Of a stretch of DNA of 64,000 bases, positions 1 through 64,000 are shown piece by piece. This DNA comes from Candidatus Micrarchaeota archaeon (GTDB lineage: Archaea; Micrarchaeota; Micrarchaeia; Anstonellales; Bilamarchaeaceae). Numbering within the stretch: the stretch's first letter is position 1; each line of letters starts with the position of its first letter. The stretch is from contig JACRGD010000005.1 in NCBI GenBank assembly GCA_016212525.1, positions 90,304 to 154,303 on the forward strand. Reading direction: 5' to 3'. Made by a program: the position numbers and the translations under genes. The notes under the pieces were generated by a model. It was not told where the DNA came from. It saw only the letters and a list, made by a program, of their open reading frames with translations, and searched no databases.

Positions 1-2
1 TT

Positions 3-641
3 CCTGATAAGAATAGACTAAAAAGTCCTGACCTATTAGTAAAAGACCCGCGAGGAGTATATTTAGCTGTGGAGGTCAAACAGAAAACAAAACTTAACAA
101 TCGGATCAAGAAGATCAAAAACTTTGGTTTAAATTCATTTGACGAATTCTCAAAGCTTGGTTATGATATGGATCTTAGATTGACCGAAGCATTTCACCTA
201 CAAAAAGATCTCGACAATCTCTTTCCAACGCTAATAAATTTTGTTAAACAAAAACTATCCGAAGGCCAATTAAGTGGCTCGGACCAGTCTAATCTTATCA
301 TTTGGGTTGCAAAGAAGAGAATTCCCACAACTGAAGGTCATCACACCTTGAGAACTATCAATTATCCTTATATAAAATATTGGTCTCGAGATAAACCAAT
401 TCTTGAAGAAGCACATGCACAAATAGCAAGTATGATGAAAACAAATCCTCGAGTTAAGCTTGGGGTGATCGTATTGGATCTATGTCATCTAGATTTTGAT
501 GTTAATGATGCAATTGATACTATAAATAATTGGAGAAAAACAAAAAAGAATTTGATGATCTTGATTCTACTTCATTCTGGTTTTCAGTACAAAAACCGCA
601 CTAGTTTTAGCGATGATTTTTTTACTGTGACTGGTCGTTAA
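3..641 (+). CDS. hypothetical protein with its 5' end outside the window; possible PD-(D/E)XK nuclease-like motif
   Basis: The frame is open from base 3 (PDKNRLKSPDLLVKDPRGVYLAVEVKQK...), so the GTG at 69 in the ORF track is probably internal. The PD...E-V-K spacing resembles a restriction-endonuclease-like core. I recognise nothing else. Confidence 0.4.
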   Translation, partial: PDKNRLKSPDLLVKDPRGVYLAVEVKQKTKLNNRIKKIKNFGLNSFDEFSKLGYDMDLRLTEAFHLQKDLDNLFPTLINFVKQKLSEGQLSGSDQSNLIIWVAKKRIPTTEGHHTLRTINYPYIKYWSRDKPILEEAHAQIASMMKTNPRVKLGVIVLDLCHLDFDVNDAIDTINNWRKTKKNLMILILLHSGFQYKNRTSFSDDFFTVTGR

Positions 642-661
642 TATTCATTTTTCTAACCCCT

Positions 662-988
662 CTACCAGATCCTCAATCCACTGCTTGTCAGAACTATTAT
701 GAGTAAATAAAGTGGAGCACAGCAAATTATTCCTATGAAGTCTTGTAGTTGTAGTCCGGCCTTACAGATTCCCCCTACATAGCCGGTTGCGGTTCCAGCC
801 TGACAACTAAAGTGAATTATCGCTAAAATGATTCCTATGCAAATTAGGCTTGTTACTGCCCAGCCAATCCCGCCTTTCTCCTTTTCGATTATAATCGGAC
901 GCTGCGGAGCGGACTTTTCAGATTTGTCATCATCCATCTCGTACTCGCCCTCTCCGTTCTTTTTCATCCGCTTTGTCTTTACTTCCAT
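662..988 (-). CDS. small membrane protein (hypothetical)
   Basis: 108-aa ORF with two or three hydrophobic helices after a charged N-terminus. It overlaps the stop of the upstream gene by 10 nt, which suggests an operon. Confidence 0.4.
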   Translation of the reverse strand: MEVKTKRMKKNGEGEYEMDDDKSEKSAPQRPIIIEKEKGGIGWAVTSLICIGIILAIIHFSCQAGTATGYVGGICKAGLQLQDFIGIICCAPLYLLIIVLTSSGLRIW

Positions 989-1671
989 GTCTGATCTCCT
1001 GCACTAATCCTTAAATTCTCTTGCTGTTTTCCAAACTGCTCGACTATTTGCTTTGCATTTGGGTGAAATATTCTTGCTGCTCTTGATAAAAATGTGTCGA
1101 TTTCAAAGTAATCCCCGATGTTCTTATCCGTAGCATATCGTATGTTGTATATCTTTTCCAAGTTTGGCTGTTTTCCAGCTGTTGCTTCGATTTCATCTGG
1201 CTCTTTGGCATATTGTTCTAAAGTATATTTTCCAAATATGCTTTTGTAATTTGAAATTATACAAATTCTCTTGTTGGTCGTTGCTACTGAGTAATTCTCA
1301 GGATTTCTTTTTCCTCCTTCGATGTAGCATTTTCGAAGTTCGCTAACGATAACTTCGCCAGATGCCAGTTTGACCTCGCTCATCATTTCTATTTTGGTAT
1401 TTTCATCTATTGTGCTATTGTTGTCGAGTTCGGTCTTTTCTTTTATTCGTTGTTCTTTGCTACCCCAACTTCCGCCTACTACGTATATTATTATTGCTAC
1501 AAACAAAAGTCCTATTGAGATCATTTGAAGTGTGCCTACGTTTATCCCCGTCATGTTCGAAATCGGTTCGGCTATCAAAGATGGGCTTCCGTGCTTGCCT
1601 GGTAGCATTAGGGCCAATGGTAGGACTGCTAGTAATAGGAAAGCCAAGTCGATTATTGTTCTAATCTTCAT
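979..1671 (-). CDS. membrane-anchored hypothetical protein
   Basis: 230-aa ORF with an N-terminal signal/TM segment, a second TM segment and then a soluble domain. No motif recognised. Confidence 0.5.
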   Translation of the reverse strand: MKIRTIIDLAFLLLAVLPLALMLPGKHGSPSLIAEPISNMTGINVGTLQMISIGLLFVAIIIYVVGGSWGSKEQRIKEKTELDNNSTIDENTKIEMMSEVKLASGEVIVSELRKCYIEGGKRNPENYSVATTNKRICIISNYKSIFGKYTLEQYAKEPDEIEATAGKQPNLEKIYNIRYATDKNIGDYFEIDTFLSRAARIFHPNAKQIVEQFGKQQENLRISAGDQTWK

Positions 1672-3010
1672 GATTTCATGTAGTTCGATTGCTCTTTAAT
1701 ATCTGTCGAAAATCATATTCTTTGTCAACTACCGACCATTGAAATGGTCGGCTTGTAACTGTTCTCCTTGCAGATGCAATTCATGGGACGTTAGATCGAT
1801 AAATCCTTCACTTCTTGTCTCTGGTTGGTTGACAACCAACCTGTCAAACTCAGTTTTACCAAGCTTGGCGATGTTTCTAGCAGCATTTAAGTCTGCATTC
1901 AGTTCAAACTTGCACTTTTTGCATTTGAATCTACTTAGTAATCTATTGGTCTTTTCACAGTGACCGCAGTTTGAACAGGTTTGACTCGTGTATTTTGGAT
2001 TCACACACAAAACTGTCTTTCCAAGAGCCACACTTTTATATCTCAAAAAATTCTCAAACTGCTTAAAAGACCAATTTCCAAGTTTTCGATTGAATGTCTT
2101 GCCTTTATTCTGTTTCATCTTTTTCAGATCTTCAAGCGCAAATACTTTGTAACTAGACTCTGCAAGTGCCTTGCTGAGTCTATGATTAATATCAGAGACA
2201 AACCGTTTTTCCCTACCACTAAGACCTTTCAATTTTTGTCTAGCACTTGGGGTGCCTTTGCTCTGCAACACCTGCCTCAGGTGCTGGTATCTGCCTTTTA
2301 CATCTTTTAGATGATTGGAATTGAAGAACTGATTATTTGAACAAACGACGATGTTGTTAATGCCCCTATCAATTCCCAGAACGTCATTCTCTTGGATTTG
2401 TTGTATTGTAGGTGCATCTTTCTCAACTACTAAATTCAGGTATAGTTTATTTTCTCGGTAGCACAAAGTGCCTGCAACTGGAGACCAGTCTAAGTATTTT
2501 TCTATCTGGGGATTTTTCGAAAACTTAAGCTTGAGCCTGCCTGCAATAGATGAAATCGAAATTGATCCATGCAGTAAATTTACTCGCAAATTCCTTTTAT
2601 CCAACCTTAGAAAAGACCTCTTCTTTGCTTTAATTCCTTTTTTTAGTTTTGTTGCCTTCAATGCTTCGGATGCAACATCCCTAACAGTCTGCAAAAGTGC
2701 AGAAGGGAAAGTTGGATATTTCTTGCGGAGTTTTTTGTAGGTGAGCTTGTGCAATTCATTTTTGTTATATGTTTTCTTTGAGTAGCCAATTTTCAAGATT
2801 TCACGATAGATTTCGTTAGCAATATCTATGGTTTGCAGGAGAAAATTATTAGTGTGAAGTTTGATCCTAATTGTTCTTTGCATGAATCTTAGAATCCGGG
2901 CTAGTTTAAATATTTAGACAGACGTCATTTCCGCGGAACTAACTACGAAAGGATGCAAATTCATCTCACAAGACTTCGCGATCTGAAGATCGCTCTTCGA
3001 ATTGATGAGT
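1672..3010 (-). mobile_element. TnpB-only IS200/IS605-family (IS1341-like) element; boundaries approximate
   Basis: tnpB has no adjacent Y1 transposase. There are subterminal hairpins at both ends with the same TGAA loop on the + strand: CCGACCAT-TGAA-ATGGTCGG (1732-1751, overlapping the tnpB 3' end) and GCGATC-TGAA-GATCGC (2978-2993). Only 57 nt separate the tnpB stop from the next gene. Confidence 0.55.
1729..2883 (-). CDS. tnpB: TnpB-like RNA-guided endonuclease (IS200/IS605 family OrfB)
   Basis: 384 aa. The RuvC-like triad contexts are present: GIDRGINN (D), FALEDLK (E) and NADLNAARNI (D). A zinc finger CSNCGH...CKKCKF lies between the second and third. Confidence 0.85.
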   Translation of the reverse strand: MQRTIRIKLHTNNFLLQTIDIANEIYREILKIGYSKKTYNKNELHKLTYKKLRKKYPTFPSALLQTVRDVASEALKATKLKKGIKAKKRSFLRLDKRNLRVNLLHGSISISSIAGRLKLKFSKNPQIEKYLDWSPVAGTLCYRENKLYLNLVVEKDAPTIQQIQENDVLGIDRGINNIVVCSNNQFFNSNHLKDVKGRYQHLRQVLQSKGTPSARQKLKGLSGREKRFVSDINHRLSKALAESSYKVFALEDLKKMKQNKGKTFNRKLGNWSFKQFENFLRYKSVALGKTVLCVNPKYTSQTCSNCGHCEKTNRLLSRFKCKKCKFELNADLNAARNIAKLGKTEFDRLVVNQPETRSEGFIDLTSHELHLQGEQLQADHFNGR

Positions 3011-3129
3011 TTTCTTTGCCGAAAACAATTATAAATCTGTTCTTCCATTGTTAGTGTGCTGAGAGAAACAAACTTACTATTTTCTCAATAATACTTAATC
3101 GAGAAATCCTCGAGAGATGAGGTAATCAA

Positions 3130-3771
3130 ATGGATAAAAAGATAATTTTACCCGGAGCTAAAATCTCCGATGGAAGATTGAATATCCCAAACACTTATTC
3201 CGATGGTACTGCAACCTATGCAGCAGTTATCGGAACTATGGATGGCGCTGGCCACTACCTGCCACTTGAAACCCGATACCGGGCTTATGTGGGTGATGTA
3301 GTTATCGGCGTAGTTGTCGATTCAATCCATGCGGGATATCGTGTGGCGCTTAATCTGCCCCAAAGTGGTTTCATACCCACAAGGAACATAAAAATCGACC
3401 TTCAATTGGGCGATTTCGTTCTCTGCAAGATCCGCTCTGTAAGTGAGGTCGGTGATGTGGATTTGGGTGAAGTCAGACGACTTCCAAGAGGAAAATTAAT
3501 CAAATTCCCCTCTGCCAAAGTCCCTCGATTGATCGGACGAAAGAGCAGCATGCTTATGCTCCTTAAGACCTATGCCGGTGGCGACTTAATGGTCGGCAAC
3601 AACGGCTATGTATGGCTTAGCGACAAAAGCAACATTCCGCTCCTGTTAAAGGCAATTTCTCACATCGAAAGAAAGGCTCACAAATCGGGTCTTACTGATG
3701 AGATTGCAAATTTGTTAAAAGAAGAAACCGGACTCGATTTACCGGTTCCTCAAGGTGAAACATATGAGTAG
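3130..3771 (+). CDS. rrp4: exosome complex RNA-binding subunit Rrp4 (S1/KH)
   Basis: 213 aa with an S1-like core (GDVVIGVV...GYRVAL) and a KH-like C-terminus. It is the first gene of the canonical archaeal rrp4-rrp41-rrp42 operon. A GAGGT Shine-Dalgarno-like element lies 6 nt upstream of the ATG. Confidence 0.85.
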   Translation: MDKKIILPGAKISDGRLNIPNTYSDGTATYAAVIGTMDGAGHYLPLETRYRAYVGDVVIGVVVDSIHAGYRVALNLPQSGFIPTRNIKIDLQLGDFVLCKIRSVSEVGDVDLGEVRRLPRGKLIKFPSAKVPRLIGRKSSMLMLLKTYAGGDLMVGNNGYVWLSDKSNIPLLLKAISHIERKAHKSGLTDEIANLLKEETGLDLPVPQGETYE

Positions 3772-4510
3772 CAGTATTAGTGACGTTCAATTAATTGTGG
3801 ATGGAAAGCGACTTGACGGTCGAACTGAAAACGAACTCCGGCCAATTAGAATGGAAGTCGGTGTTATTCCCGAGGCTGACGGTTCCGCCTTTATCGAATG
3901 GGGAGGCAATAAAATTATCTGCGGTGTCTACGGTCCACGTGAATGTGTTCCAAAGCACGATGCAAGTCCCTATCATGCGGTAGTCAAATGCCGATACATG
4001 ATGTCTCCTTTTGCCTCTCTTGATGAGCACAGCAAAAGCGGTCCATCAAGGCGAAGCGTTGAGCTCTCCAAAGTCATCCGGGAAGTTTTCGAAAACCTCA
4101 TCAAAACCGAGGCATTCCCAAATACGCAGATCGATATCTTCATCGATGTCCTTCAGGCCGAGGGAGGAACCCGTACTGCTTCAATTACTGTTGCGGCATT
4201 GGCCCTTGCAAATGCAGGAATCCCAATGAAAGATATGGTTTCCTCAGTTGCAGTCGGAAAAGGAGGAAATGTCCTTTTGGTCGACTTGGGAAAAGCAGAA
4301 GACAATTTCGGTCAGTCCGATATGCCTCTTGCGATCTCGAACCGGGACAAATCAATAATGTTACTCCAGATGGACGGTCTGCTAACTAAAGAAGAAATTG
4401 TCCAGATTCTGGAAATGGCAACTGGCGCGTGCGATGTTTTGCACGAGAAACAGTCTGCAGCTCTTTTGAAATTCTATGAAGAGGGCGAGCAGGACGATTT
4501 AAACTTGTAA
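3764..4510 (+). CDS. rrp41: exosome complex exonuclease Rrp41 (RNase PH fold)
   Basis: RNase PH-like sequence (RLDGRTENELRPI, GSAFIEWGGNKI, GGTRTASITVAALALANAGIPM). I prefer the ATG at 3764 to the GTG at 3755. It overlaps the rrp4 stop by 8 nt. Confidence 0.9.
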   Translation: MSSSISDVQLIVDGKRLDGRTENELRPIRMEVGVIPEADGSAFIEWGGNKIICGVYGPRECVPKHDASPYHAVVKCRYMMSPFASLDEHSKSGPSRRSVELSKVIREVFENLIKTEAFPNTQIDIFIDVLQAEGGTRTASITVAALALANAGIPMKDMVSSVAVGKGGNVLLVDLGKAEDNFGQSDMPLAISNRDKSIMLLQMDGLLTKEEIVQILEMATGACDVLHEKQSAALLKFYEEGEQDDLNL

Positions 4511-4523
4511 AGAGGTCTTGATT

Positions 4524-5321
4524 ATGGGAGAAGAAACAAGAGACATTATACTTTCTAATATTCGAAGAGATATTTTGGTCGATACTTTGGCCAAAGGCAG
4601 CCGATTTGACGGCCGGGCATTTGATCAATATCGGCCAGTCAAGGTCCGAAAAGGCGTTCTTGATACTGCAGAGGGTTCTGCACTGGCCGAAGTTGGTCAG
4701 ACTCGCGTGCTTGCTGCAGTTAAGTTCGACGTGGTAAAGCCATTTTCCGATCGTCCTACTGAAGGTGTGTTCGTTACAAATGCAGAATTGCTTCCGTTGG
4801 CATCGCCAACTTTCGAGCCAGGTCCGCCAGATGAAAACTGCATCGAGCTTGCCCGTGTTGTCGATCGTACTATTCGCAGCACTGAGTGTGTAAATGTCAA
4901 AGAATTCTACTTGGAGCCAGAGAAGGTATTGGGTCTTTATGTCGATTTATATGTCCTTAACCACTCTGGAAACTACACTGACGCTTCTACTCTTGCGGCA
5001 ACTGCTGCTCTTATGAATGCAAAAATTCCAAAATACGAAGATGGAAAATTAATTCGTGGTGAATATTCTGGTCCTCTTAATCTTCGTGGTGGTCTTCCGG
5101 TAACTTGTCATATGATAAAGGTCGGAAACTACTGGCTTGTCGATCCATCTAGGGATGAGGAATTGGTTGCTGAAACTGTTCTTTCTATTGGAAACACCGA
5201 TACTCATGTCTGCACTTTGCAGAAGGGTAAAGGTTCTTTGTCTAAGGATGAACTCTTAAGCAACATAGACATAGCATTTAAAAGGGGAAATGATCTAAGA
5301 TATATCTTGCAAAAAGACTAA
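4524..5321 (+). CDS. rrp42: exosome complex subunit Rrp42 (RNase PH-like, non-catalytic)
   Basis: RNase PH-like second subunit (RFDGRAFDQYRPV...) in the conserved gene order. The ATG at 4524 is preceded by AGAGGT. Confidence 0.88.
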   Translation: MGEETRDIILSNIRRDILVDTLAKGSRFDGRAFDQYRPVKVRKGVLDTAEGSALAEVGQTRVLAAVKFDVVKPFSDRPTEGVFVTNAELLPLASPTFEPGPPDENCIELARVVDRTIRSTECVNVKEFYLEPEKVLGLYVDLYVLNHSGNYTDASTLAATAALMNAKIPKYEDGKLIRGEYSGPLNLRGGLPVTCHMIKVGNYWLVDPSRDEELVAETVLSIGNTDTHVCTLQKGKGSLSKDELLSNIDIAFKRGNDLRYILQKD

Positions 5322-5346
5322 AAAATTAAAAAAAGGTTAGATTTTA

Positions 5347-5580
5347 ATGAGATCTGCAAAATTTGGTGCTTCAATACGAAAACTTTTCAGCGCAGCTGTA
5401 AAGTCACAAAATACTAAGTATGAGTGTCCTCACTGCCACAAAATCAAGATAAATCGCGTGAGTACTTCTGTCTGGAAATGCAAATCCTGCGACGCTATGT
5501 TTGCCGGTGGCGCATATTCCTTTACAACCGAGGCTGGTGAAATTTCAGCCCGTTTGGTTTCTGAATACGCAAGGAGTTAA
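5347..5580 (+). CDS. rpl37ae: 50S ribosomal protein L37Ae
   Basis: 77 aa with the zinc ribbon CPHC...CKSC and typical L37Ae flanks (FGASIRK, AGGAY). Conserved superoperon position. Confidence 0.9.
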   Translation: MRSAKFGASIRKLFSAAVKSQNTKYECPHCHKIKINRVSTSVWKCKSCDAMFAGGAYSFTTEAGEISARLVSEYARS

Positions 5581-5585
5581 TTTCA

Positions 5586-5720
5586 ATGGCACAATACATT
5601 GATCTTAAGACTGGTACTGTTCTGACTGTCGAGGGAGAAAAATTCTCTTTCCCAACTACTGGTGCAAACATCCTTCTTAAGCCAAGACCTCCAATTGCAA
5701 AGGAAGTCCGAGCAGATTAG
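5586..5720 (+). CDS. rpoP: RNA polymerase subunit P (RpoP/Rpb12-like) lacking all four zinc-ligand cysteines
   Basis: A 44-aa ORF that is not in the track: MAQYIDLKTGTVLTVEGEKFSFPTTGANILLKPRPPIAKEVRAD. It sits in the RpoP slot between rpl37ae and Brix. It aligns by eye with archaeal RpoP (MAxYxCxxCG...CPYCGxxIxxKxRxP..K.V.A), but the Cys positions read D, T, F and T. Confidence 0.55.
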   Translation: MAQYIDLKTGTVLTVEGEKFSFPTTGANILLKPRPPIAKEVRAD

Positions 5721-5757
5721 TTTTTTCTTATTTTTATCTCTATTTTTGGGCTTAGAA

Positions 5758-6006
5758 ATGTATACTACAAGCAGATATTCCTCTTCTTCTGCAAGGTCTT
5801 TTGCTAAAAAAACTGCACTTGAAAATGGCGAACTTTATGTCGCCCGGGGCAAGAAGACTATCTTTAGGCTTGTTTTCCTTGCCCGCAAGATGGGTGAAGA
5901 GTTTATTGCGGTTGTGGAAGATGGATCCAATGAATCTTTTAATATCTCTTTGATAAAAGTTAATCCGGACGGGGGTTGGAACTGGTGCGATACAAAAGTC
6001 AAATGA
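5758..6006 (+). CDS. Brix/Imp4-like ribosome-biogenesis protein, about half normal length
   Basis: 82 aa starting MYTTSRYSSSSARSFAKK...YVARGKKTIFRLV. This matches the N-terminal Brix signature (TTSR..S.R.RSF...Y.NRGK). The upstream part of track ORF 5662-6006 overlaps rpoP and is rejected. Confidence 0.55.
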   Translation: MYTTSRYSSSSARSFAKKTALENGELYVARGKKTIFRLVFLARKMGEEFIAVVEDGSNESFNISLIKVNPDGGWNWCDTKVK

Positions 6007-6242
6007 CTGTCTCTTTTGAAAGCGAGTCTTCTGCCAAAGCTGCGCTTACTGCCATTAGCCACGAGGGCGAGATTGAGGGTAATGTTCGATCTAAGCTTAA
6101 ATTCTCACAAAAGGGTGTTGATTTGCATATTTCTGCCGATGCTACTGATTCCGTGTCGCTACGTGCCGCTCTTAACTCGGTCCTTAGGATTCTGAGCTCT
6201 ATCGAACAAATCGAAAAAGATATTAATAGTGGTCATGAATAA
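6003..6242 (+). CDS. pcc1: KEOPS complex subunit Pcc1
   Basis: MTVSFESESSAKAALTAISHE...RSKLKFSQKGVDLHISADATDSVSLRAALNSVLRIL aligns by eye with archaeal Pcc1, including the ATD..ALRA..NS.LRW signature. Its ATG overlaps the Brix stop (ATGA). Confidence 0.75.
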   Translation: MTVSFESESSAKAALTAISHEGEIEGNVRSKLKFSQKGVDLHISADATDSVSLRAALNSVLRILSSIEQIEKDINSGHE

Positions 6243-6272
6243 TACTATTACTCATTTTGAGGTGCTATTTAA

Positions 6273-6623
6273 ATGGTAAAAAGAGATGAAGATCTGAATC
6301 GAAGCTTAATGGAATACGAAAACATGGAAAAACAGCTCGAAGTCCTGTTGATCCAGAAACACCAGCTCGAGATTCAGCGAAGCGAAATCCGACATGCTGT
6401 CGATGCTCTTAAGGGCGCAACTGGCGATGTATATCGATCCGTTGGAACTGTTCTGATTCACACTACTAAAGATACTGCAGAAAAAGACCTTAAAGAAAAG
6501 GAAGAACTTTTGGAAGTCAAAGTCAACGCTCTTGCGAAACAGGAAGAACGACTTAGGTCTACTGTAATGGATCAGCAGAAGAAACTACAGGAACGACTTA
6601 AGGACTATAGTAAACCTAGCTAA
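6273..6623 (+). CDS. pfdB: prefoldin beta subunit
   Basis: 116-aa coiled-coil / beta-hairpin / coiled-coil protein (LEVLLIQKHQLEIQRSEI...VYRSVGTVLI...). Conserved superoperon position. Confidence 0.85.
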   Translation: MVKRDEDLNRSLMEYENMEKQLEVLLIQKHQLEIQRSEIRHAVDALKGATGDVYRSVGTVLIHTTKDTAEKDLKEKEELLEVKVNALAKQEERLRSTVMDQQKKLQERLKDYSKPS

Positions 6624-6779
6624 CTAGCTAAACGCAACGCTTGTGTTTAACTATCCTTTTCTCTCTTTTCTATTATATTTTCTACTCTTCTGATTTCGAT
6701 TTATTCTTTTCGAACTTAGTTTTATGTCAATTTCAATCGAAACACAAACCTTGTTAATGTTAGTTCATATTAACTTTTT

Positions 6780-7739
6780 ATGACTCTCGACTCCAACATT
6801 ACGATTTTCAAAAATTTCCTCAAAAAATATGGCAATAAGCGAATCGCAGTAGTTACTCACAACAAAGCCGATGTCGATGCCCTCTCATCCGCATTCGCCC
6901 TTAGTTCTGTTCTGCCAAACAGTATCATCTGCACTGACGAGGACATGAAAAACGGTGCCGATGCTCTGTGCGAGCGCCTTAAGATCAAGGTTCACTCTCT
7001 TCCTGATTTCGAGCAGTTCAAAGATGAATTTGCCGGAATTATCGTTACTGATACTGGCGCATATACTATGTGTCCGGCAACCCGAGACTGGAAAATCCTA
7101 TGCATCGTAGATCATCATCAGGCATCGGGTCGGGACATGAAAGCTGAGTTCGAGATCTTCGATGACAAATCCCCATCCGCGGCAGAAATAGTTGCAAATC
7201 TTATCGATCCAAAACAGAAAGATGTTTGCTTCGCCTTAAGTGTCGGAATCATTGCCGATGGTGCCCGGTTCAAGAGTGCCCGGCAGCAGACCTTTGAAAC
7301 TTTGGGCCGATTAATGAAAATTGCCGATGCTCCTTATGGTGAATTGCTTTCGTACGCTGAGCCAGAGCCCAAGCCCGAAGCCAAGGCTGCGATCCTTAGT
7401 TGTCTAAGTAAATCTAAGTCGGTCTATGTAAATGATTATTTTGTGGCTACTAGCGAAACTATCAGCAACGAGAGCGATGCTGCATCTGCCCTTACTGAAG
7501 CTGCTGATGTTGCCTTTGTTGCCAAATGGAATGATGAATTTCAGGAGACCCGGGTTGGTGCCCGGGCAAGAAGAATGGTTAGCGTTCCTATGAACGAAGT
7601 TATGTCTCTTGCAGCTAAATCTACTGGCGGCTCTGGTGGCGGGCACCCCAAAGCAGCCGGCGGAGCGTTTAAATGCCATACTCAGGAAGCATTGGAAAAA
7701 TGCATTGAGACTTTTGAAAAACTAAGCAGAACTACCTAA
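6780..7739 (+). CDS. DHH/DHHA1-family phosphoesterase (NrnA/RecJ-like)
   Basis: Motifs HNKADVDALSS, IVTDTG, VDHHQ (DHH) and GGGHPKAAG (DHHA1). Confidence 0.8.
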   Translation: MTLDSNITIFKNFLKKYGNKRIAVVTHNKADVDALSSAFALSSVLPNSIICTDEDMKNGADALCERLKIKVHSLPDFEQFKDEFAGIIVTDTGAYTMCPATRDWKILCIVDHHQASGRDMKAEFEIFDDKSPSAAEIVANLIDPKQKDVCFALSVGIIADGARFKSARQQTFETLGRLMKIADAPYGELLSYAEPEPKPEAKAAILSCLSKSKSVYVNDYFVATSETISNESDAASALTEAADVAFVAKWNDEFQETRVGARARRMVSVPMNEVMSLAAKSTGGSGGGHPKAAGGAFKCHTQEALEKCIETFEKLSRTT

Positions 7740-7754
7740 GCTCGAGGTTTTATC

Positions 7755-8039
7755 ATGTCTTTGAGTTTAATCCTTCGGTCTTTTTTCTTGTTGATCTTGA
7801 TAGTTCTATCTTTTGGTTGCGTGGAAGTGCGACCTGTTGGTTCCTATGAAAAAGCCTGCTATTTGGGAGGTGGAACCTGGAATATGTTTCCCCCTAACTG
7901 TGGTGGTGATGTTTGTGTTGATCCGAATTTAACTGGAAAAGGATTTGGTATTTGTAACCTAATGGTTACTCCTAGTTGCGATTGTGGGCCTACTATGTGC
8001 TGGTCTGAAACTCAGGATAAGTGTATTCCTAATCCTTAG
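7755..8039 (+). CDS. small secreted cysteine-rich lipoprotein (hypothetical)
   Basis: Signal peptide ending in the lipobox-like LSFGC. The mature part of about 70 aa contains 10 Cys. Confidence 0.5.
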   Translation: MSLSLILRSFFLLILIVLSFGCVEVRPVGSYEKACYLGGGTWNMFPPNCGGDVCVDPNLTGKGFGICNLMVTPSCDCGPTMCWSETQDKCIPNP

Positions 8040-8047
8040 GTTTTAAT

Positions 8048-8425
8048 ATGAACTTCAACTCAACGGAACTATCTCGTTCGATGTGGATCATTGTTGCATC
8101 TTTGTTGTTACTTGTTGCAATCTCTATTTTCGCTCCTTCAAACTATGTTTATTGCGGTTCATGCACTCAAAATGCTAAGAACTGTGAATGCACTCTATTT
8201 CACGTTTATTTTATTTTTGTCTATCTTTCCTTCCCCTTCCTATTTGGTCTGATTTACTATTATCTCAAGGCTAAGCCTTCATTGGTGTCAATGCTGATTG
8301 TCTGCATCATTTTATTTCTATTCTCAATACTTGCCCTCTTCCTCACCTTCTTTTTCCTAAATCTGGTTCAATCTGCACTCGGTTCTGGTCTTTGGTTTTA
8401 TAAAAAAGATGTTTTGATTATCTAA
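8048..8425 (+). CDS. integral membrane protein (hypothetical)
   Basis: 125 aa with four predicted hydrophobic helices. No motif recognised. Confidence 0.45.
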   Translation: MNFNSTELSRSMWIIVASLLLLVAISIFAPSNYVYCGSCTQNAKNCECTLFHVYFIFVYLSFPFLFGLIYYYLKAKPSLVSMLIVCIILFLFSILALFLTFFFLNLVQSALGSGLWFYKKDVLII

Positions 8426-8434
8426 TTCTTACTC

Positions 8435-8860
8435 TTAACTGCCTGCTCCATAGTACCAATACAATGCTTCCTGAATGCCGCTTCCATAAAGTAGAATCCA
8501 TATTCCCAATATTCCCAAGATGCTACTGACTATGAGTGCGATGTTGAATACCGCTAAATTTTGTAAATTGATTTTCTTTCCTCTGAAATAATGCCAATTT
8601 GCTACTAGAAATGCAGCGCTTATCCAGATTAGTGGATTATACTGTGTTGATCGTTTTATGTATGTTCTGGTTACCATACACGTAAGTCCAGGAGCAGATC
8701 CTAAAGGTCCCTCGCTTTCGGGATAAAAATCCGGATTCATGACTTCGCATCCAGTATATGTGATAGTTTTGATTGGAAATATGACGTATGAAATAACTAT
8801 TGTGCAGGCTGCCAAAATGACGCTTAATGCGAATCGAGGCCAATCGATATCGATATTCAT
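8435..8860 (-). CDS. integral membrane protein (hypothetical)
   Basis: 141 aa with three or four hydrophobic helices. No motif recognised. Confidence 0.45.
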   Translation of the reverse strand: MNIDIDWPRFALSVILAACTIVISYVIFPIKTITYTGCEVMNPDFYPESEGPLGSAPGLTCMVTRTYIKRSTQYNPLIWISAAFLVANWHYFRGKKINLQNLAVFNIALIVSSILGILGIWILLYGSGIQEALYWYYGAGS

Positions 8861-8957
8861 GTATATTCAGTTCCTGTTTGCTGTATTAACCTTTTCGGAT
8901 TGGTTTTTATCCTTTCTTTTCCTAATCTCTCTATCTGATTATCTTAGGTGTGGCTTC

Positions 8958-9944
8958 ATGAAAACTATCATTGTCGGCGGTCAATATGGAGACGAGGGTA
9001 AGGGAAAGATCATTTCTTATATGTCGATTACCGATGATCCTGATGTAATCGCCCGTGGCGGAGTCGGTCCAAATGCCGGACATGAAGTCAATTACAAGGG
9101 CAAGCGCTACCCCATGCGAATGCTTTCATGCGGCTTTGTAAATGAAAAAGCAAGACTCCTTATTGGTGCGGGTGTAGTTGTCAATCCAGACGTTTTCCTC
9201 AAAGAAGTCGATAGCATTAACGCTCATAAACGTTGCGGAGTCGATCTTCGCTGCGCAGTCATAACCCCCGAGCACATTGCCCGGGACGGAGCATCCGAAA
9301 CATCCCAGAAAATCGGATCTACCAAAACTGGCTGCGGGCCGGCAGTCGCAGATCGGGTAAACCGGGTCGGCACACTCGCCAAGGATTCTCCAGCGCTCAA
9401 GCCCTATCTTACTGATGTTGTTAAAGAAGTCCATTCTGCCAAGCGGGTTTTGATCGAAGGTACTCAAGGTTTCATGCTCTCCAATCTCTATGGCACTTAT
9501 CCATTTGTAACTTCAAAAGATGTTTCTGCATCAACTATTGCAGCGGATGTCGGTCTTGGTCCAACCCAGATCGATGATGTTGTCATGGTCATCAAATCAT
9601 ATACTACTCGAGTTGGCGCAGGCCCGCTAAAAGATGAACTCTCTGTCGAAGCAGCAAAAGCCAAGAACATGCAGGAATACGGAACCGTTACTGGTCGTCC
9701 AAGAAGAACGTCAGTTGATCTCCACTATGACGATCTGAGATTAGCAGCCCAAATAAATGGCACTACGCAGATTGCCATTACAAAAATAGACGTTCGATTC
9801 CCAGGCAATGCTGGAAAGAAAAAATTCGCAGATCTAACTCTCGAGGCGCAGTCCTTCATTAAACATGTTGAAAAAGAAGTTGGAGTTCCGGTTACTCTCA
9901 TTGGTACCGGGCCTGATGCGGAAGAAACGATCGATAGAAGATGA
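8958..9944 (+). CDS. purA: adenylosuccinate synthetase (short archaeal type)
   Basis: MKTIIVGGQYGDEGKGKI P-loop, GPNAGH, STKTGCGPA and GTVTGRPRR motifs. The upstream part of track ORF 8739-9944 overlaps the opposite-strand gene and is rejected. Confidence 0.9.
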   Translation: MKTIIVGGQYGDEGKGKIISYMSITDDPDVIARGGVGPNAGHEVNYKGKRYPMRMLSCGFVNEKARLLIGAGVVVNPDVFLKEVDSINAHKRCGVDLRCAVITPEHIARDGASETSQKIGSTKTGCGPAVADRVNRVGTLAKDSPALKPYLTDVVKEVHSAKRVLIEGTQGFMLSNLYGTYPFVTSKDVSASTIAADVGLGPTQIDDVVMVIKSYTTRVGAGPLKDELSVEAAKAKNMQEYGTVTGRPRRTSVDLHYDDLRLAAQINGTTQIAITKIDVRFPGNAGKKKFADLTLEAQSFIKHVEKEVGVPVTLIGTGPDAEETIDRR

Positions 9945-9992
9945 TTTTCCTTTATTTCTTTTATTTCATTACTTCCCGTGCTTAATCTATTT

Positions 9993-10832
9993 CTATTCTG
10001 TCGAGTCTGTTCTGGTGCAATTGCCCTCAACGCTAACTAACAGTTGTGCCTGCATCAGCTGAGTTTCATATCCCTGCATCTGCACGCAGACTTGGTTTTG
10101 CAAGAACCTTCTGCACTGTCTTCGTGCATATTGGCTATCAAGTCCTGATAGGTAGAAATGCATGTCCCATCTATCGGTTGGATCATCTGTATTTCGAACT
10201 ATGAGTTCCAATTCCGGTCCGTGGTTGATCCGACCTTCGCCATATATGCACCAGCCCCGACAGTAATTTATGTCTCTGTTGTATTGACCAAGTTCGACTT
10301 GATAGCTGTTTGTTTGGTTTAAATCCCAAACTACTAATGGTTGTGTTGCAGTTGCAAAAGCTCCCGTAGTTCGAGTATCTGTGCAACTCGTCTCACAGAC
10401 TTGTTCTATCTGCATCGCTACGTGCATCGCGTCTACTCGGTATCGAAATAAAATTGTAAATGGAGTGCTATTTCCCATATCGATAAATGGAGCGTATTGT
10501 ACTCCTCCTCCTTCGCCTACTCCGTGCCAGCCCTGACCGTAATTTAATGAAAGATCCGTCGTTGTCGGTCCGATGCCGTGTATCTCTATATCATCATTTC
10601 CTCTGACTATTATGTTTATGAGATCTGATCTAAGGACTGATGCAGGATCGTTCTCGATCAGAATCCCTCTAACCGGTTCGGTTTGACAGCTTAATCTTGG
10701 AAAACGAGGATCCCGAAAGTGATCTAGTGGAATGGGAACTGGCTGGTTCTGCATTGGTTGATCTGGTAGTGGAGCGCATGAGATCGTGGCTGCAATTATG
10801 CCTGAGCCAAGTGTCAATCTGAGTTTTTTCAC
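9993..10832 (-). CDS. secreted lipoprotein (hypothetical), divergent from the membrane-protein cluster
   Basis: GTG start. Signal peptide with the lipobox-like ATISC. Cys-containing soluble domain with no recognised motif. Confidence 0.5.
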   Translation of the reverse strand: MKKLRLTLGSGIIAATISCAPLPDQPMQNQPVPIPLDHFRDPRFPRLSCQTEPVRGILIENDPASVLRSDLINIIVRGNDDIEIHGIGPTTTDLSLNYGQGWHGVGEGGGVQYAPFIDMGNSTPFTILFRYRVDAMHVAMQIEQVCETSCTDTRTTGAFATATQPLVVWDLNQTNSYQVELGQYNRDINYCRGWCIYGEGRINHGPELELIVRNTDDPTDRWDMHFYLSGLDSQYARRQCRRFLQNQVCVQMQGYETQLMQAQLLVSVEGNCTRTDSTE

Positions 10833-10934
10833 AAATTTTTTGTGTTGGGATGGGTTAATAACTGTGTTTATTTTTTGTTTGGTTTGTTCGCCTCTAACCC
10901 GACACTAATATAATAAGCGTCAATCGCGATCGGA

Positions 10935-10942
10935 TTTATAAA
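10935..10942 (+). promoter_or_regulatory. putative TATA box (TTTATAAA) for a leaderless cluster transcript
   Basis: TTTATAAAC ends about 22 nt upstream of the GTG at 10964. The same TTTATAAAC core recurs at 28204, upstream of the last cluster gene. Confidence 0.4.
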
Positions 10943-10963
10943 CCTCAACGTAAAATAGAACTC

Positions 10964-12202
10964 GTGTCGATTCGCTCTCTGCTGTTACTGTTTTTCGTTC
11001 TGGCGTTATCGTCACTATCTAGTGCATCTGCAGTAGATCTTGTAAACAATTCTCACCTCATTCTTGGAACTGTAATTGTTCTAATCATAATTACTCTGGC
11101 CCTAATGTTCATGATCTGTGAGCCCCTCAATATGCCCAGCCTAAAAGTCTGGGTAAAATCAGAACTCCGTGAAGTAATCGTTGCTGGAATAATTTGCGCG
11201 GTCTGTATTTCTTTTTTCTACGGTTCCACGTCCGTTACTGCAGTCCTCACGGGAGTTAGCGATTATCATCAAAGTGCGCTCTCATTTCTAGGTAATCTTT
11301 CCGAGCGCTCTTATGCTGGCTATTTCAACGCCATCAAAGTTAACCAATATGTAACTATGCGAAGCGGATTTTCAAGTTCGTTTTCGGCAGGCCACATGTA
11401 TGCTGCGCTTTCTTTAGTCCAGGCTCCTTATTCTGGCTACTCCGCACTAAACATAATTCTTAATAATATCTCCAATACTCTGGCAATCAACATCGTAACT
11501 CTCGAAGCACTCTCGGTTTTTCTCGATTTTATTATTCATAGTTCAGATAAACTTCTCTATCTGGCCTTTGCACTTAGATTTATTCCATTTACGCGCTCGG
11601 TTGGAAGTACCCTCATAGCCATAATTTTGGGAGTCTATGTTCTTTTTCCATTTGCACTCGTATTTCTATCGCTTACACATAGCTTCGGTGCTCCGACTTC
11701 AAATCCTCCAAACCAGGTTTTAGTTCCCACTGCAGTTGTTCCTTCGTCCGTCTTTAATGATCTAAGTTTCACTTTGCCTCCGGGTTCAAGTTTCATCTGC
11801 TCTGAGCCCTGGATGAGATTACTCGTGGCGAACCTGGGCGAACTTGGATTCTCGATTCCTCCCTGTCTGCTTATTGCGCTTGCCGGTCTTCCCTTTGGTT
11901 ATGGTGCACTTTTTGCCCAATGCTTCCAGGTCATGACCCAGTTTGTATATCCTCTTCTGACAAATGTAGTTCTGCCCATTTTGTGGAGTGCCGTTATTAT
12001 TCCAGCCTCTCTAATGCCAGCAAATGTGGCAGCTGTTTTCAATAGTCTTACTTCATTTAATGCCGCAGTTGTGGGTCTGGTCGTTCTGACTTATGTCGAT
12101 CTCATTTTGGTTCTCATGATAACCATGGTCGGTATAAGAAGCATTTCCCTCGCACTAGGAGGCGAGTATATGATTCCCGGAGTTCAGAGGTTGGTTTCAT
12201 GA
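10964..12202 (+). CDS. polytopic membrane protein, paralog 1 of 6 (unknown family)
   Basis: 412 aa. It carries the family motifs NMPSLKVWVKSELREV, LRFIPFTRSVGSTLIAIILGVYVLFPF and the C-terminal tail LGGEYMIPGVQRLVS. Its stop overlaps the next start (ATGA). Confidence 0.8.
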   Translation: MSIRSLLLLFFVLALSSLSSASAVDLVNNSHLILGTVIVLIIITLALMFMICEPLNMPSLKVWVKSELREVIVAGIICAVCISFFYGSTSVTAVLTGVSDYHQSALSFLGNLSERSYAGYFNAIKVNQYVTMRSGFSSSFSAGHMYAALSLVQAPYSGYSALNIILNNISNTLAINIVTLEALSVFLDFIIHSSDKLLYLAFALRFIPFTRSVGSTLIAIILGVYVLFPFALVFLSLTHSFGAPTSNPPNQVLVPTAVVPSSVFNDLSFTLPPGSSFICSEPWMRLLVANLGELGFSIPPCLLIALAGLPFGYGALFAQCFQVMTQFVYPLLTNVVLPILWSAVIIPASLMPANVAAVFNSLTSFNAAVVGLVVLTYVDLILVLMITMVGIRSISLALGGEYMIPGVQRLVS

Positions 12203-13218
12203 AGGTGAATATTCTATTCTTCCTACTTTCACTCATTCTTTTTTCTCCGGTAGTTTTCTCGCTCTCATGTTCCACCTCTACCTTTAATGATATCCTGGGC
12301 GGTGATTCGGGAAGAATACTGGGGGTTGCATTATTTTTAACTGTCCTAATCATTGCTCTTGCTTATGCATTTGGATCTATAATGAACAATCAGCATGCAA
12401 CCGTCTTTGCCAAAGAAGAACTTTTTCCCCTTTTTATGTCTGCTATTTTGGTAGTTGGCATCGGTTCTGTAGTTTTCTTTTCATGTTCCCTCTTCTCAAG
12501 TTTTCTTGATTATTCATTTTCTCCATTGGCTATCGGGGTGGGTTCTGGCACTTCTCTCGATTCCTGCTATGTAGGTTCAGATAGTCTCCAACGCCTTTCT
12601 TTCTGCTATCTGAGCCGGACCAAAGCTGCCGCTCAACAGTATGTGAGCGCTGCCATGGATAAAAGTCTTCATAGTGAAATGGATTCTACAAACGTGATTG
12701 GTGCATCAAATCCCATCAGTGGTAGTGTCTCTCTACCAACGACTGCCTGGAAGCGTGCATACGCTGCTCAGTTCGAATCCATGGCAATGTCCTTTGCATT
12801 GCCCTCGCTCATTAGTCTTACTATCCAAGTCCTTTTTCTATCGCTAAATGTCGAGTTGATAAAGTGGCTTTTGCCCGCGGCACTTTTACTTCGCATCCTA
12901 CCTCCCACTCGTCATCTGGGCAATGTTCTTATTGCTATTGTAATAGTACTCTATGTGATAGTCCCCTTCTTCTATGCCCTAAATGGTGCAATGGACAACA
13001 AACTTACAACCTCTGCATCCTGTATCGATTCTTACACGTCCATTGTTAGTGATCCGACTTTAGACTATGATACTACTGGCTCCTCGTGCGATTCACCAAC
13101 TGGTTATTGGGCACTCGCCCGTTTGATTCCTCACGCGTTTTTCCTGCCTAACCTGGTACTTGCCATTTCCATCACCTTTATCGTTTCACTTTCCAAGGCT
13201 TTGGAGGTTATCCAATGA
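12199..13218 (+). CDS. polytopic membrane protein, paralog 2 of 6
   Basis: 339 aa. Motifs ALAYAFG...VFAKEELFPL and LRILPPTRHLGNVLIAIVIVLYVIVPF. The C-terminal tail is degenerate (SKALEVIQ). ATGA overlaps at both ends. Confidence 0.8.
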   Translation: MKVNILFFLLSLILFSPVVFSLSCSTSTFNDILGGDSGRILGVALFLTVLIIALAYAFGSIMNNQHATVFAKEELFPLFMSAILVVGIGSVVFFSCSLFSSFLDYSFSPLAIGVGSGTSLDSCYVGSDSLQRLSFCYLSRTKAAAQQYVSAAMDKSLHSEMDSTNVIGASNPISGSVSLPTTAWKRAYAAQFESMAMSFALPSLISLTIQVLFLSLNVELIKWLLPAALLLRILPPTRHLGNVLIAIVIVLYVIVPFFYALNGAMDNKLTTSASCIDSYTSIVSDPTLDYDTTGSSCDSPTGYWALARLIPHAFFLPNLVLAISITFIVSLSKALEVIQ

Positions 13219-15098
13219 AACTCCTCTCGCATCCATCCATTTCACGTCTTTTACTTACGTGTGTTTTCCTACTATTCATATTTAGTTCTTCATTTTCTAC
13301 TGATGTTGCATCTGGTTCGCCCATCGCTCTTATTAGCGACTGGCGTGCTATGTCTCTTTCGCTCTCGATCCTTTCGGTCATAATAATTTCAATTGTCGTT
13401 ATGCTTGCGACTGCATTTGACATTTCCGAACTTAAGGCCTGGGCCAGCAGCGAATTAACTCAGGTTTTCTCTACTGCACTGATAGTTCTTCTCTTATCTG
13501 GCAGCCTTACCTTCATGGATATGATTGTTGGCCAGATTGTAAATGGCTCGAACCTTGGATTCACCTGCTCTGGTACTTCTATCTGCGCGGTTGCTGTTGC
13601 AAACAATTATCTCGATGGCCTTATTCAAATCGGAGTTGGTACCTCAAGTACTGCTCTAAATGATTATGCACTTGCATCAAAAATCAGCTCTATCCGTCCG
13701 ACTGTCTTTAGCCAGATCTTCATCTACCCGGTTCCCCTACTCCAGCCTCAGATCTCGTTTCTTCCGGGTGCAGGTTATCTTCTGGATCTGGATCGAACAA
13801 TTCAGGTCGTAGAAACACTCTCGAACATTCTTTCCTCACTCTATGCCCAGAAATTCTTTGTCTCTGAGATCTCATTCAAACTTGCTCCTATTCTTCTGGG
13901 TTTGGGTGTCGTAGCCCGTTCGTTTTTCTTCACGCGCAGAATCGGCGGACTCCTTATTGCGGTCGGTATTGGAGTCATGTATGTGTTCCCGCTAATGTAT
14001 GTCTTTGACTGGCTCAGTCTAAATGTGGCCCTCTCGGGTGGGTCTTCTTTAGGTATTGATGCTACGACCTGCCCCGTCCAGTGTATGGCACAGTTGCCTC
14101 ATTTCTACATTGAGGAAAATAATCTTTCCTTCTCTTCTCGTGCCGCTCTCTATTCATATCTGGATTCGTCTCGTGCCATCTCCAGCGGAGCAAACATAAC
14201 TATCTTCCATCTGGATCGGGGCGATCAGGAAACTGCAACTTTCGGGAGCTTTACAGTTCATAGCTGTAATGTTAATCCATGTCCGACCGAGTGTCGCGAA
14301 CTTCCATTTCCGCAATCGCCTAGTTGTTTTGCAAATGCCTCTTTCTGTGCCAATCTCCCTGTTCAGTGCAAACTTACGCGTTATGCTGATACTTCCGAAA
14401 CTGCCGCTGCAGATCTGGTTAGTTGTCCTTTGACCTGCAGGTCGGTTCCTCCTCTTAAGAGTAATTGCAGTGTTTCTACTTCTCTTTCAACTCACAGTGT
14501 ATTTTGCAGTGAAGCCGCTTCTAATCCTGCTGTAGCTGCACTTTGCCCAGTGATCTGTGCAAGTTCTCCATCCGACCCAATTTGTTCGTCTTCCACTGCA
14601 ATGGTTCCTGACGATCCACTCAATTGTCTGGACGCAAAGGACTACTGCCGATTTGCCCGATCTGACTCTTTGTCTGTTCGTCCGTCCAATTGTCGATCTG
14701 ATAGTCCCGCTTCATATTCCTGCCCTGCAAGTTTAGACGCCAATCAATCGTGTGTTTGGGTTCTTCCTCCGCAATCCCTCCTGGATTCACATCGCTGCGA
14801 TGGTTGTCTTTTTGTCAAGAAAGAATCGACCCTAAATCCTCCGATAATTGGTTCCTGTGCTGATCTGTGCGGTGCTTCAGGAGTTGTTGGACCAAGAAAA
14901 GTCTCGCCTTCTGAATTTGCAAGGCGCTCTTCAGAGGGTATGGTGGGTAAAGAGGATCTCAAATCAATCGCCACGCTCTATCTCCCGGGCTTCCTTCTTC
15001 CTCTTCTTAATATCGTAATTACTTTGATGTTCATTCGTTCGTTCTCGCAATTCTTGGGCGGGGATGTCGATATTCCGGGGCTGGTGAGAATAATATGA
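13215..15098 (+). CDS. polytopic membrane protein, paralog 3 of 6, with a ~270-aa cysteine-rich insertion
   Basis: 627 aa. Motifs ISELKAWASSELTQV, ARSFFFTRRIGGLLIAVGIGVMYVFPL and tail LGGDVDIPGLVRII. The insertion between the FTR helix and the last TM segment holds 24 Cys, including four CPxxC. Confidence 0.8.
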   Translation: MKLLSHPSISRLLLTCVFLLFIFSSSFSTDVASGSPIALISDWRAMSLSLSILSVIIISIVVMLATAFDISELKAWASSELTQVFSTALIVLLLSGSLTFMDMIVGQIVNGSNLGFTCSGTSICAVAVANNYLDGLIQIGVGTSSTALNDYALASKISSIRPTVFSQIFIYPVPLLQPQISFLPGAGYLLDLDRTIQVVETLSNILSSLYAQKFFVSEISFKLAPILLGLGVVARSFFFTRRIGGLLIAVGIGVMYVFPLMYVFDWLSLNVALSGGSSLGIDATTCPVQCMAQLPHFYIEENNLSFSSRAALYSYLDSSRAISSGANITIFHLDRGDQETATFGSFTVHSCNVNPCPTECRELPFPQSPSCFANASFCANLPVQCKLTRYADTSETAAADLVSCPLTCRSVPPLKSNCSVSTSLSTHSVFCSEAASNPAVAALCPVICASSPSDPICSSSTAMVPDDPLNCLDAKDYCRFARSDSLSVRPSNCRSDSPASYSCPASLDANQSCVWVLPPQSLLDSHRCDGCLFVKKESTLNPPIIGSCADLCGASGVVGPRKVSPSEFARRSSEGMVGKEDLKSIATLYLPGFLLPLLNIVITLMFIRSFSQFLGGDVDIPGLVRII

Positions 15099-16174
15099 TT
15101 GCCAAACTACGTCCTAAATTCAGCATGCTGCTTGGCATTTTATTCCTTGTCTGCTGTTCATTTGCAGCTCCCTTGGACTGGCTACCTTTCGCGGCAGGTG
15201 CCCTGACCCTTTCGGCAATAATTGTTGCAGTTCTCTATATGCTTGGAATTGGTCTGAATCTTAATGATCTAAAATTCCTCGCATCCGAGGAGCTTTACCA
15301 GCTCATTGCCACCGCAATCATTATTGGAGTTTTATTCACAGCAGACACAACCATCAATTCGGTTTTCGCTTCCTTTGGAATTACTCCGACTCTCCAGAAT
15401 GCAAGCATCGCTACTGTCAACGGCTATATTTCCAATCAGGCCTCTTCATTTAATACGCTCAAAACATTCGCTCACACTCTGGGCCTTGAGTCTTCCAAAA
15501 ACATGTACTGTTCTTTCTCAGCCATGGGCTTTAGCGTCGCTCCATGTGGTGGATTCGCTTCCATTACTCCTGCAGTTACCTTCGGAATACAGATGATTGC
15601 AATTTCCGTTACTGAATCCAATTCTCTTCTTACTCTTCTTAAGTTTGGATCCACCTATGGCCTCTCACTTATTTTGCCCTTGGGGATCCTGATGCGAACG
15701 TTCAAATTCACCCGTGGTGCAGGTGGCCTTATTATCGGATTTGGAGTTGGTATTTATCTCTTCCTTCCTCTGGCAGTAATTTTCATGGATGGTATAACTT
15801 CTCCGCTTGCACCAACTACCGCAGTTTCGCTTCCTGAATTTAGTTGTGACATTCATTCATTTAGTGATGGTGTCTATACTATTGCTGATATAAATGATCA
15901 TAGTCTCTTTGGTACTGAGGCTTTTAGTGGCTCTGTAAGTTTAAGTTCCTTTAGCGGTTCAAACAGTTTCGATTTCGGATACAAAAACGCCGCAATCGCA
16001 GGCGGACTTCTCATGGCACTCAAAGGTGTTTTGCCTTCTCTGATCTATTTCTTTTTGATCCAATCTACATTGACTCTCATAATCGCTCTTTCGGCATTTT
16101 TCATGTCCATGCGATCGATTTCAAGGCTCGCAGGCGCAGAGGTTGAAATTTCATCATTAATGAGGATTTCGTGA
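15095..16174 (+). CDS. polytopic membrane protein, paralog 4 of 6
   Basis: 359 aa. Motifs VLYMLG...LNDLKFLASEELYQL, MRTFKFTRGAGGLIIGFGVGIYLFLPL and tail LAGAEVEISSLMRIS. Confidence 0.8.
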   Translation: MIAKLRPKFSMLLGILFLVCCSFAAPLDWLPFAAGALTLSAIIVAVLYMLGIGLNLNDLKFLASEELYQLIATAIIIGVLFTADTTINSVFASFGITPTLQNASIATVNGYISNQASSFNTLKTFAHTLGLESSKNMYCSFSAMGFSVAPCGGFASITPAVTFGIQMIAISVTESNSLLTLLKFGSTYGLSLILPLGILMRTFKFTRGAGGLIIGFGVGIYLFLPLAVIFMDGITSPLAPTTAVSLPEFSCDIHSFSDGVYTIADINDHSLFGTEAFSGSVSLSSFSGSNSFDFGYKNAAIAGGLLMALKGVLPSLIYFFLIQSTLTLIIALSAFFMSMRSISRLAGAEVEISSLMRIS

Positions 16175-16178
16175 TTAT

Positions 16179-17303
16179 ATGGTTGTTGGCGGAATTTGTT
16201 CTAGTGCATCGTTGGGATTCCTTTCCTCCAGTCTCTACCCTCTTTTAGCTATTGCCGGAACCGTAACTGCAATAATTATTGCACTTGCTTATGCCATAGG
16301 AGAAGTTACTTCAAATCCCAAAATGTCTCTCTGGTCAAAAACCGAAATCTTCCAGCTTATTGCCTCTATGGTCTGCTGTGTTATTTTACTCCAGATTATA
16401 ACTGTCTTTTGTCTGCTTGATGTCCGTTCGATCTATTCTTTATTTACTAACACTGTCCCTGCTACTTCCCTTACAATCTATGATGCTGCTGATCACTATT
16501 TCATTGACGCGGGTACCTGGACCAGTGGCCTGCTTCGATCCGCCCGCTATCATCTAGGTTCATTTTTTGTCTTACAAAATTTCGGCCGGTCCACCTGCGA
16601 AGATATGCCTGCCGAGATTCGCTGGCTTTTCTGTATTTTTGGTACTGTTGCGACCAGTAGTGCCAGTGGTGGCATTAGTGTCAGTGTGAACACCATTCCC
16701 GATTCCGGATACGGTCTTCTCTCAAGTGGTCTTTTTGTTTCGTTCAACTCTATTCTATTCGCCCTTCTTTCGCTCCTTAATTACACTTTCATTCTTCGCT
16801 ATCTTTATGGAGGTTTCATACTTCTGTTCCTGCCTTTGGGCATGATGCTTAGGTCTATGCCGTTTATGAGGCAAATCGGTTCTCTGCTTATTGCCGTTGC
16901 AATTTCATTTGCAATAATCTACCCGCTTGTCCTCTCCGTCTTCTATATCGATTTCCTTCAACCTGCGCCTGTACGAATCCTGACACCCTGCTCATCCGCA
17001 TTCCTCTATTCAAATGAAGATTTGGATTCAAAGGTCGATTTGAGTGATGCATTTGATCTTGATGGCACTCTATATGATGATCTCTTTTCAACTTCAAACG
17101 ATCAGACAATCTGCGGTACAGCGTATGCCTCAGGTGAACATGGAGATCAGACTTTCGAAATTATAAAACTTACAGCCAATGCCTTCCTAATCGGAGTTTT
17201 CATTCCCTCATTATCTCTTTTGGCTTCTGCTGCTGCAGTCTCTTATGCAAACCGCTTCCTGGGACAGGAAATAGATTTAAGTAGAATAGTTCAGATGGTG
17301 TGA
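16179..17303 (+). CDS. polytopic membrane protein, paralog 5 of 6
   Basis: 374 aa. Motifs ALAYAIG...MSLWSKTEIFQL, LRSMPFMRQIGSLLIAVAISFAIIYPL and tail LGQEIDLSRIVQMV. Confidence 0.8.
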   Translation: MVVGGICSSASLGFLSSSLYPLLAIAGTVTAIIIALAYAIGEVTSNPKMSLWSKTEIFQLIASMVCCVILLQIITVFCLLDVRSIYSLFTNTVPATSLTIYDAADHYFIDAGTWTSGLLRSARYHLGSFFVLQNFGRSTCEDMPAEIRWLFCIFGTVATSSASGGISVSVNTIPDSGYGLLSSGLFVSFNSILFALLSLLNYTFILRYLYGGFILLFLPLGMMLRSMPFMRQIGSLLIAVAISFAIIYPLVLSVFYIDFLQPAPVRILTPCSSAFLYSNEDLDSKVDLSDAFDLDGTLYDDLFSTSNDQTICGTAYASGEHGDQTFEIIKLTANAFLIGVFIPSLSLLASAAAVSYANRFLGQEIDLSRIVQMV

Positions 17304-17306
17304 TTG

Positions 17307-18365
17307 ATGACTGACGCGACAATGATAACCGGATATTTGAGGGGCTTTGATGTAGGCGCCCTATCTACTATAGATCCGGCATTTCAATGGCTTCCTCTTT
17401 GTCTTGGTGCAGCAGTTCTTACAATTACTGTTTATGCCCTTATTTACGGTCTTTCAAAATCCTTCAATCTTTCAGAATTAGAACGCCATTCTAAATCCGA
17501 GCTTCTTAATGCCGGAGCGACTGCGCTGATTGTCATTTTCATCGTTTTTCTAGTTACTCAGATGGAAACATTTGTGATCGGTTCTGTTCTATGCAATGGT
17601 GCGACCTGTGCTACTTTGCCCTGTGGCGGAGTAAGTTATGAAATCCGTCAGCTCTCAACTGTTTTTGATGTTATTCAATGTCGAATGTCCGAGCGGGCAC
17701 ATTCGTTTGCAGATTTACAGGAACAGGTTACTTCTGCCGCTATTCTTCCAACTTCTCTGTTGAACCTTAATCTTGGTTTAGTTGGGACTCAGGTATTTTC
17801 CGGTTATATGGTCGGTTCCTGGTACAAGGAGGTCGAAACATATCGATTACTTAATCATGCACTCTCAACCTTTCTTATTTCAACTAATGCAATGATCGTT
17901 GTGGCACAATACATAAAGCAAAATTTACTCTCGTTTTTCCTGCCTATCGGGTTGCTTTTGCGTTCGCTCTATTTCACCCGCGGAATCGGTGCTTTCCTGA
18001 TTTCTTTTGCTCTTTGTTTCTATTTCATTTTCCCAATTGTCTATACTCTTACTGATTCGAACTATATTCCGCCTTCCTATTCAGCTCCGCCAACCCCGCC
18101 TGAAATTAAATCCCAGTTCTGCTATCCCACATTTACTGGCGTAGTCTATAGTATCTATTCTTCAACCTCATCCGCTTCACCCTCAGCCGGTTCAAACTCT
18201 ATTTCACTTGATGAACTTAGGTCTTCTCTTTCTTCAGTCTATATTTCTCTATTAGTCCAGCCATTCGCCTGCTTTGCCATAACTCTGGTTTTCGTTCGCT
18301 ATATGACCTACATATTTGGAGGAGAAGCCCAGGATGTGCTTCGAGGAGTCGCAAAAGTAGTTTAG
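17307..18365 (+). CDS. polytopic membrane protein, paralog 6 of 6
   Basis: About 352 aa. I prefer the ATG at 17307 to the TTG at 17304. Motifs YALIYG...LSELERHSKSELLN, LRSLYFTRGIGAFLISFALCFYFIFPI and tail FGGEAQDVLRGVAKVV. Confidence 0.8.
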   Translation: MTDATMITGYLRGFDVGALSTIDPAFQWLPLCLGAAVLTITVYALIYGLSKSFNLSELERHSKSELLNAGATALIVIFIVFLVTQMETFVIGSVLCNGATCATLPCGGVSYEIRQLSTVFDVIQCRMSERAHSFADLQEQVTSAAILPTSLLNLNLGLVGTQVFSGYMVGSWYKEVETYRLLNHALSTFLISTNAMIVVAQYIKQNLLSFFLPIGLLLRSLYFTRGIGAFLISFALCFYFIFPIVYTLTDSNYIPPSYSAPPTPPEIKSQFCYPTFTGVVYSIYSSTSSASPSAGSNSISLDELRSSLSSVYISLLVQPFACFAITLVFVRYMTYIFGGEAQDVLRGVAKVV

Positions 18366-18374
18366 GTGCTCGAT

Positions 18375-21300
18375 ATGAAAAACCGAAATCTGATCCTGAT
18401 TTTATTCCTTTTACTCGTATTCTCCGGTTGTACTCTTAGAAAGCCTGTTAGCTATGGCTGCTGTGTTGTTGATGAATCAGCAGCTACTCCTTCGTGCACT
18501 AGACTTCGTGATTCTTCACCTAGTTTGGTTTCTTTAGTTTCGACAAATCTTTGTCAAATGGACAATGGCCTATGCAACGTTACTCTTAGGCTTACCTTCT
18601 CAGACGATCCCTCTGCTGCAAGAACCGAAACTGCGATCATTCCAATCTGCACAAATACGACTTCAAAATGCGTTTCTGGCGACTGTACTGCGATGGTCTG
18701 CGGTCCATTTAAGTATGATCCAAGTCCGACTCCAAGTTTTTCAGATACTTCCCGTGCTACTTCCTCCAGTGCCTCTTTAGCTTCAGATTCCTCTTATTCG
18801 CTTGGTCTTTACAACAAAACCTGCAGATTAGTTGATGCCGGATCAACATTGGACAACTTCTTTACTAATACAAAAGGCAGTTTTGTCAATACGTTTAGAT
18901 TCGGTTTTGGATCTTCCTTTTCCGAGTTCGACGCTTATCGATATCTGTTTCCAACAAGCGACTTTTTCTGCAGTGTAAATCCCGATGATAATGCAAAAGA
19001 TCGATATATGAACTATATGATGTCTCCTCTGGATTTCCAGGATTATATGCGAAGCGCTCTTGCGATCAAGCCACAGGACCGTGCATCAGCTGGAAACTTC
19101 TGTCCAGTAAACAGCGTCTCGCCTTTCTTCTCGACGACCTATTTCAATTCCCCATTTCCAAACTATATGCGAAATTTTGTAAGTCGCCAGAGGTATATTT
19201 ACAATACTACGATTACTACGCTTCCGCCTTCTGGAGGTTCAGGGTCTTCTAGCTTTGAACAAAACTATTCCTTTACCAAAATCGAGTCGTATAACTTTAC
19301 ACAGCTCGATAAAAAATTCTATGGAGGAACATTGCCGCTTATCTATTCTACTGCTTTAGAGGGCTTTGATTCTATCAATCGCGCGGCTCCATTTGAGTGC
19401 GAATCTCCAACCCAGTGTATGTCTGGTTTATGCAACTATGAGGACTATCGAAGATCGATCTGTAAAATTGGCTCTACCTGGGTCGAGTGCGGTTGCGATA
19501 AAAATGCCCGAAAATGCGTTTCCCAAACTTCTATTTATAATCGAACTATTGCAGGAGCAATTCCAAACACTGCCGCTGCTCTCCAAACCTATGTCGATGC
19601 ATATCAGGATCGTGGCGCTCTTTACAAAACTCAGGTGATTTACAACGCAACTGTTCATTACGCACGAATTGATCCTGATTGTAGCAGTGGTGTCGTAAGA
19701 AAAATCGATCCTCAGAATTGTGGGGATCGTGGTGAGACCTGTTTTGATATGGGTTCTTCACAAGTGCCCGATTCGCCAATTTTTCCCTCAAGTGTCCAAT
19801 TCTTTGGTGAGGTCCGGGAGGGTTATATTGGATATAGCTTTTTGAGCAGGGATGACTTTGAAAAGACTGATCTTGTACGTAATTGTCATCTGGAACCGGG
19901 TAGAGATTATATTGTATCTGGTTCGAGTGGCCCTCCGGCTGTTGATCCCACTGAACTGACTTCAGAAGAAGTCACTGCTGTTACTGCTACTGGTGCGATT
20001 TTTAGACCGCCTTCTCCAATTCCAGAGCGAATTGGTTATCAACTCGGGCGTAGGCCTCATTGCGCTACTCTCGATGAGGGTCCAGATGATCTTGGTCTTT
20101 ATACTTACGTAAGTGAAGCGATTTTAGTTCGATCTGCTGGTGATTGTGAATTGGATGGCAATACGCACATGCCAATAACAAAGACGTTTGGCTGGTGTGA
20201 AGGTTGTACTTTCTCCAATATTGCAAAACAGGTTCTCCTTAGCAACGATACCAAGCCCTATGTCCCGCTTGTCGATATTAAGTCTCCTCGGGAAGGTGCG
20301 GCATTGAATTTAACTGCGCCTGTTTGTAATTTCGCTAAAAATCCAGTTGCAATTTCAGATCTTCTTAGTTATCCCTATAATACTACGATAACCGGTGGTG
20401 GCAGTTCGCCATTTGATCCATATCTAAGTCCGGTTATTCCCTCTGATATTACCTGTCCTGGCTATGAAACTACAATCAACACACGTCAAAGTAACTTCAC
20501 TTTAACTTCAGTCGATTCTGTTTACTTAGGTCAAAAGGAAGCAGAATTCTTTAGAGAAGGAACTCTCCCTGTTCTTGATTTATCAGATTCTTCCAATTGG
20601 GATTCTCAAAATAATCTTACCATTACTCAGAGTCTGATCGATCGGGGACCGGCAGTCATTATAGTTTCCAAGATCGCTACCTATCCCTCTTCCGGATACT
20701 TAGATACCTTGGGAGATCGGCTTTCGAATATTCGCGCAGTCTGTAAGAACTGTCTTACTTCAGTTGAACTTTCCTTGCCATTTACTTCTGAGAGCACTGC
20801 AAGTGGCAGATATTTTGGTGATTTCTTTATTCTCGATGCTCTTAACCGCTCTGCAGTTTTCGATAATATTGATGTAATTTCCTATGATTACTATCCAACT
20901 GAACTGATTAGAGATCATACTACTTTCTGCACTGGTTCTTCATTGATTCGAAACCAGTTATTAGTCGATTCAATTGCCAACTTTTCCAGTACAATGCTTC
21001 GAAGATATGCTCCTAAGTATAAGCTGAGTTTAATTCCTACGTTTTACTTTAGTTCCAGCTGTCTTAATGATGGGAATGTTTCTCTGGTCTTTAACTATCT
21101 TTTGAAGAATCAGAAGACTCTAAGTCGCAGTGGCTTAATTGGAATAATCTATACTGGTGATGCATCTACTTATTATGATTCTGGAGGGCATTCCACCGAT
21201 GCATTCTGTTCTATCGATAAAGGTGCAAAGAATATGCTTTCTTCCGAACCGCTTACTGTGTATTCCAAGCTACAGACTACTCCTGCCGGAAATCTAACCT

Positions 21301-21827
21301 GCCAGGTTTGTAGTGATGCAGATCTGGCTCTGGGACGTTGTAATCCGATTTGTGATAATGGGGTTAGATGTACTAATCCTGATAGTGGTTTTCTTACGGA
21401 TGAAGCATTTCGCCTCCATCTATCTAGGGGTTCGGATGTCCCTCTTAAATGCCCCTCCAATTCCATCCCAGAACCCTGCACGCCCTGCTCAGCCAGGACT
21501 GAAAGAATGTCCTGTGATTTCTTTTTGGCCGATGGTAGTTCCTATTCTCAGACCTACAACCTTAGAGATCTTTCAGCAGCTACACCTGATATTATTTCCA
21601 GTATTCCATCTCCCTACAAATGTTGTGTTAGTGATCCAGGACGCCCAACAAACTATACTTTCAACAAGCAGACTACTGTAGATCACACTGTTGCTCCTAT
21701 TATTTTCTCAAGAGCAGGTGATCCAAGGCAGGACTGCGGAGTTTCTGATCTTTCTCTCTTAACTCCTCAGATGTGCGGTGCTGATGCTCCATTTAAGAAT
21801 TATCGATTGAGATGCAGGATCATTTAA
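18375..21827 (+). CDS. giant secreted cysteine-rich lipoprotein, probably N-glycosylated (unknown function)
   Basis: About 1150 aa. The ATG at 18375 is preceded by GGTG. Signal peptide ends in the lipobox-like VFSGC. I count roughly four dozen Cys by hand and many N-x-S/T sequons. No C-terminal TM segment and no recognised domain. Confidence 0.8.
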   Translation: MKNRNLILILFLLLVFSGCTLRKPVSYGCCVVDESAATPSCTRLRDSSPSLVSLVSTNLCQMDNGLCNVTLRLTFSDDPSAARTETAIIPICTNTTSKCVSGDCTAMVCGPFKYDPSPTPSFSDTSRATSSSASLASDSSYSLGLYNKTCRLVDAGSTLDNFFTNTKGSFVNTFRFGFGSSFSEFDAYRYLFPTSDFFCSVNPDDNAKDRYMNYMMSPLDFQDYMRSALAIKPQDRASAGNFCPVNSVSPFFSTTYFNSPFPNYMRNFVSRQRYIYNTTITTLPPSGGSGSSSFEQNYSFTKIESYNFTQLDKKFYGGTLPLIYSTALEGFDSINRAAPFECESPTQCMSGLCNYEDYRRSICKIGSTWVECGCDKNARKCVSQTSIYNRTIAGAIPNTAAALQTYVDAYQDRGALYKTQVIYNATVHYARIDPDCSSGVVRKIDPQNCGDRGETCFDMGSSQVPDSPIFPSSVQFFGEVREGYIGYSFLSRDDFEKTDLVRNCHLEPGRDYIVSGSSGPPAVDPTELTSEEVTAVTATGAIFRPPSPIPERIGYQLGRRPHCATLDEGPDDLGLYTYVSEAILVRSAGDCELDGNTHMPITKTFGWCEGCTFSNIAKQVLLSNDTKPYVPLVDIKSPREGAALNLTAPVCNFAKNPVAISDLLSYPYNTTITGGGSSPFDPYLSPVIPSDITCPGYETTINTRQSNFTLTSVDSVYLGQKEAEFFREGTLPVLDLSDSSNWDSQNNLTITQSLIDRGPAVIIVSKIATYPSSGYLDTLGDRLSNIRAVCKNCLTSVELSLPFTSESTASGRYFGDFFILDALNRSAVFDNIDVISYDYYPTELIRDHTTFCTGSSLIRNQLLVDSIANFSSTMLRRYAPKYKLSLIPTFYFSSSCLNDGNVSLVFNYLLKNQKTLSRSGLIGIIYTGDASTYYDSGGHSTDAFCSIDKGAKNMLSSEPLTVYSKLQTTPAGNLTCQVCSDADLALGRCNPICDNGVRCTNPDSGFLTDEAFRLHLSRGSDVPLKCPSNSIPEPCTPCSARTERMSCDFFLADGSSYSQTYNLRDLSAATPDIISSIPSPYKCCVSDPGRPTNYTFNKQTTVDHTVAPIIFSRAGDPRQDCGVSDLSLLTPQMCGADAPFKNYRLRCRII

Positions 21828-21833
21828 TCTTGC

Positions 21834-21866
21834 TGTTTTTTCCTTATTTTTCTATTATTTTATGAT
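21834..21866 (+). terminator. possible oligo-T archaeal termination region
   Basis: T-runs (TGTTTTTTCCTTATTTTTCTATTATTTT) directly after the 21827 stop. A TTTATAAAA box follows at about 21887, before the next gene. Confidence 0.3.
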
Positions 21867-21932
21867 ATTTTCCTCAAAAACCAGTGTTTATAAAACCTAT
21901 TAAATCCTATTTATCTTGTTGGATGGGTTGCT

Positions 21933-22322
21933 ATGCAATTTTTGAAAGATGTGAATTTGAAGGAAGTTTGTATATCTATTCTTATCTCAATAGTTTTATT
22001 CCTACTTCTTAAACCATTTTACGTATACAATGTATCTCTTGTTTGTGGAGGTTCAAAAGAAGTATTTCTATACTCTACCGGTTCAGATCTTTTTAGGATT
22101 CGAGGTTGTCTTTATACTTCCATCAATCAGCCATTTCAAAACTTAGTCTGGGATCTTCTAATTTATACTTTGCCTTGGATTCTGGCTTTCTGCTACTATT
22201 ACTACAAAACACCAAATGTTAAATTTGATTTCAAAATTTTGCCTTTTGGTTTAATCCTGTGTGGTTATCTGCTTTTTCAAGTGCTCTATATATTATATAT
22301 TTATCCAGGTAATCTCCTATGA
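21933..22322 (+). CDS. small integral membrane protein (hypothetical)
   Basis: 129 aa with three or four hydrophobic helices. Its stop overlaps the subtilase start (ATGA). Confidence 0.5.
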   Translation: MQFLKDVNLKEVCISILISIVLFLLLKPFYVYNVSLVCGGSKEVFLYSTGSDLFRIRGCLYTSINQPFQNLVWDLLIYTLPWILAFCYYYYKTPNVKFDFKILPFGLILCGYLLFQVLYILYIYPGNLL

Positions 22323-24925
22323 GACTTGCAACTGGGGCTATCTCTAACCATCATCGATCTATTGAATTGAAAAAAGAAAAAAGACTAGCTCTTTTTTCTA
22401 CAATTGCGCTTGCAGGTTTAGCCTCCTGTGTTGTTGATTCTCCACCTGACCAAAATCGATTTGGATTCTTAAATGAAATTCATTTAACAAGTCCGACTAG
22501 ATTTGTTCCATTTAGGAGGTCTGGTTTTAGTTCCGATCTTTTAGTTGGAGAGAATCAATTTTTGCTCTATTATGAGCCAGACATAAGTCCAGATCAAAAA
22601 AACAGAATTGAAGATTGGCTTTTAGGACAAAATGCACGCAAGGTTGGTCAGAACCCCTTTTCATCAATGACTCAATATGAAGTTTTTTCTTCAGTTCAGC
22701 TAAATTCGATCTTAGATTACCTTAATGCGCAGCCCGGAGTCGTTACTGCTATCCCTAATCTGGTCCTTAGACCAACTCTAAATCCCGATCCTGATTTGTC
22801 AACCTCTTTCGATTCGGGTAACTGGTGGTTAACTTCCCTTAATCTTAGAGATGCCTGGTCTATAACTACTGGCTCTAGAGCGATTCCAATTGCAATAGTT
22901 GATTCAGGAATAGATTCTGGAGTTGGTGGTTTTGGAAGTAAGCCTATCACTCATTTTGTAAGATGTACTAGACCTATAGGTGGTAGAACAGAGGTTTATT
23001 TTTCTCTTTTGGCAGGTTCTAATCCGTACCATTGTTCTCAATATATTTCTGGTGTTCATGGAACGCAAGTTGCATCGATTGCAGCGGCACCTGGAGATGA
23101 CCATTTGGGCGGTGCTGGTGTTGCGTGGCAAAATCCATTGATCTCAATTGATGCTTATGGTTACTCTGGCGTCGGATCAGTAACTCTTGCTGAGACTGAT
23201 GCTGCAATCCAAACTGCAATTAGGGCAGGAGCACGTGTGATAAATGTCTCACTTGGATATGGGGGTTGTATTGCTCCTCTTTTTTGTATTTCTAACAATC
23301 AAGAGGCTCGTCATATTTTCCGGTCTGGTTTTATCAATTCCGCTCGTGTCGCTAATCGAAACAATGCCTTAGTTGTCTTTGCCGCAGGCAATGACGGTTT
23401 TTCAGGTGATGATAGTTGGCTATCGCCAGCTGATAGACAATACGAAAGATATTTCATAACTAATGTTCTTTTTGTGGGGTCGGTTGACTATCTCAATGAT
23501 CCGACCTGTAATGCTTGTAATTTTTCATCTGCTCTCCAAACTATTTGCAGGGATAATGGAACTTCTGACTTAAGCAGGTTGAATCGATGCAATTGCTTTT
23601 GGTGTAGTAGTTCAACTTTAAGTGGTCGATTAACTGCCAGCGGCAGAGTAGTAGAATTGTATACTCCTGGCTGTCACATTGCGGTTCCTATGAGTAGCAC
23701 CTTGGTCCAAGGTAGTTCGATATCTTCCCCAATGGTCTCCGGAGCAGCCGCTCTAGTCTGGTCAGTAAATCCAAACCTTACAGCCCCGCAAGTAAAACAG
23801 ATTTTGTTGGATACGGCTCGTTCTGCATCTAGTCTAGGTGGTTGTATGGACGTAGGTAGAGGTATCCCCGATGTTGCAGCCGCAGTCCGGGCAGCAAGAG
23901 CAACTTTGCAGGATGCTTCTGTTCCGACTGATGCTTCAGTTGATGCAACTTCCGATGTATCAAGAACAACGACATTCTATTCTCAAGCACGTTTACTCAG
24001 AAACAATGATGTCCTTCTTCGTGGAAATGAGGTTTTACCTGGTACTCATTATTCTGCCCTTCTAACGAGACTTAGTTCAAGTGGTCGACCTCTTTGGACA
24101 TTTCAACCCTCTAGATCTGAATCGCAAATTGGTGCTTTATATGAAGATGAGCGGGGTCTTTGGATCTCTGGGAGATGGCAATCTGGTGGATCAACTTCTA
24201 GAGCTGCACTTGCCCAACTAGATAGTTCAGGAGCTCTAGTTTCAGAGCGTTTACTTCCAGACTCAGATCTAATAAGAAGTCTTTTTGTAAACCCAGACGG
24301 CTCTCTGGTTGGTGATACTGGTTATCAATTATTTGAATATGATAGTTCTGGTCGCCCAGTCTGGGTAACTCGTGCCCGTCCTGCTACTCCTTTTGATGTT
24401 GTAAGAACTTCTGCTGGTTATGCCTTTTTCCGTTATAATGGATTATATGGTGTAAACCGTACTGGTAATATTGTTCTGGATTCTGGGTATGTTATAGGTC
24501 ACGATAATTCCTTTGCATATTCTCCAAATGCTGGTTCTGGTTGGTATATTCTAAGTGATTCTCCGTTCTCTGATCAATCCTTATCTCATCTAGATTACGA
24601 AGGACACTCAAGATTCTTAGGCCAATTATCCATTCCCAATTTACGTGCTTTTGATTCTCCAAATTCCTTGGCAATGACTAGGGCAAGTCGGTCCTTTGTT
24701 CTTTTTGCCCGTTACCATACTACTGATGGTGCCGGTCAAACAAAACTTTTTGGAGTTTCTGATTCTGCCACGATTCTTTGGTCAAGATCTCTTGATTTTA
24801 GGGCTCGAAATGTTGATGGTTTAATGACTACTTCTGACGGTCGCATCCTTCTTGTCTCAACTGACAATACAAATCCCTCGCAAGTTAGGCTTGATTATTT
24901 TGATGAATCTGGCAACCCTCTCTAG
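22319..24925 (+). CDS. S8 subtilisin-like serine protease with a C-terminal repeat (beta-propeller-like) region
   Basis: Catalytic contexts AIVDSGID (Asp), HGTQVASIAAA (His) and GSSISSPMVSGAAALV (Ser). Lipobox-like LASC near the N-terminus. The C-terminal ~330 aa carry repeated SGRP(L/V)W-type strands. Confidence 0.85.
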   Translation: MRLATGAISNHHRSIELKKEKRLALFSTIALAGLASCVVDSPPDQNRFGFLNEIHLTSPTRFVPFRRSGFSSDLLVGENQFLLYYEPDISPDQKNRIEDWLLGQNARKVGQNPFSSMTQYEVFSSVQLNSILDYLNAQPGVVTAIPNLVLRPTLNPDPDLSTSFDSGNWWLTSLNLRDAWSITTGSRAIPIAIVDSGIDSGVGGFGSKPITHFVRCTRPIGGRTEVYFSLLAGSNPYHCSQYISGVHGTQVASIAAAPGDDHLGGAGVAWQNPLISIDAYGYSGVGSVTLAETDAAIQTAIRAGARVINVSLGYGGCIAPLFCISNNQEARHIFRSGFINSARVANRNNALVVFAAGNDGFSGDDSWLSPADRQYERYFITNVLFVGSVDYLNDPTCNACNFSSALQTICRDNGTSDLSRLNRCNCFWCSSSTLSGRLTASGRVVELYTPGCHIAVPMSSTLVQGSSISSPMVSGAAALVWSVNPNLTAPQVKQILLDTARSASSLGGCMDVGRGIPDVAAAVRAARATLQDASVPTDASVDATSDVSRTTTFYSQARLLRNNDVLLRGNEVLPGTHYSALLTRLSSSGRPLWTFQPSRSESQIGALYEDERGLWISGRWQSGGSTSRAALAQLDSSGALVSERLLPDSDLIRSLFVNPDGSLVGDTGYQLFEYDSSGRPVWVTRARPATPFDVVRTSAGYAFFRYNGLYGVNRTGNIVLDSGYVIGHDNSFAYSPNAGSGWYILSDSPFSDQSLSHLDYEGHSRFLGQLSIPNLRAFDSPNSLAMTRASRSFVLFARYHTTDGAGQTKLFGVSDSATILWSRSLDFRARNVDGLMTTSDGRILLVSTDNTNPSQVRLDYFDESGNPL

Positions 24926-25160
24926 CTCCAATTTCCATTTAGTTGTTATTTTTTAATACTCAAATTCTATGACGTTATTTTTTCTATTTCTCTTAGTTCT
25001 AAAGATTCTCTCCCGTTATATTTTTCTATTCATATTTTATCTATTTACCACTCTTGGTGTGTTATTTTACACCAAAATCTCAAAACAGTGTGCCTTCCTA
25101 GGTCCTTTTATACCTTTTGATGTACTGGTATTATGTGATTATGTTAAAAAGGTGAAATAC

Positions 25161-26102
25161 ATGAGCGTTCCAAGGATGAAAACAATCGGGAGTAGAGTTG
25201 GATCGTTGGTAGTAGTAGCCGCTTTGACTGCGCGTTGCGGTACGGCTGCACCTCCGAATATGGGAGAACCCATGACAGATGTTCCTACTATTAAGAATGA
25301 TGCTGGCGTTGTAAATCCTCGGGATGGGCCCGTTGTCCCTCCACGTGATGTTGTAATTCCTAGTGATTCTGGTAGTTCAAGATGTACTGTTGCTCCGAAC
25401 TCCGTTCCAGCAGCTAATCAAAGACCAAGGGTAGATCATGTTCGTAATGGTGAAATAATCTCTATTGCAACTGCTTCTGGAAACAATCTGGTTAAGGTTG
25501 GAGTATATGACTATAATGATACTTTGGCACCTACCGGACAGGCAAGTGCACCTCGTTTACCTCCAAATCTAAGACATGTAGTAACTCTTAGTCCAGTTCG
25601 TGATCCTTCATCCTGCGCTCGTGGAACTCCCCCTTGCGAATGTACTGAGGAGCCCTTTAGTGGAAGATCTATGCGATTTTATGAGGGTAATTTTCCTTCC
25701 ATTCTTTTCCCTGAATTTCGAGCTGATGATGTCAAGGTTCAACTAGCTTTCGTTTCTTCAACCGGGGTTGCTGACTTGTTATTATTTCGACCTCCTTCTA
25801 TAGATCGATATACTCAAGTCGGTGCTGTTCATATTCCTACAACTGAAGGCACCACTGTCTCCATGGCAACCATAACCTTCACTTCACAAGGCACTCCTGA
25901 TTTCAGGTTTCTTGGTGATCCAGCACGTGCCTTGCTTGCTGAAGGTTCTATATCAGGAACTGTTGTTCCTATGACTATTTTGGAATCCAGAGATCCCGTT
26001 TCTAGTTACTGTATGCTCGGATCGACTCTCTACCGATTCCAGAGTCGTCTTCCTACTGGTGGCTCTGATGCATCAGTAAATGTGAGTTCAGTAACCTTCT
26101 AA
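25161..26102 (+). CDS. secreted lipoprotein (hypothetical)
   Basis: I prefer the ATG at 25161, which is preceded by GGTGA. Signal MSVPRMKTIGSRVGSLVVVAALTARCG. The upstream part of track ORF 24969-26102 is a low-complexity hydrophobic run and is rejected. Confidence 0.55.
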   Translation: MSVPRMKTIGSRVGSLVVVAALTARCGTAAPPNMGEPMTDVPTIKNDAGVVNPRDGPVVPPRDVVIPSDSGSSRCTVAPNSVPAANQRPRVDHVRNGEIISIATASGNNLVKVGVYDYNDTLAPTGQASAPRLPPNLRHVVTLSPVRDPSSCARGTPPCECTEEPFSGRSMRFYEGNFPSILFPEFRADDVKVQLAFVSSTGVADLLLFRPPSIDRYTQVGAVHIPTTEGTTVSMATITFTSQGTPDFRFLGDPARALLAEGSISGTVVPMTILESRDPVSSYCMLGSTLYRFQSRLPTGGSDASVNVSSVTF

Positions 26103-26131
26103 TCTTTTAATTTTTCTTTCCTTCTTTTCAT

Positions 26132-27103
26132 ATGCTAAAATTTCTTTTTATTGTTGTTTTTTCTATTGGATTAGTTAGTTCTGTTTCTTATATCTCTAAT
26201 TGTACGGTGATAACTAAACCCGGAACTTATCTTCTTGATCGTGACATCCTGGTTTCACCAGCAGAACTTGGTAAATGTATTTTGATTGATTCGGATAATG
26301 TTGTTCTGGATTGCCAGAATCATACTTTGAAAAATGACCCGGCCGCTCCTTTGATGTCTGGTATTCAAGCTTTTTATCAGAACAATCTTACTGTTCAAAA
26401 TTGTATTTTGGATGGTTTTGGATCTGGTATTTCAATCCACAAAATTAATAATTCCATCTTTCATGATAATCTGTTCACTCATAATTCTGATGGTTTTATT
26501 ATGAGTTTTTCTCGAAATGTCATGTTATATTCCAACCAATTCTTTAGAAATGAAAACGGTCTTACTGTCAGTTCTCTCATAAATCTATCTTTTTATGATA
26601 ATGCGGCGATCAACAACTCCCATTATGGTTTTGATATTATTGCCAATTTATCAGATATTAACTCAAACTCTGCTTCTGAAAATCAGGTTGGTTTCAGTGT
26701 TTCCCTTTATGATGGTAATTTTACTAATAATTCAGCAACTCGAAATAAGGATGGTTCTGGTATTTCCGGTTCCAATGTTAATGTGAACAAAAATTTTTTC
26801 TCAAACAATTCTGAAGATGGTCTCTCCCTAAGTTTGGAAAACTCAAATATCTCAGGTAATTTCATTTGCGGCAATGGTTTCTCGGATAGCTATCACTATT
26901 ACGATCTCTATGGAAATTATCCTCAGTACAATAACTCCCTCCAAAACAACACTTGCCAGACTTCAAATCCTCCGGGGAATTGCAATTCCCCGTGTTCTCT
27001 TTCTTCCTCCCTGCAGATTTCATCAAAACCAGGTTCTTGTTTTGGGCTTGCTATTCTCTTTACTGTGATTTCTTTATCTCTACTTTGGAAGGGCTTCCAA
27101 TGA
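26132..27103 (+). CDS. right-handed parallel beta-helix (PbH1/NosD-like) repeat surface protein with a C-terminal TM anchor
   Basis: Signal peptide, then about 9 degenerate ~22-aa repeats rich in N/G/S (NxxxxNxxxGI/F...) that are typical of PbH1 coils. C-terminal hydrophobic anchor CFGLAILFTVISLSLLW. Confidence 0.65.
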   Translation: MLKFLFIVVFSIGLVSSVSYISNCTVITKPGTYLLDRDILVSPAELGKCILIDSDNVVLDCQNHTLKNDPAAPLMSGIQAFYQNNLTVQNCILDGFGSGISIHKINNSIFHDNLFTHNSDGFIMSFSRNVMLYSNQFFRNENGLTVSSLINLSFYDNAAINNSHYGFDIIANLSDINSNSASENQVGFSVSLYDGNFTNNSATRNKDGSGISGSNVNVNKNFFSNNSEDGLSLSLENSNISGNFICGNGFSDSYHYYDLYGNYPQYNNSLQNNTCQTSNPPGNCNSPCSLSSSLQISSKPGSCFGLAILFTVISLSLLWKGFQ

Positions 27104-27729
27104 AGGGCTATTTCACCTGGTTTCTGGTTCTTGTTTGCGTGCTAGTTATCCTTTCTGGTTATGCTCTCTATGCCAAAAGCATGCAAAATGTTCAATCAAA
27201 GCAAATTTTTCTTTTACGTTCCGAGCATTTGGCCCAAAATGTTGTTGAAGCTAGCGGAGAGCTAATGAGACAAGAAATTAAGCGAAATTTTACTGCATAC
27301 GATGAATCTCGGTTTCTTGTAAACTGTCTTGCGTGTCCTAGTCATTATTGTCTTCCCTACGTTCCTGCTTATGCCCCTGACGAATTAAAGGCAAAAAGGT
27401 GTGATGAAAGGAAGTGCGATCTCTGTTTCGAACCTTCCGTCGCCTCCTCCGAAGCAGAAAAAGCAGGAATTCAAAACTTCCACCAGACAGACAATTACGA
27501 CTGGGATTCAGATTACAATATCTCAATAGAAGAACCCAAAATCAAAGTCTTTCTAAAAATAGATCCATTAGCTAAAAACGGGTATTCTCTAGACTATTAT
27601 GAAGTTACACAAGATTCTCTAATTCGCATGAGTTCAGAAAAATTCCATTTTGAAGCAAATTACACTCTTCCAAAAGGTTTCGCATTAACCTACGAGCAAG
27701 ATGCTCCGATTATCTTCAAGATCCGATAG
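27100..27729 (+). CDS. N-terminally anchored Cys-containing protein (hypothetical)
   Basis: ATG at 27100 overlaps the previous stop (ATGA). One TM segment (FTWFLVLVCVLVILSGYALY). Cys cluster CLACPSHYC...CDERKCDLC. Confidence 0.55.
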   Translation: MKGYFTWFLVLVCVLVILSGYALYAKSMQNVQSKQIFLLRSEHLAQNVVEASGELMRQEIKRNFTAYDESRFLVNCLACPSHYCLPYVPAYAPDELKAKRCDERKCDLCFEPSVASSEAEKAGIQNFHQTDNYDWDSDYNISIEEPKIKVFLKIDPLAKNGYSLDYYEVTQDSLIRMSSEKFHFEANYTLPKGFALTYEQDAPIIFKIR

Positions 27730-27758
27730 CTTTAATTCATTCTCCGAGTTGATTCTTT

Positions 27759-28184
27759 ATGGATGGTTTTAGGTTTTCTGTGCTTCTGACAATTTTCTTT
27801 AGTGCGGCTAGCCTCCTTTTCTTGATCGTCTACGTTTTGCTTCCTCCTATTTTCTCTGTTATCATAGGCGAATCTAATGTCCCTTCTTGCGAACCTCTAA
27901 CTCCACCTCCTCCTTGTCGATCGGGTGGAGTTTGCCTTTATGAGCCTCCCCTTCAACCTATCTGTCCCAGTGCCCGAGGTCTTCTGGGAATTGTGGGTTT
28001 GTTTTTTATGGTTCTAGCGTTCCTCTCCAACCTCATCGCCAATATCATCGCAACCAAGAAAATCCTTGCATCCAAATCTTTCGTTCGATTTGATAAGCGA
28101 ATCTGGATCGCTCTAATCTGGCTTATTGGAACAATTGGTGTTTCTCTGTACTACTTTAAGGAATATAAAAATAACAAATCTTAA
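27759..28184 (+). CDS. small membrane protein with a Pro/Cys-rich loop (hypothetical)
   Basis: 141 aa with three TM segments. Loop sequence SCEPLTPPPPCRSGGVCLYEPPLQPICPS. Confidence 0.5.
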   Translation: MDGFRFSVLLTIFFSAASLLFLIVYVLLPPIFSVIIGESNVPSCEPLTPPPPCRSGGVCLYEPPLQPICPSARGLLGIVGLFFMVLAFLSNLIANIIATKKILASKSFVRFDKRIWIALIWLIGTIGVSLYYFKEYKNNKS

Positions 28185-28203
28185 TTCAGCTCTAACGAGC
28201 GTC

Positions 28204-28211
28204 TTTATAAA
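28204..28211 (+). promoter_or_regulatory. putative TATA box (TTTATAAA) for a leaderless transcript of the 1253-aa gene
   Basis: TTTATAAAC ends 24 nt before the ATG at 28235. It is identical to the core at 10935. Confidence 0.4.
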
Positions 28212-28234
28212 CTCCGCGTGCGTAGTTTTTACTG

Positions 28235-31200
28235 ATGAAACGGGTATTCCTCCTAACCCTCCTGTCTCTGTTAGTATTGTCATTCTCAATTGGTCCTGGT
28301 TCTACCGAGCCAGTGCCCACTACTGACAGTATCGACATCAGTGGAATTCTTGGTTCTGGAACTGTAACCGAACTCGTCGCTTCGGGTCTAATTAGTCCGG
28401 AGTGCAGCCTTTGCGAAGATCTTTCAGCATATTCTCAATCTTTTCTCAATATTATAAATGACGATACAACCTCACATCTTCAAATCGCCCTTACTAATTC
28501 TTCACGAGCCCCTGTACAGCGCGCTCCGATAATTCTTCGAATAAATGGTAGCGGTTCTGACACCTATCGCGTTGTCTACACCAACAACCGGGGAATTGCA
28601 TCTTTCGATTACGGTCCATACAATACGAGCTGTCAGAAATTCACAGCATTCTACTGCTATGGCTACAATTCCTGCTCTTTCCTTAAGTGTCTCCATGCCC
28701 TGGGTTTTGAAGAAGGCAGCGAGCCATACTCTGATTTTAGTTCAGTGCCATTATCTCCAAGAACCATTCGTCCAACTCTTCGCCAGAGCCCTGCTCTTGT
28801 CAAATCGTCTTCGGCTACTTTCAACTACTGTCCAACTCCGACTACTACCGTTTCAACAACTCCGGCATTCTGCCTTCCTTTAGTTCTAATCGCAGTCCTG
28901 CTTCTTGGCGCTCTATATGTCTCAGGTCGAAATCCCTTTATGGCGTTCGATCTTTCCAATCCTCATGTAGGCAAACACATCCGCTATACTGCACGACAAA
29001 GAAACATTTATCATATGGATACTGTCGGTGCCGCAACTGCCATTACTAAAGTAGTCGGTGCTGTTGCAAATCCAACCCAGACCCGCTCTACTGAGAGTCA
29101 ACAACTCAGATCTGGTTCGGGAATGGTGGGTTTAGCAGGCGGTCTTACTGGTGGAATCCGTGGTGCGGTGCAGGGAGCTAGAGGTCTTGGTACTGCTGTC
29201 CGATCTGCTGGCGCTAATGCCCGAAACCCTACTGCTACTGGTCCTAGGCCAAGTACTGCCCGGACAATTGGCAATGCTTTTACACAATCCCTGGGTGGTT
29301 CTTCTCTTGGTCGTATGATTGGCGGAATTGTAGCTGCCGGCCGAGGTGGCGATCCATCTACTACTCTCTTAAGTCGAATTGGTAACATTGCACTAGCAGT
29401 TCTTACGAACAGTAGCTTCGGATATCTTGTTTCTGAACTTGGCGCTACGGTTCGATCACTCCGACTCGATGCAAATCTTGAGCGGGCATTACAAAATTAC
29501 ACCAACTTCCAGCATCATGTCGATCGAAGAGAAACTACTACTGTTGATGGTGAACAGGTTACCGTTACTATGCGCTACACGCTCACCGCAAGAAACGGCA
29601 GAATGGAAATGACTGTTGCCCAGGTTCGTGAAAATGGCGATGTTATTCCAAATTCCAGCCGGCCTGTTTTGCAATCTGCTCTTCCTGAAGAAGTTTCAAG
29701 ATCTTTCGGGACTCAAATTCACGACCGTGCACTAACTTACTATCGGACTTCTGCAGTTGAAAACGGTCGCTCGGCAAATGACGAGACGATTCGTCTTGGT
29801 CAATTGGCATCCGCTGCTGCTTCAGGTCGAAGTCTTTCTGACTTAGCTCCGGATAGTCCACTTCGCGCAGCTCTCGCAGCAAATGGTCTGGTCTTTGGCA
29901 CATCTGATGAGCGATTACAACTGGGTCGCGCTGTTGCTGCAGCACTTACTGATCCTTCTGTTCAAAGTAGTCCTGCGTTCTGGGAAGCACTTTCCTCTGC
30001 AGTAGGTGAGCGCAATGCCCGTGAAATGTTCGTATCTGCAAACCGGATAGTTGCTTACAATGCCGAAGCAGCATATTCCGAGCGTCGGGCGGCTTTATTG
30101 GAAACAATGCCTGGTAATGTTATCATGTCCAATCAAATGTTCATGGCATATCAGTCGCTCATGGCCCATGCCAATGGATCAGCTGCACAGAACCTCGCTG
30201 CGACTGCTTTGGCTAATGTTGCAAGTTCTACTTCAGAATCCTTTTCCTTTAATGCCGGAGGCGAACAAGGTGGTTCATTAATTGGCCGGTTCAGAACTGC
30301 AGCTGATCTAGCTGCTGCTTCTTCAGAGCAGGATCTTGCAATTTTAGGTATCGCCCGGGCCACTGCACTTAATCCCCAATTAAACATTCCAAATGTGGGT
30401 AATATGCTCGAGCGATTTAGTGCAGATCCTATTGCTAATGATGCTGCCGGTCTCCTTGGTGCAAATGCTGAACAATTTAATCGAGCTACTGTAGCTGATG
30501 GTACTAGAGTTTATTCAGAATCCGCAGCTGAAGTTCGGGATTACTGGCGTGGTATCGGTCAACTTACTGGTGTTTATGCCGCTTCCGAGGGCGATTCCAT
30601 GGCAGCCGCCCGACTTAATCTCCCAACGATTGCACAAATTACTACTAATTTCACTTCTGACGATAGTCATGTTGATGCCACTCGTTATGTCCGTGCGCTT
30701 GTGCATGCTCAGATGAATGGAGATAGTGTTCAGTTAGATCGCATTTTGGCTTCTTTGGATCGCTATGGTCATGCATCCGATCCAGAATCCCGGGCTGCCG
30801 AATCAGTTCGATTAAGTACACTCGAATCGGTTTCAACTGCCCAAGCAAACGTTCGTGCACAGGGCCTTGAAGTCATAGATCGTCAGAGAACATTCGAGTT
30901 TGCAAGGCGCGATCTTCAACAGCAGATCGATGCTTTGCCTTCGGACGATCCAAGGCGTTCAATATTAGAGCAGCGAATCGAATCTCTTGCAGCTGCATAT
31001 GTTCAATATACTGAGGCCTCATCTGCCCGCAGTGCAGCACCTGGTGTTGAAACTTCCCAGGTGGGAGTTACTACCGATCGACTGTTCCTTCAGGCAGATG
31101 CAAACTTCCGCACTCTTGTTGCGACTTCCCTTGGCGGTCGAATCGATGGCTATATAGAGACTAATCTATCTGCTCCTGCAAGAACCCAATTCGTTGAGGA

Positions 31201-31996
31201 TCGTACTGCAATTGCAAATACTGACGCGGCCGTTTCCGGATCAAGAATCCCTGATATAATTCGTACTATTCCAAATTATGAAAATTTGGATCGCTCACAA
31301 TTGGCTTCTGCTGTTACTCAAAGAAGTGCGTTTCCTTATGAGCAGGCAAGAGTTGCTGCAATTTCTGACGTTTCCGAATCCGATCTTCATGATTTTGTCG
31401 GATCGTTAAGGCAGCGGGAACTGGATGCTTTGCATCGTCGTCATGAGTCTTCTGTTTCTGATCTTCGTGCCGGTAGCTATGCTCAGGAAGAGAGGGCAAT
31501 AAATGAACGTTATGATCGGGTTGAGCAAGCCTATGAACATATGAATACTGCCCGTTCCGAATCTGTTACCGAATCAAGGCGCATAGATCGCGAAGAGTTC
31601 AGTGATGGTACTTCAGAATCTCCGCGTGCTGGTACTACCTCCTATAGAAGTTCTGCTTCTTACGCGGGCCGAAGAGCGGCTTCAGATACTAATCGGAATA
31701 CTGCCGAATCTGACTTCCGTGAATCTGTACGAGACACGTTTGGTGGTGCTTCTGCCGGTTCAGGTTCAATGCAGACCCACATTGATCGATTCCTTGATAA
31801 TCATGCCTCTAATCAATCTGCCGCTACACTTAGGGGTGCACGTGAACGACTTCTTGCTGTTCCCGGGTCTTCTAATACGGATGTATTGAGCGATCATCTT
31901 CCTACCTATATGCCTACTGGTGCACCAACTGACTTTAGTGGTCGGTCCACTCAATTCGTCTTTGATCCGGTTACTCGAACCATGGTTGCAAGATAA
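28235..31996 (+). CDS. 1253-aa bipartite membrane protein: a Cys-containing ectodomain, one TM segment, then a ~980-aa Lys-free, Cys-free Ala/Ser/Arg-rich region
   Basis: Signal peptide, then a ~190-aa N-terminal domain with 9 Cys. TM segment AFCLPLVLIAVLLLGALYV. After residue 272 I find no K and no C by reading the translation. A Gly-rich stretch (GLAGGLTGGIRGAVQGARGLG) follows the TM segment. The many spurious antisense ORFs indicate locally raised GC. Confidence 0.8.
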   Translation: MKRVFLLTLLSLLVLSFSIGPGSTEPVPTTDSIDISGILGSGTVTELVASGLISPECSLCEDLSAYSQSFLNIINDDTTSHLQIALTNSSRAPVQRAPIILRINGSGSDTYRVVYTNNRGIASFDYGPYNTSCQKFTAFYCYGYNSCSFLKCLHALGFEEGSEPYSDFSSVPLSPRTIRPTLRQSPALVKSSSATFNYCPTPTTTVSTTPAFCLPLVLIAVLLLGALYVSGRNPFMAFDLSNPHVGKHIRYTARQRNIYHMDTVGAATAITKVVGAVANPTQTRSTESQQLRSGSGMVGLAGGLTGGIRGAVQGARGLGTAVRSAGANARNPTATGPRPSTARTIGNAFTQSLGGSSLGRMIGGIVAAGRGGDPSTTLLSRIGNIALAVLTNSSFGYLVSELGATVRSLRLDANLERALQNYTNFQHHVDRRETTTVDGEQVTVTMRYTLTARNGRMEMTVAQVRENGDVIPNSSRPVLQSALPEEVSRSFGTQIHDRALTYYRTSAVENGRSANDETIRLGQLASAAASGRSLSDLAPDSPLRAALAANGLVFGTSDERLQLGRAVAAALTDPSVQSSPAFWEALSSAVGERNAREMFVSANRIVAYNAEAAYSERRAALLETMPGNVIMSNQMFMAYQSLMAHANGSAAQNLAATALANVASSTSESFSFNAGGEQGGSLIGRFRTAADLAAASSEQDLAILGIARATALNPQLNIPNVGNMLERFSADPIANDAAGLLGANAEQFNRATVADGTRVYSESAAEVRDYWRGIGQLTGVYAASEGDSMAAARLNLPTIAQITTNFTSDDSHVDATRYVRALVHAQMNGDSVQLDRILASLDRYGHASDPESRAAESVRLSTLESVSTAQANVRAQGLEVIDRQRTFEFARRDLQQQIDALPSDDPRRSILEQRIESLAAAYVQYTEASSARSAAPGVETSQVGVTTDRLFLQADANFRTLVATSLGGRIDGYIETNLSAPARTQFVEDRTAIANTDAAVSGSRIPDIIRTIPNYENLDRSQLASAVTQRSAFPYEQARVAAISDVSESDLHDFVGSLRQRELDALHRRHESSVSDLRAGSYAQEERAINERYDRVEQAYEHMNTARSESVTESRRIDREEFSDGTSESPRAGTTSYRSSASYAGRRAASDTNRNTAESDFRESVRDTFGGASAGSGSMQTHIDRFLDNHASNQSAATLRGARERLLAVPGSSNTDVLSDHLPTYMPTGAPTDFSGRSTQFVFDPVTRTMVAR

Positions 31997-32324
31997 TTTC
32001 TATTTCTCTTGAGAATCTGAATCATTGTTTGTTCTACTGACTTACAAATACTATCATTTTGATAAATTGATTTAATGAAATGATATGCCTTTTGATAAAA
32101 AATTTTGGTAAAATGTACTAATTTTCTATTAGAAGTGCCTGATTATTGTCAATTGGACGAAAAAATTAGTAATCGCCGACACCACGCGAAACGGCCTAAG
32201 CGAAGCGAAGGACGTGCAGCTAAGGACGCAAGCAGAGGAAGCCCAGCGCGAACGCGAAGTTCCTCAGGGCTTTGACCAACTCCTTTACTTTGCCATAAGT
32301 TATGCTCAAGTCAAAGTAATGGGT

Positions 32325-32338
32325 CGCCGACGCCAGGA
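32325..32338. repeat. 14-nt exact copy of the tRNA-Ser 3' end (CGCCGACGCCAGGA on +)
   Basis: Identical to 32392-32405, which is the T-stem plus acceptor 3' strand of tRNA-Ser. It lies 67 nt beyond the tRNA 3' end. A further degenerate copy, CGCCGACACCACG, is at 32174-32186. Confidence 0.6.
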
Positions 32339-32391
32339 CGCGACCCGATTGCAAAGGAGGGGAAGCATCCTGGATAGGCGGAACAAATTGA

Positions 32392-32526
32392 CGCCGACGC
32401 CAGGATTTGAACCTGGAATCCACGAGGGATCAGTTTGCTTGAATATTTTTAGTCAATTTTTTGGTCAAGCTTTTTGCCAAAAAGGTTGTTCAAGACTGAC
32501 GCACTACCGGGTTATGCGACGTCGGC
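32392..32526 (-). tRNA. tRNA-Ser(UGA) with a 53-nt canonical (37/38) intron
   Basis: Minus-strand sequence, with the intron in brackets: GCCGACG-TC-GCAT-AACCCGGTA-GTGC-G-TCAGT-CTTGAA[53-nt intron]A-ACTGA-TCCCTCGTGGATT-CCAGG-TTCAAAT-CCTGG-CGTCGGC-G. The long variable arm fits Ser. Exon TTGAA pairs with intron TTCAA, as in a bulge-helix-bulge motif. Confidence 0.8.
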
Positions 32527-32581
32527 ATAATTAGCTATTATTTATGTGTTTGATTCCTTTTTAATTCTTTTTCCTTTGTGC

Positions 32582-33157
32582 TTATTCCATTTCATGCTCC
32601 CCTTCTTCGCCTTTTATCTGAGGCTGCTCTGATGGAGCGGGTTCCTGGGTTGATGATTCTGACTCCTGATTCAGGGTGGTCTGCGAATTGTCTGGAACAA
32701 CCGGCACATTCTGTATCACAAAATACTTTCTGAATTTGTCTGTAAGCACTAGTTTAGTTGTTCTGCCTGCACGCGGTGTTTTTACAAATCCCGCTTCAAC
32801 CAGTTCTTTTACGTCTATATAAACCTGGCTTCCAATTCTCTTTACTAGGTCTGATTTAAGCATTCCGTCATGTTTGGAAATGTACGCCAGCGTTCTAAGT
32901 GCGCTTTTGCTTAGTTCAGTTTCCTGGGCATATTGTTTTACCTTCTCGACATATTCTGGTCTGATACGCATCTCATATCTGCCATCGTTCTCGCTTATCT
33001 CGATTGCCCGATCGACATATTCTTTTTTTAGTTCCTCTATTGTGCTTTGCAAGAATCCAAGTGCTCCTATTCCTGTGAGTGTGCGAAATTCTTCGAGCGC
33101 CATGGGTCTTGCACTCATGAACAGTGCAGCTTCAATTAGTTTTTTCTCTTCTTTCAT
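32582..33157 (-). CDS. scpB: segregation and condensation protein B
   Basis: LIEAALFMSARPMALEEF...ELKKEY and a tandem winged-helix pattern (TLAYISKHDGMLKSDLVKRIG). I prefer the start at MKEEKK. Confidence 0.7.
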   Translation of the reverse strand: MKEEKKLIEAALFMSARPMALEEFRTLTGIGALGFLQSTIEELKKEYVDRAIEISENDGRYEMRIRPEYVEKVKQYAQETELSKSALRTLAYISKHDGMLKSDLVKRIGSQVYIDVKELVEAGFVKTPRAGRTTKLVLTDKFRKYFVIQNVPVVPDNSQTTLNQESESSTQEPAPSEQPQIKGEEGEHEME

Positions 33158-33683
33158 TGTAATCCCGCAAAAGGTCAAGTGTTTGTTTGACGTCGTATCT
33201 TATTCGATCAATCTTTTTCCGTTTGGCCTTTATTGCGAAAACTATACTCGCTAAACTTTCTTTAATGCTTCTGCTGCTCGTTTCAATCTGCAATACTCGT
33301 TTCTGTCGTTTCTCGGCGTTTATCAGACAATAGTCGAGCGCCTCGGCAAGTAGGTTTTCCTCTACTTTCCATCTGGGATATTTTCTTCTTATTAGTCTTT
33401 TTAGTAGTGTTTTGGGCTCTGTTCGAAGTACTATGGCAACGTCTGTTTTAACTTCGATTTCGCAGGCCAAATGTCCCTCTATTATATAGTTGCTGCAATT
33501 TTTGGTAACCTCATTTACTATCTTCTGAAGCTTTCTCGTATCTACCTGATCGTTCTTCTCGATGAGTTTGTTCTCCCTGGCTACTTCACTTAGGTCTATT
33601 AGAGGTATCTCCAGTTTCTTTGAAAGCGCCCTGGCAATTGTGCTCTTTCCTACTCCGGGTGTGCCAGTTATCATAATTTTCAT
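33132..33683 (-). CDS. fap7: Fap7/AK6-type nucleoside-triphosphatase (adenylate kinase-like)
   Basis: MKIMITGTPGVGKSTIARALSKKL P-loop. About 180 aa, with the typical archaeal Fap7 layout. Confidence 0.75.
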   Translation of the reverse strand: MKIMITGTPGVGKSTIARALSKKLEIPLIDLSEVARENKLIEKNDQVDTRKLQKIVNEVTKNCSNYIIEGHLACEIEVKTDVAIVLRTEPKTLLKRLIRRKYPRWKVEENLLAEALDYCLINAEKRQKRVLQIETSSRSIKESLASIVFAIKAKRKKIDRIRYDVKQTLDLLRDYNERREKTN

Positions 33684-33702
33684 GTTTTCGCCTTTTAATG
33701 GT

Positions 33703-34023
33703 CTATAACTTTCCCGAGAGCTCCTTTAGATATTCCCGTGCGAGCTTTAGTGCTTCCCTTCCCTTCTCGCTCATCTGATAATATTTTCGTCTTTCCCTGT
33801 ATTTTGAACTAATAAGTCCTTCGGATTCGAGTTTATAGAGCACTACGTATATTAGTATTTTATTGGGTTTAAATCCATGTTTTTCCTCTATTTCTCCGTC
33901 GAGTCTATATGCATATGTCTCGTTCTTTTCCAGGATCGATAATATATAGAGCCAGAGGTTTTCCGTCGTTAGCAGACTCTTAAGTCTCTTTATCGGCTTT
34001 GGTTGTTCCTTTTCGCTCATCAA
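33703..34023 (-). CDS. PadR-family transcriptional regulator
   Basis: LWLYILSILEKNETYAYRL...IYVVLYKLESEGLISS winged-helix signature. Confidence 0.75.
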   Translation of the reverse strand: MMSEKEQPKPIKRLKSLLTTENLWLYILSILEKNETYAYRLDGEIEEKHGFKPNKILIYVVLYKLESEGLISSKYRERRKYYQMSEKGREALKLAREYLKELSGKL

Positions 34024-34071
34024 TTTAGACTCGTCTGCTTTGTTTTTTAATATTGTCTGTCATTTAGTTTT

Positions 34072-34413
34072 ATGGGATTATCTGATGTCTTTAAGGGCAT
34101 GTTTTCCAAGAAATCCGAAATGCCCGAGGGCAAAGGTACAAATGAACTTAAATGCCCCAATTGCGCGACTCCCATTAGTCTTTCAATGGAGCGATGTCCC
34201 AGCTGTGGCGTGCGTATAAAAAGTATGTTTCGGATGCGCTGTCCAAAATGCAATGCGCTCAATGAACTGGGTTCGAAAAAGTGTTCCAAGTGCTTTTACG
34301 ACTTTTCAGTGCCTTCCGAAAAGCCTAAAAAAAGTTATGTATGTCCAATATGTGGGTATGAAATGGATACATTCCTTACTTCGTGTCCGGCGTGCTCAAC
34401 CTCTTTCGTGTGA
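34072..34413 (+). CDS. multi-zinc-ribbon protein
   Basis: Six CxxC pairs, forming about three zinc ribbons (CPNC...CPSC, CPKC...CSKC, CPIC...CPAC). Confidence 0.6.
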   Translation: MGLSDVFKGMFSKKSEMPEGKGTNELKCPNCATPISLSMERCPSCGVRIKSMFRMRCPKCNALNELGSKKCSKCFYDFSVPSEKPKKSYVCPICGYEMDTFLTSCPACSTSFV

Positions 34414-34429
34414 GGCGGTGTAACTATTC

Positions 34430-34996
34430 ATGGAAACATTCAAGACTGAAAAATCCGAGAAAAAAGAGGAGCCTGTTCAAAAGAAAAAATTTCTCAACCT
34501 TTTAGACGAGGACGAGGTCGAAATAAAACGTCTTGATTCTGAGGATATCGAGGAAAGTGTTGCTGTAATGCGCAAATGCTCATTTGATGTTACTGACAAG
34601 GAAGTAGGATCTATCGTTGCCTATGAGAAGAGCTTTGGAGCGACTGTCAACCGGATGATTATCGGCGTAGGCCTTGCATGGCCTGCTTATTTTGATCCAA
34701 AAACCAAGACTTTAACCTCGGCAACTCCAAATTGCCTGTATCTGGAAGACCCGGCAGTTCTTCTTGCCTATGAGGGAAGAGGAGTTCGAAGAATTCTGGT
34801 CAAGGAACGTGAGAATGAAGCACGCAACCTTGGATACAAATATGCAGTTGCCTATCTTTCCGAGGATTTGCCAAAGGGCGAAGTTACTGACTATATTCGG
34901 GAGGGCGGATCTGCCTTAGAGCGGCTCTATCTTACTGAAAATTACGAATTCGCGAAAACTGAACGAGGTATTCTGGCTTTTAAGAAACTTGATTAA
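34430..34996 (+). CDS. hypothetical protein, possibly GNAT-fold
   Basis: LLAYEGRGVRRILVKERENEARNLGY resembles GNAT motif A (R/QxxGxG/A). The call is weak. Confidence 0.4.
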   Translation: METFKTEKSEKKEEPVQKKKFLNLLDEDEVEIKRLDSEDIEESVAVMRKCSFDVTDKEVGSIVAYEKSFGATVNRMIIGVGLAWPAYFDPKTKTLTSATPNCLYLEDPAVLLAYEGRGVRRILVKERENEARNLGYKYAVAYLSEDLPKGEVTDYIREGGSALERLYLTENYEFAKTERGILAFKKLD

Positions 34997-35024
34997 GACT
35001 AATTAATTCAAATCTCAAGTGCCT

Positions 35025-35576
35025 CTATTTTCCTGATTTCTTCTCCTTTGTCTGCTTTTTAGCCGCGCCTTTCTTCTGCTCTGCATTGCCTTTACTTGTA
35101 TTCATCTTTAGTACGTCTCTCTTTCTCATGCCCTCTAAATGATATGGCATGATTATTTTCTTTTCTTTGGCAGAAACAAAGCTCATCTTCTCTTCCAGTT
35201 CATCGTCAACATGGCCTGCGCTCACTACGTTTTTGAAGCCAAGTTCGCGTGAAACCTGCTTTAGTTGCGAGAACATTTTTCCTTCGCAGGTTACCCCATC
35301 CTCATTTTTCACGACCCGATGTTCTATTCCGATCTGTTTTGCTACTCTTCTGATGTCTTCCAATTCTTCTTTTGGATAATTAAATGGTAAAACTGTTACT
35401 GCGATTGCCTTATCACCTAGCTCTTCTCTGCATACTCGTGCGAGTATTGTGCTATCTAGACTTCCTGAGAATGCAACAAGTGTTGTTTCGAGGTTTCTTA
35501 TTCTTTTGCGTATCCGATCCTCGCTTCCGGCTAATGTTTTATCTACGCTTTTTTTCGTTACTTTTTTCTTTTGCAT
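35025..35576 (-). CDS. PP-loop ATP-pyrophosphatase-family protein (COG1606/LarE-like, short)
   Basis: VAFSGSLDSTILARV is a variant of the SGGxDS PP-loop. The C-terminal tail is lysine-rich. Confidence 0.5.
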   Translation of the reverse strand: MQKKKVTKKSVDKTLAGSEDRIRKRIRNLETTLVAFSGSLDSTILARVCREELGDKAIAVTVLPFNYPKEELEDIRRVAKQIGIEHRVVKNEDGVTCEGKMFSQLKQVSRELGFKNVVSAGHVDDELEEKMSFVSAKEKKIIMPYHLEGMRKRDVLKMNTSKGNAEQKKGAAKKQTKEKKSGK

Positions 35577-35628
35577 ACTTATAATCTCTGTTGCTTTGTA
35601 TTTTAAATTTTGGGGACGTACTTATCCC

Positions 35629-37413
35629 ATGTCCAAGCGATTATTTTTTCTATTATCTTTAGTTCTGGTTCTTTCTCTTTCCTACTCAGAATCGTGCATT
35701 GGTACGTTCCATCATTATCTCCCGGCCGTTGTCGGCTCGAACGGTGGACTCGTCAACATGACTATGCGTCTTTTGCCGGGTAATGGGACTATATACGTCT
35801 CCATCTCCCCCAGAATCGGTACTACGACTCAGGATTCGATTTCCCAGGCCATTCAATATGCATATCTATATTCTTCCAAATCTCGCGAGTGCGACATAAT
35901 CGTTTCATTTGACACTTCATTCCCGACTGAATCGATCGATGGGCCTAGCGCCGGAGCATCGGTTTCGGCAATGACGTTTGCCGCAATAAACAATCTGCCC
36001 TTTAGGTCCGATACGATAATAACTGGTACGATCGAGCCGGATGGGAGTATTGGTCTTGTTGGTGGCATGTACGAGAAAGCCCTCGCCTCGGCACAAATGG
36101 GTGCGAAATATTTTATTGCTCCAAAAGATTCGTTTTTGGAACTTTTGCTCCTTAAGCGAATAGAATCCAAATATCCGATCAAAATACTTACTGCAAAAAA
36201 GATTTCAGAAGTCTTTGGGTTTATGAGTTTAAATCGGACTATTGCAGATGTTCCTGATGATGTGTCAAATCGTCCCATCCCCCAACTCTCCCAATATACT
36301 ACCTACAATCTTAGCTCATTTACTCCAGTTGCCCGGTCTATGATTAATTCCCATTCACAGATCCTCAATAACTTTCCCAATGGCCCCGAAATCACTTCTA
36401 TTCACTCGTTTTACGAAAATGAACTTGATCGGGAGCAGGCAGTTCTAAATAAAGGCTATGTATTTACTGCTGCTAACGACGCATTCCTCAATTACATCGA
36501 TATGACTACTATTTCAGCATTATATGATTCTGAAGTTAGTATCTCTTCTACTAAACGAGAAATCTCTTCGTGCCTAAGCTCAAGCGTCAGGCCGGCTTTC
36601 TCAGATTCGAATTTCGAATGGGTTATTGGTTCTGACTTAAGGAGATCCTGGGCCGGACAAAGACTTGCAAAACTTAATGTTACTGATGAAAATCGCAAAT
36701 TAACTGATGAATTGCTTTCAGATTATCGCTATCTTATTTATGGCAAAGCCTGGTGTAACATTTCCCAATCTATGCTACAAAATGCTCCTGCTCCCTCTTC
36801 TATGCTTAATGAATCATTGCTTAGAGATTTGGCTTACGAAAAGCTTGCTTTGGCAAAGTCTTTTGACCTTACCAATGAGGATCTAAAATCCAGAATTGAT
36901 TCTTCCTCCTCTTTGTTCGCTTTGGGTCGATATGGTGCATCACTCTATGATTCGCAGTATGTTATTTCAATGACTCACGCAACGTCTATTTTATCCAATT
37001 CCTCAAATGTCTCTAATATTTTTGATCCGCTACTTTCAAAAAGAAATTACACTTCTCTTTGGGCTCAGATTTACTCTTCACAGGCAGCATTTCTCTTGGC
37101 ACAGAAAGATCTTGGCTCGGCATATCGAATCGTGCTTTACGCGGATGATCTGGAGTCTCTCAACGGACAGATGTTATCGATTCTAAAACCTGCTTCCTTA
37201 TCCAATTCAACCTCTGCCCTTACACCTGCTTCTGTTTCAGAAACTCCGGATTCTGGATCTGATTTTATCTTCAATTTCCAGCTTCTTTGCTTCATTGGTG
37301 CTATCATAATACTTTTATTGTTTGTCGCTATAACCTTTTATGTCGGGAAAAAATATGGAAATAAAACTAACTCAAGTCGTAAGGTTTATCGAACTCCGAA
37401 AGAAAAAGTCTGA
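35629..37413 (+). CDS. secreted, C-terminally anchored Lon-type (S16) protease-domain protein
   Basis: Signal peptide from the ATG at 35629. S16 core IDGPSAGASVSAMTFAAINN...ITGTIEPDGSIGLVGGMYEKALASAQMGAKYFIAPK. C-terminal TM segment LLCFIGAIIILLLFVAITFYV. The upstream extension of the track ORF is rejected. Confidence 0.7.
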   Translation: MSKRLFFLLSLVLVLSLSYSESCIGTFHHYLPAVVGSNGGLVNMTMRLLPGNGTIYVSISPRIGTTTQDSISQAIQYAYLYSSKSRECDIIVSFDTSFPTESIDGPSAGASVSAMTFAAINNLPFRSDTIITGTIEPDGSIGLVGGMYEKALASAQMGAKYFIAPKDSFLELLLLKRIESKYPIKILTAKKISEVFGFMSLNRTIADVPDDVSNRPIPQLSQYTTYNLSSFTPVARSMINSHSQILNNFPNGPEITSIHSFYENELDREQAVLNKGYVFTAANDAFLNYIDMTTISALYDSEVSISSTKREISSCLSSSVRPAFSDSNFEWVIGSDLRRSWAGQRLAKLNVTDENRKLTDELLSDYRYLIYGKAWCNISQSMLQNAPAPSSMLNESLLRDLAYEKLALAKSFDLTNEDLKSRIDSSSSLFALGRYGASLYDSQYVISMTHATSILSNSSNVSNIFDPLLSKRNYTSLWAQIYSSQAAFLLAQKDLGSAYRIVLYADDLESLNGQMLSILKPASLSNSTSALTPASVSETPDSGSDFIFNFQLLCFIGAIIILLLFVAITFYVGKKYGNKTNSSRKVYRTPKEKV

Positions 37414-38266
37414 ACTCGAATTCGTTCGGGACTATTACAATTCGGATGTATCTGCAGAGCTTACTTCCGTAACTGCTCAACTTTTGGAGCTTTCCACTCT
37501 ATTCTCTAAATCCAGTTTTGAACTCTATTTCCCTTCCGGAGTTCATATTGAAGCCTTTAGCAAAGAGCTCGCTTCCTATTCAAAGGAGGACCTTAAATCT
37601 GCTCTTTCTTTGAAATCCGGGCCTATTTATGATTTATTTAGAAAACGCGGTGAATTGGTCAAGCGTAATTTCGAAAATCGCTATGAAGTTGCAAAGCTGA
37701 ATTTGTTTATTCATAAACTTTCTTCTCCAACAAAAGCAGCTATTTTTGAAGCAATTGCATTTGGTAAAATTGAAAAAGAATTGATTTTAGAAACTTCAGT
37801 TCCTCCTATTTCTTCACCTGAGATTGTCCTGGATATTTCGCCTGCTATTCCAGTCGATGCACCTGAAGTTCAATCCCTTCCTCTCTCAGCTGCATCCTCA
37901 TCTTCAGTACTTGCTCCAAACTACTCATTACTCAGTCGTCTTCTTTCCCGATGCGGTATTTTCTGTACTTTTGATGGGTTAAGTCTAAGGCCCTCTTCGT
38001 CATCCTGTTCTGAGGTTTCGTTTGTCCATAACACTCGTTTAGTTTGGCTTCCAATAGAGCGAAAGCAGGTTTTCGATGACATTCAAAAGAAAATAACTGC
38101 CCAGATGCCTACCCTTCATTTGAAAAATGCCCAAAAACAGATTGAAAAGTTCACTGATGTTCAGGAGAAAGAATTTGAAGATATTCAGGCTAACTATCTT
38201 CGATTGATAAATGAAAAAGAAGCGATTGTCGAATCTTATTTATCTGAAGATGTTTTTGTATTGTGA
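37340..38266 (+). CDS. hypothetical protein
   Basis: 308-aa ORF with no recognised motif. An alternative start at 37355 is possible. Confidence 0.45.
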   Translation: MSGKNMEIKLTQVVRFIELRKKKSELEFVRDYYNSDVSAELTSVTAQLLELSTLFSKSSFELYFPSGVHIEAFSKELASYSKEDLKSALSLKSGPIYDLFRKRGELVKRNFENRYEVAKLNLFIHKLSSPTKAAIFEAIAFGKIEKELILETSVPPISSPEIVLDISPAIPVDAPEVQSLPLSAASSSSVLAPNYSLLSRLLSRCGIFCTFDGLSLRPSSSSCSEVSFVHNTRLVWLPIERKQVFDDIQKKITAQMPTLHLKNAQKQIEKFTDVQEKEFEDIQANYLRLINEKEAIVESYLSEDVFVL

Positions 38267-38291
38267 TTATTCTTATTCTAAGCCTTGATTT

Positions 38292-39860
38292 CTAGAGTTT
38301 GCGTGCCATATATGGCCCGAGTCGCTCGTATCCCTGCTTTCTATAATACTCCCGAACTCCAACTCCACTTATGATAATCATTTTAGTCTCTCCAAATTCT
38401 TCCTTAGCGATCCGTTCTGCTTCATTGAGTAATTTGGTTCCGAATCCGACGTGTTGCGATGCATCCGAACCCCGCTCGCTAACTGGAACTTCAGACCCAT
38501 AGATGTGAAGTTCGCGTATGAGTGCACTGCTTGAATCTATCTCCGATCGTACGCTTTTGGTTTTCCCTGGAATTCTCAATCGTATGAATCCTGCTATCAA
38601 TCCACTCTCATTCTCGAATGAAAGGAAGATCTCTTTCCCGCCGCTCGCATCATAATCAAATCGTTTCATTTCAAAATCGCTGTTTTTGAATTTGAGTTTT
38701 GAAAGCCCAACTTCTCTATAACGTATTTCCTGCGGTTCTATTTTCTTCTCCCGTATTTTATCTTCTACCAATTCTCGCAGGTTGCTTTTTTTGACTCCCT
38801 CTTCAATCTTTTGAGCAGGAATGTCTCTTTGAATTCTCATCACTCGAACGTATCTGGGTATGTATCTATAGAATTCTGAAATTACTTCTGCGGCTTCCTC
38901 AGCCGAATATGGTTGATATTTACCTTCTTTCTGCCATTTTGAAAGTACTGTTCCGCCGACAACTAATGTCGGGTATATTTTGAGCATGTCCGGTCTAAAG
39001 TCTGGGTTTTCAAATACCTTCCTTAGCATTGCAATGTCCTTTTGGGGACTCGATCCAGGTAGTCCGGGCATCAGATGATATACTATCTTGAAAGCTGCGT
39101 TCTTAAGCGCCAGTGTCGAGTCAATTACGTCCTTTACTTTGTGCCCCCGGTTCGTTTTTGCATAAACTTCGTCATCCGGGTTCTGGACTCCCATCTCTAC
39201 TCTTGTTGCGCCGTAGCTAAGCATCTCATCTATGTATGGAATACAGACGTCCGGTCTGGTCTCAATTGTTAGTCCAATGACCCGATGTTTTGCTTTTTCG
39301 TTTAGTTCACGTGATTCTTCGAGCGTCTTAGCTTCATCCTTTGCATTTCCGTTTAGTGCATCGTATATTCCTTTTATGAATTCGGTTTTGTACTGCTGGG
39401 ATGTTTCGAGAAAAGTTCCTCCCATGACAATCACTTCGCATTTGTCCGTCGGATGGCCTCCTCCTTCGAATTGTTTTACTCGTCCAGATGCCTGTAAATA
39501 TGAATCGTAATTAAACTGCCTGCTTCTAAGTGCTGCTGGTTCAAATCCCGTGTAACTCTTTGCTGCAAGGCCGGTAAATGGACAATAAACACAGCCCCAT
39601 TTGCACGAGTCCTGTGGTCTTATCATTACTGCTATTGGTGTAACTCCCGAAAGTGTTTTTGTGGGTTTTTTGATAATTAATTTCTTTATCTGGGGTGTAA
39701 GTTTATCTTTTGGAAATCTGGCCAATATTTCTGGGTTTTTGATTATTGATCCAAGATCATATTTTCGTGAGAGCTCCCGCTTTATCTTGTCTATATCCGT
39801 TCGACCATTTAGGATCTGTTCTATCATTAACTCTATTACTTTCTCTCTCGATTCCATCAC
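38292..39860 (-). CDS. elp3: Elp3-type tRNA uridine(34) modification enzyme (radical SAM + GNAT)
   Basis: Radical-SAM cluster CKWGCVYCP, an Elp3-typical core (IGLTIETRPD, VEMGVQ) and a C-terminal GNAT domain (HVGFGTKLLNEAERIA). Confidence 0.9.
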   Translation of the reverse strand: MMESREKVIELMIEQILNGRTDIDKIKRELSRKYDLGSIIKNPEILARFPKDKLTPQIKKLIIKKPTKTLSGVTPIAVMIRPQDSCKWGCVYCPFTGLAAKSYTGFEPAALRSRQFNYDSYLQASGRVKQFEGGGHPTDKCEVIVMGGTFLETSQQYKTEFIKGIYDALNGNAKDEAKTLEESRELNEKAKHRVIGLTIETRPDVCIPYIDEMLSYGATRVEMGVQNPDDEVYAKTNRGHKVKDVIDSTLALKNAAFKIVYHLMPGLPGSSPQKDIAMLRKVFENPDFRPDMLKIYPTLVVGGTVLSKWQKEGKYQPYSAEEAAEVISEFYRYIPRYVRVMRIQRDIPAQKIEEGVKKSNLRELVEDKIREKKIEPQEIRYREVGLSKLKFKNSDFEMKRFDYDASGGKEIFLSFENESGLIAGFIRLRIPGKTKSVRSEIDSSSALIRELHIYGSEVPVSERGSDASQHVGFGTKLLNEAERIAKEEFGETKMIIISGVGVREYYRKQGYERLGPYMARKL

Positions 39861-39909
39861 TAGTTTGTTTGTCTAAATGGCTTTTAAAGATATATTGATG
39901 GCTCTGATC

Positions 39910-40722
39910 CTAGAAAAAGTTGGATATGAGTCCGGCAAAGCCATAAATCGCGCTCTCAAAGATCGGGAAAATAAGAGTTCCCTGATTTGTTGCCTTCCAG
40001 TCTCCGATGAGGTTTGAACGTATTTCCATCGTTATGTTTTTTTCATCGTGAATTATGTTGCTTGCCAGAGACGTTACCTTCACTGTCGTCTGAAATGTTT
40101 CTTCTTCGTTGCCCACTATTTCGTAATTGAGTGTCTTTGTGCTTTTTGCAGGTACGTATATCTGTTTCTTGAATGTCCATCTTCGAGGTCCTTGAGTGCT
40201 TATCTCAAAAACATCTCCTGTGGATGCCTTGTTGGTTATATCTATTGCAAATCTTGCCGGTTGGCCTGGTCCGATCAATGCTTTTGTCGGGCTAACCTGA
40301 AAATCCATGACATCATATGTGACTCGTACTCTGGCCTTTATTGTCTGTCTGCCTAATTCTTCACCGTTGTTCTCATCTATTATGTTTACTGTAAAATTGT
40401 ACTGTCCTTCTTTTGCTAGTGGATCTGCAGAAACTGTTACTTGCAGTGGGTCTGCATAAAGTTTGCTTTCTCGGGTAGTCCATCCTGGCGGAAGCGAGCC
40501 TACCGTTGCCAAATCATATCTTCCACCTTCGCTATGAAGTCCGCCTGTTTTTACTGTCGGATCAATTAGTATTGAGACTGTCTGACCTGGTCCGATTGTT
40601 CCAAGGTCCAAAACTGCGCCGTTTTCTATTTCGCCTACTGGTGGCGAAACAACTATTATTGCAAAGCTTGAACTGATAAGTAATAACATCAAAACAAAGA
40701 CTGATCTGTAATTGGCAAACAT
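39910..40722 (-). CDS. secreted surface protein with a C-terminal anchor (hypothetical, Ig-like repeats?)
   Basis: Signal peptide, a beta-rich sequence and a C-terminal hydrophobic segment. No firm family call. Confidence 0.45.
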   Translation of the reverse strand: MFANYRSVFVLMLLLISSSFAIIVVSPPVGEIENGAVLDLGTIGPGQTVSILIDPTVKTGGLHSEGGRYDLATVGSLPPGWTTRESKLYADPLQVTVSADPLAKEGQYNFTVNIIDENNGEELGRQTIKARVRVTYDVMDFQVSPTKALIGPGQPARFAIDITNKASTGDVFEISTQGPRRWTFKKQIYVPAKSTKTLNYEIVGNEEETFQTTVKVTSLASNIIHDEKNITMEIRSNLIGDWKATNQGTLIFPIFESAIYGFAGLISNFF

Positions 40723-40769
40723 GAGCTGTATTCTTAGTTAAAAGTTATAAATCTGTTTCTTGCTTCGGT

Positions 40770-42143
40770 TTATCTAAGGAGCGCTTCAAATGCCTTTTCT
40801 ATCTTTTCTTCAATCTGTTTTATTTCCAGTTCTTTTTTTGAATCCAGTTCTATTTTTCTTTCCAATCGTTTCCTCTCTAATTCTATTGCTCCGTCCCACT
40901 CTTTTTGAGTTAGTTCTTTTGGCGGTTTAATCTGGCTTAGCTGCTTTCCTGCACTCTTGGCCTCAAAGACTAGTTTTCCAACTATTCCGTGCGCATCTCT
41001 AAACGAGATCCCTTTTCGTGCGAGCGTATCTGCGATTTCGGTGGCCTGTGCATATCCGTTTTCGAGCTCTAGGGTTATTTTTTCCTCCTCGAACTCTATA
41101 TCTTCCAGAATTTTCGAAATTATTTCTGTGCTTGATATCGCTGTTTTTAGACTTTCCATCATGCAGCCTTTGGTTTCCTGCAAATCCGAATGATAGCCTG
41201 AAATAAGTCCTTTTTTGATCGAGAGTACCTGATTGAGGCTCCCATTTACTTTCGCTGCTCGCGCTCTTATGAGTTCAAGGACATCCGGGTTTTTCTTATT
41301 TGGCATAATGCTGCTGCCTGTACAATACTTGTCTGGTATTTTGATCAGCTCTTTCTGTGAAAGCCAAATCAATTCCTCAGAAATCCCAGAGAGTCGGGTC
41401 ATGTGCATGGACAAAATCCAAAGCAGTTCGGCTTCTAGCTCCCCTCTGGAGTTTATTGCATCCATTTCATTTTCTTCAATTCCATCAAAACCCAGAAGTT
41501 CTGCAGTGTATTTGCGATCTATTGGCCAACTAGTTCCTGATATCGCGCATGCACCAAGCGGATTTTTGTTCACTCTTTTTAGAAATTCAATTGTTCGATC
41601 TATGTCCCGTTCAAGTCCACTTGCTATCGATTGCGCCCAAAAGCTTATTGTTATTGGTTGAGCTACCCGCGTGTGCGTATATGCAACCATCAGACCCTTT
41701 TTCGCTGCCTGGTTTTTGAGGCTCTCCTGAATCTTGAGTACCCCTTTTGCAAATTCTATAGCTCCGTCGCGCATGTAGAGTCTAAGATCCAGAAGTACCT
41801 GATCATTTCGAGAGCGCGCGGTATGCATCTTTTTACCGGCATTTGTTTTCTTGCTTACAATTGCCTCTATATTAGAGTGGACATCCTCTAGTGCAGGATC
41901 AAGTTTTATCCTGTTCTCCATTCCTAGATTATATACCTCCTTCAGGACTCGAGATATTTCATCACTCTCCTGCTTGGTGAGAATGCTCGCTTTTGCGAGC
42001 ATTTTGACGTGGGCTAAGTTACCTAAGATGTCATAGATTATCAGTTTCTCATCTAAGACTATGTTCTCGCCCGAATTGAAGGAGATTATTTCTCCCTCAG
42101 CGCCACTAAATGCTCCCTGCCAGAGTTTTTCTGATTTCTTCAT
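40770..42143 (-). CDS. argH: argininosuccinate lyase
   Basis: Fumarate-lyase signature GSSIMPNKKNP and HTARSRNDQV. 457 aa. Confidence 0.9.
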   Translation of the reverse strand: MKKSEKLWQGAFSGAEGEIISFNSGENIVLDEKLIIYDILGNLAHVKMLAKASILTKQESDEISRVLKEVYNLGMENRIKLDPALEDVHSNIEAIVSKKTNAGKKMHTARSRNDQVLLDLRLYMRDGAIEFAKGVLKIQESLKNQAAKKGLMVAYTHTRVAQPITISFWAQSIASGLERDIDRTIEFLKRVNKNPLGACAISGTSWPIDRKYTAELLGFDGIEENEMDAINSRGELEAELLWILSMHMTRLSGISEELIWLSQKELIKIPDKYCTGSSIMPNKKNPDVLELIRARAAKVNGSLNQVLSIKKGLISGYHSDLQETKGCMMESLKTAISSTEIISKILEDIEFEEEKITLELENGYAQATEIADTLARKGISFRDAHGIVGKLVFEAKSAGKQLSQIKPPKELTQKEWDGAIELERKRLERKIELDSKKELEIKQIEEKIEKAFEALLR

Positions 42144-42147
42144 TTTC

Positions 42148-43389
42148 TCACTGCTTTCCTTTCTTCTTTCGGTTTATTATGGCATTGTGCGCCATAAGTC
42201 GTACTGCATTTATTTTTATGAATCCTCTGGAATCTTTTTGATCGAACCCACCTGCAATGTTCATGCTAGAAAGATCTTGGTTATATAGTGAGCTTGGCGA
42301 TTGCCGACCTGTTATCGTTATATTGCCCTTATAGAGGCTCATCATAACGACTCCGTCTATTATTTCCTGGCTCTTGTTTATTGCGGCCATCAAAAAGTCC
42401 ATTTCCGGGCTAAACCAGAATCCATTGTATACCAGCTCGGCAAACTTTGGCGCCAACATATCTCGTAATCGCATGACTTCACGATCCATGGCTATCGATT
42501 CGATGTCCATATGTGCCGCCCGCAAAATTGTTGCTCCTGGCGTTTCGTAAACTCCCCGCGACTTAATGCCTACAAACCGATTCTCGACAATGTCTATTCT
42601 TCCAATCGCATTCTGAGCTCCCAGTTCATTTAGGTACATAAAGACCTCAAGCGGATCCGTTTTCTCAACGCCTGTTTTTTTGTTGACGACCTTGACTGGC
42701 ACGCCATCTTTGAAATGTATCTCAATGTGTGTTTCCTCATCTGGCGCATCTTTTGCAGATTTGGTCCATTCGAACATATCTGAAGTTGGAGCAATCATCG
42801 GATCTTCCAATATTCCCGATTCGTAACTGATGTGCATCAGATTTGCGTCTGTGCTGTAAGGTTTTGCGTGTGTTGCCTTTATCGGAATTCCCTTCTCCTT
42901 TGCATAGTTAATTAGGTCAGTTCTTCCCTTGAACTTTGCCAAAAATTCCTCGTCTTTCCACGGTGCGATGACCTTTATCTGAGGGTCCAGCGCATAGTAT
43001 GTGAGTTCGAATCGGACCTGATCGTTTCCTTTGCCCGTGGCTCCATGTGAAACATATTGCGCGCCTTCTTTTTTGGCAATTTCCATCTGTTTCTTTGCAA
43101 TGACTGGGCGTGCGAGAGACGTTCCAAGCAGATATCTTCCCTCATATATGGCATTCACCTTGATTGCCGGGAAAATATAATCGGTTACGAATTCTTTTTT
43201 GAGATCCTCAACATAGACTTTACTCGCGCCGCATTTGAGTGCCTTTTCTTTTGCTGCCAATAAATCCTCGTTCTGTCCGACATCTGCAATGTATGCTACA
43301 ACTTCATAGCCTTTTTCTACTAGCCAGACTAAAATGCATGAAGTATCCAATCCACCCGAATAAGCCAAAACAACTTTTTCTTTTGTCAT
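42148..43389 (-). CDS. argG: argininosuccinate synthase
   Basis: [11 protein letters not shown]-loop, [12 protein letters not shown] and [15 protein letters not shown] motifs. Confidence 0.95.
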
Positions 43390-43429
43390 AGTTTTTCACC
43401 TTTTTTATTGATGTTAATATTTCTTTTTT

Positions 43430-44407
43430 CTACTCTCGAACTAATGGAAGCGTAGAGCATCGGGCATATCCTTCGCCTAGAACTACTTCGTCCATTGGCA
43501 GATGTATGACCTCCGTTCCCAGATTATTAAGTATTTCTATTACTTTCTCGCATCGCGGATTTACAAACACTGTCTCCGGGTTAATCCAGAATCCGTTTGT
43601 TCCAAGAAGCTTTGCTTCAGTCTGTGAAATTCCATGGAGTTTTCCATATACTTTCTTTAGGAGTGTCACTGATGCTGGATCTGCAAATGCAGATTCATAA
43701 ACCAACGCGCCTCCGGGATGTCCGTTTGGTTTTGCAATCGGTCCAAATGCACAATCCAAGTGTAGGATTCCTGGTTTTAGTGGCACGTTTATAACTTCAA
43801 ATTCCGTGCCTACTACTTCCTGTAGCCATTTGACTGCCGCCAAATTTGTTCGATCACCCGTACCCAAAAACAACAAATCTCCCTCGAGTACTACGTTTCC
43901 TCCTTCTATCATGACCTCGCGGGGTGGTATGATTCCTCCGATTAGTTGCTCTTGCTCGGGCTTTCGAACATCTGCTCCCATATTGCAATGGATTAATTTT
44001 TTCCCTGCCACAAAACCAATGTCTCGGGTATAAACCCCCTCTGGTATGTTTTCTTTTGGAGGAAGCAGTTGCACCTCTATTCCATGTGAAACCAATGCCA
44101 TTATGAATCCAAAATGCTCGATTACTGCCTTTGACCGGTTTGGTCGATTGTCCATATTTGCAGCTTCTGCTTGATTTATTGGTGTTCCCCAGTCAAGATA
44201 TGCTGGAAGAGAAACAACTACTGTCCTGACTTTACCTCGTTCGTCTTTAGCGTTTACTCCACAAATTCCAGCTGATACGCTGTCTACTAACTGTATGTGT
44301 TCAAGCTGTCCTCCTTTTCCCATAAATCCATGTGCAAGTGAGACTGCAATTTTATCAATTGGTCGAAAACCATTTTTTGCAGCTGTTGCTGTAGATGTTG
44401 TAGTCAT
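43430..44407 (-). CDS. amidinotransferase-superfamily enzyme (arginine deiminase / DDAH-like)
   Basis: HLDCAFGPI and the C-terminal GEGYARCSTLPL catalytic-Cys context are typical of guanidino-group-modifying enzymes. Confidence 0.55.
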   Translation of the reverse strand: MTTTSTATAAKNGFRPIDKIAVSLAHGFMGKGGQLEHIQLVDSVSAGICGVNAKDERGKVRTVVVSLPAYLDWGTPINQAEAANMDNRPNRSKAVIEHFGFIMALVSHGIEVQLLPPKENIPEGVYTRDIGFVAGKKLIHCNMGADVRKPEQEQLIGGIIPPREVMIEGGNVVLEGDLLFLGTGDRTNLAAVKWLQEVVGTEFEVINVPLKPGILHLDCAFGPIAKPNGHPGGALVYESAFADPASVTLLKKVYGKLHGISQTEAKLLGTNGFWINPETVFVNPRCEKVIEILNNLGTEVIHLPMDEVVLGEGYARCSTLPLVRE

Positions 44408-44474
44408 GGTTTCTTTAGCTCAAAATTTCATATTTAAACATTTCGTAACTATTGTTACATTTTAATGATTCATT

Positions 44475-44489
44475 GTTACAAATGGAACA
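44475..44489 (-). promoter_or_regulatory. candidate operator TGTTCCATTTGTAAC (read on the minus strand) upstream of the amidinotransferase gene
   Basis: Exact 15-mer shared with 45148-45162, in the same orientation relative to the downstream gene. A neighbouring ATTGTTACA half-site repeat is at 44451. Confidence 0.35.
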
Positions 44490-44493
44490 ATTA

Positions 44494-45081
44494 TTAATTC
44501 GCAATCGTAATCATGGTCGGCTCAAGTACCTCGATTTTCTCTATCACATTTCCTGATTGAACCTGAGTTATTCCATGACCAAATATGACCCACTTTTCGC
44601 TTTTGTGCTGCCAATCACTTTGCAATACATACCATCCGTTTATCGGGTTGGTGTGCGTGGCTCGCCATATCAGTGCTTGTCCATATTCTGAACTTTTTAT
44701 CTCTTTCATAAGTGCTTTTGCAATCCCCTTTCCCTGATTCTCTGCTGGCACTGCGATCTTATCTAGATAGGCAACATCGCCTATTTTTTTCACTATTGCT
44801 GCTCCTTCATAGTTGCCTGCTATCAAAATCTCCAGCACTGCTGGTTCTTTCATTTCAAAATAATCGTCTTTGAGTTTTTTGCCAAAGCTTCGCTCAAGAA
44901 GTTCTTTCAATCGAGTTTTATCAACTTCATCAAAACTTGCATATTTTCTTATCTCGACCAGTTGTCTTGGCTTTTCACTTATGGATTTTGAACCAAATCC
45001 TGCTTGTGCGGATGGTGTGGTCCTCCCAACTCCTGATTGTGATTTCTCATCCCTATCAAATATTTTTCTTAATTCGTGCAT
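44494..45081 (-). CDS. GNAT acetyltransferase (N-acetylglutamate-synthase-like)
   Basis: YLDKIAVPAENQGKGIAKALMKEI resembles the NAGS-type GNAT core. It lies in an arginine-gene neighbourhood. Confidence 0.5.
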   Translation of the reverse strand: MHELRKIFDRDEKSQSGVGRTTPSAQAGFGSKSISEKPRQLVEIRKYASFDEVDKTRLKELLERSFGKKLKDDYFEMKEPAVLEILIAGNYEGAAIVKKIGDVAYLDKIAVPAENQGKGIAKALMKEIKSSEYGQALIWRATHTNPINGWYVLQSDWQHKSEKWVIFGHGITQVQSGNVIEKIEVLEPTMITIAN

Positions 45082-45147
45082 TGCTTTTTTTGTTATTTTT
45101 CTTTATTATAACTCTGACGTGACATTTGTATCATTTTATATATTTTC

Positions 45148-45162
45148 TGTTCCATTTGTAAC
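45148..45162 (+). promoter_or_regulatory. candidate operator TGTTCCATTTGTAAC between the TATA-like box and the ACT-protein start
   Basis: It follows TTTTATATA (45134-45142) and ends 3 nt before the ATG at 45166. A partial copy, CATTTGTA, is at 45123. Confidence 0.35.
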
Positions 45163-45165
45163 TTC

Positions 45166-45768
45166 ATGAAAGAAAACGTAAGCGAGCTCGTATGGCTCTA
45201 TGTCAAAAAAAGACCCCTCATAAAATCTGCCCTAAAAGATGGTATTGTTAATTATTCTGCACTCGCTCGTAGGATTTCTCATGATCTGTTTTCCGGATCT
45301 AAAAAAACTAATGCAGTGAAAATGGCACTCGTGCGTCTCTACTCCAAACTTTCAAAGAATTCAGACGAATTAGAGTCAAAAATCCTCGATGTTCTTCAAA
45401 AGAGTTCACTTAGTATCAAGACAAAAATTTCGGTTATTATTACCCGAGGCGAAATCGAAAGGCTCAAATATCTTTCTTACGTCGAGAGTCGGGGTATCGT
45501 GACTTACGTGGTTGATGATCTGGAACTGGAGAAAGTCAAGCATTCAAAACTCCTGATTCAGATTGAAAAAAATCTCAATCTGATAATCATTCACAGTCCT
45601 CCATCTATTGAAGAAACGCCTGGTGTAATCTCACACATCATCGATTCCTTATCTGCAGAGGGCATAAACATAGTCGAATTTATCTCTTGTTACACTGATA
45701 CTATCTTAGTCATTAAACAAGCCGACACAACCCGTACACACCAGATCATTGCGGATATGATGTCCTGA
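45166..45768 (+). CDS. ACT-domain protein with an N-terminal HTH-like region (COG2150-type putative amino-acid regulator)
   Basis: N-terminal VNYSALARRIS helix. C-terminal ACT-like PGVISHIIDSLSAEGINIVEFISCYTDTILVI. Confidence 0.5.
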   Translation: MKENVSELVWLYVKKRPLIKSALKDGIVNYSALARRISHDLFSGSKKTNAVKMALVRLYSKLSKNSDELESKILDVLQKSSLSIKTKISVIITRGEIERLKYLSYVESRGIVTYVVDDLELEKVKHSKLLIQIEKNLNLIIIHSPPSIEETPGVISHIIDSLSAEGINIVEFISCYTDTILVIKQADTTRTHQIIADMMS

Positions 45769-45776
45769 CCTAGCAA

Positions 45777-47285
45777 TCAGACGAACGCATCAACGCCCTT
45801 CTCTTTCTTCTCCTTTTTTTCTTCAAATTCGATTGCCTGGAGGTGCAACGCTTTCCCACGTTCGCGCTTTTCTGATTTTCGCTCTCGTACTCTGATAAAT
45901 ATCGGATAGTTGACCGCTTCACCAATTATGATGGCCTCTCCGACTTTGAGCGAAGTTATACTTCCCGCCACTCTGGCATCGATTCCCTCTGCGCTTTTTT
46001 GTATGTGATCAATGTCGTTGGGATTTGTAACTCGAAGAATTATGTGTGTGTTGCACTGCGAGAGTGCAGTCGTGCTTAGATTCACTGGTCTCTGACTTAT
46101 CAGGCCCAGCGATGCGCCAAACTTTCGACCCTCTCTTGCAATGGTCTCTATTACATTTCGTGAAACTGCTTCACGCTCTTCTGCTTTTTCCTTTGCAAAA
46201 TTGTGTGCTTCTTCAATTAACAGAAGAAATGGTGGAATCTTGCCTTTTTTACGCAGGTTGAATAGTCTGCGTGCAAGCATTGTAACTAGAATCTGTTTCT
46301 TTCGCTGCGAATCTATTGTGCTAAAATCAAGTATCGTGAGTTTGCCCGGGGCGATATCGCTAATGAGTTTGGGATACTCCTTCTTTTTCGATAAGAATCG
46401 ATACCTCTTTATCTCCATCAGGCTTCTCTTTAGTGCCCGTTTGGTTTTATCGTCCTGGTCATGTATTTCTATCCGGGCCATCAATTCGGTAAATTTGAAG
46501 CCCTCTCCGTCCTTGTTTTTCTCTTTCAGTTCGTGAATTGAATTTCTTAGCAAATCCCGTTGCGCAGGGCTCAAATCCGGTAGCCATTCCATTATGGTTT
46601 CCGGACTTATTTTCTTCATCGGAACCGTTATCTCATTTCCGTCTATTATCTGGGTCTGTTTGCCAAATATTGGGTCAAATCCGAATCCAACATACTCGCC
46701 ATGTATGTCTATTACTATTATCGCTACTCGGCCCTGCTCTTTCTTGCGCGAAAGTAGTTCCTCTAAAATCACGCTTGAGAGGTGTGATTTTCCGGCTCCG
46801 CTCATGGCCAATATGGCAAAATGTTTTTGTAAAAGTCGTGTTAATGAGACTTTGGCTTCCACTGGATGATGCTCTATATTTCCTAAATGAAGTCCTTCCT
46901 GCTCGAAACCCAGGAATTTCACCAATTTTTCTGCATCTGCTTCTACTACTTCAAGGCCCGGTGATGGAGGGACAAAAAGTCGCTCGAATTTTCCGCCTCT
47001 AAATGTTCCGAGCACCTTTACTCTTCCGCTAAGATACTCCCACCCGTCTGATGGAAAATGTTCTCTCACCGAGCTGGTTAGTTCGAATTCTGCTACGCTT
47101 TCGGCCTTCTCAAAATATCGATTGGCCTTGAATATCTCACTTACGAACCCGAAGATGAGTCCCTCCTTATCCTTTACCTGAACATACTGGCCTTTTTTGG
47201 CTTCCTGATTTTTTATTACGAAAAAGAATTCGAATGTGGATGGTGAATCTTCTCTGCTAATTATTGTGCCTAATCGTTTATCCAT
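45777..47285 (-). CDS. herA: HerA-like (DUF87/FtsK-HerA superfamily) ATPase
   Basis: N-terminal barrel-like region, Walker A MSGAGKSH, Walker B VAIIVIDIHGEY and LLLIEEAHNF. No adjacent NurA. Confidence 0.75.
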   Translation of the reverse strand: MDKRLGTIISREDSPSTFEFFFVIKNQEAKKGQYVQVKDKEGLIFGFVSEIFKANRYFEKAESVAEFELTSSVREHFPSDGWEYLSGRVKVLGTFRGGKFERLFVPPSPGLEVVEADAEKLVKFLGFEQEGLHLGNIEHHPVEAKVSLTRLLQKHFAILAMSGAGKSHLSSVILEELLSRKKEQGRVAIIVIDIHGEYVGFGFDPIFGKQTQIIDGNEITVPMKKISPETIMEWLPDLSPAQRDLLRNSIHELKEKNKDGEGFKFTELMARIEIHDQDDKTKRALKRSLMEIKRYRFLSKKKEYPKLISDIAPGKLTILDFSTIDSQRKKQILVTMLARRLFNLRKKGKIPPFLLLIEEAHNFAKEKAEEREAVSRNVIETIAREGRKFGASLGLISQRPVNLSTTALSQCNTHIILRVTNPNDIDHIQKSAEGIDARVAGSITSLKVGEAIIIGEAVNYPIFIRVRERKSEKRERGKALHLQAIEFEEKKEKKEKGVDAFV

Positions 47286-47333
47286 ATCTGGTTTTGGTAT
47301 AGAAAATTAATATTCCTGCTCTTCCTTTTTGAG

Positions 47334-47831
47334 TTATTCAAACTTTCCTTTGGACAAATTGACAAACTGTGGCGCTGCGCCTTCCTTTGTCCGATCTATT
47401 ATTGCAAGTAAAAGGTCCTTTCTCATTTTTCCCGCTATGCTTAGAAGTTCGAACATTTCATTTGGTGAAATCGAGCTGTTTCGATCAATTACTTTTACGA
47501 TGTGGCTTGTCTTGTCTTCTCCAGGCCTCATTCCTTTGCGGTGTAACCTTAGAAGTCCAGTTCCATCCAGACTCGGTCGTACAATGTAGCCCATGTCTCT
47601 AAAATATTTGACAATCACGTATTTGTTTTCGAATTCCGGATCGATCTTCTTTCCTTCATCCATTATCTTTTCAAAAGGCAGTTCGATGACCTTTTTCTGG
47701 GCAAAATAAGCTCCTTCGAGAAGGCTGATTTGGGTTTTTGAGCTTTCTTCTACTCCTGCACCAAGGCTTCGTAGTTTGAGTATTGTGGTCTTGTCGCTGA
47801 TTACTATGTTTCCTTCTTTTAGTTCTGCCAT
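47334..47831 (-). CDS. endA: tRNA-splicing endonuclease subunit (EndA-like), with catalytic Tyr replaced by His
   Basis: Aligns by eye along its whole length with the 179-aa M. jannaschii EndA. ISLLEGAYF matches LSLVEALYL. YVIVKYFRDMGYIVRPSLDGTGLLRLHRKG matches YLVYKDLRTRGYIVKTGLKYGADFRLYERG. SHIVKV and MRKDLLLAIID retain the His and Lys. Confidence 0.65.
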   Translation of the reverse strand: MAELKEGNIVISDKTTILKLRSLGAGVEESSKTQISLLEGAYFAQKKVIELPFEKIMDEGKKIDPEFENKYVIVKYFRDMGYIVRPSLDGTGLLRLHRKGMRPGEDKTSHIVKVIDRNSSISPNEMFELLSIAGKMRKDLLLAIIDRTKEGAAPQFVNLSKGKFE

Positions 47832-47847
47832 TTTATTCGCCTTTTTC

Positions 47848-48291
47848 CTATTGCTTTCTTATGTTTTTGTTGTTTATGAGCGTTATCAGTTCTTGGGCAT
47901 CTGCCTTTGATACTTCTGTAATGTCTATTGGATTGTCACTTCCACCTGGAGTATCGATAACAAGTCTTCCCGATCCAAATATCCTTTGAACTATGTTTTG
48001 ACTATATCTGGTTTCTGTTATTTTGTTATATGGGAGGAAATATTCTTTCTGTGTTAGTAGTCCCCTTTTATACCGCAGTCCTCCTTCTTCGAGTATGACA
48101 CTTTCAAACTTCTTCTTTATCTGAAGCACTAACAAATATGCTATCAAAACTGCTGCTGAGCCTACGGCCAGTCCGATTGTCATGTTCTTTAAAAAGTCCC
48201 GGAATGCGATTAATAATATTATTATCAGCGCTTCAATTATGATTGCCTTTACTGATTTTATGATCGGGTTTGGGTGTATTACTTTTTGCAT
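47848..48291 (-). CDS. membrane protein with a bacterial-type PH (DUF304/YdbT-like) domain
   Basis: Two N-terminal TM segments followed by YKRGLLTQKEYFLPYNKITETRYSQNIVQRIFGSGRLVIDT. Confidence 0.55.
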   Translation of the reverse strand: MQKVIHPNPIIKSVKAIIIEALIIILLIAFRDFLKNMTIGLAVGSAAVLIAYLLVLQIKKKFESVILEEGGLRYKRGLLTQKEYFLPYNKITETRYSQNIVQRIFGSGRLVIDTPGGSDNPIDITEVSKADAQELITLINNKNIRKQ

Positions 48292-48342
48292 GGTCGAACT
48301 ATTACAAAAAGATTATAAAAATCCCCCTCTATTGATGTAGTG

Positions 48343-48744
48343 ATGGCAGTTTTGACTATTTTTACTGATGGCGCATGCATCGGAAATCCAGGTCCAATGG
48401 GTATTGGCCTGGTTATCTATCGTGAAAGTCTTAAGGTTGAAGAGCTAAGCGAGCCCATTGGCAAAGGTACGAATAACATCGCTGAATACACTGCAGTTAT
48501 TCGGGCTTTGGAAACTGCACATGTGATGGGAGAGATGGCCGTTCACATCAAGAGCGACAGCGAACTCATCGTCCGACAGCTCAATAACGAATATAAGGTG
48601 AAAGATCCTGCCCTTAAGGCACTTAAGGAGCGCGTCGTTTCCCTTTCAAAACCAATGTCTGTTACATTTGAGCACATTCCCCGCGAAAGAAATTCCCAGG
48701 CGGATAAACTTTCAAAGTTGGCTGCAGAGCGTGTCCTAAGATGA
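48343..48744 (+). CDS. rnhA: ribonuclease HI
   Basis: FTDGACIGNPGP, NNIAEYTAVIRALE, SDSELIV and NSQADKLSK supply the DEDD catalytic contexts. Confidence 0.85.
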   Translation: MAVLTIFTDGACIGNPGPMGIGLVIYRESLKVEELSEPIGKGTNNIAEYTAVIRALETAHVMGEMAVHIKSDSELIVRQLNNEYKVKDPALKALKERVVSLSKPMSVTFEHIPRERNSQADKLSKLAAERVLR

Positions 48745-49886
48745 ATATCTCAAATCGATTTAATCTTGGGCCGTTTATGACCTTTGAGCACAGCAAGACT
48801 CGTCCCATTTACGACTGGTTTTGGTATAAAGAAGGTTATGCATCTGAACTTGTCGATTTTGCGCTTGATAATGAAAAGCTTTCGCCCAATCCGATCGTTC
48901 TCGATCCTTTTTGTGGAGTTGGAACTACTTTGCTTCGTGCAAAGGAGCGTGGTATCTTCTCTTTGGGAGTTGATGCATCTTCTCTCGCCACATTTGTATC
49001 TAAGACAAAAACTTCCGATTATTCCGAATCTGATCTAAACGAGGCGCTCGAATTTCTTTCCCGTCCGCTAGATGAAGGCCGAACTTCAGAATGGGAATTC
49101 GAACTATTTCCCGCACGTGCTGCATTTCCAAAGCGTAATTATTCAGAAATCCTTTCACTTCGCTCTGCTATCGATTTAGTCGAAAACGACTCGGTTTCCA
49201 ACCTTCTTCTTCTGGCCCTAATTTCCATCCTTCCACAGGCCAGCATAATCCTCAAGGATGGGGGTGTTCTAAAAATAGATAAGAAAAAAAGAGCACTTCC
49301 CGCAAAAGAAATTTTCCGACGCCGGGTTAAAAAGTTCGTTAATGATCTAAAGACTGCCAAAACGGGTTTCTGTCCCCAGGTTCTGCTTGGCGATGCCAGA
49401 AATCTCGACATCGAATCGAACTCAATAGATTTGGTTGTTACCTCTCCTCCATATCTAAATAATATTGACTACTCCAAGATCTACGGTCTTGAATTAAGCC
49501 TTCTTGAAATGAGTAAGGCTGCCGCGGCACAGATGCGTATGCGTGCACTGCGCTCTTACATTGGAAAAAATATGGATGTCCAGGATATGCCTCCCGAAGT
49601 TGGCGAAATAGGTGCCCGAATTCCGATAATCGGTACTTATTTCCGGGATATGGATCTTGTTATCTCGCAAATGTTCCGGGTGCTTAAAGACGATGGCGTT
49701 GCGCATGTCAACGTTTCCAATTCGGTTATTCACGAAACTCATGTTTTGGTCGATGAAGTGTTCGCTGAGATGGCCGAGCGTATTGGTTTTTCCCAAGTTG
49801 AAATTGTAGTTGGAGCAGAGCGGATTGCCGATGTTCGACCTGCCAAGGTCAAAACACGGGAAAGCATCGTCATAATGAGAAAATAA
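48741..49886 (+). CDS. DNA methyltransferase (N6-A/N4-C type), with no restriction enzyme seen
   Basis: SAM motif VLDPFCGVGTT near the N-terminus and catalytic motif VVTSPPY further downstream. Overlaps the rnhA stop (ATGA). Confidence 0.7.
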   Translation: MNISNRFNLGPFMTFEHSKTRPIYDWFWYKEGYASELVDFALDNEKLSPNPIVLDPFCGVGTTLLRAKERGIFSLGVDASSLATFVSKTKTSDYSESDLNEALEFLSRPLDEGRTSEWEFELFPARAAFPKRNYSEILSLRSAIDLVENDSVSNLLLLALISILPQASIILKDGGVLKIDKKKRALPAKEIFRRRVKKFVNDLKTAKTGFCPQVLLGDARNLDIESNSIDLVVTSPPYLNNIDYSKIYGLELSLLEMSKAAAAQMRMRALRSYIGKNMDVQDMPPEVGEIGARIPIIGTYFRDMDLVISQMFRVLKDDGVAHVNVSNSVIHETHVLVDEVFAEMAERIGFSQVEIVVGAERIADVRPAKVKTRESIVIMRK

Positions 49887-49930
49887 CTTGTACGTATCTG
49901 TTTTAATGTCTCTATTCTCATAATCGAGTT

Positions 49931-50563
49931 ATGCGTATTCAAGATGCCGTATCTAGACTAAAAGAACTCTACCGTACTCCTACTGCAGGTCCAAATACTT
50001 CGATAACTCCTGAAGTTCCCCTTCCAAAAATCATTGCCCTCTCAAAATATATTGGTTCAGATCATGAACTTGCTCTCCAGCTTTGGACCCAAGATTTTCC
50101 CGGTACAAAACAACTAGCGATTCTTATTGACGTTCCTAAAAAAGTTACTTCTGATCAGATGGATCATTGGATAAGTCAAACACACTCTCGCGATGTCTGC
50201 GATCTCTTATGCACTACTCTTTTTGATAAAACTGATTTTTCCAAACAAAAAATTCTTGACTGGGTTAAGAGCGAGCAGGAATTTGTGCGTCGGGCTGCCT
50301 TTGTATTAATTGCATCTACTGCTGCCAGCAAGAACAAAGTGCCTGATTCCATTTATCTGAACTATCTGTTGCTAATAGAAAAATACTCGACCGATGAGCG
50401 AAACTTTGTCAAAAAGGCAGTTAGCTGGGCACTAAAACGCATCGGCAAGCGAAGTACTACTCTGTACTCTCCCGCCCTGAAGCTCGCTGAAAAATTATCG
50501 TTATCGACTAATGATACTGCGAAATGGATCGGTATTGATGCACTTAGGGAACTCCGATCTTAA
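49931..50563 (+). CDS. DNA alkylation repair (AlkD-like HEAT-repeat) protein
   Basis: About 210 aa. EFVRRAAFVLIA and NFVKKAVSWALKRIGKRS resemble the alkylation-repair HEAT family. Confidence 0.55.
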   Translation: MRIQDAVSRLKELYRTPTAGPNTSITPEVPLPKIIALSKYIGSDHELALQLWTQDFPGTKQLAILIDVPKKVTSDQMDHWISQTHSRDVCDLLCTTLFDKTDFSKQKILDWVKSEQEFVRRAAFVLIASTAASKNKVPDSIYLNYLLLIEKYSTDERNFVKKAVSWALKRIGKRSTTLYSPALKLAEKLSLSTNDTAKWIGIDALRELRS

Positions 50564-50581
50564 TGATAATTGCGTGATCTG

Positions 50582-51106
50582 ATGATCTACGAATTTAATG
50601 GTAAAAAACCCGGATTTGCCGCTACCTGTTTTGTTGCAAAAAGTGCTGATGTTATCGGCGACGTTTCGATTGCCGATCAATCTAGTATCTGGTTCAACGT
50701 TACGATTCGGGCTGATCTCAACTCGATCCGGGTTGGCAAACGCGTGAGCATTCAGGATAATTCAGTTCTCCATACTGATGCAGGGCATTCGATCTATATT
50801 GCCGACGATGTTGTAATTGGCCACCGGGCAATCGTTCATGGTGCATCAATTGGGAGTAATACTATCGTCGGCATGGGTGCAATTCTTCTTAGCGGTTCAG
50901 TGATCGGAAAAAATTGCATTATTGGAGCCGGATCTGTCATAACTGAAGGTACAACAATTCCCGATAACTCAATTGTTCTTGGAATGCCTGGAAAAGTCGT
51001 AAAATTCGTTTCAGAAGACCAGCTTGAGCGAATAAGAAAAAATGTTCTCGAATATGTTAAGCTTAACGATCTTTACTTGAAGATCCAAATGAATTCAAAT
51101 CGGTGA
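50582..51106 (+). CDS. gamma-carbonic-anhydrase-like / hexapeptide-repeat (LbH) protein
   Basis: FVAKSADVIGDVSIADQSSIWFNVTIRAD...IGKRVSIQDNSVLH and the following hexapeptide repeats. Confidence 0.75.
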   Translation: MIYEFNGKKPGFAATCFVAKSADVIGDVSIADQSSIWFNVTIRADLNSIRVGKRVSIQDNSVLHTDAGHSIYIADDVVIGHRAIVHGASIGSNTIVGMGAILLSGSVIGKNCIIGAGSVITEGTTIPDNSIVLGMPGKVVKFVSEDQLERIRKNVLEYVKLNDLYLKIQMNSNR

Positions 51107-51981
51107 ATTCTCTGTTATTGGATAAAAAAACTCTTGGCGTTCTGTGTGTCCTGTTTGCGAGTGTGGCCTGGGCATTTGAACCTATCCTCGCGAAACTGGC
51201 TTATCTGAGTTCTGATGCATTATCAACTACTTTTTTTAGGTCTCTAATGATCTTTTTCTCCGGGCTACTCTACTTGATGCTTACTAATAATGGTAATATA
51301 AAAATAACTCAATCTGATCTCTCTGTATTGGTCTATCTGGCTTTCGCAGGTACTCTTTTTGCAGATTTTATTTATCTTTGCGCTCTAAGTCAAACTTCAG
51401 TTATAAATGCAATTTTGATTGGCCACCTACAACCTATTTTCATAGTTCTTTTTGGTTATCATCTCCTAAAAGATCACCTTACTCAGTATGATTATTTAGG
51501 TTTGTTAGTTATGATTGTTGCCGGCCTTCTTGTTACTGCAAAGACTGTTGATAATCTTCTTTCATTTCAATTTGGTACTTTGGGTGATTTATTTGCCCTA
51601 TTGGCGACAATCGGATGGGCAACTACCACCATCGCCATGAGTAAATTCCTTAAACATCTAAATTCCGGAGTAATTGCCTTCTATCGATTCGGTATCGCTG
51701 CTTCTCTGATTTTTATCTATCTTTTCATAACTGCCGCTCTCACCATTCCAAATATTTATCAAATTCTCCTGGGGCTAATTATGGGCATTGGAATTATTCT
51801 TTATTATGAGGGGCTAAAGAGAATTAAGTCTGCTCAGGTTGGTGCTCTCGAATTGTCCAGTCCTGTGTTTGCGGCTTTCCTGGCTTTTTTTATATTGGGC
51901 GAAACAACAACTCTTTTGCAATTTTTTGGATTTATTTTGTTGATCTTTGGCGTACTTACGCTCTCAAGAAAGGAGACTTAA
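51103..51981 (+). CDS. EamA/DMT-superfamily transporter
   Basis: GTG start overlapping the previous stop. About 10 TM helices in two EamA-like halves. Confidence 0.7.
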   Translation: MNSLLLDKKTLGVLCVLFASVAWAFEPILAKLAYLSSDALSTTFFRSLMIFFSGLLYLMLTNNGNIKITQSDLSVLVYLAFAGTLFADFIYLCALSQTSVINAILIGHLQPIFIVLFGYHLLKDHLTQYDYLGLLVMIVAGLLVTAKTVDNLLSFQFGTLGDLFALLATIGWATTTIAMSKFLKHLNSGVIAFYRFGIAASLIFIYLFITAALTIPNIYQILLGLIMGIGIILYYEGLKRIKSAQVGALELSSPVFAAFLAFFILGETTTLLQFFGFILLIFGVLTLSRKET

Positions 51982-52289
51982 CTAAAACATTAATTCTGGC
52001 CTGATTTCTAGTTTTATTTTATTACTTGTTGCTAACAATGTTTTAGCCATGCTTATCGGTATAGTTGGTAAACCAAATAGGAAAACAGATAAACCTGATC
52101 GTTGCATTTAGTTAATGGAAGACGTGAATATTTGGGAATTCAATACTCGCATCAGTATTCGTACCTCTGAGGTTTTCCTCACTAGGTTGGTTCGAAAAAT
52201 ATATCGAATTTACAAAACTCGAGATAATGCCCATGCAAATCTGGCCGGTATGAAAAAAAGCGTTTTCAATAATATGTTAAAATTAAGCT

Positions 52290-53276
52290 ATGCATAGGCG
52301 ATTTTTCATTCCCTTGGAAATTTGGAATCGTTTATGCGTTCTTGTTGATATCTCTCTTGAAGATCTGCAAAGAAATATTGTTGCATATAAAACTGCCGGC
52401 GGACCAAATTATGTCTCTAGTCCTATTCTGCCCGTAAAAATTACTCCCATTTTCGATATGATAATTGCCCACAATATAGCTGACGGTGGCGTGATTGACC
52501 CAAAACGGGGTAGACTTCCTTATTTTGGATACCGTCAATTCGATCCCTTATTTAGAATCTTGTATATTCAGAAAATTGAAAGCGTATTCGGTACTCTTAA
52601 TTTTCCACGATCATACTATCTAACCTCTACGCGACCCTATTGTCCCCCTGTTCTAGCAAGTCTTTTCTTTAAAATCTACAATTTAAACACGCGAAGTTTT
52701 CTTTCTCGAACTGCGAGAATTCCTCCTAGGATATTGAATAAAGATAAGCCTCATTTACTTGCAACTCTGATTGCCTTTATTATAGATGAAGGGCATGTGG
52801 ACTCAACTTTAATTTACATCAAACTAAAAAATCCTCTCTTGGCAACTGATTTGCTGAAAATTTGCGAGAAACTTGGATATTCTGCTACTCTTACAATCAA
52901 AGAAGAATATGGTGCAATATCTATCCTTCGAAGCGGAATGAAGAAATTTTTTGAAGATTATAAACTAGCTGTTCACAAATGTCCTCAACTGAATCTGGGA
53001 AAGATCGAAACGAAAATAAAAAATAGTTTCAAAATATACAATCGACCAATTTATAAGACAAAAGGCAATAAAGAACATATACTTCAGCTCATAAAGAATG
53101 AAGATCTAACCGTTAATCAAATTGCGCTTAGGATAAATATGACTCGGCAAGGAGTACGATTTCATATAAATAATCTGGAAAAAGAGCATTTGATATTTAG
53201 ATCTGGTGAAACAGGAGAGAAAAATATTGTTTATCGATACGGAGATGTATTGCATGTTAATCGGATTGGTAGGTAA
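52290..53276 (+). CDS. LAGLIDADG-like double-motif protein with a C-terminal winged HTH
   Basis: Two LAGLIDADG-like helices (MIIAHNIADGGV and LIAFIIDEGHV) about 110 aa apart. C-terminal LTVNQIALRINMTRQGVRFHINNLEKEHLI. Confidence 0.4.
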   Translation: MHRRFFIPLEIWNRLCVLVDISLEDLQRNIVAYKTAGGPNYVSSPILPVKITPIFDMIIAHNIADGGVIDPKRGRLPYFGYRQFDPLFRILYIQKIESVFGTLNFPRSYYLTSTRPYCPPVLASLFFKIYNLNTRSFLSRTARIPPRILNKDKPHLLATLIAFIIDEGHVDSTLIYIKLKNPLLATDLLKICEKLGYSATLTIKEEYGAISILRSGMKKFFEDYKLAVHKCPQLNLGKIETKIKNSFKIYNRPIYKTKGNKEHILQLIKNEDLTVNQIALRINMTRQGVRFHINNLEKEHLIFRSGETGEKNIVYRYGDVLHVNRIGR

Positions 53277-54444
53277 GCCTAGTAGCGGAAAATCAACTTG
53301 TTTTCAAGCACTTACGAGCGTGCCTGTAGAGCGCTCATCGCGACCATTCACAACAATCAAACCAAATCGTGCAGTTGCTTATGTGGAAGTCGAATGCGTT
53401 GATAAAGAATTCGGAAAGCAATGCAACCCCCGAAGCGGTTATTGTGTAAATCATAGGCGCTTCGTATCTGTCGAACTTCTCGATGTTGCTGGTCTTGTTC
53501 CAGGCGCACATGAAGGCAAAGGTTTGGGTAATAAATTCCTGGATGATCTAAGACAAGCAGACATCCTCATCAATGTCGTCGATGCGAGTGGTTCAACCAA
53601 TGAAGTTGGCGAAAAAGTTCCAACTGGCAGCTATGATCCATGCAACGATGTCCGATTCTTAGAGCAGGAGCTCGATTTCTGGATTAGCGGCATTTTGGAT
53701 AACAACTGGGCCAAACTCGTCCGGGAAGGAAACCTAAAAAAGAAAAAAAATGAAGAGATCATCGCAGAACAATTTAGTGGCCTTGGGATGGGTCGAGACG
53801 TGGTTTCACGCGTTCTAAGAGAACTTAAATTAGAAGAAAAAGTACTTTCCGAATGGACTCCTGAAGAAAAACTTTCACTTGGAAGAACTCTTCGGCGAAT
53901 TGGTAAACCCATAATCATCGCAGCGAACAAGTGCGATCTTTCAACTGGTTGGGACAACTATCAAAAACTAAAGAAAACCTTTCCTGATTATCTGGTTATC
54001 CCATGTTCTGCCGAGGCAGAAATAGCCCTTAAGGGCGCAGCAAAGGCAGGCTTCCTTGATTACATTCCCGGAGATAAGACCTTTACTATGAAGGGCGACT
54101 TGAACGAACAGCAAAAACAAGCCCTCACAATACTCAAAGCGGTCTGCGAGAAATATTCCGGAACCGGAATTCAAGGATGTCTTAATGCCGCTGTATTTGA
54201 TTTCCTAAAATACATTGCAATTTTCCCCGGCGGTGGAGATCTAGTTGATAGTCAGGGACGTACTTTGCCCGACTGTTTCCTGCTTCCCGGAAAAACTACT
54301 GCACTGGATTTTGCATTCAAGTTGCATAGCGATATAGGAAACGGTTTTATCGGTGCAGTTGATTATAAGACCCGCCAGAAGGTAGGTCGCGACCATCAGC
54401 TCAAACACCGGGACGTAATCGAGATTCTTTTCAAGAAACCCTGA
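53254..54444 (+). CDS. Obg-like GTPase/ATPase, YchF/Ygr210 subfamily, with a C-terminal TGS-like domain
   Basis: G1 GLVGKPSSGKST, G3 LLDVAGLV and G4 AANKCD. I prefer the start at MLIGLVG. It overlaps the previous gene by 23 nt. Confidence 0.8.
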   Translation: MLIGLVGKPSSGKSTCFQALTSVPVERSSRPFTTIKPNRAVAYVEVECVDKEFGKQCNPRSGYCVNHRRFVSVELLDVAGLVPGAHEGKGLGNKFLDDLRQADILINVVDASGSTNEVGEKVPTGSYDPCNDVRFLEQELDFWISGILDNNWAKLVREGNLKKKKNEEIIAEQFSGLGMGRDVVSRVLRELKLEEKVLSEWTPEEKLSLGRTLRRIGKPIIIAANKCDLSTGWDNYQKLKKTFPDYLVIPCSAEAEIALKGAAKAGFLDYIPGDKTFTMKGDLNEQQKQALTILKAVCEKYSGTGIQGCLNAAVFDFLKYIAIFPGGGDLVDSQGRTLPDCFLLPGKTTALDFAFKLHSDIGNGFIGAVDYKTRQKVGRDHQLKHRDVIEILFKKP

Positions 54445-54448
54445 TCTA

Positions 54449-55183
54449 ATGTCATCCAATTCGCGGCTCGCAACCCTTAGGAAATTTGAACTGGCATTGT
54501 CCTCGCATACCTATCTTGCATCGCTTTTTGATCTTGATGCGCGAGACTGGTCAACTGCCCTTTCAAGTCGCAATGCTTCCTTTCTGGCATTTAGGCGTCA
54601 GATTCCTCTTACTGAGTCTGCTGCTTTAGTTGTGATTGGAGCAATGGTTGATCCATTTAAGTTCAAACCTACTGTGATCTCTGCCCTTGGGCGTCTTTAT
54701 GCAGCTTCAACTGAAACTGATCCTTCTGTTCGTTTATCTGCTATCCTAAACTTTGCTGATTTTGAAGCCGGAAAAATCAGTGCCTCTATCAAATTTTCCG
54801 CACTGCCCGATGATTTTGATGTATTGTGTTCTGCAGTATTTCCAAACCACAATATGCTTAATCAATTCAATCCTGATCTTCCCATTTTGCCCTTGGGAGA
54901 CTTGTCTTCTCTTATCGATCGTGCGAACTTGGCTTTGGAAAGTCTTAAGGTTTTGCTTTCTGATGCCTCCTTTGCATCTCTTGTTGTTGCATATCGTCGT
55001 CTAGCACAGACTCGTAGTTTCAAAGCGGATCCTCACGATACTCTGATCTCTACTTCGGACGGGGCTACTTTTGATAATAGTCCTGGTGGTTTTGTTAGTG
55101 CATCTGCCCATTCTCTTGACCTAATTGGTGCATTGCCCGAGTATGTAACTCTCGCCTCAATAATCCCTCAAAAAGATTCGTGA
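54449..55183 (+). CDS. hypothetical protein
   Basis: 244-aa ORF rich in Ala, Ser and Leu. No motif recognised. Confidence 0.4.
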   Translation: MSSNSRLATLRKFELALSSHTYLASLFDLDARDWSTALSSRNASFLAFRRQIPLTESAALVVIGAMVDPFKFKPTVISALGRLYAASTETDPSVRLSAILNFADFEAGKISASIKFSALPDDFDVLCSAVFPNHNMLNQFNPDLPILPLGDLSSLIDRANLALESLKVLLSDASFASLVVAYRRLAQTRSFKADPHDTLISTSDGATFDNSPGGFVSASAHSLDLIGALPEYVTLASIIPQKDS

Positions 55184-55225
55184 TCTGCGTATCTGTCTTA
55201 AATTCATTTGTTCATCTTCTTTCTT

Positions 55226-55636
55226 ATGATTCTTGTATTATCTGCATATCCTGATCTAAAGTCTGCCGAATCTATGGCGCTAAAGTTAGTTCAAAAAGAG
55301 CTTGCGGCCTGCGTCAACATTGTCAAGTCTGAAAATTCAGTCTATCGCTGGAAGGGTAAAATCGAGATGCATTCTGAATACCTTTTATTTATCAAAACCC
55401 TCCCAAAGGCGTATCCACAATTAGAACTTATGATAAAAGAAGGGCATCCCTATTCTACGCCAGAGATAATCGTTCTCGAGGTAAAAGGCGGAAACACCGA
55501 TTATGTCTCGTGGATCGATTCCACCGTGCTCTCTAGGCTTTTGAGTGTACCGCTGGATTTTAGGGCGATTAAGCGCGAGGGAGTTCCAGAAAGGGAATCA
55601 ACAAGTGCCAAAAAGCCCAATACCTTATCTAGGTAA
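55226..55636 (+). CDS. cutA: divalent-cation tolerance protein CutA, with a ~35-aa C-terminal read-on
   Basis: LAACVNIV...SVYRWKGKIE...EYLLFIKT...HPYSTPEIIVLEV...YVSWI is the CutA1 signature. The tail beyond WIDSTV overlaps the pop5 3' end. Confidence 0.75.
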   Translation: MILVLSAYPDLKSAESMALKLVQKELAACVNIVKSENSVYRWKGKIEMHSEYLLFIKTLPKAYPQLELMIKEGHPYSTPEIIVLEVKGGNTDYVSWIDSTVLSRLLSVPLDFRAIKREGVPERESTSAKKPNTLSR

Positions 55637-55836
55637 TCCCGTTTGCACCTAAGTATTCCTGTTTTTCCTTTTTCTTCGTATTCAACTAATTTTAGTGCAG
55701 CTTCAGATAATCCATATTCGCCAAAGAAGCGCAATGCTTCGCTATATATCGCTCTTTTTACTGATTCCTTATCTGCATCTGGGCCTTGAAGAAGAAATTT
55801 AATGTACCTTTTTTTTAGCGCGCCTGCTTTGACCAT
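55501..55836 (-). CDS. pop5: RNase P protein component Pop5 (Rnp2)
   Basis: KKRYIKFLL...AIYSEALRFFGEYGLSEAALKLVEYEEKGKTGILRCKRDY...SGTLKSL matches the Pop5/Rpp14 pattern. Confidence 0.75.
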   Translation of the reverse strand: MVKAGALKKRYIKFLLQGPDADKESVKRAIYSEALRFFGEYGLSEAALKLVEYEEKGKTGILRCKRDYLDKVLGFLALVDSLSGTPSRLIALKSSGTLKSLESTVESIHET

Positions 55837-55888
55837 GACTAAGCTTTAAATCAAGGGTTTTTAATTACTTGACCGTACAACCTCTTTT

Positions 55889-56473
55889 ATGATAAGTAAA
55901 GATGATTTTCACTTGCCTCCATTTGCACGCAAACTCAAACGCGGTGGGCCAGCAACTACGCATCCTAAAGATGCCGGTCTTGTTCTGGGATATACTGGCA
56001 TAACTAAGGAATCGCGGGTTTTGGAACTGGGTTGTGGCTCAGGCTACATGACTGTTCAATTCGCATCTATTGCAAAAGAAGTTGTTTCCTATGAAAAAAG
56101 GGAAGAATTTCTAGTTCTTGCCAAAGAGAATGTTCAGAAAAATCACCTGGATAATGTGACTTTTAATCATAAGGATGTTCATGAAGGCATATCCGAAACT
56201 CCCGACTCGTTCGATTTGGTTTTTGTCGATATTGCCGATGCCGAGCGGATCGTTCCGGTTGCACATTCGCTTCTTAAGAAAGGTGGCTATTTAGTTGGCC
56301 ATTGCCTCCAGATGGACCAGGCTAGAAAATTACAGTTAGAACTTCAAAAACAGTTTTCAGAATCCTTCTCCTTAGAGTCCTCAATTCGGGAATTTGAAGC
56401 CCGTGAGTTCGGCTTTAGACCCCAGCATTTTGGGCTTACATATACTGCAATTATGGTATTTGGACGAAAATGA
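55889..56473 (+). CDS. SAM-dependent methyltransferase, TrmI/Gcd14-like (tRNA m1A)
   Basis: THPKDAGLVLGYTGI...VLELGCGSGYMT...VFVDI pattern. Confidence 0.55.
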   Translation: MISKDDFHLPPFARKLKRGGPATTHPKDAGLVLGYTGITKESRVLELGCGSGYMTVQFASIAKEVVSYEKREEFLVLAKENVQKNHLDNVTFNHKDVHEGISETPDSFDLVFVDIADAERIVPVAHSLLKKGGYLVGHCLQMDQARKLQLELQKQFSESFSLESSIREFEAREFGFRPQHFGLTYTAIMVFGRK

Positions 56474-56521
56474 CAATCCTCTTTATTATTAAGTTTTTCT
56501 GCAGATAGCTTAGTGATATTT

Positions 56522-56794
56522 ATGGCACAAGTAGAAGTAAAAAACGATGGCGCAACTGTTGAAATCGCAGATGGTTCTCTTTTGGCAGATCTAGATGGCA
56601 AATGTTCGATTCTCTTTGCATGTAAAACTGGAAGCTGTGCTTCATGTAAAGTTCGGGTTACTGAGGGCATGGAAAATCTTGAAGCTCCAAATGAATTAGA
56701 GCAATCTGGTCTTGCTACCTTTGCAACCGATCCATCCGAAAGATTGATGTGCGTTTGTAAGATCAAGAAAGGCAAGATAAAAGTCGAGTATTAG
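56522..56794 (+). CDS. 2Fe-2S ferredoxin-like protein
   Basis: CKTGSCASC...C cluster spacing (C-x4-C-x2-C...C) in a ~90-aa beta-grasp-sized protein. Confidence 0.55.
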   Translation: MAQVEVKNDGATVEIADGSLLADLDGKCSILFACKTGSCASCKVRVTEGMENLEAPNELEQSGLATFATDPSERLMCVCKIKKGKIKVEY

Positions 56795-56900
56795 TTTTTT
56801 CTTTTTTCCGTTAGCTTTTTAATCCGAAGTCTGAATGTATACTATTGGTTTTGATTAAACTTGCGTCACGTCCTAAATTTCGTGTCGCTTTAAGTACAAA

Positions 56901-56936
56901 TAGCGAAGCGGTCAAACGCCCTTGCTTTTGGCTCAG
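56901..56936 (+). pseudogene. tRNA-Leu-like fragment (D-arm plus start of the variable arm, no anticodon arm)
   Basis: TAGCGAAGCGGTCAAACG (56901-56918) is identical to 57040-57057. TGGCTCAG (56929-56936) is identical to 57186-57193. I found no acceptor stem or T-arm. Confidence 0.3.
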
Positions 56937-57032
56937 TTTTCTTATGTCAAAAGTAAAGAGTTGGTCAAAACCCTAGGATTTTATTAGTTCCGCAAGCGGA
57001 ATCGGAAAGACCATTGGTCTTTCTTAATATGT

Positions 57033-57308
57033 GCAGGAGTAGCGAAGCGGTCAAACGTGACAGACTCAAGAGGCTTTTTGTCTTCAGCCATCCCAAGGCC
57101 AAAAACCCTGGAAAAAGGCTTGAGATATTAGCCAAATAAATAGTTGCGTAATATTCCTATATCAATTGCGATTTGGGAAATCTGTTGGCTCAGCGCCTTC
57201 GAAGGTTCAAAGAGCCCTTTTGGCTTCTGAAAACTTATGGCAAAAGGTCTTCACCCCAAAACCATGAGTCGTAAAATCCAAAAGAGCTGGAAAATCCTTC
57301 CTCCTGCA
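57033..57308 (+). tRNA. tRNA-Leu(CAA) with two introns: 109 nt at 37/38 and 83 nt in the T-loop (59/60)
   Basis: Exons, with introns marked by their coordinates: GCAGGAG-TA-GCG-AAGCGGTCAAA-CGT-G-ACAGA-CTCAAG [57071-57179] A-TCTGT-TGGCTCAGCGCCTTC-GAAGG-TTCAAA [57212-57294] T-CCTTC-CTCCTGC-A. All four stems pair. The D-loop and long variable arm are Leu-like. Intron 3' TTGGG pairs with exon CTCAA. Confidence 0.6.
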
Positions 57309-57619
57309 CTAGGCGAGCCCCAAACGGGGCTTGCCGCATACTTATCTGATCTGAGGTCTTACTTCCGTAGGACTTCCTATTTTATCTAAAGACTTCTAAA
57401 AGAGCTGCCTTCTGGGTTTTCCTTCTGCATTTTATGTTGGTTTGAGTTCACTATGGTGAACAGCAACACAATTGCGATTCGCTAAGATAACAAACCACAG
57501 ACAAATCGAACGGTTTGCTATGACTTATCGGCATATTTTTGCCGATATCAACACAGTGTCTAATCTCACAAGCTGGGTTGGGCATTTTGGTCTCCGAGTC
57601 TGTTGCTTTAATCTATTTT

Positions 57620-58261
57620 TCATCGATCCCGATCGCAGAGTGTTCCTCCTACATACAGTACAACTCCTCCATCTGTTACTCCTGTTATTCGCACTTCAAC
57701 TGTGCCTATGGGAGCAGAACTCACTCTTCTTATCGAGTCACCCTCTACCGTCAGTCTAAGGGGAGAATCAGGTTCTCTTACGCAAGATAAGTCTGTCGTA
57801 TTTATTATAACTAATTCTCCCTCTACGTTTACTAGCGTGTATCGGGTTCTATTTACTGCAAAGGGTGCAAAAAATTGAATCGGTCTTTCAAGACTCGAAG
57901 GCGCGGTATCACAAGTTCTTACTAATACTGGAATTGCTGGACATGATTCTGTTGCATCTGGTGGTATGATGACTGGTATGTCGACTGCTGCCAAAGCGTC
58001 TCTTTGGGTTGATCTATCCTCAGCTGCATCTCCTCTCATCGCGTTTGGGTTATTTCTCGCGTCTGGGGTGGTTATCTGGACATCGCGATCGAAAGGCCCA
58101 GGGGTTTTGCTTGCGCATCCCATCATCAAGGCTGCTGTAAAAACATGAATTGCGAATCGTGATCGTGCTGAGCGCGACTCTGTTATCGACTCTGGTTCTG
58201 AGCTGATTTTTGAATTCGTTGTGTTCTGGCTCCTTTTTTCCTCTATTTTTTTTAGTTTCAT
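57620..58261 (-). CDS. secreted lipoprotein-like hypothetical protein
   Basis: 213 aa. Hydrophobic segment FAIHVFTAALMMGCAS (lipobox-like) after a charged N-terminus. No family call. Confidence 0.45.
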   Translation of the reverse strand: MKLKKIEEKRSQNTTNSKISSEPESITESRSARSRFAIHVFTAALMMGCASKTPGPFDRDVQITTPDARNNPNAMRGDAAEDRSTQRDALAAVDIPVIIPPDATESCPAIPVLVRTCDTAPSSLERPIQFFAPFAVNRTRYTLVNVEGELVIINTTDLSCVREPDSPLRLTVEGDSIRRVSSAPIGTVEVRITGVTDGGVVLYVGGTLCDRDR

Positions 58262-58608
58262 AAAGTATATTGATCTGTATGTGTTTATATCTGTTATAGT
58301 TAATGGTTTAAATCTTTGATTTTGATTTGTTTCAACTCTTTTGTGTTTTGCGTTTCTTCCCTTTATTCCGAACCGCGGAGGGGGAGCGCCCCTTCCTCAG
58401 TTTGAGGTTCCTTCTGATCCTCCCTACTTACAAAGATCACTCGAAGCGGTTCATGGGTGACTACCCCGCTGCTTGGAGCGGTTGGGATCTTTATTGTCGT
58501 ACGATTTTAGTACTATTTTGCCGGTCGATGGCCCAAGACCTTGAAAAATAACTTCTGCCGTCGTTGATCGAACTAAACAAATTGAATAACTGATTTAACT
58601 AAGGTTGA

Positions 58609-58923
58609 GACTGCTCCGAAATTATCCATCCAGATCAGGGCCTTTTTAGGCGAGTAAATGAACAAGATCTTGCACTGAGGTTTCCTGATGGTGATGGAAC
58701 TATCTATCTTGGAGGTCAGGAGTGCAATCAGCGTGGACTGGGACCTCACGTTGATGTTAGGGGTGAAATACACCTATGTGTTGGTGAAACAAAATCATAT
58801 GGTAATGTTCGTGAGGTCTCGTTAGATACGGCGTGGACACGAATGCGACAGGAAAACTCAGTGTATCTCAAAACAGGCCGGTTGAATTGTCCCCCCAGGA
58901 ATGCGGCAAGAACTAGGCTATAG
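58609..58923 (+). pseudogene. remnant of a radical-SAM/SPASM-type enzyme C-terminus (no start codon)
   Basis: A 104-codon open frame with no usable start: ...FPDGDGTIYLGGQECNQ...HLCVGETKSYGNVREVSLDTAWTR... This resembles the SPASM/twitch tail (P.G.vy.C...GNv.e.sl.eiW). The track ORFs on the opposite strand here look spurious. Confidence 0.35.
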
Positions 58924-59075
58924 AGAATACTCTTCATGATAAATGCTCAGAAAAATCGAAAAGAATGGTGAAGACATCTCTAGATGCACGAACTTGAGAT
59001 AAAAAACTAACTGAGGTACATTACTAGGAATCGTTGAAACTGTGGGTATATAAGGCACAATGATAAATCGAAGTA

Positions 59076-59264
59076 ATGGCAAAAAACATTAACTGTGATT
59101 TGTGTCAGAGAGAAGTCAAGGGAAAACCCCATTCAATTTTAATTGAAAACGAAGGAAATCCACAAAAAATAGTTGAGGATTTGGATTCCGTTTGTAATGA
59201 TTGTAGCGAGAAAATACTGTTTTTCATTGAAAACTTAAGGAAGACTGATAAGAAGACTAAATAG
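59076..59264 (+). CDS. small CxxC...CxxC zinc-binding protein (hypothetical)
   Basis: 62 aa with CDLC and CNDC pairs. Confidence 0.35.
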   Translation: MAKNINCDLCQREVKGKPHSILIENEGNPQKIVEDLDSVCNDCSEKILFFIENLRKTDKKTK

Positions 59265-59594
59265 CTAGAGACGGATGTAGAAATAATCGATTATTTGGGA
59301 ATCCGCCATTTGTTTTCTCTTGAGAAAAATAAAACAAAAATACCAAAAAGCATGCCAATGATGACAAAACCTAGTTTCTGATATGGAACAAATTTATCTA
59401 GGAAAAATGTTAACTCCCAAATAATCAAAACAACTTACAAATAACCTAGAATAACGAATTACCGAACACCCAAGAAATTTTTTATATATGACTAGTTTTG
59501 AAAAGAGCTGCTTAAATGGAGTTTTTATTTTTTAGCGGAAACTAATTAAACTTAACAAGACAATTTACTTCATTTCTATTTAGGTGTAGTAGTT

Positions 59595-62123
59595 ATGACA
59601 AAAAACGACCATTATACGATAGCAGCAGATGCAATTCCGTCTCATTATGAGTTGTATTTTGAACCTAATTTGAAAACTTTTGAGTTTCGTGGTATTGCAA
59701 TAATAACCTTTCAAATCAAAAAGGAAACCAATTCCATCCTTCTTAATGCCAAGGACCTGAAAATACACTCTGCAAAGATAATCTCTTCTGGTTCAGAACA
59801 GGAGTGCTCTTTCAAGCTAATCGACAATAATGAGGTCATTTTTTCTTTTTTAAACCCTGTTAATGGCGAAATAAAGTTGACTATCGAATATGGTGGTGTT
59901 CATAATGATAAATTATATGGATTTTATCGAAGCAGGTACTCTAAAGATGGAAAAGAAGGGTACATTCTAAGTACTCAATTTGAAGCACCAAATGCACGAG
60001 CTGCTTTTCCCTGTTTGGATGAGCCTTCATTCAAGGCAATCTTTGATGTTACTATTGCTACCGATGTTGATTTGGAAGCTATTTCAAACATGCCGATCAA
60101 AGAAACCCGTATTGATGGTGGTAAAAAAGTCTATGTCTTCGAGTCTAGTCCGAAAATGTCCACTTATCTTCTATATTTGGGTGTGGGCAAGTTCGAGCGC
60201 GTAAGTGGTGATGCTGGGAATGTAAAAATGAATGTTTATTCTGTTCCTGGCAAGTCACAATATCAGCAAATGCCTCTCGAATACGGTAAAAAACTCTTCT
60301 TGGACCTCCAAACCTATTTCCAGATCGACTATCCGCTTCCGAAAATGGATTTAATAGCAGTTCCTGATTTTGCAGCAGGAGCAATGGAAAACTGGGGCGC
60401 CATTACTTTCCGGGAAACTGCTCTATTGGGAAATGAGTCTGAGACGAGTGTTGGTGGAAAGCAGCGAATTGCTGAAGTGATAGCGCACGAAATAGCTCAT
60501 ATGTGGTTTGGAGATTTAGTAACTATGGTCTGGTGGGATGATATGTGGCTCAACGAAAGCTTTGCCACATATATGGAATACAAATCCGTGGATCGTGTGT
60601 TTCCTCAATGGAAGGCAATGCAAAAGTATTATCTGGATTCCGTAGGTTCTGCATTTGTTGCAGATGGATTGAAAAATACTCATCCTATTAGCGTTCAGGT
60701 TAATACTGCCGGTGAAATCTCAGAACTCTTTGATGCCATTGGATACAATAAGGGGGGTAGTGTCCTGCTAATGCTTGAAGATTTTGTCGGGCCCCAAATT
60801 TTCCGAAACGGCCTTATCAACTATCTAAAGACTCATGCTTATTCAAACGCCACCAAGAAGGATCTCTGGCATGCGATCGAGCTTGAAAGTCGTTCTGTCG
60901 GTAAGGATTATCCGGTAGTTGAAATCATGGAAGACTGGATTACTCGAGAGGGTTATCCAATCGTAAGCGTGAAAAAAATTACTAATGGTGTTTTTGAAAT
61001 AGAACAGGAACGCTTTACTATCTCTGGAAATGTCAAGGGCGGAATCTGGAAAATTCCAATAACCTATCTTTGCGAAAAAGGAGAGAGAAAATTAATTCTA
61101 CGAGAAAAGAAAACTCGAATTACAAATGCCGGAAGTTGGATCAAACTCAATTACAAACAGGCCGGATTTTACCGGGTTCGATATGAGATCGAAAATCTGA
61201 CTATTCTTGGCGAGTTTATAAGAAATAAAAAACTTGAATCACTAGATGCCTGGGGAATAGAAAACGATCTGTTTGCTCTTCTTCGATCAGGAGAAATTCA
61301 TTTACCTATCTATCTGGATTTTGTTAAAAATTACTGTGTTGATTTACAATATCCTGCAAATGTCAATCTATCTGGCCATTTAAGCTGGCTCACGTCTATC
61401 CTCTTCAATCAGCCCCTTTCGTCTATTGTTAAAGCCGTAAATGTTGGCTATCATGTAAAACTACTCGATTCTCTTGGTTTTGATGTTAAACCAAACGAAA
61501 GCAGTATTGACACTAAACTCAGATCAATGGCACTTTCTGAATTGGGGCTTTGTGGGTATGGTCGTGTGGTCGATTGGTCCAAAAAGCATTTTCAGGAACT
61601 TTTGACTGGAAAATCCTCTATCAATCCCAATCTCAAGCGGCCTATATATTTCACTACTGCGTTCAATAGTCCTGATCTTGAAAAGTTTGATCAGTTCCTT
61701 AAGGTATATGGTGGATCAGGATCTCCGGAGGATAAGATCATTGCTCTTGTTGCTCTTGGGAATCTGGGAGATTCAAATCTCCTCGAATCTGCTCTGAATT
61801 TGGCTCTTTCAAAAGAGGTTCGGCTTCAGGATTCTGTAATTTTGCTGGGTTCTGTTGCATCGAATCCATCGGGTCGTCTACTATATATGAATTGGGCACT
61901 TACAAACTGGAAACGGTTTATGGAACTTTACGATCCATCATCTCATATGCTCAAGAACTGTGTTTCCGGCTTTGGAATGCTCGCGGATGAGGTTTCCTAT
62001 GTTCAACTAAAAACTTTCTTTAGTGACAAGTCCAATTTGAGAGATGACATTAAACTTGAAGTGCTTCAAACCTTTGAGCGAATCGAGGCAAACATCAAAC
62101 TCATTAAGAAAAATGTGCTTTAG
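59595..62123 (+). CDS. M1-family aminopeptidase (aminopeptidase N / tricorn-interacting factor F3-like)
   Basis: GAMENWG exopeptidase motif and HEIAHMWFGDLVTMVWWDDMWLNESFA zincin motif. ERAP1-like C-terminal domain. Confidence 0.9.
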   Translation: MTKNDHYTIAADAIPSHYELYFEPNLKTFEFRGIAIITFQIKKETNSILLNAKDLKIHSAKIISSGSEQECSFKLIDNNEVIFSFLNPVNGEIKLTIEYGGVHNDKLYGFYRSRYSKDGKEGYILSTQFEAPNARAAFPCLDEPSFKAIFDVTIATDVDLEAISNMPIKETRIDGGKKVYVFESSPKMSTYLLYLGVGKFERVSGDAGNVKMNVYSVPGKSQYQQMPLEYGKKLFLDLQTYFQIDYPLPKMDLIAVPDFAAGAMENWGAITFRETALLGNESETSVGGKQRIAEVIAHEIAHMWFGDLVTMVWWDDMWLNESFATYMEYKSVDRVFPQWKAMQKYYLDSVGSAFVADGLKNTHPISVQVNTAGEISELFDAIGYNKGGSVLLMLEDFVGPQIFRNGLINYLKTHAYSNATKKDLWHAIELESRSVGKDYPVVEIMEDWITREGYPIVSVKKITNGVFEIEQERFTISGNVKGGIWKIPITYLCEKGERKLILREKKTRITNAGSWIKLNYKQAGFYRVRYEIENLTILGEFIRNKKLESLDAWGIENDLFALLRSGEIHLPIYLDFVKNYCVDLQYPANVNLSGHLSWLTSILFNQPLSSIVKAVNVGYHVKLLDSLGFDVKPNESSIDTKLRSMALSELGLCGYGRVVDWSKKHFQELLTGKSSINPNLKRPIYFTTAFNSPDLEKFDQFLKVYGGSGSPEDKIIALVALGNLGDSNLLESALNLALSKEVRLQDSVILLGSVASNPSGRLLYMNWALTNWKRFMELYDPSSHMLKNCVSGFGMLADEVSYVQLKTFFSDKSNLRDDIKLEVLQTFERIEANIKLIKKNVL

Positions 62124-62168
62124 TGACTTCTCTGGGCTCGCATTTTTGTGCGGTTCAGTTCACTAAAT

Positions 62169-63047
62169 CTAATCAAAAAACTCGACTTCAAATCCCTTAC
62201 TCTTATACATCTTATTGTTGCTGGATATTATGAGTGTCTCTATAGGTAATTTATTCGACAATTCAATGCCTTCTTCGAATCCTGCAGTGAATACTGCCTT
62301 TGCATAGACGTCTGCTTCCATTCCTGTTTTTGCCAAAACGAATATGGCCTTTACGCCTGTTGCGGGTTTTCCGATTTTCATATTTATCAGGTGATGTGCA
62401 TTGCCCCATCTCCTGCGATTCGCTGAGGATGCGGCGATTGATCTGCCGTCTAATTCTATCTTTCCTATTGCCCTTTGTGCATCGTCTGGGTGTTCAAGGA
62501 GTACTGGCCACGCTTCCAACTCCTCTCCTTTTTTGGCATATATGTCCCCGCCCCCATTGATGTAGTAATGAAAAACTCCTTTTGATTCGAGTATTCTTGC
62601 GATCCGATCTAGTGCAAACCCCTTACCAATTCCGCCAAAGTCTATTTCCTTCCTTATTAAAACTCGCCTCTGTTTTTCTTCAAATTCTATATCGTTCTCA
62701 TTTCTTATCCATGTCTTTATCTGTCCTTTGGATCTAAATGAATATTGCTGGTCATATCCTAGATCATCCAAAATGGCCTTTACGGTTATGTCAAAATTTC
62801 CGTCTGTCTTTCGTCTAAACTCTTCTCCTCTTCTTATGAGCATGTAAAATTCATCAGAAACAAAGGTCCATTCTCCTAATCGTTTGTTTAGCTTTGATAA
62901 TTCGGAATTGTCTATAAATCTTGAATATGCGGCTTCAATTCTTTTTATTTCATCAAAACATAAAGAAAAAAGATGTGAGTGCTGCTTGGCTAATTTTATC
63001 TCGATGCTAGTACCAAGCAACTCCTCTTTTTGTGCTACTATTTCCAT
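62169..63047 (-). CDS. apbE: FAD:protein FMN transferase ApbE
   Basis: DFGGIGKGFALDRIARIL and YYINGGGDIY motifs. Confidence 0.85.
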   Translation of the reverse strand: MEIVAQKEELLGTSIEIKLAKQHSHLFSLCFDEIKRIEAAYSRFIDNSELSKLNKRLGEWTFVSDEFYMLIRRGEEFRRKTDGNFDITVKAILDDLGYDQQYSFRSKGQIKTWIRNENDIEFEEKQRRVLIRKEIDFGGIGKGFALDRIARILESKGVFHYYINGGGDIYAKKGEELEAWPVLLEHPDDAQRAIGKIELDGRSIAASSANRRRWGNAHHLINMKIGKPATGVKAIFVLAKTGMEADVYAKAVFTAGFEEGIELSNKLPIETLIISSNNKMYKSKGFEVEFFD

Positions 63048-63053
63048 CTCTTT

Positions 63054-63566
63054 TTAGTTCTCCTGGACTATCTTCTCTACATACTGTTTGAATGCTGCGG
63101 TGGTCAGGGAACTTCCAGCTACGTTCTTGGGTATGTTGAGTTCGGTTATTTTCTTTCCTACTACTAACTCCGGCAGTGCATTATTGAAGTTGTTTATTAT
63201 TTTTGTGGAGATCTGGTTTGTTTGTCCTACTGTTACTGTTGCTGCCTTTATAGTGTCGTTCTCGACCGTTACTGAGATATTCACTGTCTCTGATCCGCTG
63301 TGATAGGCATATGTTACATTTGAAGAATATGTTCCGTCTGCTATTGCCTGATTTATTGTTTCTTGCATTTTCTGTTGGCCTGTTTTATTATCTGAAGCTA
63401 CAACTGTTTTATTATCTTTATTTATCCCTGGTGTTTGAATCTGAGAATTTGCACCTGTTCCTGTGGGAGTTTTGTTGCCTATATCATTTTGTCCTGTACA
63501 TCCAAACAGTAGCATTACTGCCACTAATATAACTACTATAGTCAATGCGTATTTCATAATCATCAC
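63054..63566 (-). CDS. lipoprotein with a possible FMN-binding (flavinylation-target) domain
   Basis: Lipobox LLFGCTG. The C-terminal VAGSSLTTAAF resembles the (S/T)GA(T/S) flavinylation motif. It sits immediately upstream of apbE on the same strand. Confidence 0.45.
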   Translation of the reverse strand: MMIMKYALTIVVILVAVMLLFGCTGQNDIGNKTPTGTGANSQIQTPGINKDNKTVVASDNKTGQQKMQETINQAIADGTYSSNVTYAYHSGSETVNISVTVENDTIKAATVTVGQTNQISTKIINNFNNALPELVVGKKITELNIPKNVAGSSLTTAAFKQYVEKIVQEN

Positions 63567-63651
63567 TGTCTCTTTATTTTATTCCACATTTTCCGAACTC
63601 TGTTTATAATCATTTCCTGTTCTTGTAGTTAGTCCCTATCCTTGATTATAG

Positions 63652-64000
63652 TCATCTTATTGTTCTGATTTTGTTGTTGGCAGCTCTTTTAAGCCGATCC
63701 ATTATTGCTGTTCCGATCCCCTGTTCTTCTATCGCTTCACAAAAAACAATGTCTGTTTTTTTATGGTCAAAATTTCTCAAAATTCTAAATATGTTCTGCC
63801 CTCTTTCCTTATTCCCAGTTCCTGCAAACTCAACTATCTGGGCACAATGTGAATGCTTTTCAAAACATATTATACCTACTGTCCTGCCTTGTTTTTCCTC
63901 CCTTTTTGTCCTCCGTTCTATGTCCTGGAAGACTTTATTTTTTGGGCCTTTTATTATTACCATCTGGCATTTTGGTGCATAGTGTTTGTATCTAGTTCCT
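63652..64000 (-). CDS. sua5: threonylcarbamoyl-AMP synthase Sua5/TsaC2, C-terminal part (N-terminus outside the window)
   Basis: The frame stays open to the window edge. The upstream residues read GTRYKHYAPK, the Sua5 linker motif. The C-terminal domain ends GIGTAIMDRLKRAA. Confidence 0.7.
   Translation of the reverse strand, partial: GTRYKHYAPKCQMVIIKGPKNKVFQDIERRTKREEKQGRTVGIICFEKHSHCAQIVEFAGTGNKERGQNIFRILRNFDHKKTDIVFCEAIEEQGIGTAIMDRLKRAANNKIRTIR

Follow-up and report, generated by a model that had tools for sequence, protein, structure and literature searches.

The CYS gene and its neighbours

In the window, that is, the whole 64,000-nucleotide stretch of DNA analysed, the gene named CYS occupies positions 18,375–21,827 of the forward strand and ends with a stop codon at 21,825–21,827. 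It encodes a predicted surface lipoprotein, and the length of about 1,150 residues given in an earlier note on this DNA corresponds to a real ORF of 1,150 aa. The reading frame runs from a GTG codon (18,366–21,827), but translation probably begins at the ATG at 18,375, which lies 10 nt past the stop codon of the preceding gene, P6 (18,363–18,365), where the earlier note had placed it. A Shine–Dalgarno-like AGGTG at 18,364–18,368 on the same strand overlaps the P6 stop codon and is located 6 nt before the ATG.

CYS is preceded on the forward strand by an array of six paralogous genes, P1–P6. P1 (10,964–12,202; 412 aa) is a polytopic membrane protein according to its ORF and TM segments, and in every full locus the array begins with a one-to-one ortholog of it. 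P2 (12,199–13,218; 339 aa) overlaps the P1 stop by 4 nt, and P3 (13,215–15,098; 627 aa with 27 Cys) has a large Cys-rich, predicted extracellular loop between TM4 and TM5. P4 (15,095–16,174; 359 aa) and P5 (16,179–17,303; 374 aa) were assigned by ORF, TM segments and synteny. For P6 (17,304–18,365; 352–353 aa), five TM helices are predicted, together with long helices that extend out of the membrane; its database copy, P0155, is 352 aa long, as would be expected if translation began at the second codon, the ATG at 17,307. The median number of Cys in the long loops of the array paralogs (those listed being of P3) was 32, or about 9% of the residues, and Cys parity in the paralog loops, the boundaries of which are crude, was not significant (20 even, 13 odd).

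The TATA-box-like sequence TTTATAAA at 10,935–10,942 (+), about 25 nt before the start codon of P1, is a candidate archaeal promoter of the putative P1–P6–CYS operon. The oligo-T runs (T6 and T5) at 21,836–21,851 (+), just past the CYS stop, may form an archaeal terminator, and a further putative TATA-like element, TTTATAAAA, was read at 21,887–21,895, upstream of the gene following CYS. The sequencing runs containing the CYS sequence were DNA runs only.

The coupling of CYS to the membrane paralogs, which the earlier note had proposed from this operon, was seen both in the window and across the phylum. CYS directly followed the six one-to-one orthologous 5-TM paralogs in 49 of the 51 evaluable distinct loci, so the expectation that its orthologs always follow the array was borne out apart from two loci (L005 and L021), where CYS was found without an array directly upstream. 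The junctions in these loci were mostly between −4 and +3 nt, with stop and start codons overlapping or abutting, and the order P1–P6 then CYS was kept across deep divergence (22–41% identity), even in the locus of the very divergent member P0103. A further conserved gene, BIG (28,235–31,996, forward strand), encodes a bitopic protein of 1,253 aa composed of a signal, a conserved ectodomain of about 200 aa, a TM segment, a juxtamembrane motif (SGRNPF..FD.S.P..GKH.RYTA) and a long, poorly conserved tail. In 30 loci its ortholog came immediately after CYS, and in 19 it lay upstream of P1 in divergent orientation. Since BIG always adjoined P1–P6–CYS in the loci examined, it completes a conserved module of eight genes. 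All eight members are annotated as hypothetical proteins, and no description of the module was found in the literature searched. This synteny supports a functional tie between CYS and the membrane paralogs, and suggests that CYS may also associate physically with P1–P6 and BIG.

The CYS protein, its family and its predicted fold

The N-terminus of CYS, MKNRNLILILFLLLVFSGC, consists of an n-region and an h-region followed by a lipobox-like FSGC (signal peptide and lipobox, aa 1–19, ending in VFSGC; 18,375–18,431, +), in which Cys19 is the presumed site of lipidation and cleavage. The positively charged MKNRN and the hydrophobic LILILFLLLVF are typical of a Sec-type signal. As this is the sole segment of CYS with a 19-residue Kyte–Doolittle mean above 1.6, no further TM anchor is predicted, and thus both the lipobox and the lack of a TM anchor claimed in the earlier note were confirmed. 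L-[ASF]-G-C was present in about all full-length relatives: Leu occupied position −3 in 59 of 115 sequences, Ala, Ser or Phe was found at −2, and Gly at −1 in 112 of 115, the last count coming from a search pattern that itself demanded Gly, Ala or Ser at −1. The lipobox Cys fell at median position 20, and the family consensus has a CC pair about nine residues past it.

The count of 49 Cys in CYS (4.3%, compared with 0.2–2.7% in most other ORFs of the window) agrees with the earlier estimate of roughly four dozen. When the lipobox Cys was excluded, 97 of 116 family members had an even number of Cys in the mature protein (p = 8.6e-14), which indicates an oxidised, disulfide-bonded ectodomain and fits with the pairing of all Cys residues except that of the lipobox. 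Cys columns also make up the bulk of the invariant positions in the family alignments. Together with the lipobox, this parity supports the assignment of CYS as an extracellular, lipobox-anchored protein. Such a parity test is a simple and reusable means of recognising lipid-anchored, fully oxidised ectodomains from sequences only. The glycosylation potential noted earlier was upheld in part: CYS contains 18 N-x-S/T sequons, where shuffles that keep its composition gave 11.3 ± 3.0 (p = 0.025), a real but modest enrichment, while the relatives hold 0–40 sequons, and therefore sequon richness is lineage-specific rather than a trait of the family.

Exhaustive search of representatives yielded a CYS family of 256 unannotated clusters at 50% identity (E ≤ 1e-3). 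A word-indexed homology search missed almost the whole family, giving three matches, or two with a 15-sequence profile. Every named source was a member of Micrarchaeota (DPANN), and all confirmed loci belonged to this phylum. When 185,579 species genomes were scanned by motif, 52 matches were confirmed, each of them in Micrarchaeota, and the five bacterial matches were due to chance. The CYS family thus appears to be restricted to Micrarchaeota, where it appears phylum-wide and mostly single-copy; no cultivated Micrarchaeon was among the loci found by the motif-dependent scans.

Neither the protein, nor 30 relatives, nor consensus sequences gave a significant domain match in Pfam, NCBIfam or PDB sequences; one family member matched DUF4015 at E 0.078. 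The statement in the earlier note that no domain could be recognised therefore holds at the level of sequence, but not at that of structure, where a glycoside hydrolase (GH)-like TIM barrel exists. In the AlphaFold2 (AF2) model (pLDDT 73.4, pTM 0.72), the Cys-rich N-terminal region (aa 20–704; 18,432–20,486, +) has no recognised fold, and its consensus sequence still had no Pfam match. The family's most conserved motif, N172-x-F-R-F-G-x-G ... F-P-x-S-D196 ... D-R-Y-M-N-Y (aa 165–215), is located here, outside the barrel, and the region also has an FGWCEGC motif at aa 605–611 and hot spots of lineage-specific insertions at aa 226–300 and 426–600. It is followed by a clan GH-A-like (β/α) barrel (aa ~705–990; 20,487–21,344, +), recognised by Foldseek and by its DSSP pattern of seven to eight alternating β/α units with pLDDT 85–95, from which its limits were inferred. 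The C-terminal Cys-rich β domain (aa 991–1,150; 21,345–21,824, +) was delimited by alignment conservation and the AF2 model, and the near-invariant Cys residues assigned to it include those of CxxC (976/979 and 1,035/1,038) and CC (1,083/1,084) motifs. In total, about 75% of CYS received no fold assignment from the AF2 model and Foldseek.

Almost all of the top 50 PDB matches of the CYS model belonged to clan GH-A, namely GH53 (galactanase 6GPA), GH5 (mannanase 4LYR/4QP0), GH10 (xylanases) and GH26, with E-values from 3.6e-5 (best match, probability 1.0) to 1e-3 and modest TM-scores of 0.3–0.46, normalised to the target. BFVD returned the same theme, weak TIM barrels only. Like these enzymes, CYS would be extracellular, but the identity is 9–16%, no GH sequence family was matched, the acid/base and nucleophile Glu are not conserved, and the barrel is embedded in a Cys-rich lipoprotein of 1,150 aa. 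Among 127 aligned relatives, no conserved Glu was found at any barrel strand end, the clan GH-A catalytic positions (ends of β4 and β7) lacking it under either plausible strand numbering; the conserved barrel residues were D735, R782, D833, K883, G920, G923 and Y926. Two further insertion hot spots in the barrel, aa 726–750 and 926–950, probably correspond to β–α loops on the catalytic face of the model.

Alternative explanations of the module

The paralogs gave a series of faint matches to type IV secretion (T4SS) and Ced components. The P4 consensus matched NCBIfam CedA at E 2.2e-5 (residues 141–240 on profile positions 102–202 of 259), far below the curated cutoff, and CedE was matched weakly by P6 (E 0.005, residues 191–249), its consensus (0.0076) and the family consensus (0.022). 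In P4, P6 and the family consensus the same TM3–loop–TM4 segment was aligned to the same region of the CedA/CedE profiles. The N-terminus of the P1 consensus weakly matched PF18895 T4SS_pilin (E 0.013) and that of P2 matched PF04956 TrbC/VirB2 (E 0.0032), and further matches were to ICE pilin-like and IcmL/DotI families. By hydropathy and the AF2 model of P6, P1–P6 also resemble VirB6/CedA in topology, with about five TM segments and a large extracytoplasmic loop, and CedE, like P6 as predicted, is a five-TM, VirB6-like protein (PMC11868833). These matches, thematically consistent with each other, raise the possibility of a diverged T4SS- or Ced-like conduit importing host DNA or macromolecules, where P1–P6 would be channel subunits of the VirB6/CedA type with a helical, VirB2-like hairpin at the N-terminus and CYS an extracellular cap or adhesin, with a VirB5-, VirB7- or VirB1-like role but not homologous to these proteins. 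Against it, all scores were far under the curated cutoffs (14–24 bits for CedA/CedE versus 330–400), and hydrophobic hairpins are prone to draw spurious matches. The P6 model (pLDDT 72) had no PDB fold match at E < 0.1 in Foldseek, only generic helical bundles, even though solved VirB6 structures such as 7O3V (PMC11868833) should be in the library, and the paralog profile retrieved only AcrZ noise from PDB sequences. The module has six fixed paralogs, whereas Ced has one or two, and CYS has no Ced counterpart. The conserved module contained neither a VirB4/CedB-type ATPase nor a VirB2-type pilin gene. The closest HerA-like ATPase gene (45,777–47,285, opposite strand, 24 kb away) was considered as a motor and discounted, since its best score was to HerA and its neighbours are housekeeping genes. 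Tandem arrays of VirB6 paralogs, enlarged polytopic proteins with big extracytoplasmic domains, are known from the rvh T4SS of the obligately host-dependent Rickettsiales, where they sit with VirB4, VirB8–11 and VirD4. The module resembles them in its tandem polytopic array in a host-dependent organism, and differs in lacking VirB4, VirB8–11 and VirD4 and in belonging to another domain of life. Overall, we regard the conduit as a tentative and rather unlikely explanation.

The barrel itself invites another explanation, by which CYS would be an active, free-standing surface glycoside hydrolase harvesting or remodelling glycans, for example host sugars for the cell's own N-glycosylation, and the merely co-transcribed paralogs an uptake system. 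In the Sus-like systems of Bacteroidetes, a surface lipoprotein binding or hydrolysing glycans is paired with a membrane transporter. CYS resembles these as a lipobox-anchored protein with a GH-type domain in one putative operon with membrane proteins, but there is no homology to SusC, SusD or SusG, the archaeal envelope is monoderm and the catalysis by CYS is doubtful. The putative lipid-anchored surface location and the conserved polar residues D735, D838 (46% Asp, 12% Glu) and Y926 at or near strand ends would suit an enzyme, and Micrarchaeum harzensis N-glycosylates its S-layer yet is unable to make the sugars (bioRxiv 10.1101/2021.04.28.441871). However, neither of the two catalytic Glu is conserved, no GH Pfam match was obtained even with consensus sequences, and the loops on the presumed catalytic face are insertion hot spots, which makes an active hydrolase decidedly unlikely. 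By analogy with the GH-A enzymes, the barrel without conserved catalytic Glu and with variable catalytic-face loops would thus more probably serve as a glycan-binding head than as a conserved hydrolase, the ligands being glycans of either the host surface or the cell's own S-layer; the barrel may be lectin-like or structural.

We also considered a structural role in the envelope, in which CYS would be a component of the S-layer, or else an anchor or pillar that crosses the pseudoperiplasm and links the S-layer with the membrane, and the paralogs would be its membrane base. Such a role would accord with a large, glycosylatable protein, lipid-anchored and rigidified by disulfides, the distribution of which is that of a core envelope part, and Micrarchaeota do possess an S-layer and a pseudoperiplasm of 20–25 nm (bioRxiv 10.1101/2021.04.28.441871). 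Nevertheless, the experimentally identified S-layer protein of the phylum, SLP_Mh (Micr_00292), which is likewise a large glycosylated surface protein, belongs to another family with PF05123 domains and almost no sulfur amino acids (same source). CYS, with no PF05123 match and its high Cys content, was rejected as the Micrarchaeota S-layer protein, and the resemblance suggested in the earlier note was abandoned. No S-layer protein occurred among the Foldseek matches, and the hypervariable insertions are more suggestive of an interaction surface than of a lattice; a structural role is accordingly quite improbable. A HAP2/fusexin-like fusogen or viral-type glycoprotein forming cytoplasmic bridges with the host, a possibility raised in the earlier note and supported by general features only (a large, Cys-rich, glycosylatable ectodomain in a symbiont), is hardly credible, as the significant Foldseek matches of the full-length model were all TIM barrels, the top 50 in PDB and in BFVD including neither class II fusogens nor viral glycoproteins, CYS has no C-terminal TM anchor, and it resides in a chromosomal, vertically inherited core locus.

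Proposed role of CYS and the module

Considering these results, we hold it somewhat probable that CYS serves an undescribed, Micrarchaeota-specific eight-gene envelope machine as its extracellular subunit, which probably binds glycans. CYS would be translated from a polycistronic P1–P6–CYS message, exported by the Sec pathway and, judging from its N-terminus, probably cleaved and lipid-modified at Cys19. Outside the cell, it would form a rigid multidomain ectodomain with about 24 disulfides and N-glycans. Its most likely place is the cell surface or the pseudoperiplasm, where the six 5-TM paralogs, whose own Cys-rich loops would also point outward, would carry it as a hetero-oligomeric platform, with BIG as the eighth component. 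The earlier note had described CYS as the extracellular working part, or cargo, of the assembly. Its extracellular location is supported by the lipobox and Cys parity and its tie to the paralogs by the conserved gene order, and we favour a fixed subunit over released cargo because of the strict, stoichiometric-looking synteny and the predicted lipid anchor.

Cryo-ET of the micrarchaeon ARM-1 has shown a barrel-like docking structure of about 21 nm in its envelope (PMC11329633). In the boldest reading, which we consider unlikely, the module would be the Micrarchaeota side of the host–symbiont junction, a T4SS/Ced-derived, pseudo-six-fold port, possibly this very structure, taking host DNA, lipids or metabolites, with CYS as a cap that recognises glycans and owes its host specificity to the hypervariable insertions. 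More generally, the module may mediate host contact.

Micrarchaeota, which are tiny symbionts, and other DPANN archaea rely on their hosts for lipids, sugars and nucleotides. For the molecules that make the contact with the host and move these goods, the locus is a concrete candidate that appears both phylum-wide and phylum-restricted, composed of eight genes in fixed order with tight translational coupling and carrying a massive, apparently disulfide-bonded extracellular part. If the CedA/VirB6 and VirB2 signals were true, T4SS-like machinery would reach DPANN in a new, ATPase-less genomic form, and if the module were the contact or uptake apparatus, host contact would become accessible to experiment.

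The Cys-rich gene and the unit to which it belongs

The frame of the Cys-rich lipoprotein gene (CYS) occupies 18366-21827 (+) in the ORF list (1153 codons), and translation likely starts at the ATG at 18375, with an AGGTG (18364-18368) ending 6 nt upstream of it. The stop codon of P6, the last of six 5-TM membrane paralogs (P1-P6, 10964-18365 (+)), lies at 18363-18365, leaving a 10-nt gap to this ATG. The product is 1150 aa long with the N-terminus MKNRNLILILFLLLVFSGC, and its sole strongly hydrophobic stretch consists of residues 3-26. It contains 49 Cys (4.3%), well above the content of most ORFs in the window, and 18 N-x-S/T sequons, a modest enrichment over shuffled sequences (11.3 ± 3.0, p = 0.025). 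Pfam and NCBIfam searches gave zero matches. The earlier note had described the ORF in the same terms (gap, signal, Cys and sequon content, lack of a recognised domain), and this description was borne out as stated.

The proteins P1-P6 (412, 339, 627, 359, 374, and 353 aa, respectively) are true paralogs, which show 15-23% identity, a common architecture, and a shared cytoplasmic-loop motif, LPLG..LR.F.FTR..G. Five columns (E66, R220, R226, G229, and P244 in P6 numbering) were invariant in 60 paralog sequences. Since each paralog of the window best matched the same array position in related loci, the six are one-to-one orthologs. A TATA-like sequence, TTTATAAA, is located ~25 nt upstream of the P1 start, stop and start codons overlap or abut throughout the array, and T6 and T5 runs at 21836-21851 immediately follow the CYS stop, succeeded by a new TATA-like box ahead of the next gene. 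Judged by general archaeal promoter and terminator features, these signals would fit a single P1-to-CYS transcript. Divergent from P1 lies the gene of a 279-aa protein (9993-10832 (-)) that contains 9 Cys and whose signal resembles a lipobox (…ATISC); it had no family match and is not kept beside the module in other loci.

The gene order was compared in 61 distinct loci, 51 of which had enough upstream sequence to be judged. A paralog ended directly upstream of the CYS gene in 49 of the 51, mostly with junctions of -4 to +3 nt. The coupling noted in the window is phylum-wide, with two true exceptions. At L005, the closest relative, subtilases lie upstream of CYS, and at L021 the CYS gene is solitary and preceded by its own intergenic region; L025, an apparent third exception, was an artefact of the ORF-start rule used. 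Where fewer than six paralogs were found within 9-10 kb upstream, the genes were longer. The same order was seen at the very divergent database relative P0103 (0.68 Mb contig). A homolog of BIG, a 1253-aa bitopic protein (28235-31996 (+)), was always near CYS: in 30 loci it immediately follows CYS, and in 19 it precedes P1 in divergent orientation. The conserved unit thus comprises eight genes. In BIG and its orthologs (L002, L023-L030, L054, L060, L062-L078), a conserved signal precedes an ectodomain of ~200 aa with paired Cys, a TM helix and a strongly conserved juxtamembrane motif (SGRNPF..FDFS.PRMGKH.RYTARGRG). Their tails of 1000-2500 aa (total lengths 1050-2785 aa), very large and fast-evolving for so small a cell, are barely alignable across species and probably cytoplasmic.

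The genes between CYS and BIG (21933-28184, all +) form an insertion specific to the window's own clade and absent from other Micrarchaeota. They encode a small membrane protein of 129 aa and a subtilase of 868 aa, whose signal is lipobox-like (...GLASC) and which has weak mycosin-like matches. Of the remaining products, one is a secreted protein of 377 aa, one is a NosD-like beta-helix protein that has a C-terminal TM and 4 sequons per 100 aa, and two are further small proteins, either membrane-bound or secreted. The beta-helix gene and a 258-aa gene are common to the closest relatives, L001 and L005, the latter also having subtilases. Other neighbors in the window are archaeal housekeeping genes (among them adenylosuccinate synthetase, ELP3, argG, argH, HerA, tRNA-intron endonuclease, and ScpB). 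A 654-aa protein (35449-37413 (+)) carrying the Lon C-terminal protease domain alone (no AAA+ match reported) and 2.1 sequons per 100 aa has an ortholog as a conserved downstream neighbor of the module in many loci. The HerA-type ATPase (45777-47285 (-)) has a HAS barrel and DUF87 and lacks a NurA-like neighbor. It further matches NCBIfam CedD (E 1e-25) and, weakly, TraC/VirB4 models, and in several related loci it lies at a similar distance downstream, inside the housekeeping block.

Restriction of the family to Micrarchaeota

The window originates from a groundwater metagenome, and its sequence was present in DNA runs only. A word-indexed protein search found just two CYS relatives (41% and 25% identity), while a profile search run exhaustively over 1.84 billion representatives gave 256 clusters at E<=1e-3 and 157 at E<=1e-30. 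All named relatives are annotated as 'hypothetical protein' of Candidatus Micrarchaeota. Three back-translated scans with one genome per species yielded 18, 42, and 15 confirmed loci, all from Micrarchaeota (Micrarchaeia, Anstonellales, Bilamarchaeaceae, 'ainarchaeum' MAGs). An exact degenerate DNA pattern of the top conserved motif, N-x-F-R-F-G-x-G-12 residues-F-P-x-x-D, was also run across 185,579 species genomes and gave 57 matches, 52 of which were true family members, every one from Micrarchaeota; the other five, in bacterial MAGs that encode no CYS relative there, were due to chance. As far as scans based on motifs can show, the family occurs in this phylum alone, across which the CYS gene is locked to the six membrane paralogs and the giant bitopic protein. 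A few MAGs carry two CYS copies (PMV_4.13, L032 and L048; CSMAG_931, L095 and L114), and in PMV_4.13 both copies have their own full P1-P6 array.

A secreted, Cys-paired protein with a GH-like barrel

The signals of 115 full-length relatives terminate in L-[A/S/F]-G-C, the Cys of which has a median position of 20, and a CC pair usually follows 9 residues past the lipobox Cys. If this Cys is lipid-modified and all others form disulfides, the mature chain is expected to contain an even number of Cys, and 97 out of 116 relatives have such a count (binomial p = 8.6e-14); with its 48 Cys, the mature window protein could form 24 disulfides. Cys columns predominate among the invariant positions in every CYS alignment. 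Four near-invariant CxxC motifs (aa 605-611, 790-793, 976-979, and 1035-1038) may be structural disulfides or metal sites; one stands in a thioredoxin-like W-C-x-x-C context (FGWCEGC), where the model has strands and no thioredoxin fold. The long loops that the paralogs, mostly P3, expose outside the cell likewise contain ~9% Cys; the presumed assembly would be rich in disulfides over its entire outer face. In P3 (13215-15098 (+)) this is a ~330-aa insert in the TM4-TM5 loop, and in other lineages P3, P4 or P5 is enlarged to 700-1500 aa (P3/P4 orthologs in L057, L062-L078); paralog and CYS ectodomains seem to expand together in some clades. Sequons range from 0 to 40 per relative, thus heavy N-glycosylation is a feature of lineages rather than of the family.

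The AlphaFold2 model of CYS, built from a 30-sequence alignment, had a mean pLDDT of 73.4 and a pTM of 0.72. Foldseek against the PDB gave 30 matches at E<=1e-3, and the top 50 were nearly all clan GH-A glycoside hydrolases (GH53 galactanase 6GPA, E 3.6e-5; GH5 mannanases, GH10 xylanases, and GH26), besides a few other TIM-barrel proteins, for example, triose-phosphate isomerase. A viral structure library returned the same TIM-barrel theme more weakly. The match was assigned to aa ~705-990 because this stretch, in which strands and helices alternate at pLDDT 85-95, is the sole beta/alpha-alternating region of the model. Among 127 relatives, D735, R782, C790, C793, D833, K883, G920, G923, Y926, F944, and C945 are conserved in the barrel, and no glutamate is conserved at the strand ends by either plausible strand numbering. 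Of the family's four insertion hot spots, two (aa 726-750 and 926-950) also fall into the barrel and two (aa 226-300 and 426-600) outside it. Since the ligand face is variable and catalytic residues are not kept, the modeled barrel resembles a module for binding rather than a conserved enzyme; it could still have a non-canonical active site. The other three quarters of CYS, among them the top conserved motif (aa 165-215) and FGWCE[GP]C, had no sequence match, even as a consensus, and received no fold assignment.

Possible roles of the module

The fusogen reading that the earlier note had proposed to check found no support in hydropathy, in the viral library or among the top 50 PDB matches, which are TIM barrels and include no adhesin, S-layer protein or fusogen. 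The likeness to S-layer proteins had to be rejected as well: proteomics and freeze-etching have identified the S-layer protein of Micrarchaeota, which carries PF05123 domains and is almost devoid of sulfur amino acids (bioRxiv 10.1101/2021.04.28.441871), whereas CYS gave no PF05123 match and contains 4.3% Cys. The other part of that interpretation, an extracellular working part of the paralog assembly, agrees with the present results.

A lead to type IV secretion came from the paralogs. The P6 model (pLDDT 72) has five membrane helices, several of which are 35-50 residues long, project past the bilayer and carry small beta hairpins at their tips. It matched no PDB structure at E<0.1. CedA and CedE are VirB6-like parts of the crenarchaeal DNA-import system, CedE having five TM helices (PMC11868833). 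P6 matched NCBIfam CedE faintly (E 0.005), two of 60 paralogs matched CedA (best E 1.2e-4), and in consensus searches CedA was matched by P4 (E 2.2e-5) and CedE by both P6 and the family consensus, in each case with the TM3-loop-TM4 segment on profile positions ~102-202 of ~260. Weak matches to T4SS_pilin and TrbC/VirB2 came from the N-terminal hairpins of P1 and P2, respectively. These leads are faint but all point in one direction. All scores are an order of magnitude under curated cutoffs, the module contains no VirB4/CedB-type ATPase or pilin gene, and the HerA-like gene, located 24 kb downstream, has HerA as its best-scoring model and is surrounded by housekeeping genes. We regard the link as a lead, not a finding; that these sequence matches reflect homology is possible and rather doubtful.

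Literature searches revealed no description of the eight-gene module, which we rate as a system without a described counterpart. The eight products may assemble into one envelope complex, in which CYS would be the lipid-tethered extracellular head and would bind glycans, and the complex could act in uptake, in contact with the host or in the architecture of the envelope. In a cultivated micrarchaeon, a ~21-nm barrel-like structure was seen by cryo-ET in the envelope of the symbiont, at the site to which nanotubes of the host dock (PMC11329633); that the module forms this structure is speculation. If the CedA/VirB6 signal were confirmed, the module would represent a very divergent form of type-IV-secretion-like machinery.

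Follow-up and report, generated by a model that had tools for sequence, protein, structure and literature searches.

AB toxins such as ricin, cholera toxin and Shiga toxin have A chains depleted of lysine, as have other translocated proteins, the rationale being escape from lysine-directed tagging. Cyanobacteria starved of sulfur use phycobiliproteins free of methionine and cysteine, an example of how proteins expressed during starvation are purged of the element or amino acid in short supply, and a cognate-amino-acid bias exists in biosynthetic enzymes. [quoted passage not shown] 2023 iScience, PMC10665810; Cell Mol Life Sci 2023, PMC10169902). The iScience paper (PMC10665810) makes no mention of Archaea. 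Alkaline adaptation provides a further pattern: according to the Horikoshi review that relates the work of Shirai 1997, high-alkaline M-protease has fewer lysines and acidic residues, more arginines and more His, Asn and Gln (PMC8153356).

We analyzed a stretch of 64,000 nucleotides of DNA (the window) from a Candidatus Micrarchaeota archaeon, which encodes a long membrane protein whose last 981 residues contain neither lysine nor cysteine. The gene and the parts of its product are as follows.

28235–31996, plus strand: complete target open reading frame, 1253 aa; at NCBI, hypothetical protein HY990_00890 (MBI5222956.1), Candidatus Micrarchaeota archaeon
28235–28306, plus strand: signal peptide-like hydrophobic N-terminus, residues 1–24 (KD19 2.08; predicted helix 2–16)
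28307–28864, plus strand: ectodomain, residues 25–210, an Ig/FN3-like beta-sandwich (7 Cys, 3 Lys, 8 Arg)
28865–28921, plus strand: transmembrane (TM) helix 1, residues 211–229, AFCLPLVLIAVLLLGALYV, with TPAFCLPL invariant across the family
28925–28987, plus strand: juxtamembrane motif GRNPF..F......GKHIRY, residues 231–251, conserved in the family
28988–29377, plus strand: strongly basic Gly/Ala-rich loop, residues 252–381, with 1 Lys to 13 Arg (family K/(K+R) 0.71)
29378–29446, plus strand: second hydrophobic segment, weak, residues 382–404 (KD 1.21, dG about +5.7), at a position conserved in the family
29051–31993, plus strand: Lys-free and Cys-free tail, residues 273–1253, 981 aa; an orphan sequence, mostly helical by prediction, with a beta-meander at 424–466

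The protein has 6 lysines against 108 arginines. Because all six lysines (residues 2, 135, 151, 190, 247 and 272) persist in the first 272 residues, it is not wholly lysine-free; K247, in the juxtamembrane motif at a position that holds lysine or arginine throughout the family, and K272 lie on the presumed cytoplasmic side. The cysteines number eight (residues 57, 60, 133, 141, 147, 152, 199 and 213), with C213 within TM helix 1, rather than the nine that the preliminary description had placed in the N-terminal 210 or so residues. Homologs of the protein were detectable through the ectodomain part only, where N-glycosylation sequons are enriched, and residues 273–1253 found no homolog in any organism. 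NCBIfam and Pfam gave no match to the protein. An archaeosortase-type sorting signal (PGF-CTERM and relatives) was considered for the PAF, TM and basic motif and rejected, since these models did not match and the motif is internal, with some 1000 residues following it.

At 981 aa, or 78% of the 1253 aa, the tail is long enough for a lysine desert, and it resembles the described ones in that arginine compensates for lysine, alanine and glycine are enriched, and the predicted structure is flexible and of low confidence. It differs from them in belonging to an AT-rich DPANN archaeon, in being absent from the 15 other distinct family members examined (4.7–13.4% tail lysine) and in having no tagging system linked to it. 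With the A chains of AB toxins the protein shares a strong lysine-to-arginine bias, a producer living on another cell and, possibly, the rationale of evading lysine-directed tagging, but it is membrane-anchored, about 1000 aa long and has no toxin or enzymatic domain that we could see.

A recount of the translation gave zero lysines and zero cysteines after residue 272, as first reported, and the neighboring housekeeping proteins, said to be lysine-rich, measured 6–16% lysine. The tail has 9.7% arginine, 14.3% alanine and 10.8% serine, with a net charge of -14. The probability of meeting no lysine in 981 residues is 2e-40 at the lysine frequency of the window's cytoplasmic proteins (8.9%), 3e-21 at the lowest frequency found in an ortholog tail (4.7%) and 2.5e-9 at that of secreted proteins (2.0%); against the most lysine-poor proteins of the window it is 1e-4 to 3e-3, the latter value coming from 9 lysines in 1542 residues of mature parts. 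The tail's own position-specific base frequencies predict about 19 AAR codons, and the in-frame count is 0; AAA or AAG occurs 66 times out of frame. The absence of lysine from the tail is thus far beyond chance.

Basic residues as such are not avoided. Arginine is roughly doubled in the tail, which preserves the share of basic residues: K+R amounts to 9.7%, as compared with 9.1–11.5% in the compositionally closest subgroup of relatives (L006, L007 and L011). The depletion extends to both sides of TM helix 1, with 3 lysines to 8 arginines in the ectodomain and 1 to 13 in the basic loop, the latter ratio having a probability of 1.3e-6 under the family value. In a separate observation, the target underuses AGR, the arginine codons that are a single transition from lysine: they make up 24% of its arginine codons and 37–40% elsewhere (p = 0.01–0.02).

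The target belongs to an unnamed, Micrarchaeota-only family marked by TPAFCLPL and GKHIRY, whose members consist of a signal peptide, a Cys-bearing Ig-like ectodomain, a TM helix and the GRNPF..GKHIRY motif, followed by a basic loop and then by a long Cys-free tail that evolves fast. It has the N-terminal features of the family, the motif columns being invariant in alignments, and matched the 13 members compared with phmmer E values of 1e-23 to 1e-31; the AF2 model also supports this architecture. The C-terminal features are present as well: the loop between TM helix 1 and the second segment, which lies 169 residues past TM helix 1, has 17 K+R to 4 D+E, and beyond the second segment there are 84 K+R to 107 D+E, giving the long, net-acidic, Cys-free tail of the family (Cys 0–0.3% in all members). 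Asp+Glu in the tail, 11.1%, is close to the family minimum (range 10.9–17.5%). What sets the target apart is lysine. All 15 other distinct members have it in the tail, with arginine at 2.0–5.1%, both this range and that of lysine being spreads over slightly different tail windows; their longest lysine-free run is at most 106 aa, and in no sampled ortholog is the desert conserved. This is so whatever the GC of their genomes (0.34–0.58).

The preliminary description had stated that orthologs with normal lysine would make the desert an artefact of drift. Such orthologs do exist, but the conclusion does not follow from them. Neutral, lineage-specific compositional drift in a fast-evolving, weakly constrained region would fit these orthologs, the low AF2 confidence and the fact that family tails from different subgroups resist alignment, even profile against profile. 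It is difficult to reconcile with the codons themselves. The GC3 of the tail is 0.31, indicating an AT-biased mutation that generates lysine codons, and 209 of the 981 codons are one substitution away from lysine; drift cannot maintain such a tail at zero under AT pressure. Furthermore, AAR is missing in frame only, the probabilities of a zero count are 1e-9 to 1e-40 at cytoplasmic, secreted and ortholog-tail frequencies and 1e-4 to 3e-3 even against the most lysine-poor proteins, and the arginine codons have settled at native proportions. We therefore regard drift as very improbable. Nor is the low-complexity scaffold that had been suggested supported in that form, as self-BLAST found no internal repeats and sequence entropy is normal (3.1–3.8 bits in 40-aa windows); the tail is nonetheless fast-evolving and mostly helical, and its predicted structure is of low confidence.

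Acquisition from a high-GC donor had also been proposed, and we consider it here for the tail together with a chimeric assembly. The rise in GC over the tail span is present though modest (0.47–0.50 as compared with about 0.42 across the window), and long antisense open reading frames, thought to be exclusive to this span, are merely about twofold denser there than beneath the upstream genes when scored as stop-free antisense runs of at least 80 codons. The abundance of Gly, Ala, Arg and Pro, reminiscent of high-GC proteomes, and the orphan status of the tail would also suit a foreign origin. However, GC by codon position is 0.61, 0.53 and 0.31, so that the excess is caused by amino-acid composition at positions 1 and 2, and GC3 falls inside the range of the window's genes (0.25–0.46). 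Synonymous codons agree with those of adjacent genes in their preference for T-ending codons and in their arginine codon mix, and the codon-usage distance between the tail and neighboring genes, 0.19, is below that between gene classes. This native arginine codon mix implies that the lysine-free state is old and maintained. The relatives argue in the same direction. The low-GC members L006, L007 and L011 are equally Ala-rich (about 14%), high in G/A/R/P and low in GC3, with a tail GC above that of the genome, and still have 5–7% tail lysine, while orthologs from Micrarchaeota genomes of 51–58% GC have 7–13.5%. After TM helix 1 the target also follows the family architecture, with its basic loop, hydrophobic segment, beta-meander and long, helical, acidic stretch.

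The gene neighborhood also speaks against a foreign origin, the flanking synteny being intact. The relevant features upstream of the target are these.

10964–21827, plus strand: cluster conserved in Micrarchaeota, encoding six exported proteins that are paralogs and one 1153-aa protein
21933–28184, plus strand: co-directional, tightly spaced block immediately upstream of the target, missing at this position in the other Micrarchaeota examined; it comprises a small membrane protein, the three proteins listed next and two small membrane proteins
22319–24925, plus strand: block member, S8 subtilase (K 0.9%, R 6.9%)
24969–26102, plus strand: block member, lipobox protein
26132–27103, plus strand: block member, beta-helix protein

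Where the neighborhood of the family gene is readable (L001–L012, L014 and L016), the paralog cluster adjoins it, except in L010 and L003, the latter being too short to judge. A search of 12 loci for orthologs of the cluster was successful in 11, the exception being L010, and genes of matching sizes stand at the P0002 place. Conserved synteny extends to ScpB/AAA_18 as well as to the paralog cluster, and in the window the target has been relocated downstream of the inserted block relative to the cluster. The target is therefore a positional ortholog within a conserved Micrarchaeota locus and a native, vertically inherited, Micrarchaeota-specific, single-copy membrane protein. A donor or chimeric origin is, in our judgment, scarcely credible. 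The inserted block and the target probably form a single transcription unit, as their spacing suggests.

Taken together, a constraint that acts in frame only, that has been held against AT-biased mutation and that preserves basic charge bears out, at its general level, the earlier suggestion of selection against lysine. We consider it highly probable that this is a native gene under lineage-specific selection against lysine at the protein level. Replacement of every tail lysine by arginine in one lineage, while relatives keep about 5–13%, indicates that this selection is strong.

The tail is not alone in the window. Besides the S8 subtilase of the upstream block, two further proteins avoid lysine.

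9993–10832, minus strand: lipobox-type exported protein with no Lys beyond residue 3 and 7.2% Arg
57620–58261, minus strand: lipobox-type exported protein with 1 Lys in its mature part and 9.4% Arg

The four lipobox proteins of the window, the S8 protease included, have 9 lysines in 1542 residues of mature parts and 6–9% arginine. The same class is present in a closer relative, L018 (GC 0.37), and in a third lineage, L022, the cytoplasmic proteins of both containing 7–18% lysine; in genome Sv217, a lysine-normal S8 homolog (P0011) co-occurs with a lysine-rich tail (L009). The tail is the extreme member of this clade-level class of Lys-poor, Arg-rich exported or surface-associated proteins, to which the upstream S8 protease belongs.

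This raises the possibility of a physico-chemical adaptation of surface proteins, for example to high external pH, in which arginine keeps charge or stabilizes better; the tail would then be outside, with the second segment as a TM helix. The Lys-poor S8 proteases (of the window, P0010 and P0012) differ from the Lys-normal P0009 and P0011 in having fewer lysines, more arginines, more His+Asn+Gln and less Asp+Glu (7.5–9.1% as compared with 11.4–15.0%), which is exactly the alkaline pattern of M-protease as the review gives it (PMC8153356). All other members of the class bear export signals, and the second segment, conserved in position, is TM-competent in several family members (dG 1.2–2.8). 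In the target, however, this segment is weak, and the depletion is total and, unlike that of M-protease, extends to the basic loop, which by the positive-inside rule is presumably cytoplasmic. Where the remainder of the protein lies depends on whether the second segment is a true TM2 or a helix associated with the membrane. The conservation of this segment and the exported nature of the class argue for an external tail; the tail's want of Cys, its Glu content and the absence of a sequon excess like that of the ectodomain and the exported neighbors argue for a cytoplasmic one, and with K and R merged the tail's composition is nearer to the cytoplasmic protein set. A groundwater study in northern California, to which the accession series may belong, mentions no alkaline site. 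On balance, we find an adaptation of this kind rather unlikely.

Against the window's own lysine-poor class the zero count is just moderately extreme (P about 0.003), so that an organism-level cause other than attack would fit equally well. One such cause is lysine sparing: a cell that depends on its host for lysine and makes its own arginine would purge lysine from large or abundant host-acquisition and surface proteins, because these are made when lysine is scarce or cannot be recycled after export. Such sparing would account for depletion at both membrane faces (ectodomain, loop and tail), for its being common to an exported class and for replacement by arginine, the window containing argG, argH and an arginine-deiminase-type gene at 40770–44407. 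The mean biosynthetic cost of the tail is also the lowest in the window, 20.3 ~P per residue as compared with 22.4–24.8. The eradication of methionine and cysteine from phycobiliproteins and the cognate-amino-acid bias of biosynthetic enzymes are precedents; here too one amino acid is nearly eradicated from particular proteins and freely used by the remaining proteome. For the target, however, both a limitation of lysine and starvation-specific expression would have to be assumed. Moreover, cytoplasmic proteins of the same genome use lysine freely (6–16%), as do the small proteins of the same putative operon (5–6.6%), the lysine-containing tails of relatives are equally cheap (20.0–20.7), and the saving per residue is a weak force for driving a fast-evolving region to exactly zero. 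We hold sparing to be unlikely, if still deserving of weight.

The best explanation overall, to which we assign a probability of about 0.5, is a native gene under protein-level selection against lysine that serves as a shield against a lysine-directed hazard. Each lysine downstream of residue 272 has been lost in the target lineage, by a roughly 1:1 replacement of K with R. Selection would act on the protein and not on the DNA, and new lysines arising from AT-biased mutation would be continuously purged. As arginine is tolerated, the property selected against should be one that lysine has and arginine lacks, most likely the reactive epsilon-amino group or recognition by a lysine-directed enzyme. 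Selection against such a lysine-specific property leads us to read the tail as a lysine desert refractory to a lysine-directed hazard, for which lysine-specific proteolysis and lysine-directed conjugation or acylation are candidates. Shielding against lysine-directed attack, taken as the specific mechanism, is a tentative proposal.

Because the tail belongs to a clade-level class of lysine-poor surface proteins, our analysis suggests that the entire host-facing apparatus of the cell is subject to the hazard. The attacker might be tagging of the SAMP/Urm1–proteasome type or a lysine-specific protease, either of the host or the cell's own, co-expressed S8 enzyme. A tagging system is plausible, since genes for a proteasome subunit and for a small protein of the ThiS fold are present in related Micrarchaeota; the window's S8 protease has diverged too far from subtilisins of solved structure for its P1 specificity to be deduced. 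At its most specific, and here we are speculating on what we see as an improbable version, this would be a clade of DPANN symbionts with a lysine-avoiding host-facing proteome, in which a desert of about 1000 residues shields the protein from lysine-directed attack at or beyond the symbiont–host interface. If true, no lysine desert would have been described in archaea before it, and it would parallel the lysine-poor A chains of AB toxins.

Translation of the ORF at 28235..31996 (+) gave a protein of 1253 aa (the target), identical to the hypothetical protein HY990_00890 (MBI5222956.1) of Candidatus Micrarchaeota archaeon (DPANN). By direct count, its Lys residues are at positions 2, 135, 151, 190, 247 and 272 only, and its Cys residues at positions 57, 60, 133, 141, 147, 152, 199 and 213, eight rather than the nine of the preliminary description. 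The reported absence of both residues past position 272 was borne out for the whole of residues 273–1253 (the tail; nt 29051–31993, 981 aa), which are composed mainly of Ala (14.3%), Ser (10.8%), Arg (9.7%), Leu (7.8%) and Gly (7.6%). The neighbours had rightly been called Lys-rich, as the presumed cytoplasmic proteins of the window contain 6–16% Lys (pooled, 8.9%). The probability of finding no Lys in 981 residues is 2e-40 at this pooled frequency, 3e-21 at the lowest Lys frequency among ortholog tails, 2.5e-9 at that of the window's exported proteins, and 3e-3 against the mature parts of the window's most Lys-poor proteins.

The tail stretch contains 66 AAA or AAG triplets in its other two frames and none in frame, where ~19 AAR codons would be expected from its position-specific base frequencies; 209 of the 981 codons are one substitution away from Lys. 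Since these triplets are missing in frame only, the constraint lies on the encoded residue, and a constraint on the DNA, in which they are common out of frame, is ruled out. With six in-frame AAR codons among the first 272, mRNA resistance to ribosome-dependent toxins cleaving at Lys codons is ruled out as an explanation. Neutral drift is rejected by the zero-Lys probabilities, together with the in-frame-only absence of AAR against AT-biased mutation.

An intron-containing tRNA lies near the target at window 32392–32526 (−) (Rfam, 44 bits; ARAGORN reported no tRNA in the window). We assigned it as tRNA-Ser(UGA) from its anticodon loop, CU-UGA-A, after which come an insertion of ~55 nt and a long variable arm; as it is specific for neither Lys nor Arg, a link to the Lys-free tail is ruled out. 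The overlapping 106-aa ORF at 32214–32534 (+) is probably spurious.

Sequence searches and motif-based locus scans yielded 15 further distinct family members, every one of them from Micrarchaeota; the locus scans took the place of a word-based search with a profile of the N-terminal alignment, which gave no matches. The family architecture is as follows, from the N-terminus.

Signal peptide, at the N-terminus
Ectodomain of ~180 aa with conserved Cys, predicted to be an Ig/FN3-like beta-sandwich (pLDDT 75–84)
TM helix (TM1), carrying the invariant TPAFCLPL
Juxtamembrane motif, GRNPF..GKHIRY
Strongly basic loop, 100–180 aa
Second, weaker hydrophobic segment, at a conserved distance
Tail of 560–900 aa, net-acidic and Cys-free

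AF2 modeling of target residues 1–427 returned just a generic Ig/FN3-like sandwich (Foldseek E ~0.01), and PDB sequence search, Pfam and NCBIfam found no domains in the target. The region from TPAFCLPL to GRNPF..GKHIRY is strictly conserved compared with everything around it. At window 28859–28987 (residues 209–251), these motifs and the hydrophobic helix superficially resemble a PGF-CTERM-type sorting signal, a candidate that we rejected because the motif is internal, with ~1000 residues after it, and matches no curated sorting-signal model.

Wherever the neighbourhood is readable, the family gene adjoins a conserved, Micrarchaeota-specific cluster encoding six paralogous exported proteins (~320–690 aa, with a common central conserved region) and then a Cys-rich protein of 1150–1500 aa. 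The relevant positions are as follows.

Window 10964–21827 (+): the conserved cluster, also found at the Micrarchaeota loci L001, L004–L009, L011, L012, L014, L016 and L018
Window 21933–28184: block co-directional with the target, encoding a subtilase, a lipobox protein, a beta-helix protein and small membrane proteins
Window 32582–33683: ScpB/AAA_18

Cluster gene order is identical in 11 of the 12 loci searched, and the pairwise orthologs in the window follow it; the search at L010 gave no cluster ortholog, and the L003 sequence is too short to judge. Pfam and NCBIfam assigned the cluster to no family, the sole match, CedE in 17304–18365, being far sub-threshold (E = 0.005). PadR, AAA_18 and ScpB genes lie downstream of the family gene, on the same strand, at the two places where that side is readable (L003 and the family locus designated P0002). 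Given that the window has the same ordered cluster and ScpB/AAA_18, the target is a positional ortholog of the family genes. In the gene maps of L001, L002, L003 and the P0002 locus, the family gene and the first cluster gene are transcribed divergently wherever the map covers that side. The target has moved behind the co-directional block, which is absent from this position at the other loci, and converges on ScpB/AAA_18, a local rearrangement of 21933–33683 relative to L001 and L003. Within the block, the listed TTG start of the gene at 26953–27729 (+) overlaps the beta-helix gene by 150 nt. Its ortholog at L018 begins MKGYF.., corresponding to an ATG at ~27100 in the window, whose 4-nt overlap with the upstream stop suggests translational coupling within an operon.

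The preliminary description had also raised the possibility that the gene came from a high-GC donor. The GC content of the tail region is indeed raised (0.47–0.50, compared with ~0.42 for the window), but the excess is modest and confined to codon positions 1 and 2 (0.61 and 0.53); GC3 is 0.31, within the native range. Synonymous usage, with a preference for T-ending codons and a mix of CGN and AGR codons for Arg, is nearer to that of the adjacent genes than these are to the cytoplasmic set. Open antisense stretches, once thought limited to the tail span, are merely about twofold denser there than under upstream genes. Native GC3 and synonymous usage, a family architecture that continues past the TM helix, and the positional orthology speak against a foreign donor, and we reject horizontal transfer or a chimera. 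In addition, Micrarchaeota orthologs in genomes of 51–58% GC have 7–13.5% Lys in their tails, so GC cannot be the cause of the loss. AGR codons, one transition from Lys, make up 24% of the Arg codons in the tail, compared with 37–40% elsewhere (p = 0.01–0.02); as Arg codon usage is at the native mix, the Lys-free state is not recent.

Searched exhaustively with HMMER against 1.84 billion representative proteins, the tail matched only the target itself and P0007, a 30-repeat bacterial surface protein whose score sums weak repeat matches and which we treated as spurious. Neither phmmer and BLAST against all family tails nor hhalign among tail subgroups detected similarity between subgroups or to the target; the tails align only within four subgroups, at 24–30% identity between lineages across most of their length. 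Since they are unalignable between subgroups even by profile–profile comparison, the tail evolves fast throughout the family, and what sets the target tail apart in these sequence comparisons is its composition rather than its divergence. Its entropy is normal and internal repeats are absent, contrary to the suggestion of a low-complexity scaffold. AF2 without an alignment gave mostly helices and a small beta-meander at residues 424–466, with a pLDDT (42) too low for a fold search.

The orthologs do not share the Lys-free state. All 15 keep Lys in their tails (Lys 4.7–13.4%, Arg 2.0–5.1%, a spread taken over slightly different tail windows), in which the longest Lys-free run is at most 106 aa. 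The tails at L006, L007 and L011 (genome GC 0.37–0.41) are, like that of the target, Ala-rich and rich in Gly/Ala/Arg/Pro; their GC exceeds that of the genome, with very low GC3. They contain 4.9–7.0% Lys and 4.2–4.9% Arg, and their K+R of 9.1–11.5% brackets the 9.7% of the target, whose tail looks like one of this type after a ~1:1 swap of Lys for Arg. The Lys-free state is a property of a native gene, lineage-specific and imposed at the protein level, kept against AT-biased mutation and with basic charge retained through Arg. At this general level, the earlier proposal of selection against Lys holds.

Lys is also scarce elsewhere in the target, with 3 Lys and 8 Arg in the ectodomain and 1 Lys and 13 Arg in the basic loop, where K/(K+R) is 0.71 in the family (P = 1.3e-6). 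The mature parts of four lipobox-type exported proteins of the window contain 9 Lys in 1542 residues, with 6–9% Arg. These proteins, and the corresponding class at L018, a contig (CAZPWA010000007.1, GC 0.37) from a closer relative, are as follows.

Window 9993–10832 (−): Lys-avoiding lipobox protein
Window 22319–24925 (+): Lys-avoiding S8 subtilase with lipobox-type signal
Window 24969–26102 (+): Lys-avoiding lipobox protein
Window 57620–58261 (−): Lys-avoiding lipobox protein
L018 4338–5600, 8515–10923, 12481–15123 and 18788–19756: Lys-avoiding class

L018 has cluster orthologs at 46–57% identity, and its two S8 proteases and two lipobox proteins contain 0.6–1.2% Lys and 6–9% Arg, compared with 8–18% Lys in its cytoplasmic proteins. 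A third lineage, L022 (GC 0.48), encodes a Lys-poor S8 homolog at 4776–7442 amid Lys-rich housekeeping proteins. The exported class (Lys 0–1.2%, Arg 6–9%; cytoplasmic proteins in these genomes, 7–18% Lys) thus spans at least three lineages of Micrarchaeota, whose GC is 0.37–0.48; the Lys-poor lineages are those of the window's MAG, GCA_964590665.1 and GCA_053535575.1. Two other S8 homologs are Lys-normal, one of them from Sv217, a genome whose family member has a Lys-rich tail. Cluster orthologs are Lys-poor in every lineage, the window copies being lowest or second lowest in each ortholog group. Given the Lys-poor exported class in the window, L018 and L022, the target is the most extreme case in a clade-level group of surface-associated proteins that avoid Lys and are rich in Arg.

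We then considered on which side of the membrane the tail lies. The N-terminal flank of TM1 has no charges and the C-terminal flank is strongly basic, so that the loop should be cytoplasmic. For the second hydrophobic segment, predicted insertion energies across the family lie between +1.2 and about +9 kcal/mol (target, +5.7). A cytoplasmic tail is somewhat the better-supported placement. No member has Cys in its tail, compared with 1.4–4.3% in exported neighbours; composition with K and R merged scores nearer to the cytoplasmic than to the exported set; N-glycosylation sequons are enriched about twofold in family ectodomains but not in tails (observed/expected ~1.1 in family tails, 0.83 in the target tail); and ortholog tails are rich in Lys and Glu, as cytoplasmic proteins are. 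The conserved position of the second segment and the export of the other Lys-avoiding proteins favour an external tail.

What is selected against would be a property of Lys that Arg lacks. We favour the reading that the Lys-free tail shields the protein from a Lys-directed hazard (proteolysis, or conjugation/acylation) that would act on the host-facing apparatus; the tail would then be a lysine desert in the published sense (PMC10665810). We give this shield reading a probability of roughly 0.35. The tail is long enough for the definition of a lysine desert but lacks the conservation that such deserts show (PMC10665810); its likeness to the Lys-poor A chains of AB toxins is in composition only. 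Related Micrarchaeota encode a 64-aa ThiS-fold protein beside a PP-loop ATPase (L023 8108–9236) and a proteasome subunit (L025 16864–17475), which makes a tagging route conceivable; the ThiS-fold protein and proteasome subunit are possible parts of a SAMP/Urm1-type system in the phylum. As a side observation, the window also encodes, 2.5–5 kb downstream of the target, a GNAT acetyltransferase (window 34430–34996 (+)) and a membrane protein bearing a Lon proteolytic domain (35449–37413 (+)). The window S8 protease is too distant from solved subtilisins for its P1 specificity to be inferred from them.

Sparing of Lys by a host-dependent cell able to make Arg would account naturally for depletion on both sides of the membrane, and argG and argH are present in the window; we regard this explanation as unlikely. 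The argininosuccinate lyase-like and synthase-like ORFs lie beside an arginine deiminase/amidinotransferase-family gene at 40770–44407 (−), and Arg metabolism encoded in an otherwise reduced genome may bear on the replacement of Lys by Arg. Less likely still is physico-chemical adaptation of exposed proteins, for example to alkaline conditions. The alkaline adaptation of M-protease involved fewer Lys and Asp/Glu and more Arg and His/Asn/Gln (PMC8153356). Relative to Lys-normal homologs, the Lys-poor S8 proteases show the same shifts in full, Glu being less frequent and His/Asn/Gln more so, but such adaptation leaves the purged cytoplasmic loop unexplained.

Long Lys-free regions are usually explained by high GC, or otherwise taken, in eukaryotes and Actinobacteria, to protect proteins from tagging with ubiquitin or Pup. 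In the papers that we searched, neither lysine deserts nor Lys-avoiding proteins are reported from DPANN, and the iScience paper on lysine deserts does not mention archaea (PMC10665810). Here, the AT-rich genome, the tail GC3 of 0.31, the Lys-rich proteome and 15 Lys-keeping orthologs cleanly exclude the GC explanation, and the case therefore isolates selection against lysine itself. The setting is an archaeal episymbiont, an organism with almost wholly uncharacterised surface and host-contact proteins. If Lys-directed attack is the cause, Lys content would be a cheap, sequence-only marker of exposed proteins and would point to candidate host-interaction factors in DPANN genomes. Should the cause be Lys sparing or pH adaptation, the case would be a clear natural example of compartment- or condition-specific eradication of an amino acid. 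Either way, the few existing Micrarchaeota co-cultures have concrete targets in the family, its adjoining cluster and the Lys-poor S8 proteases.
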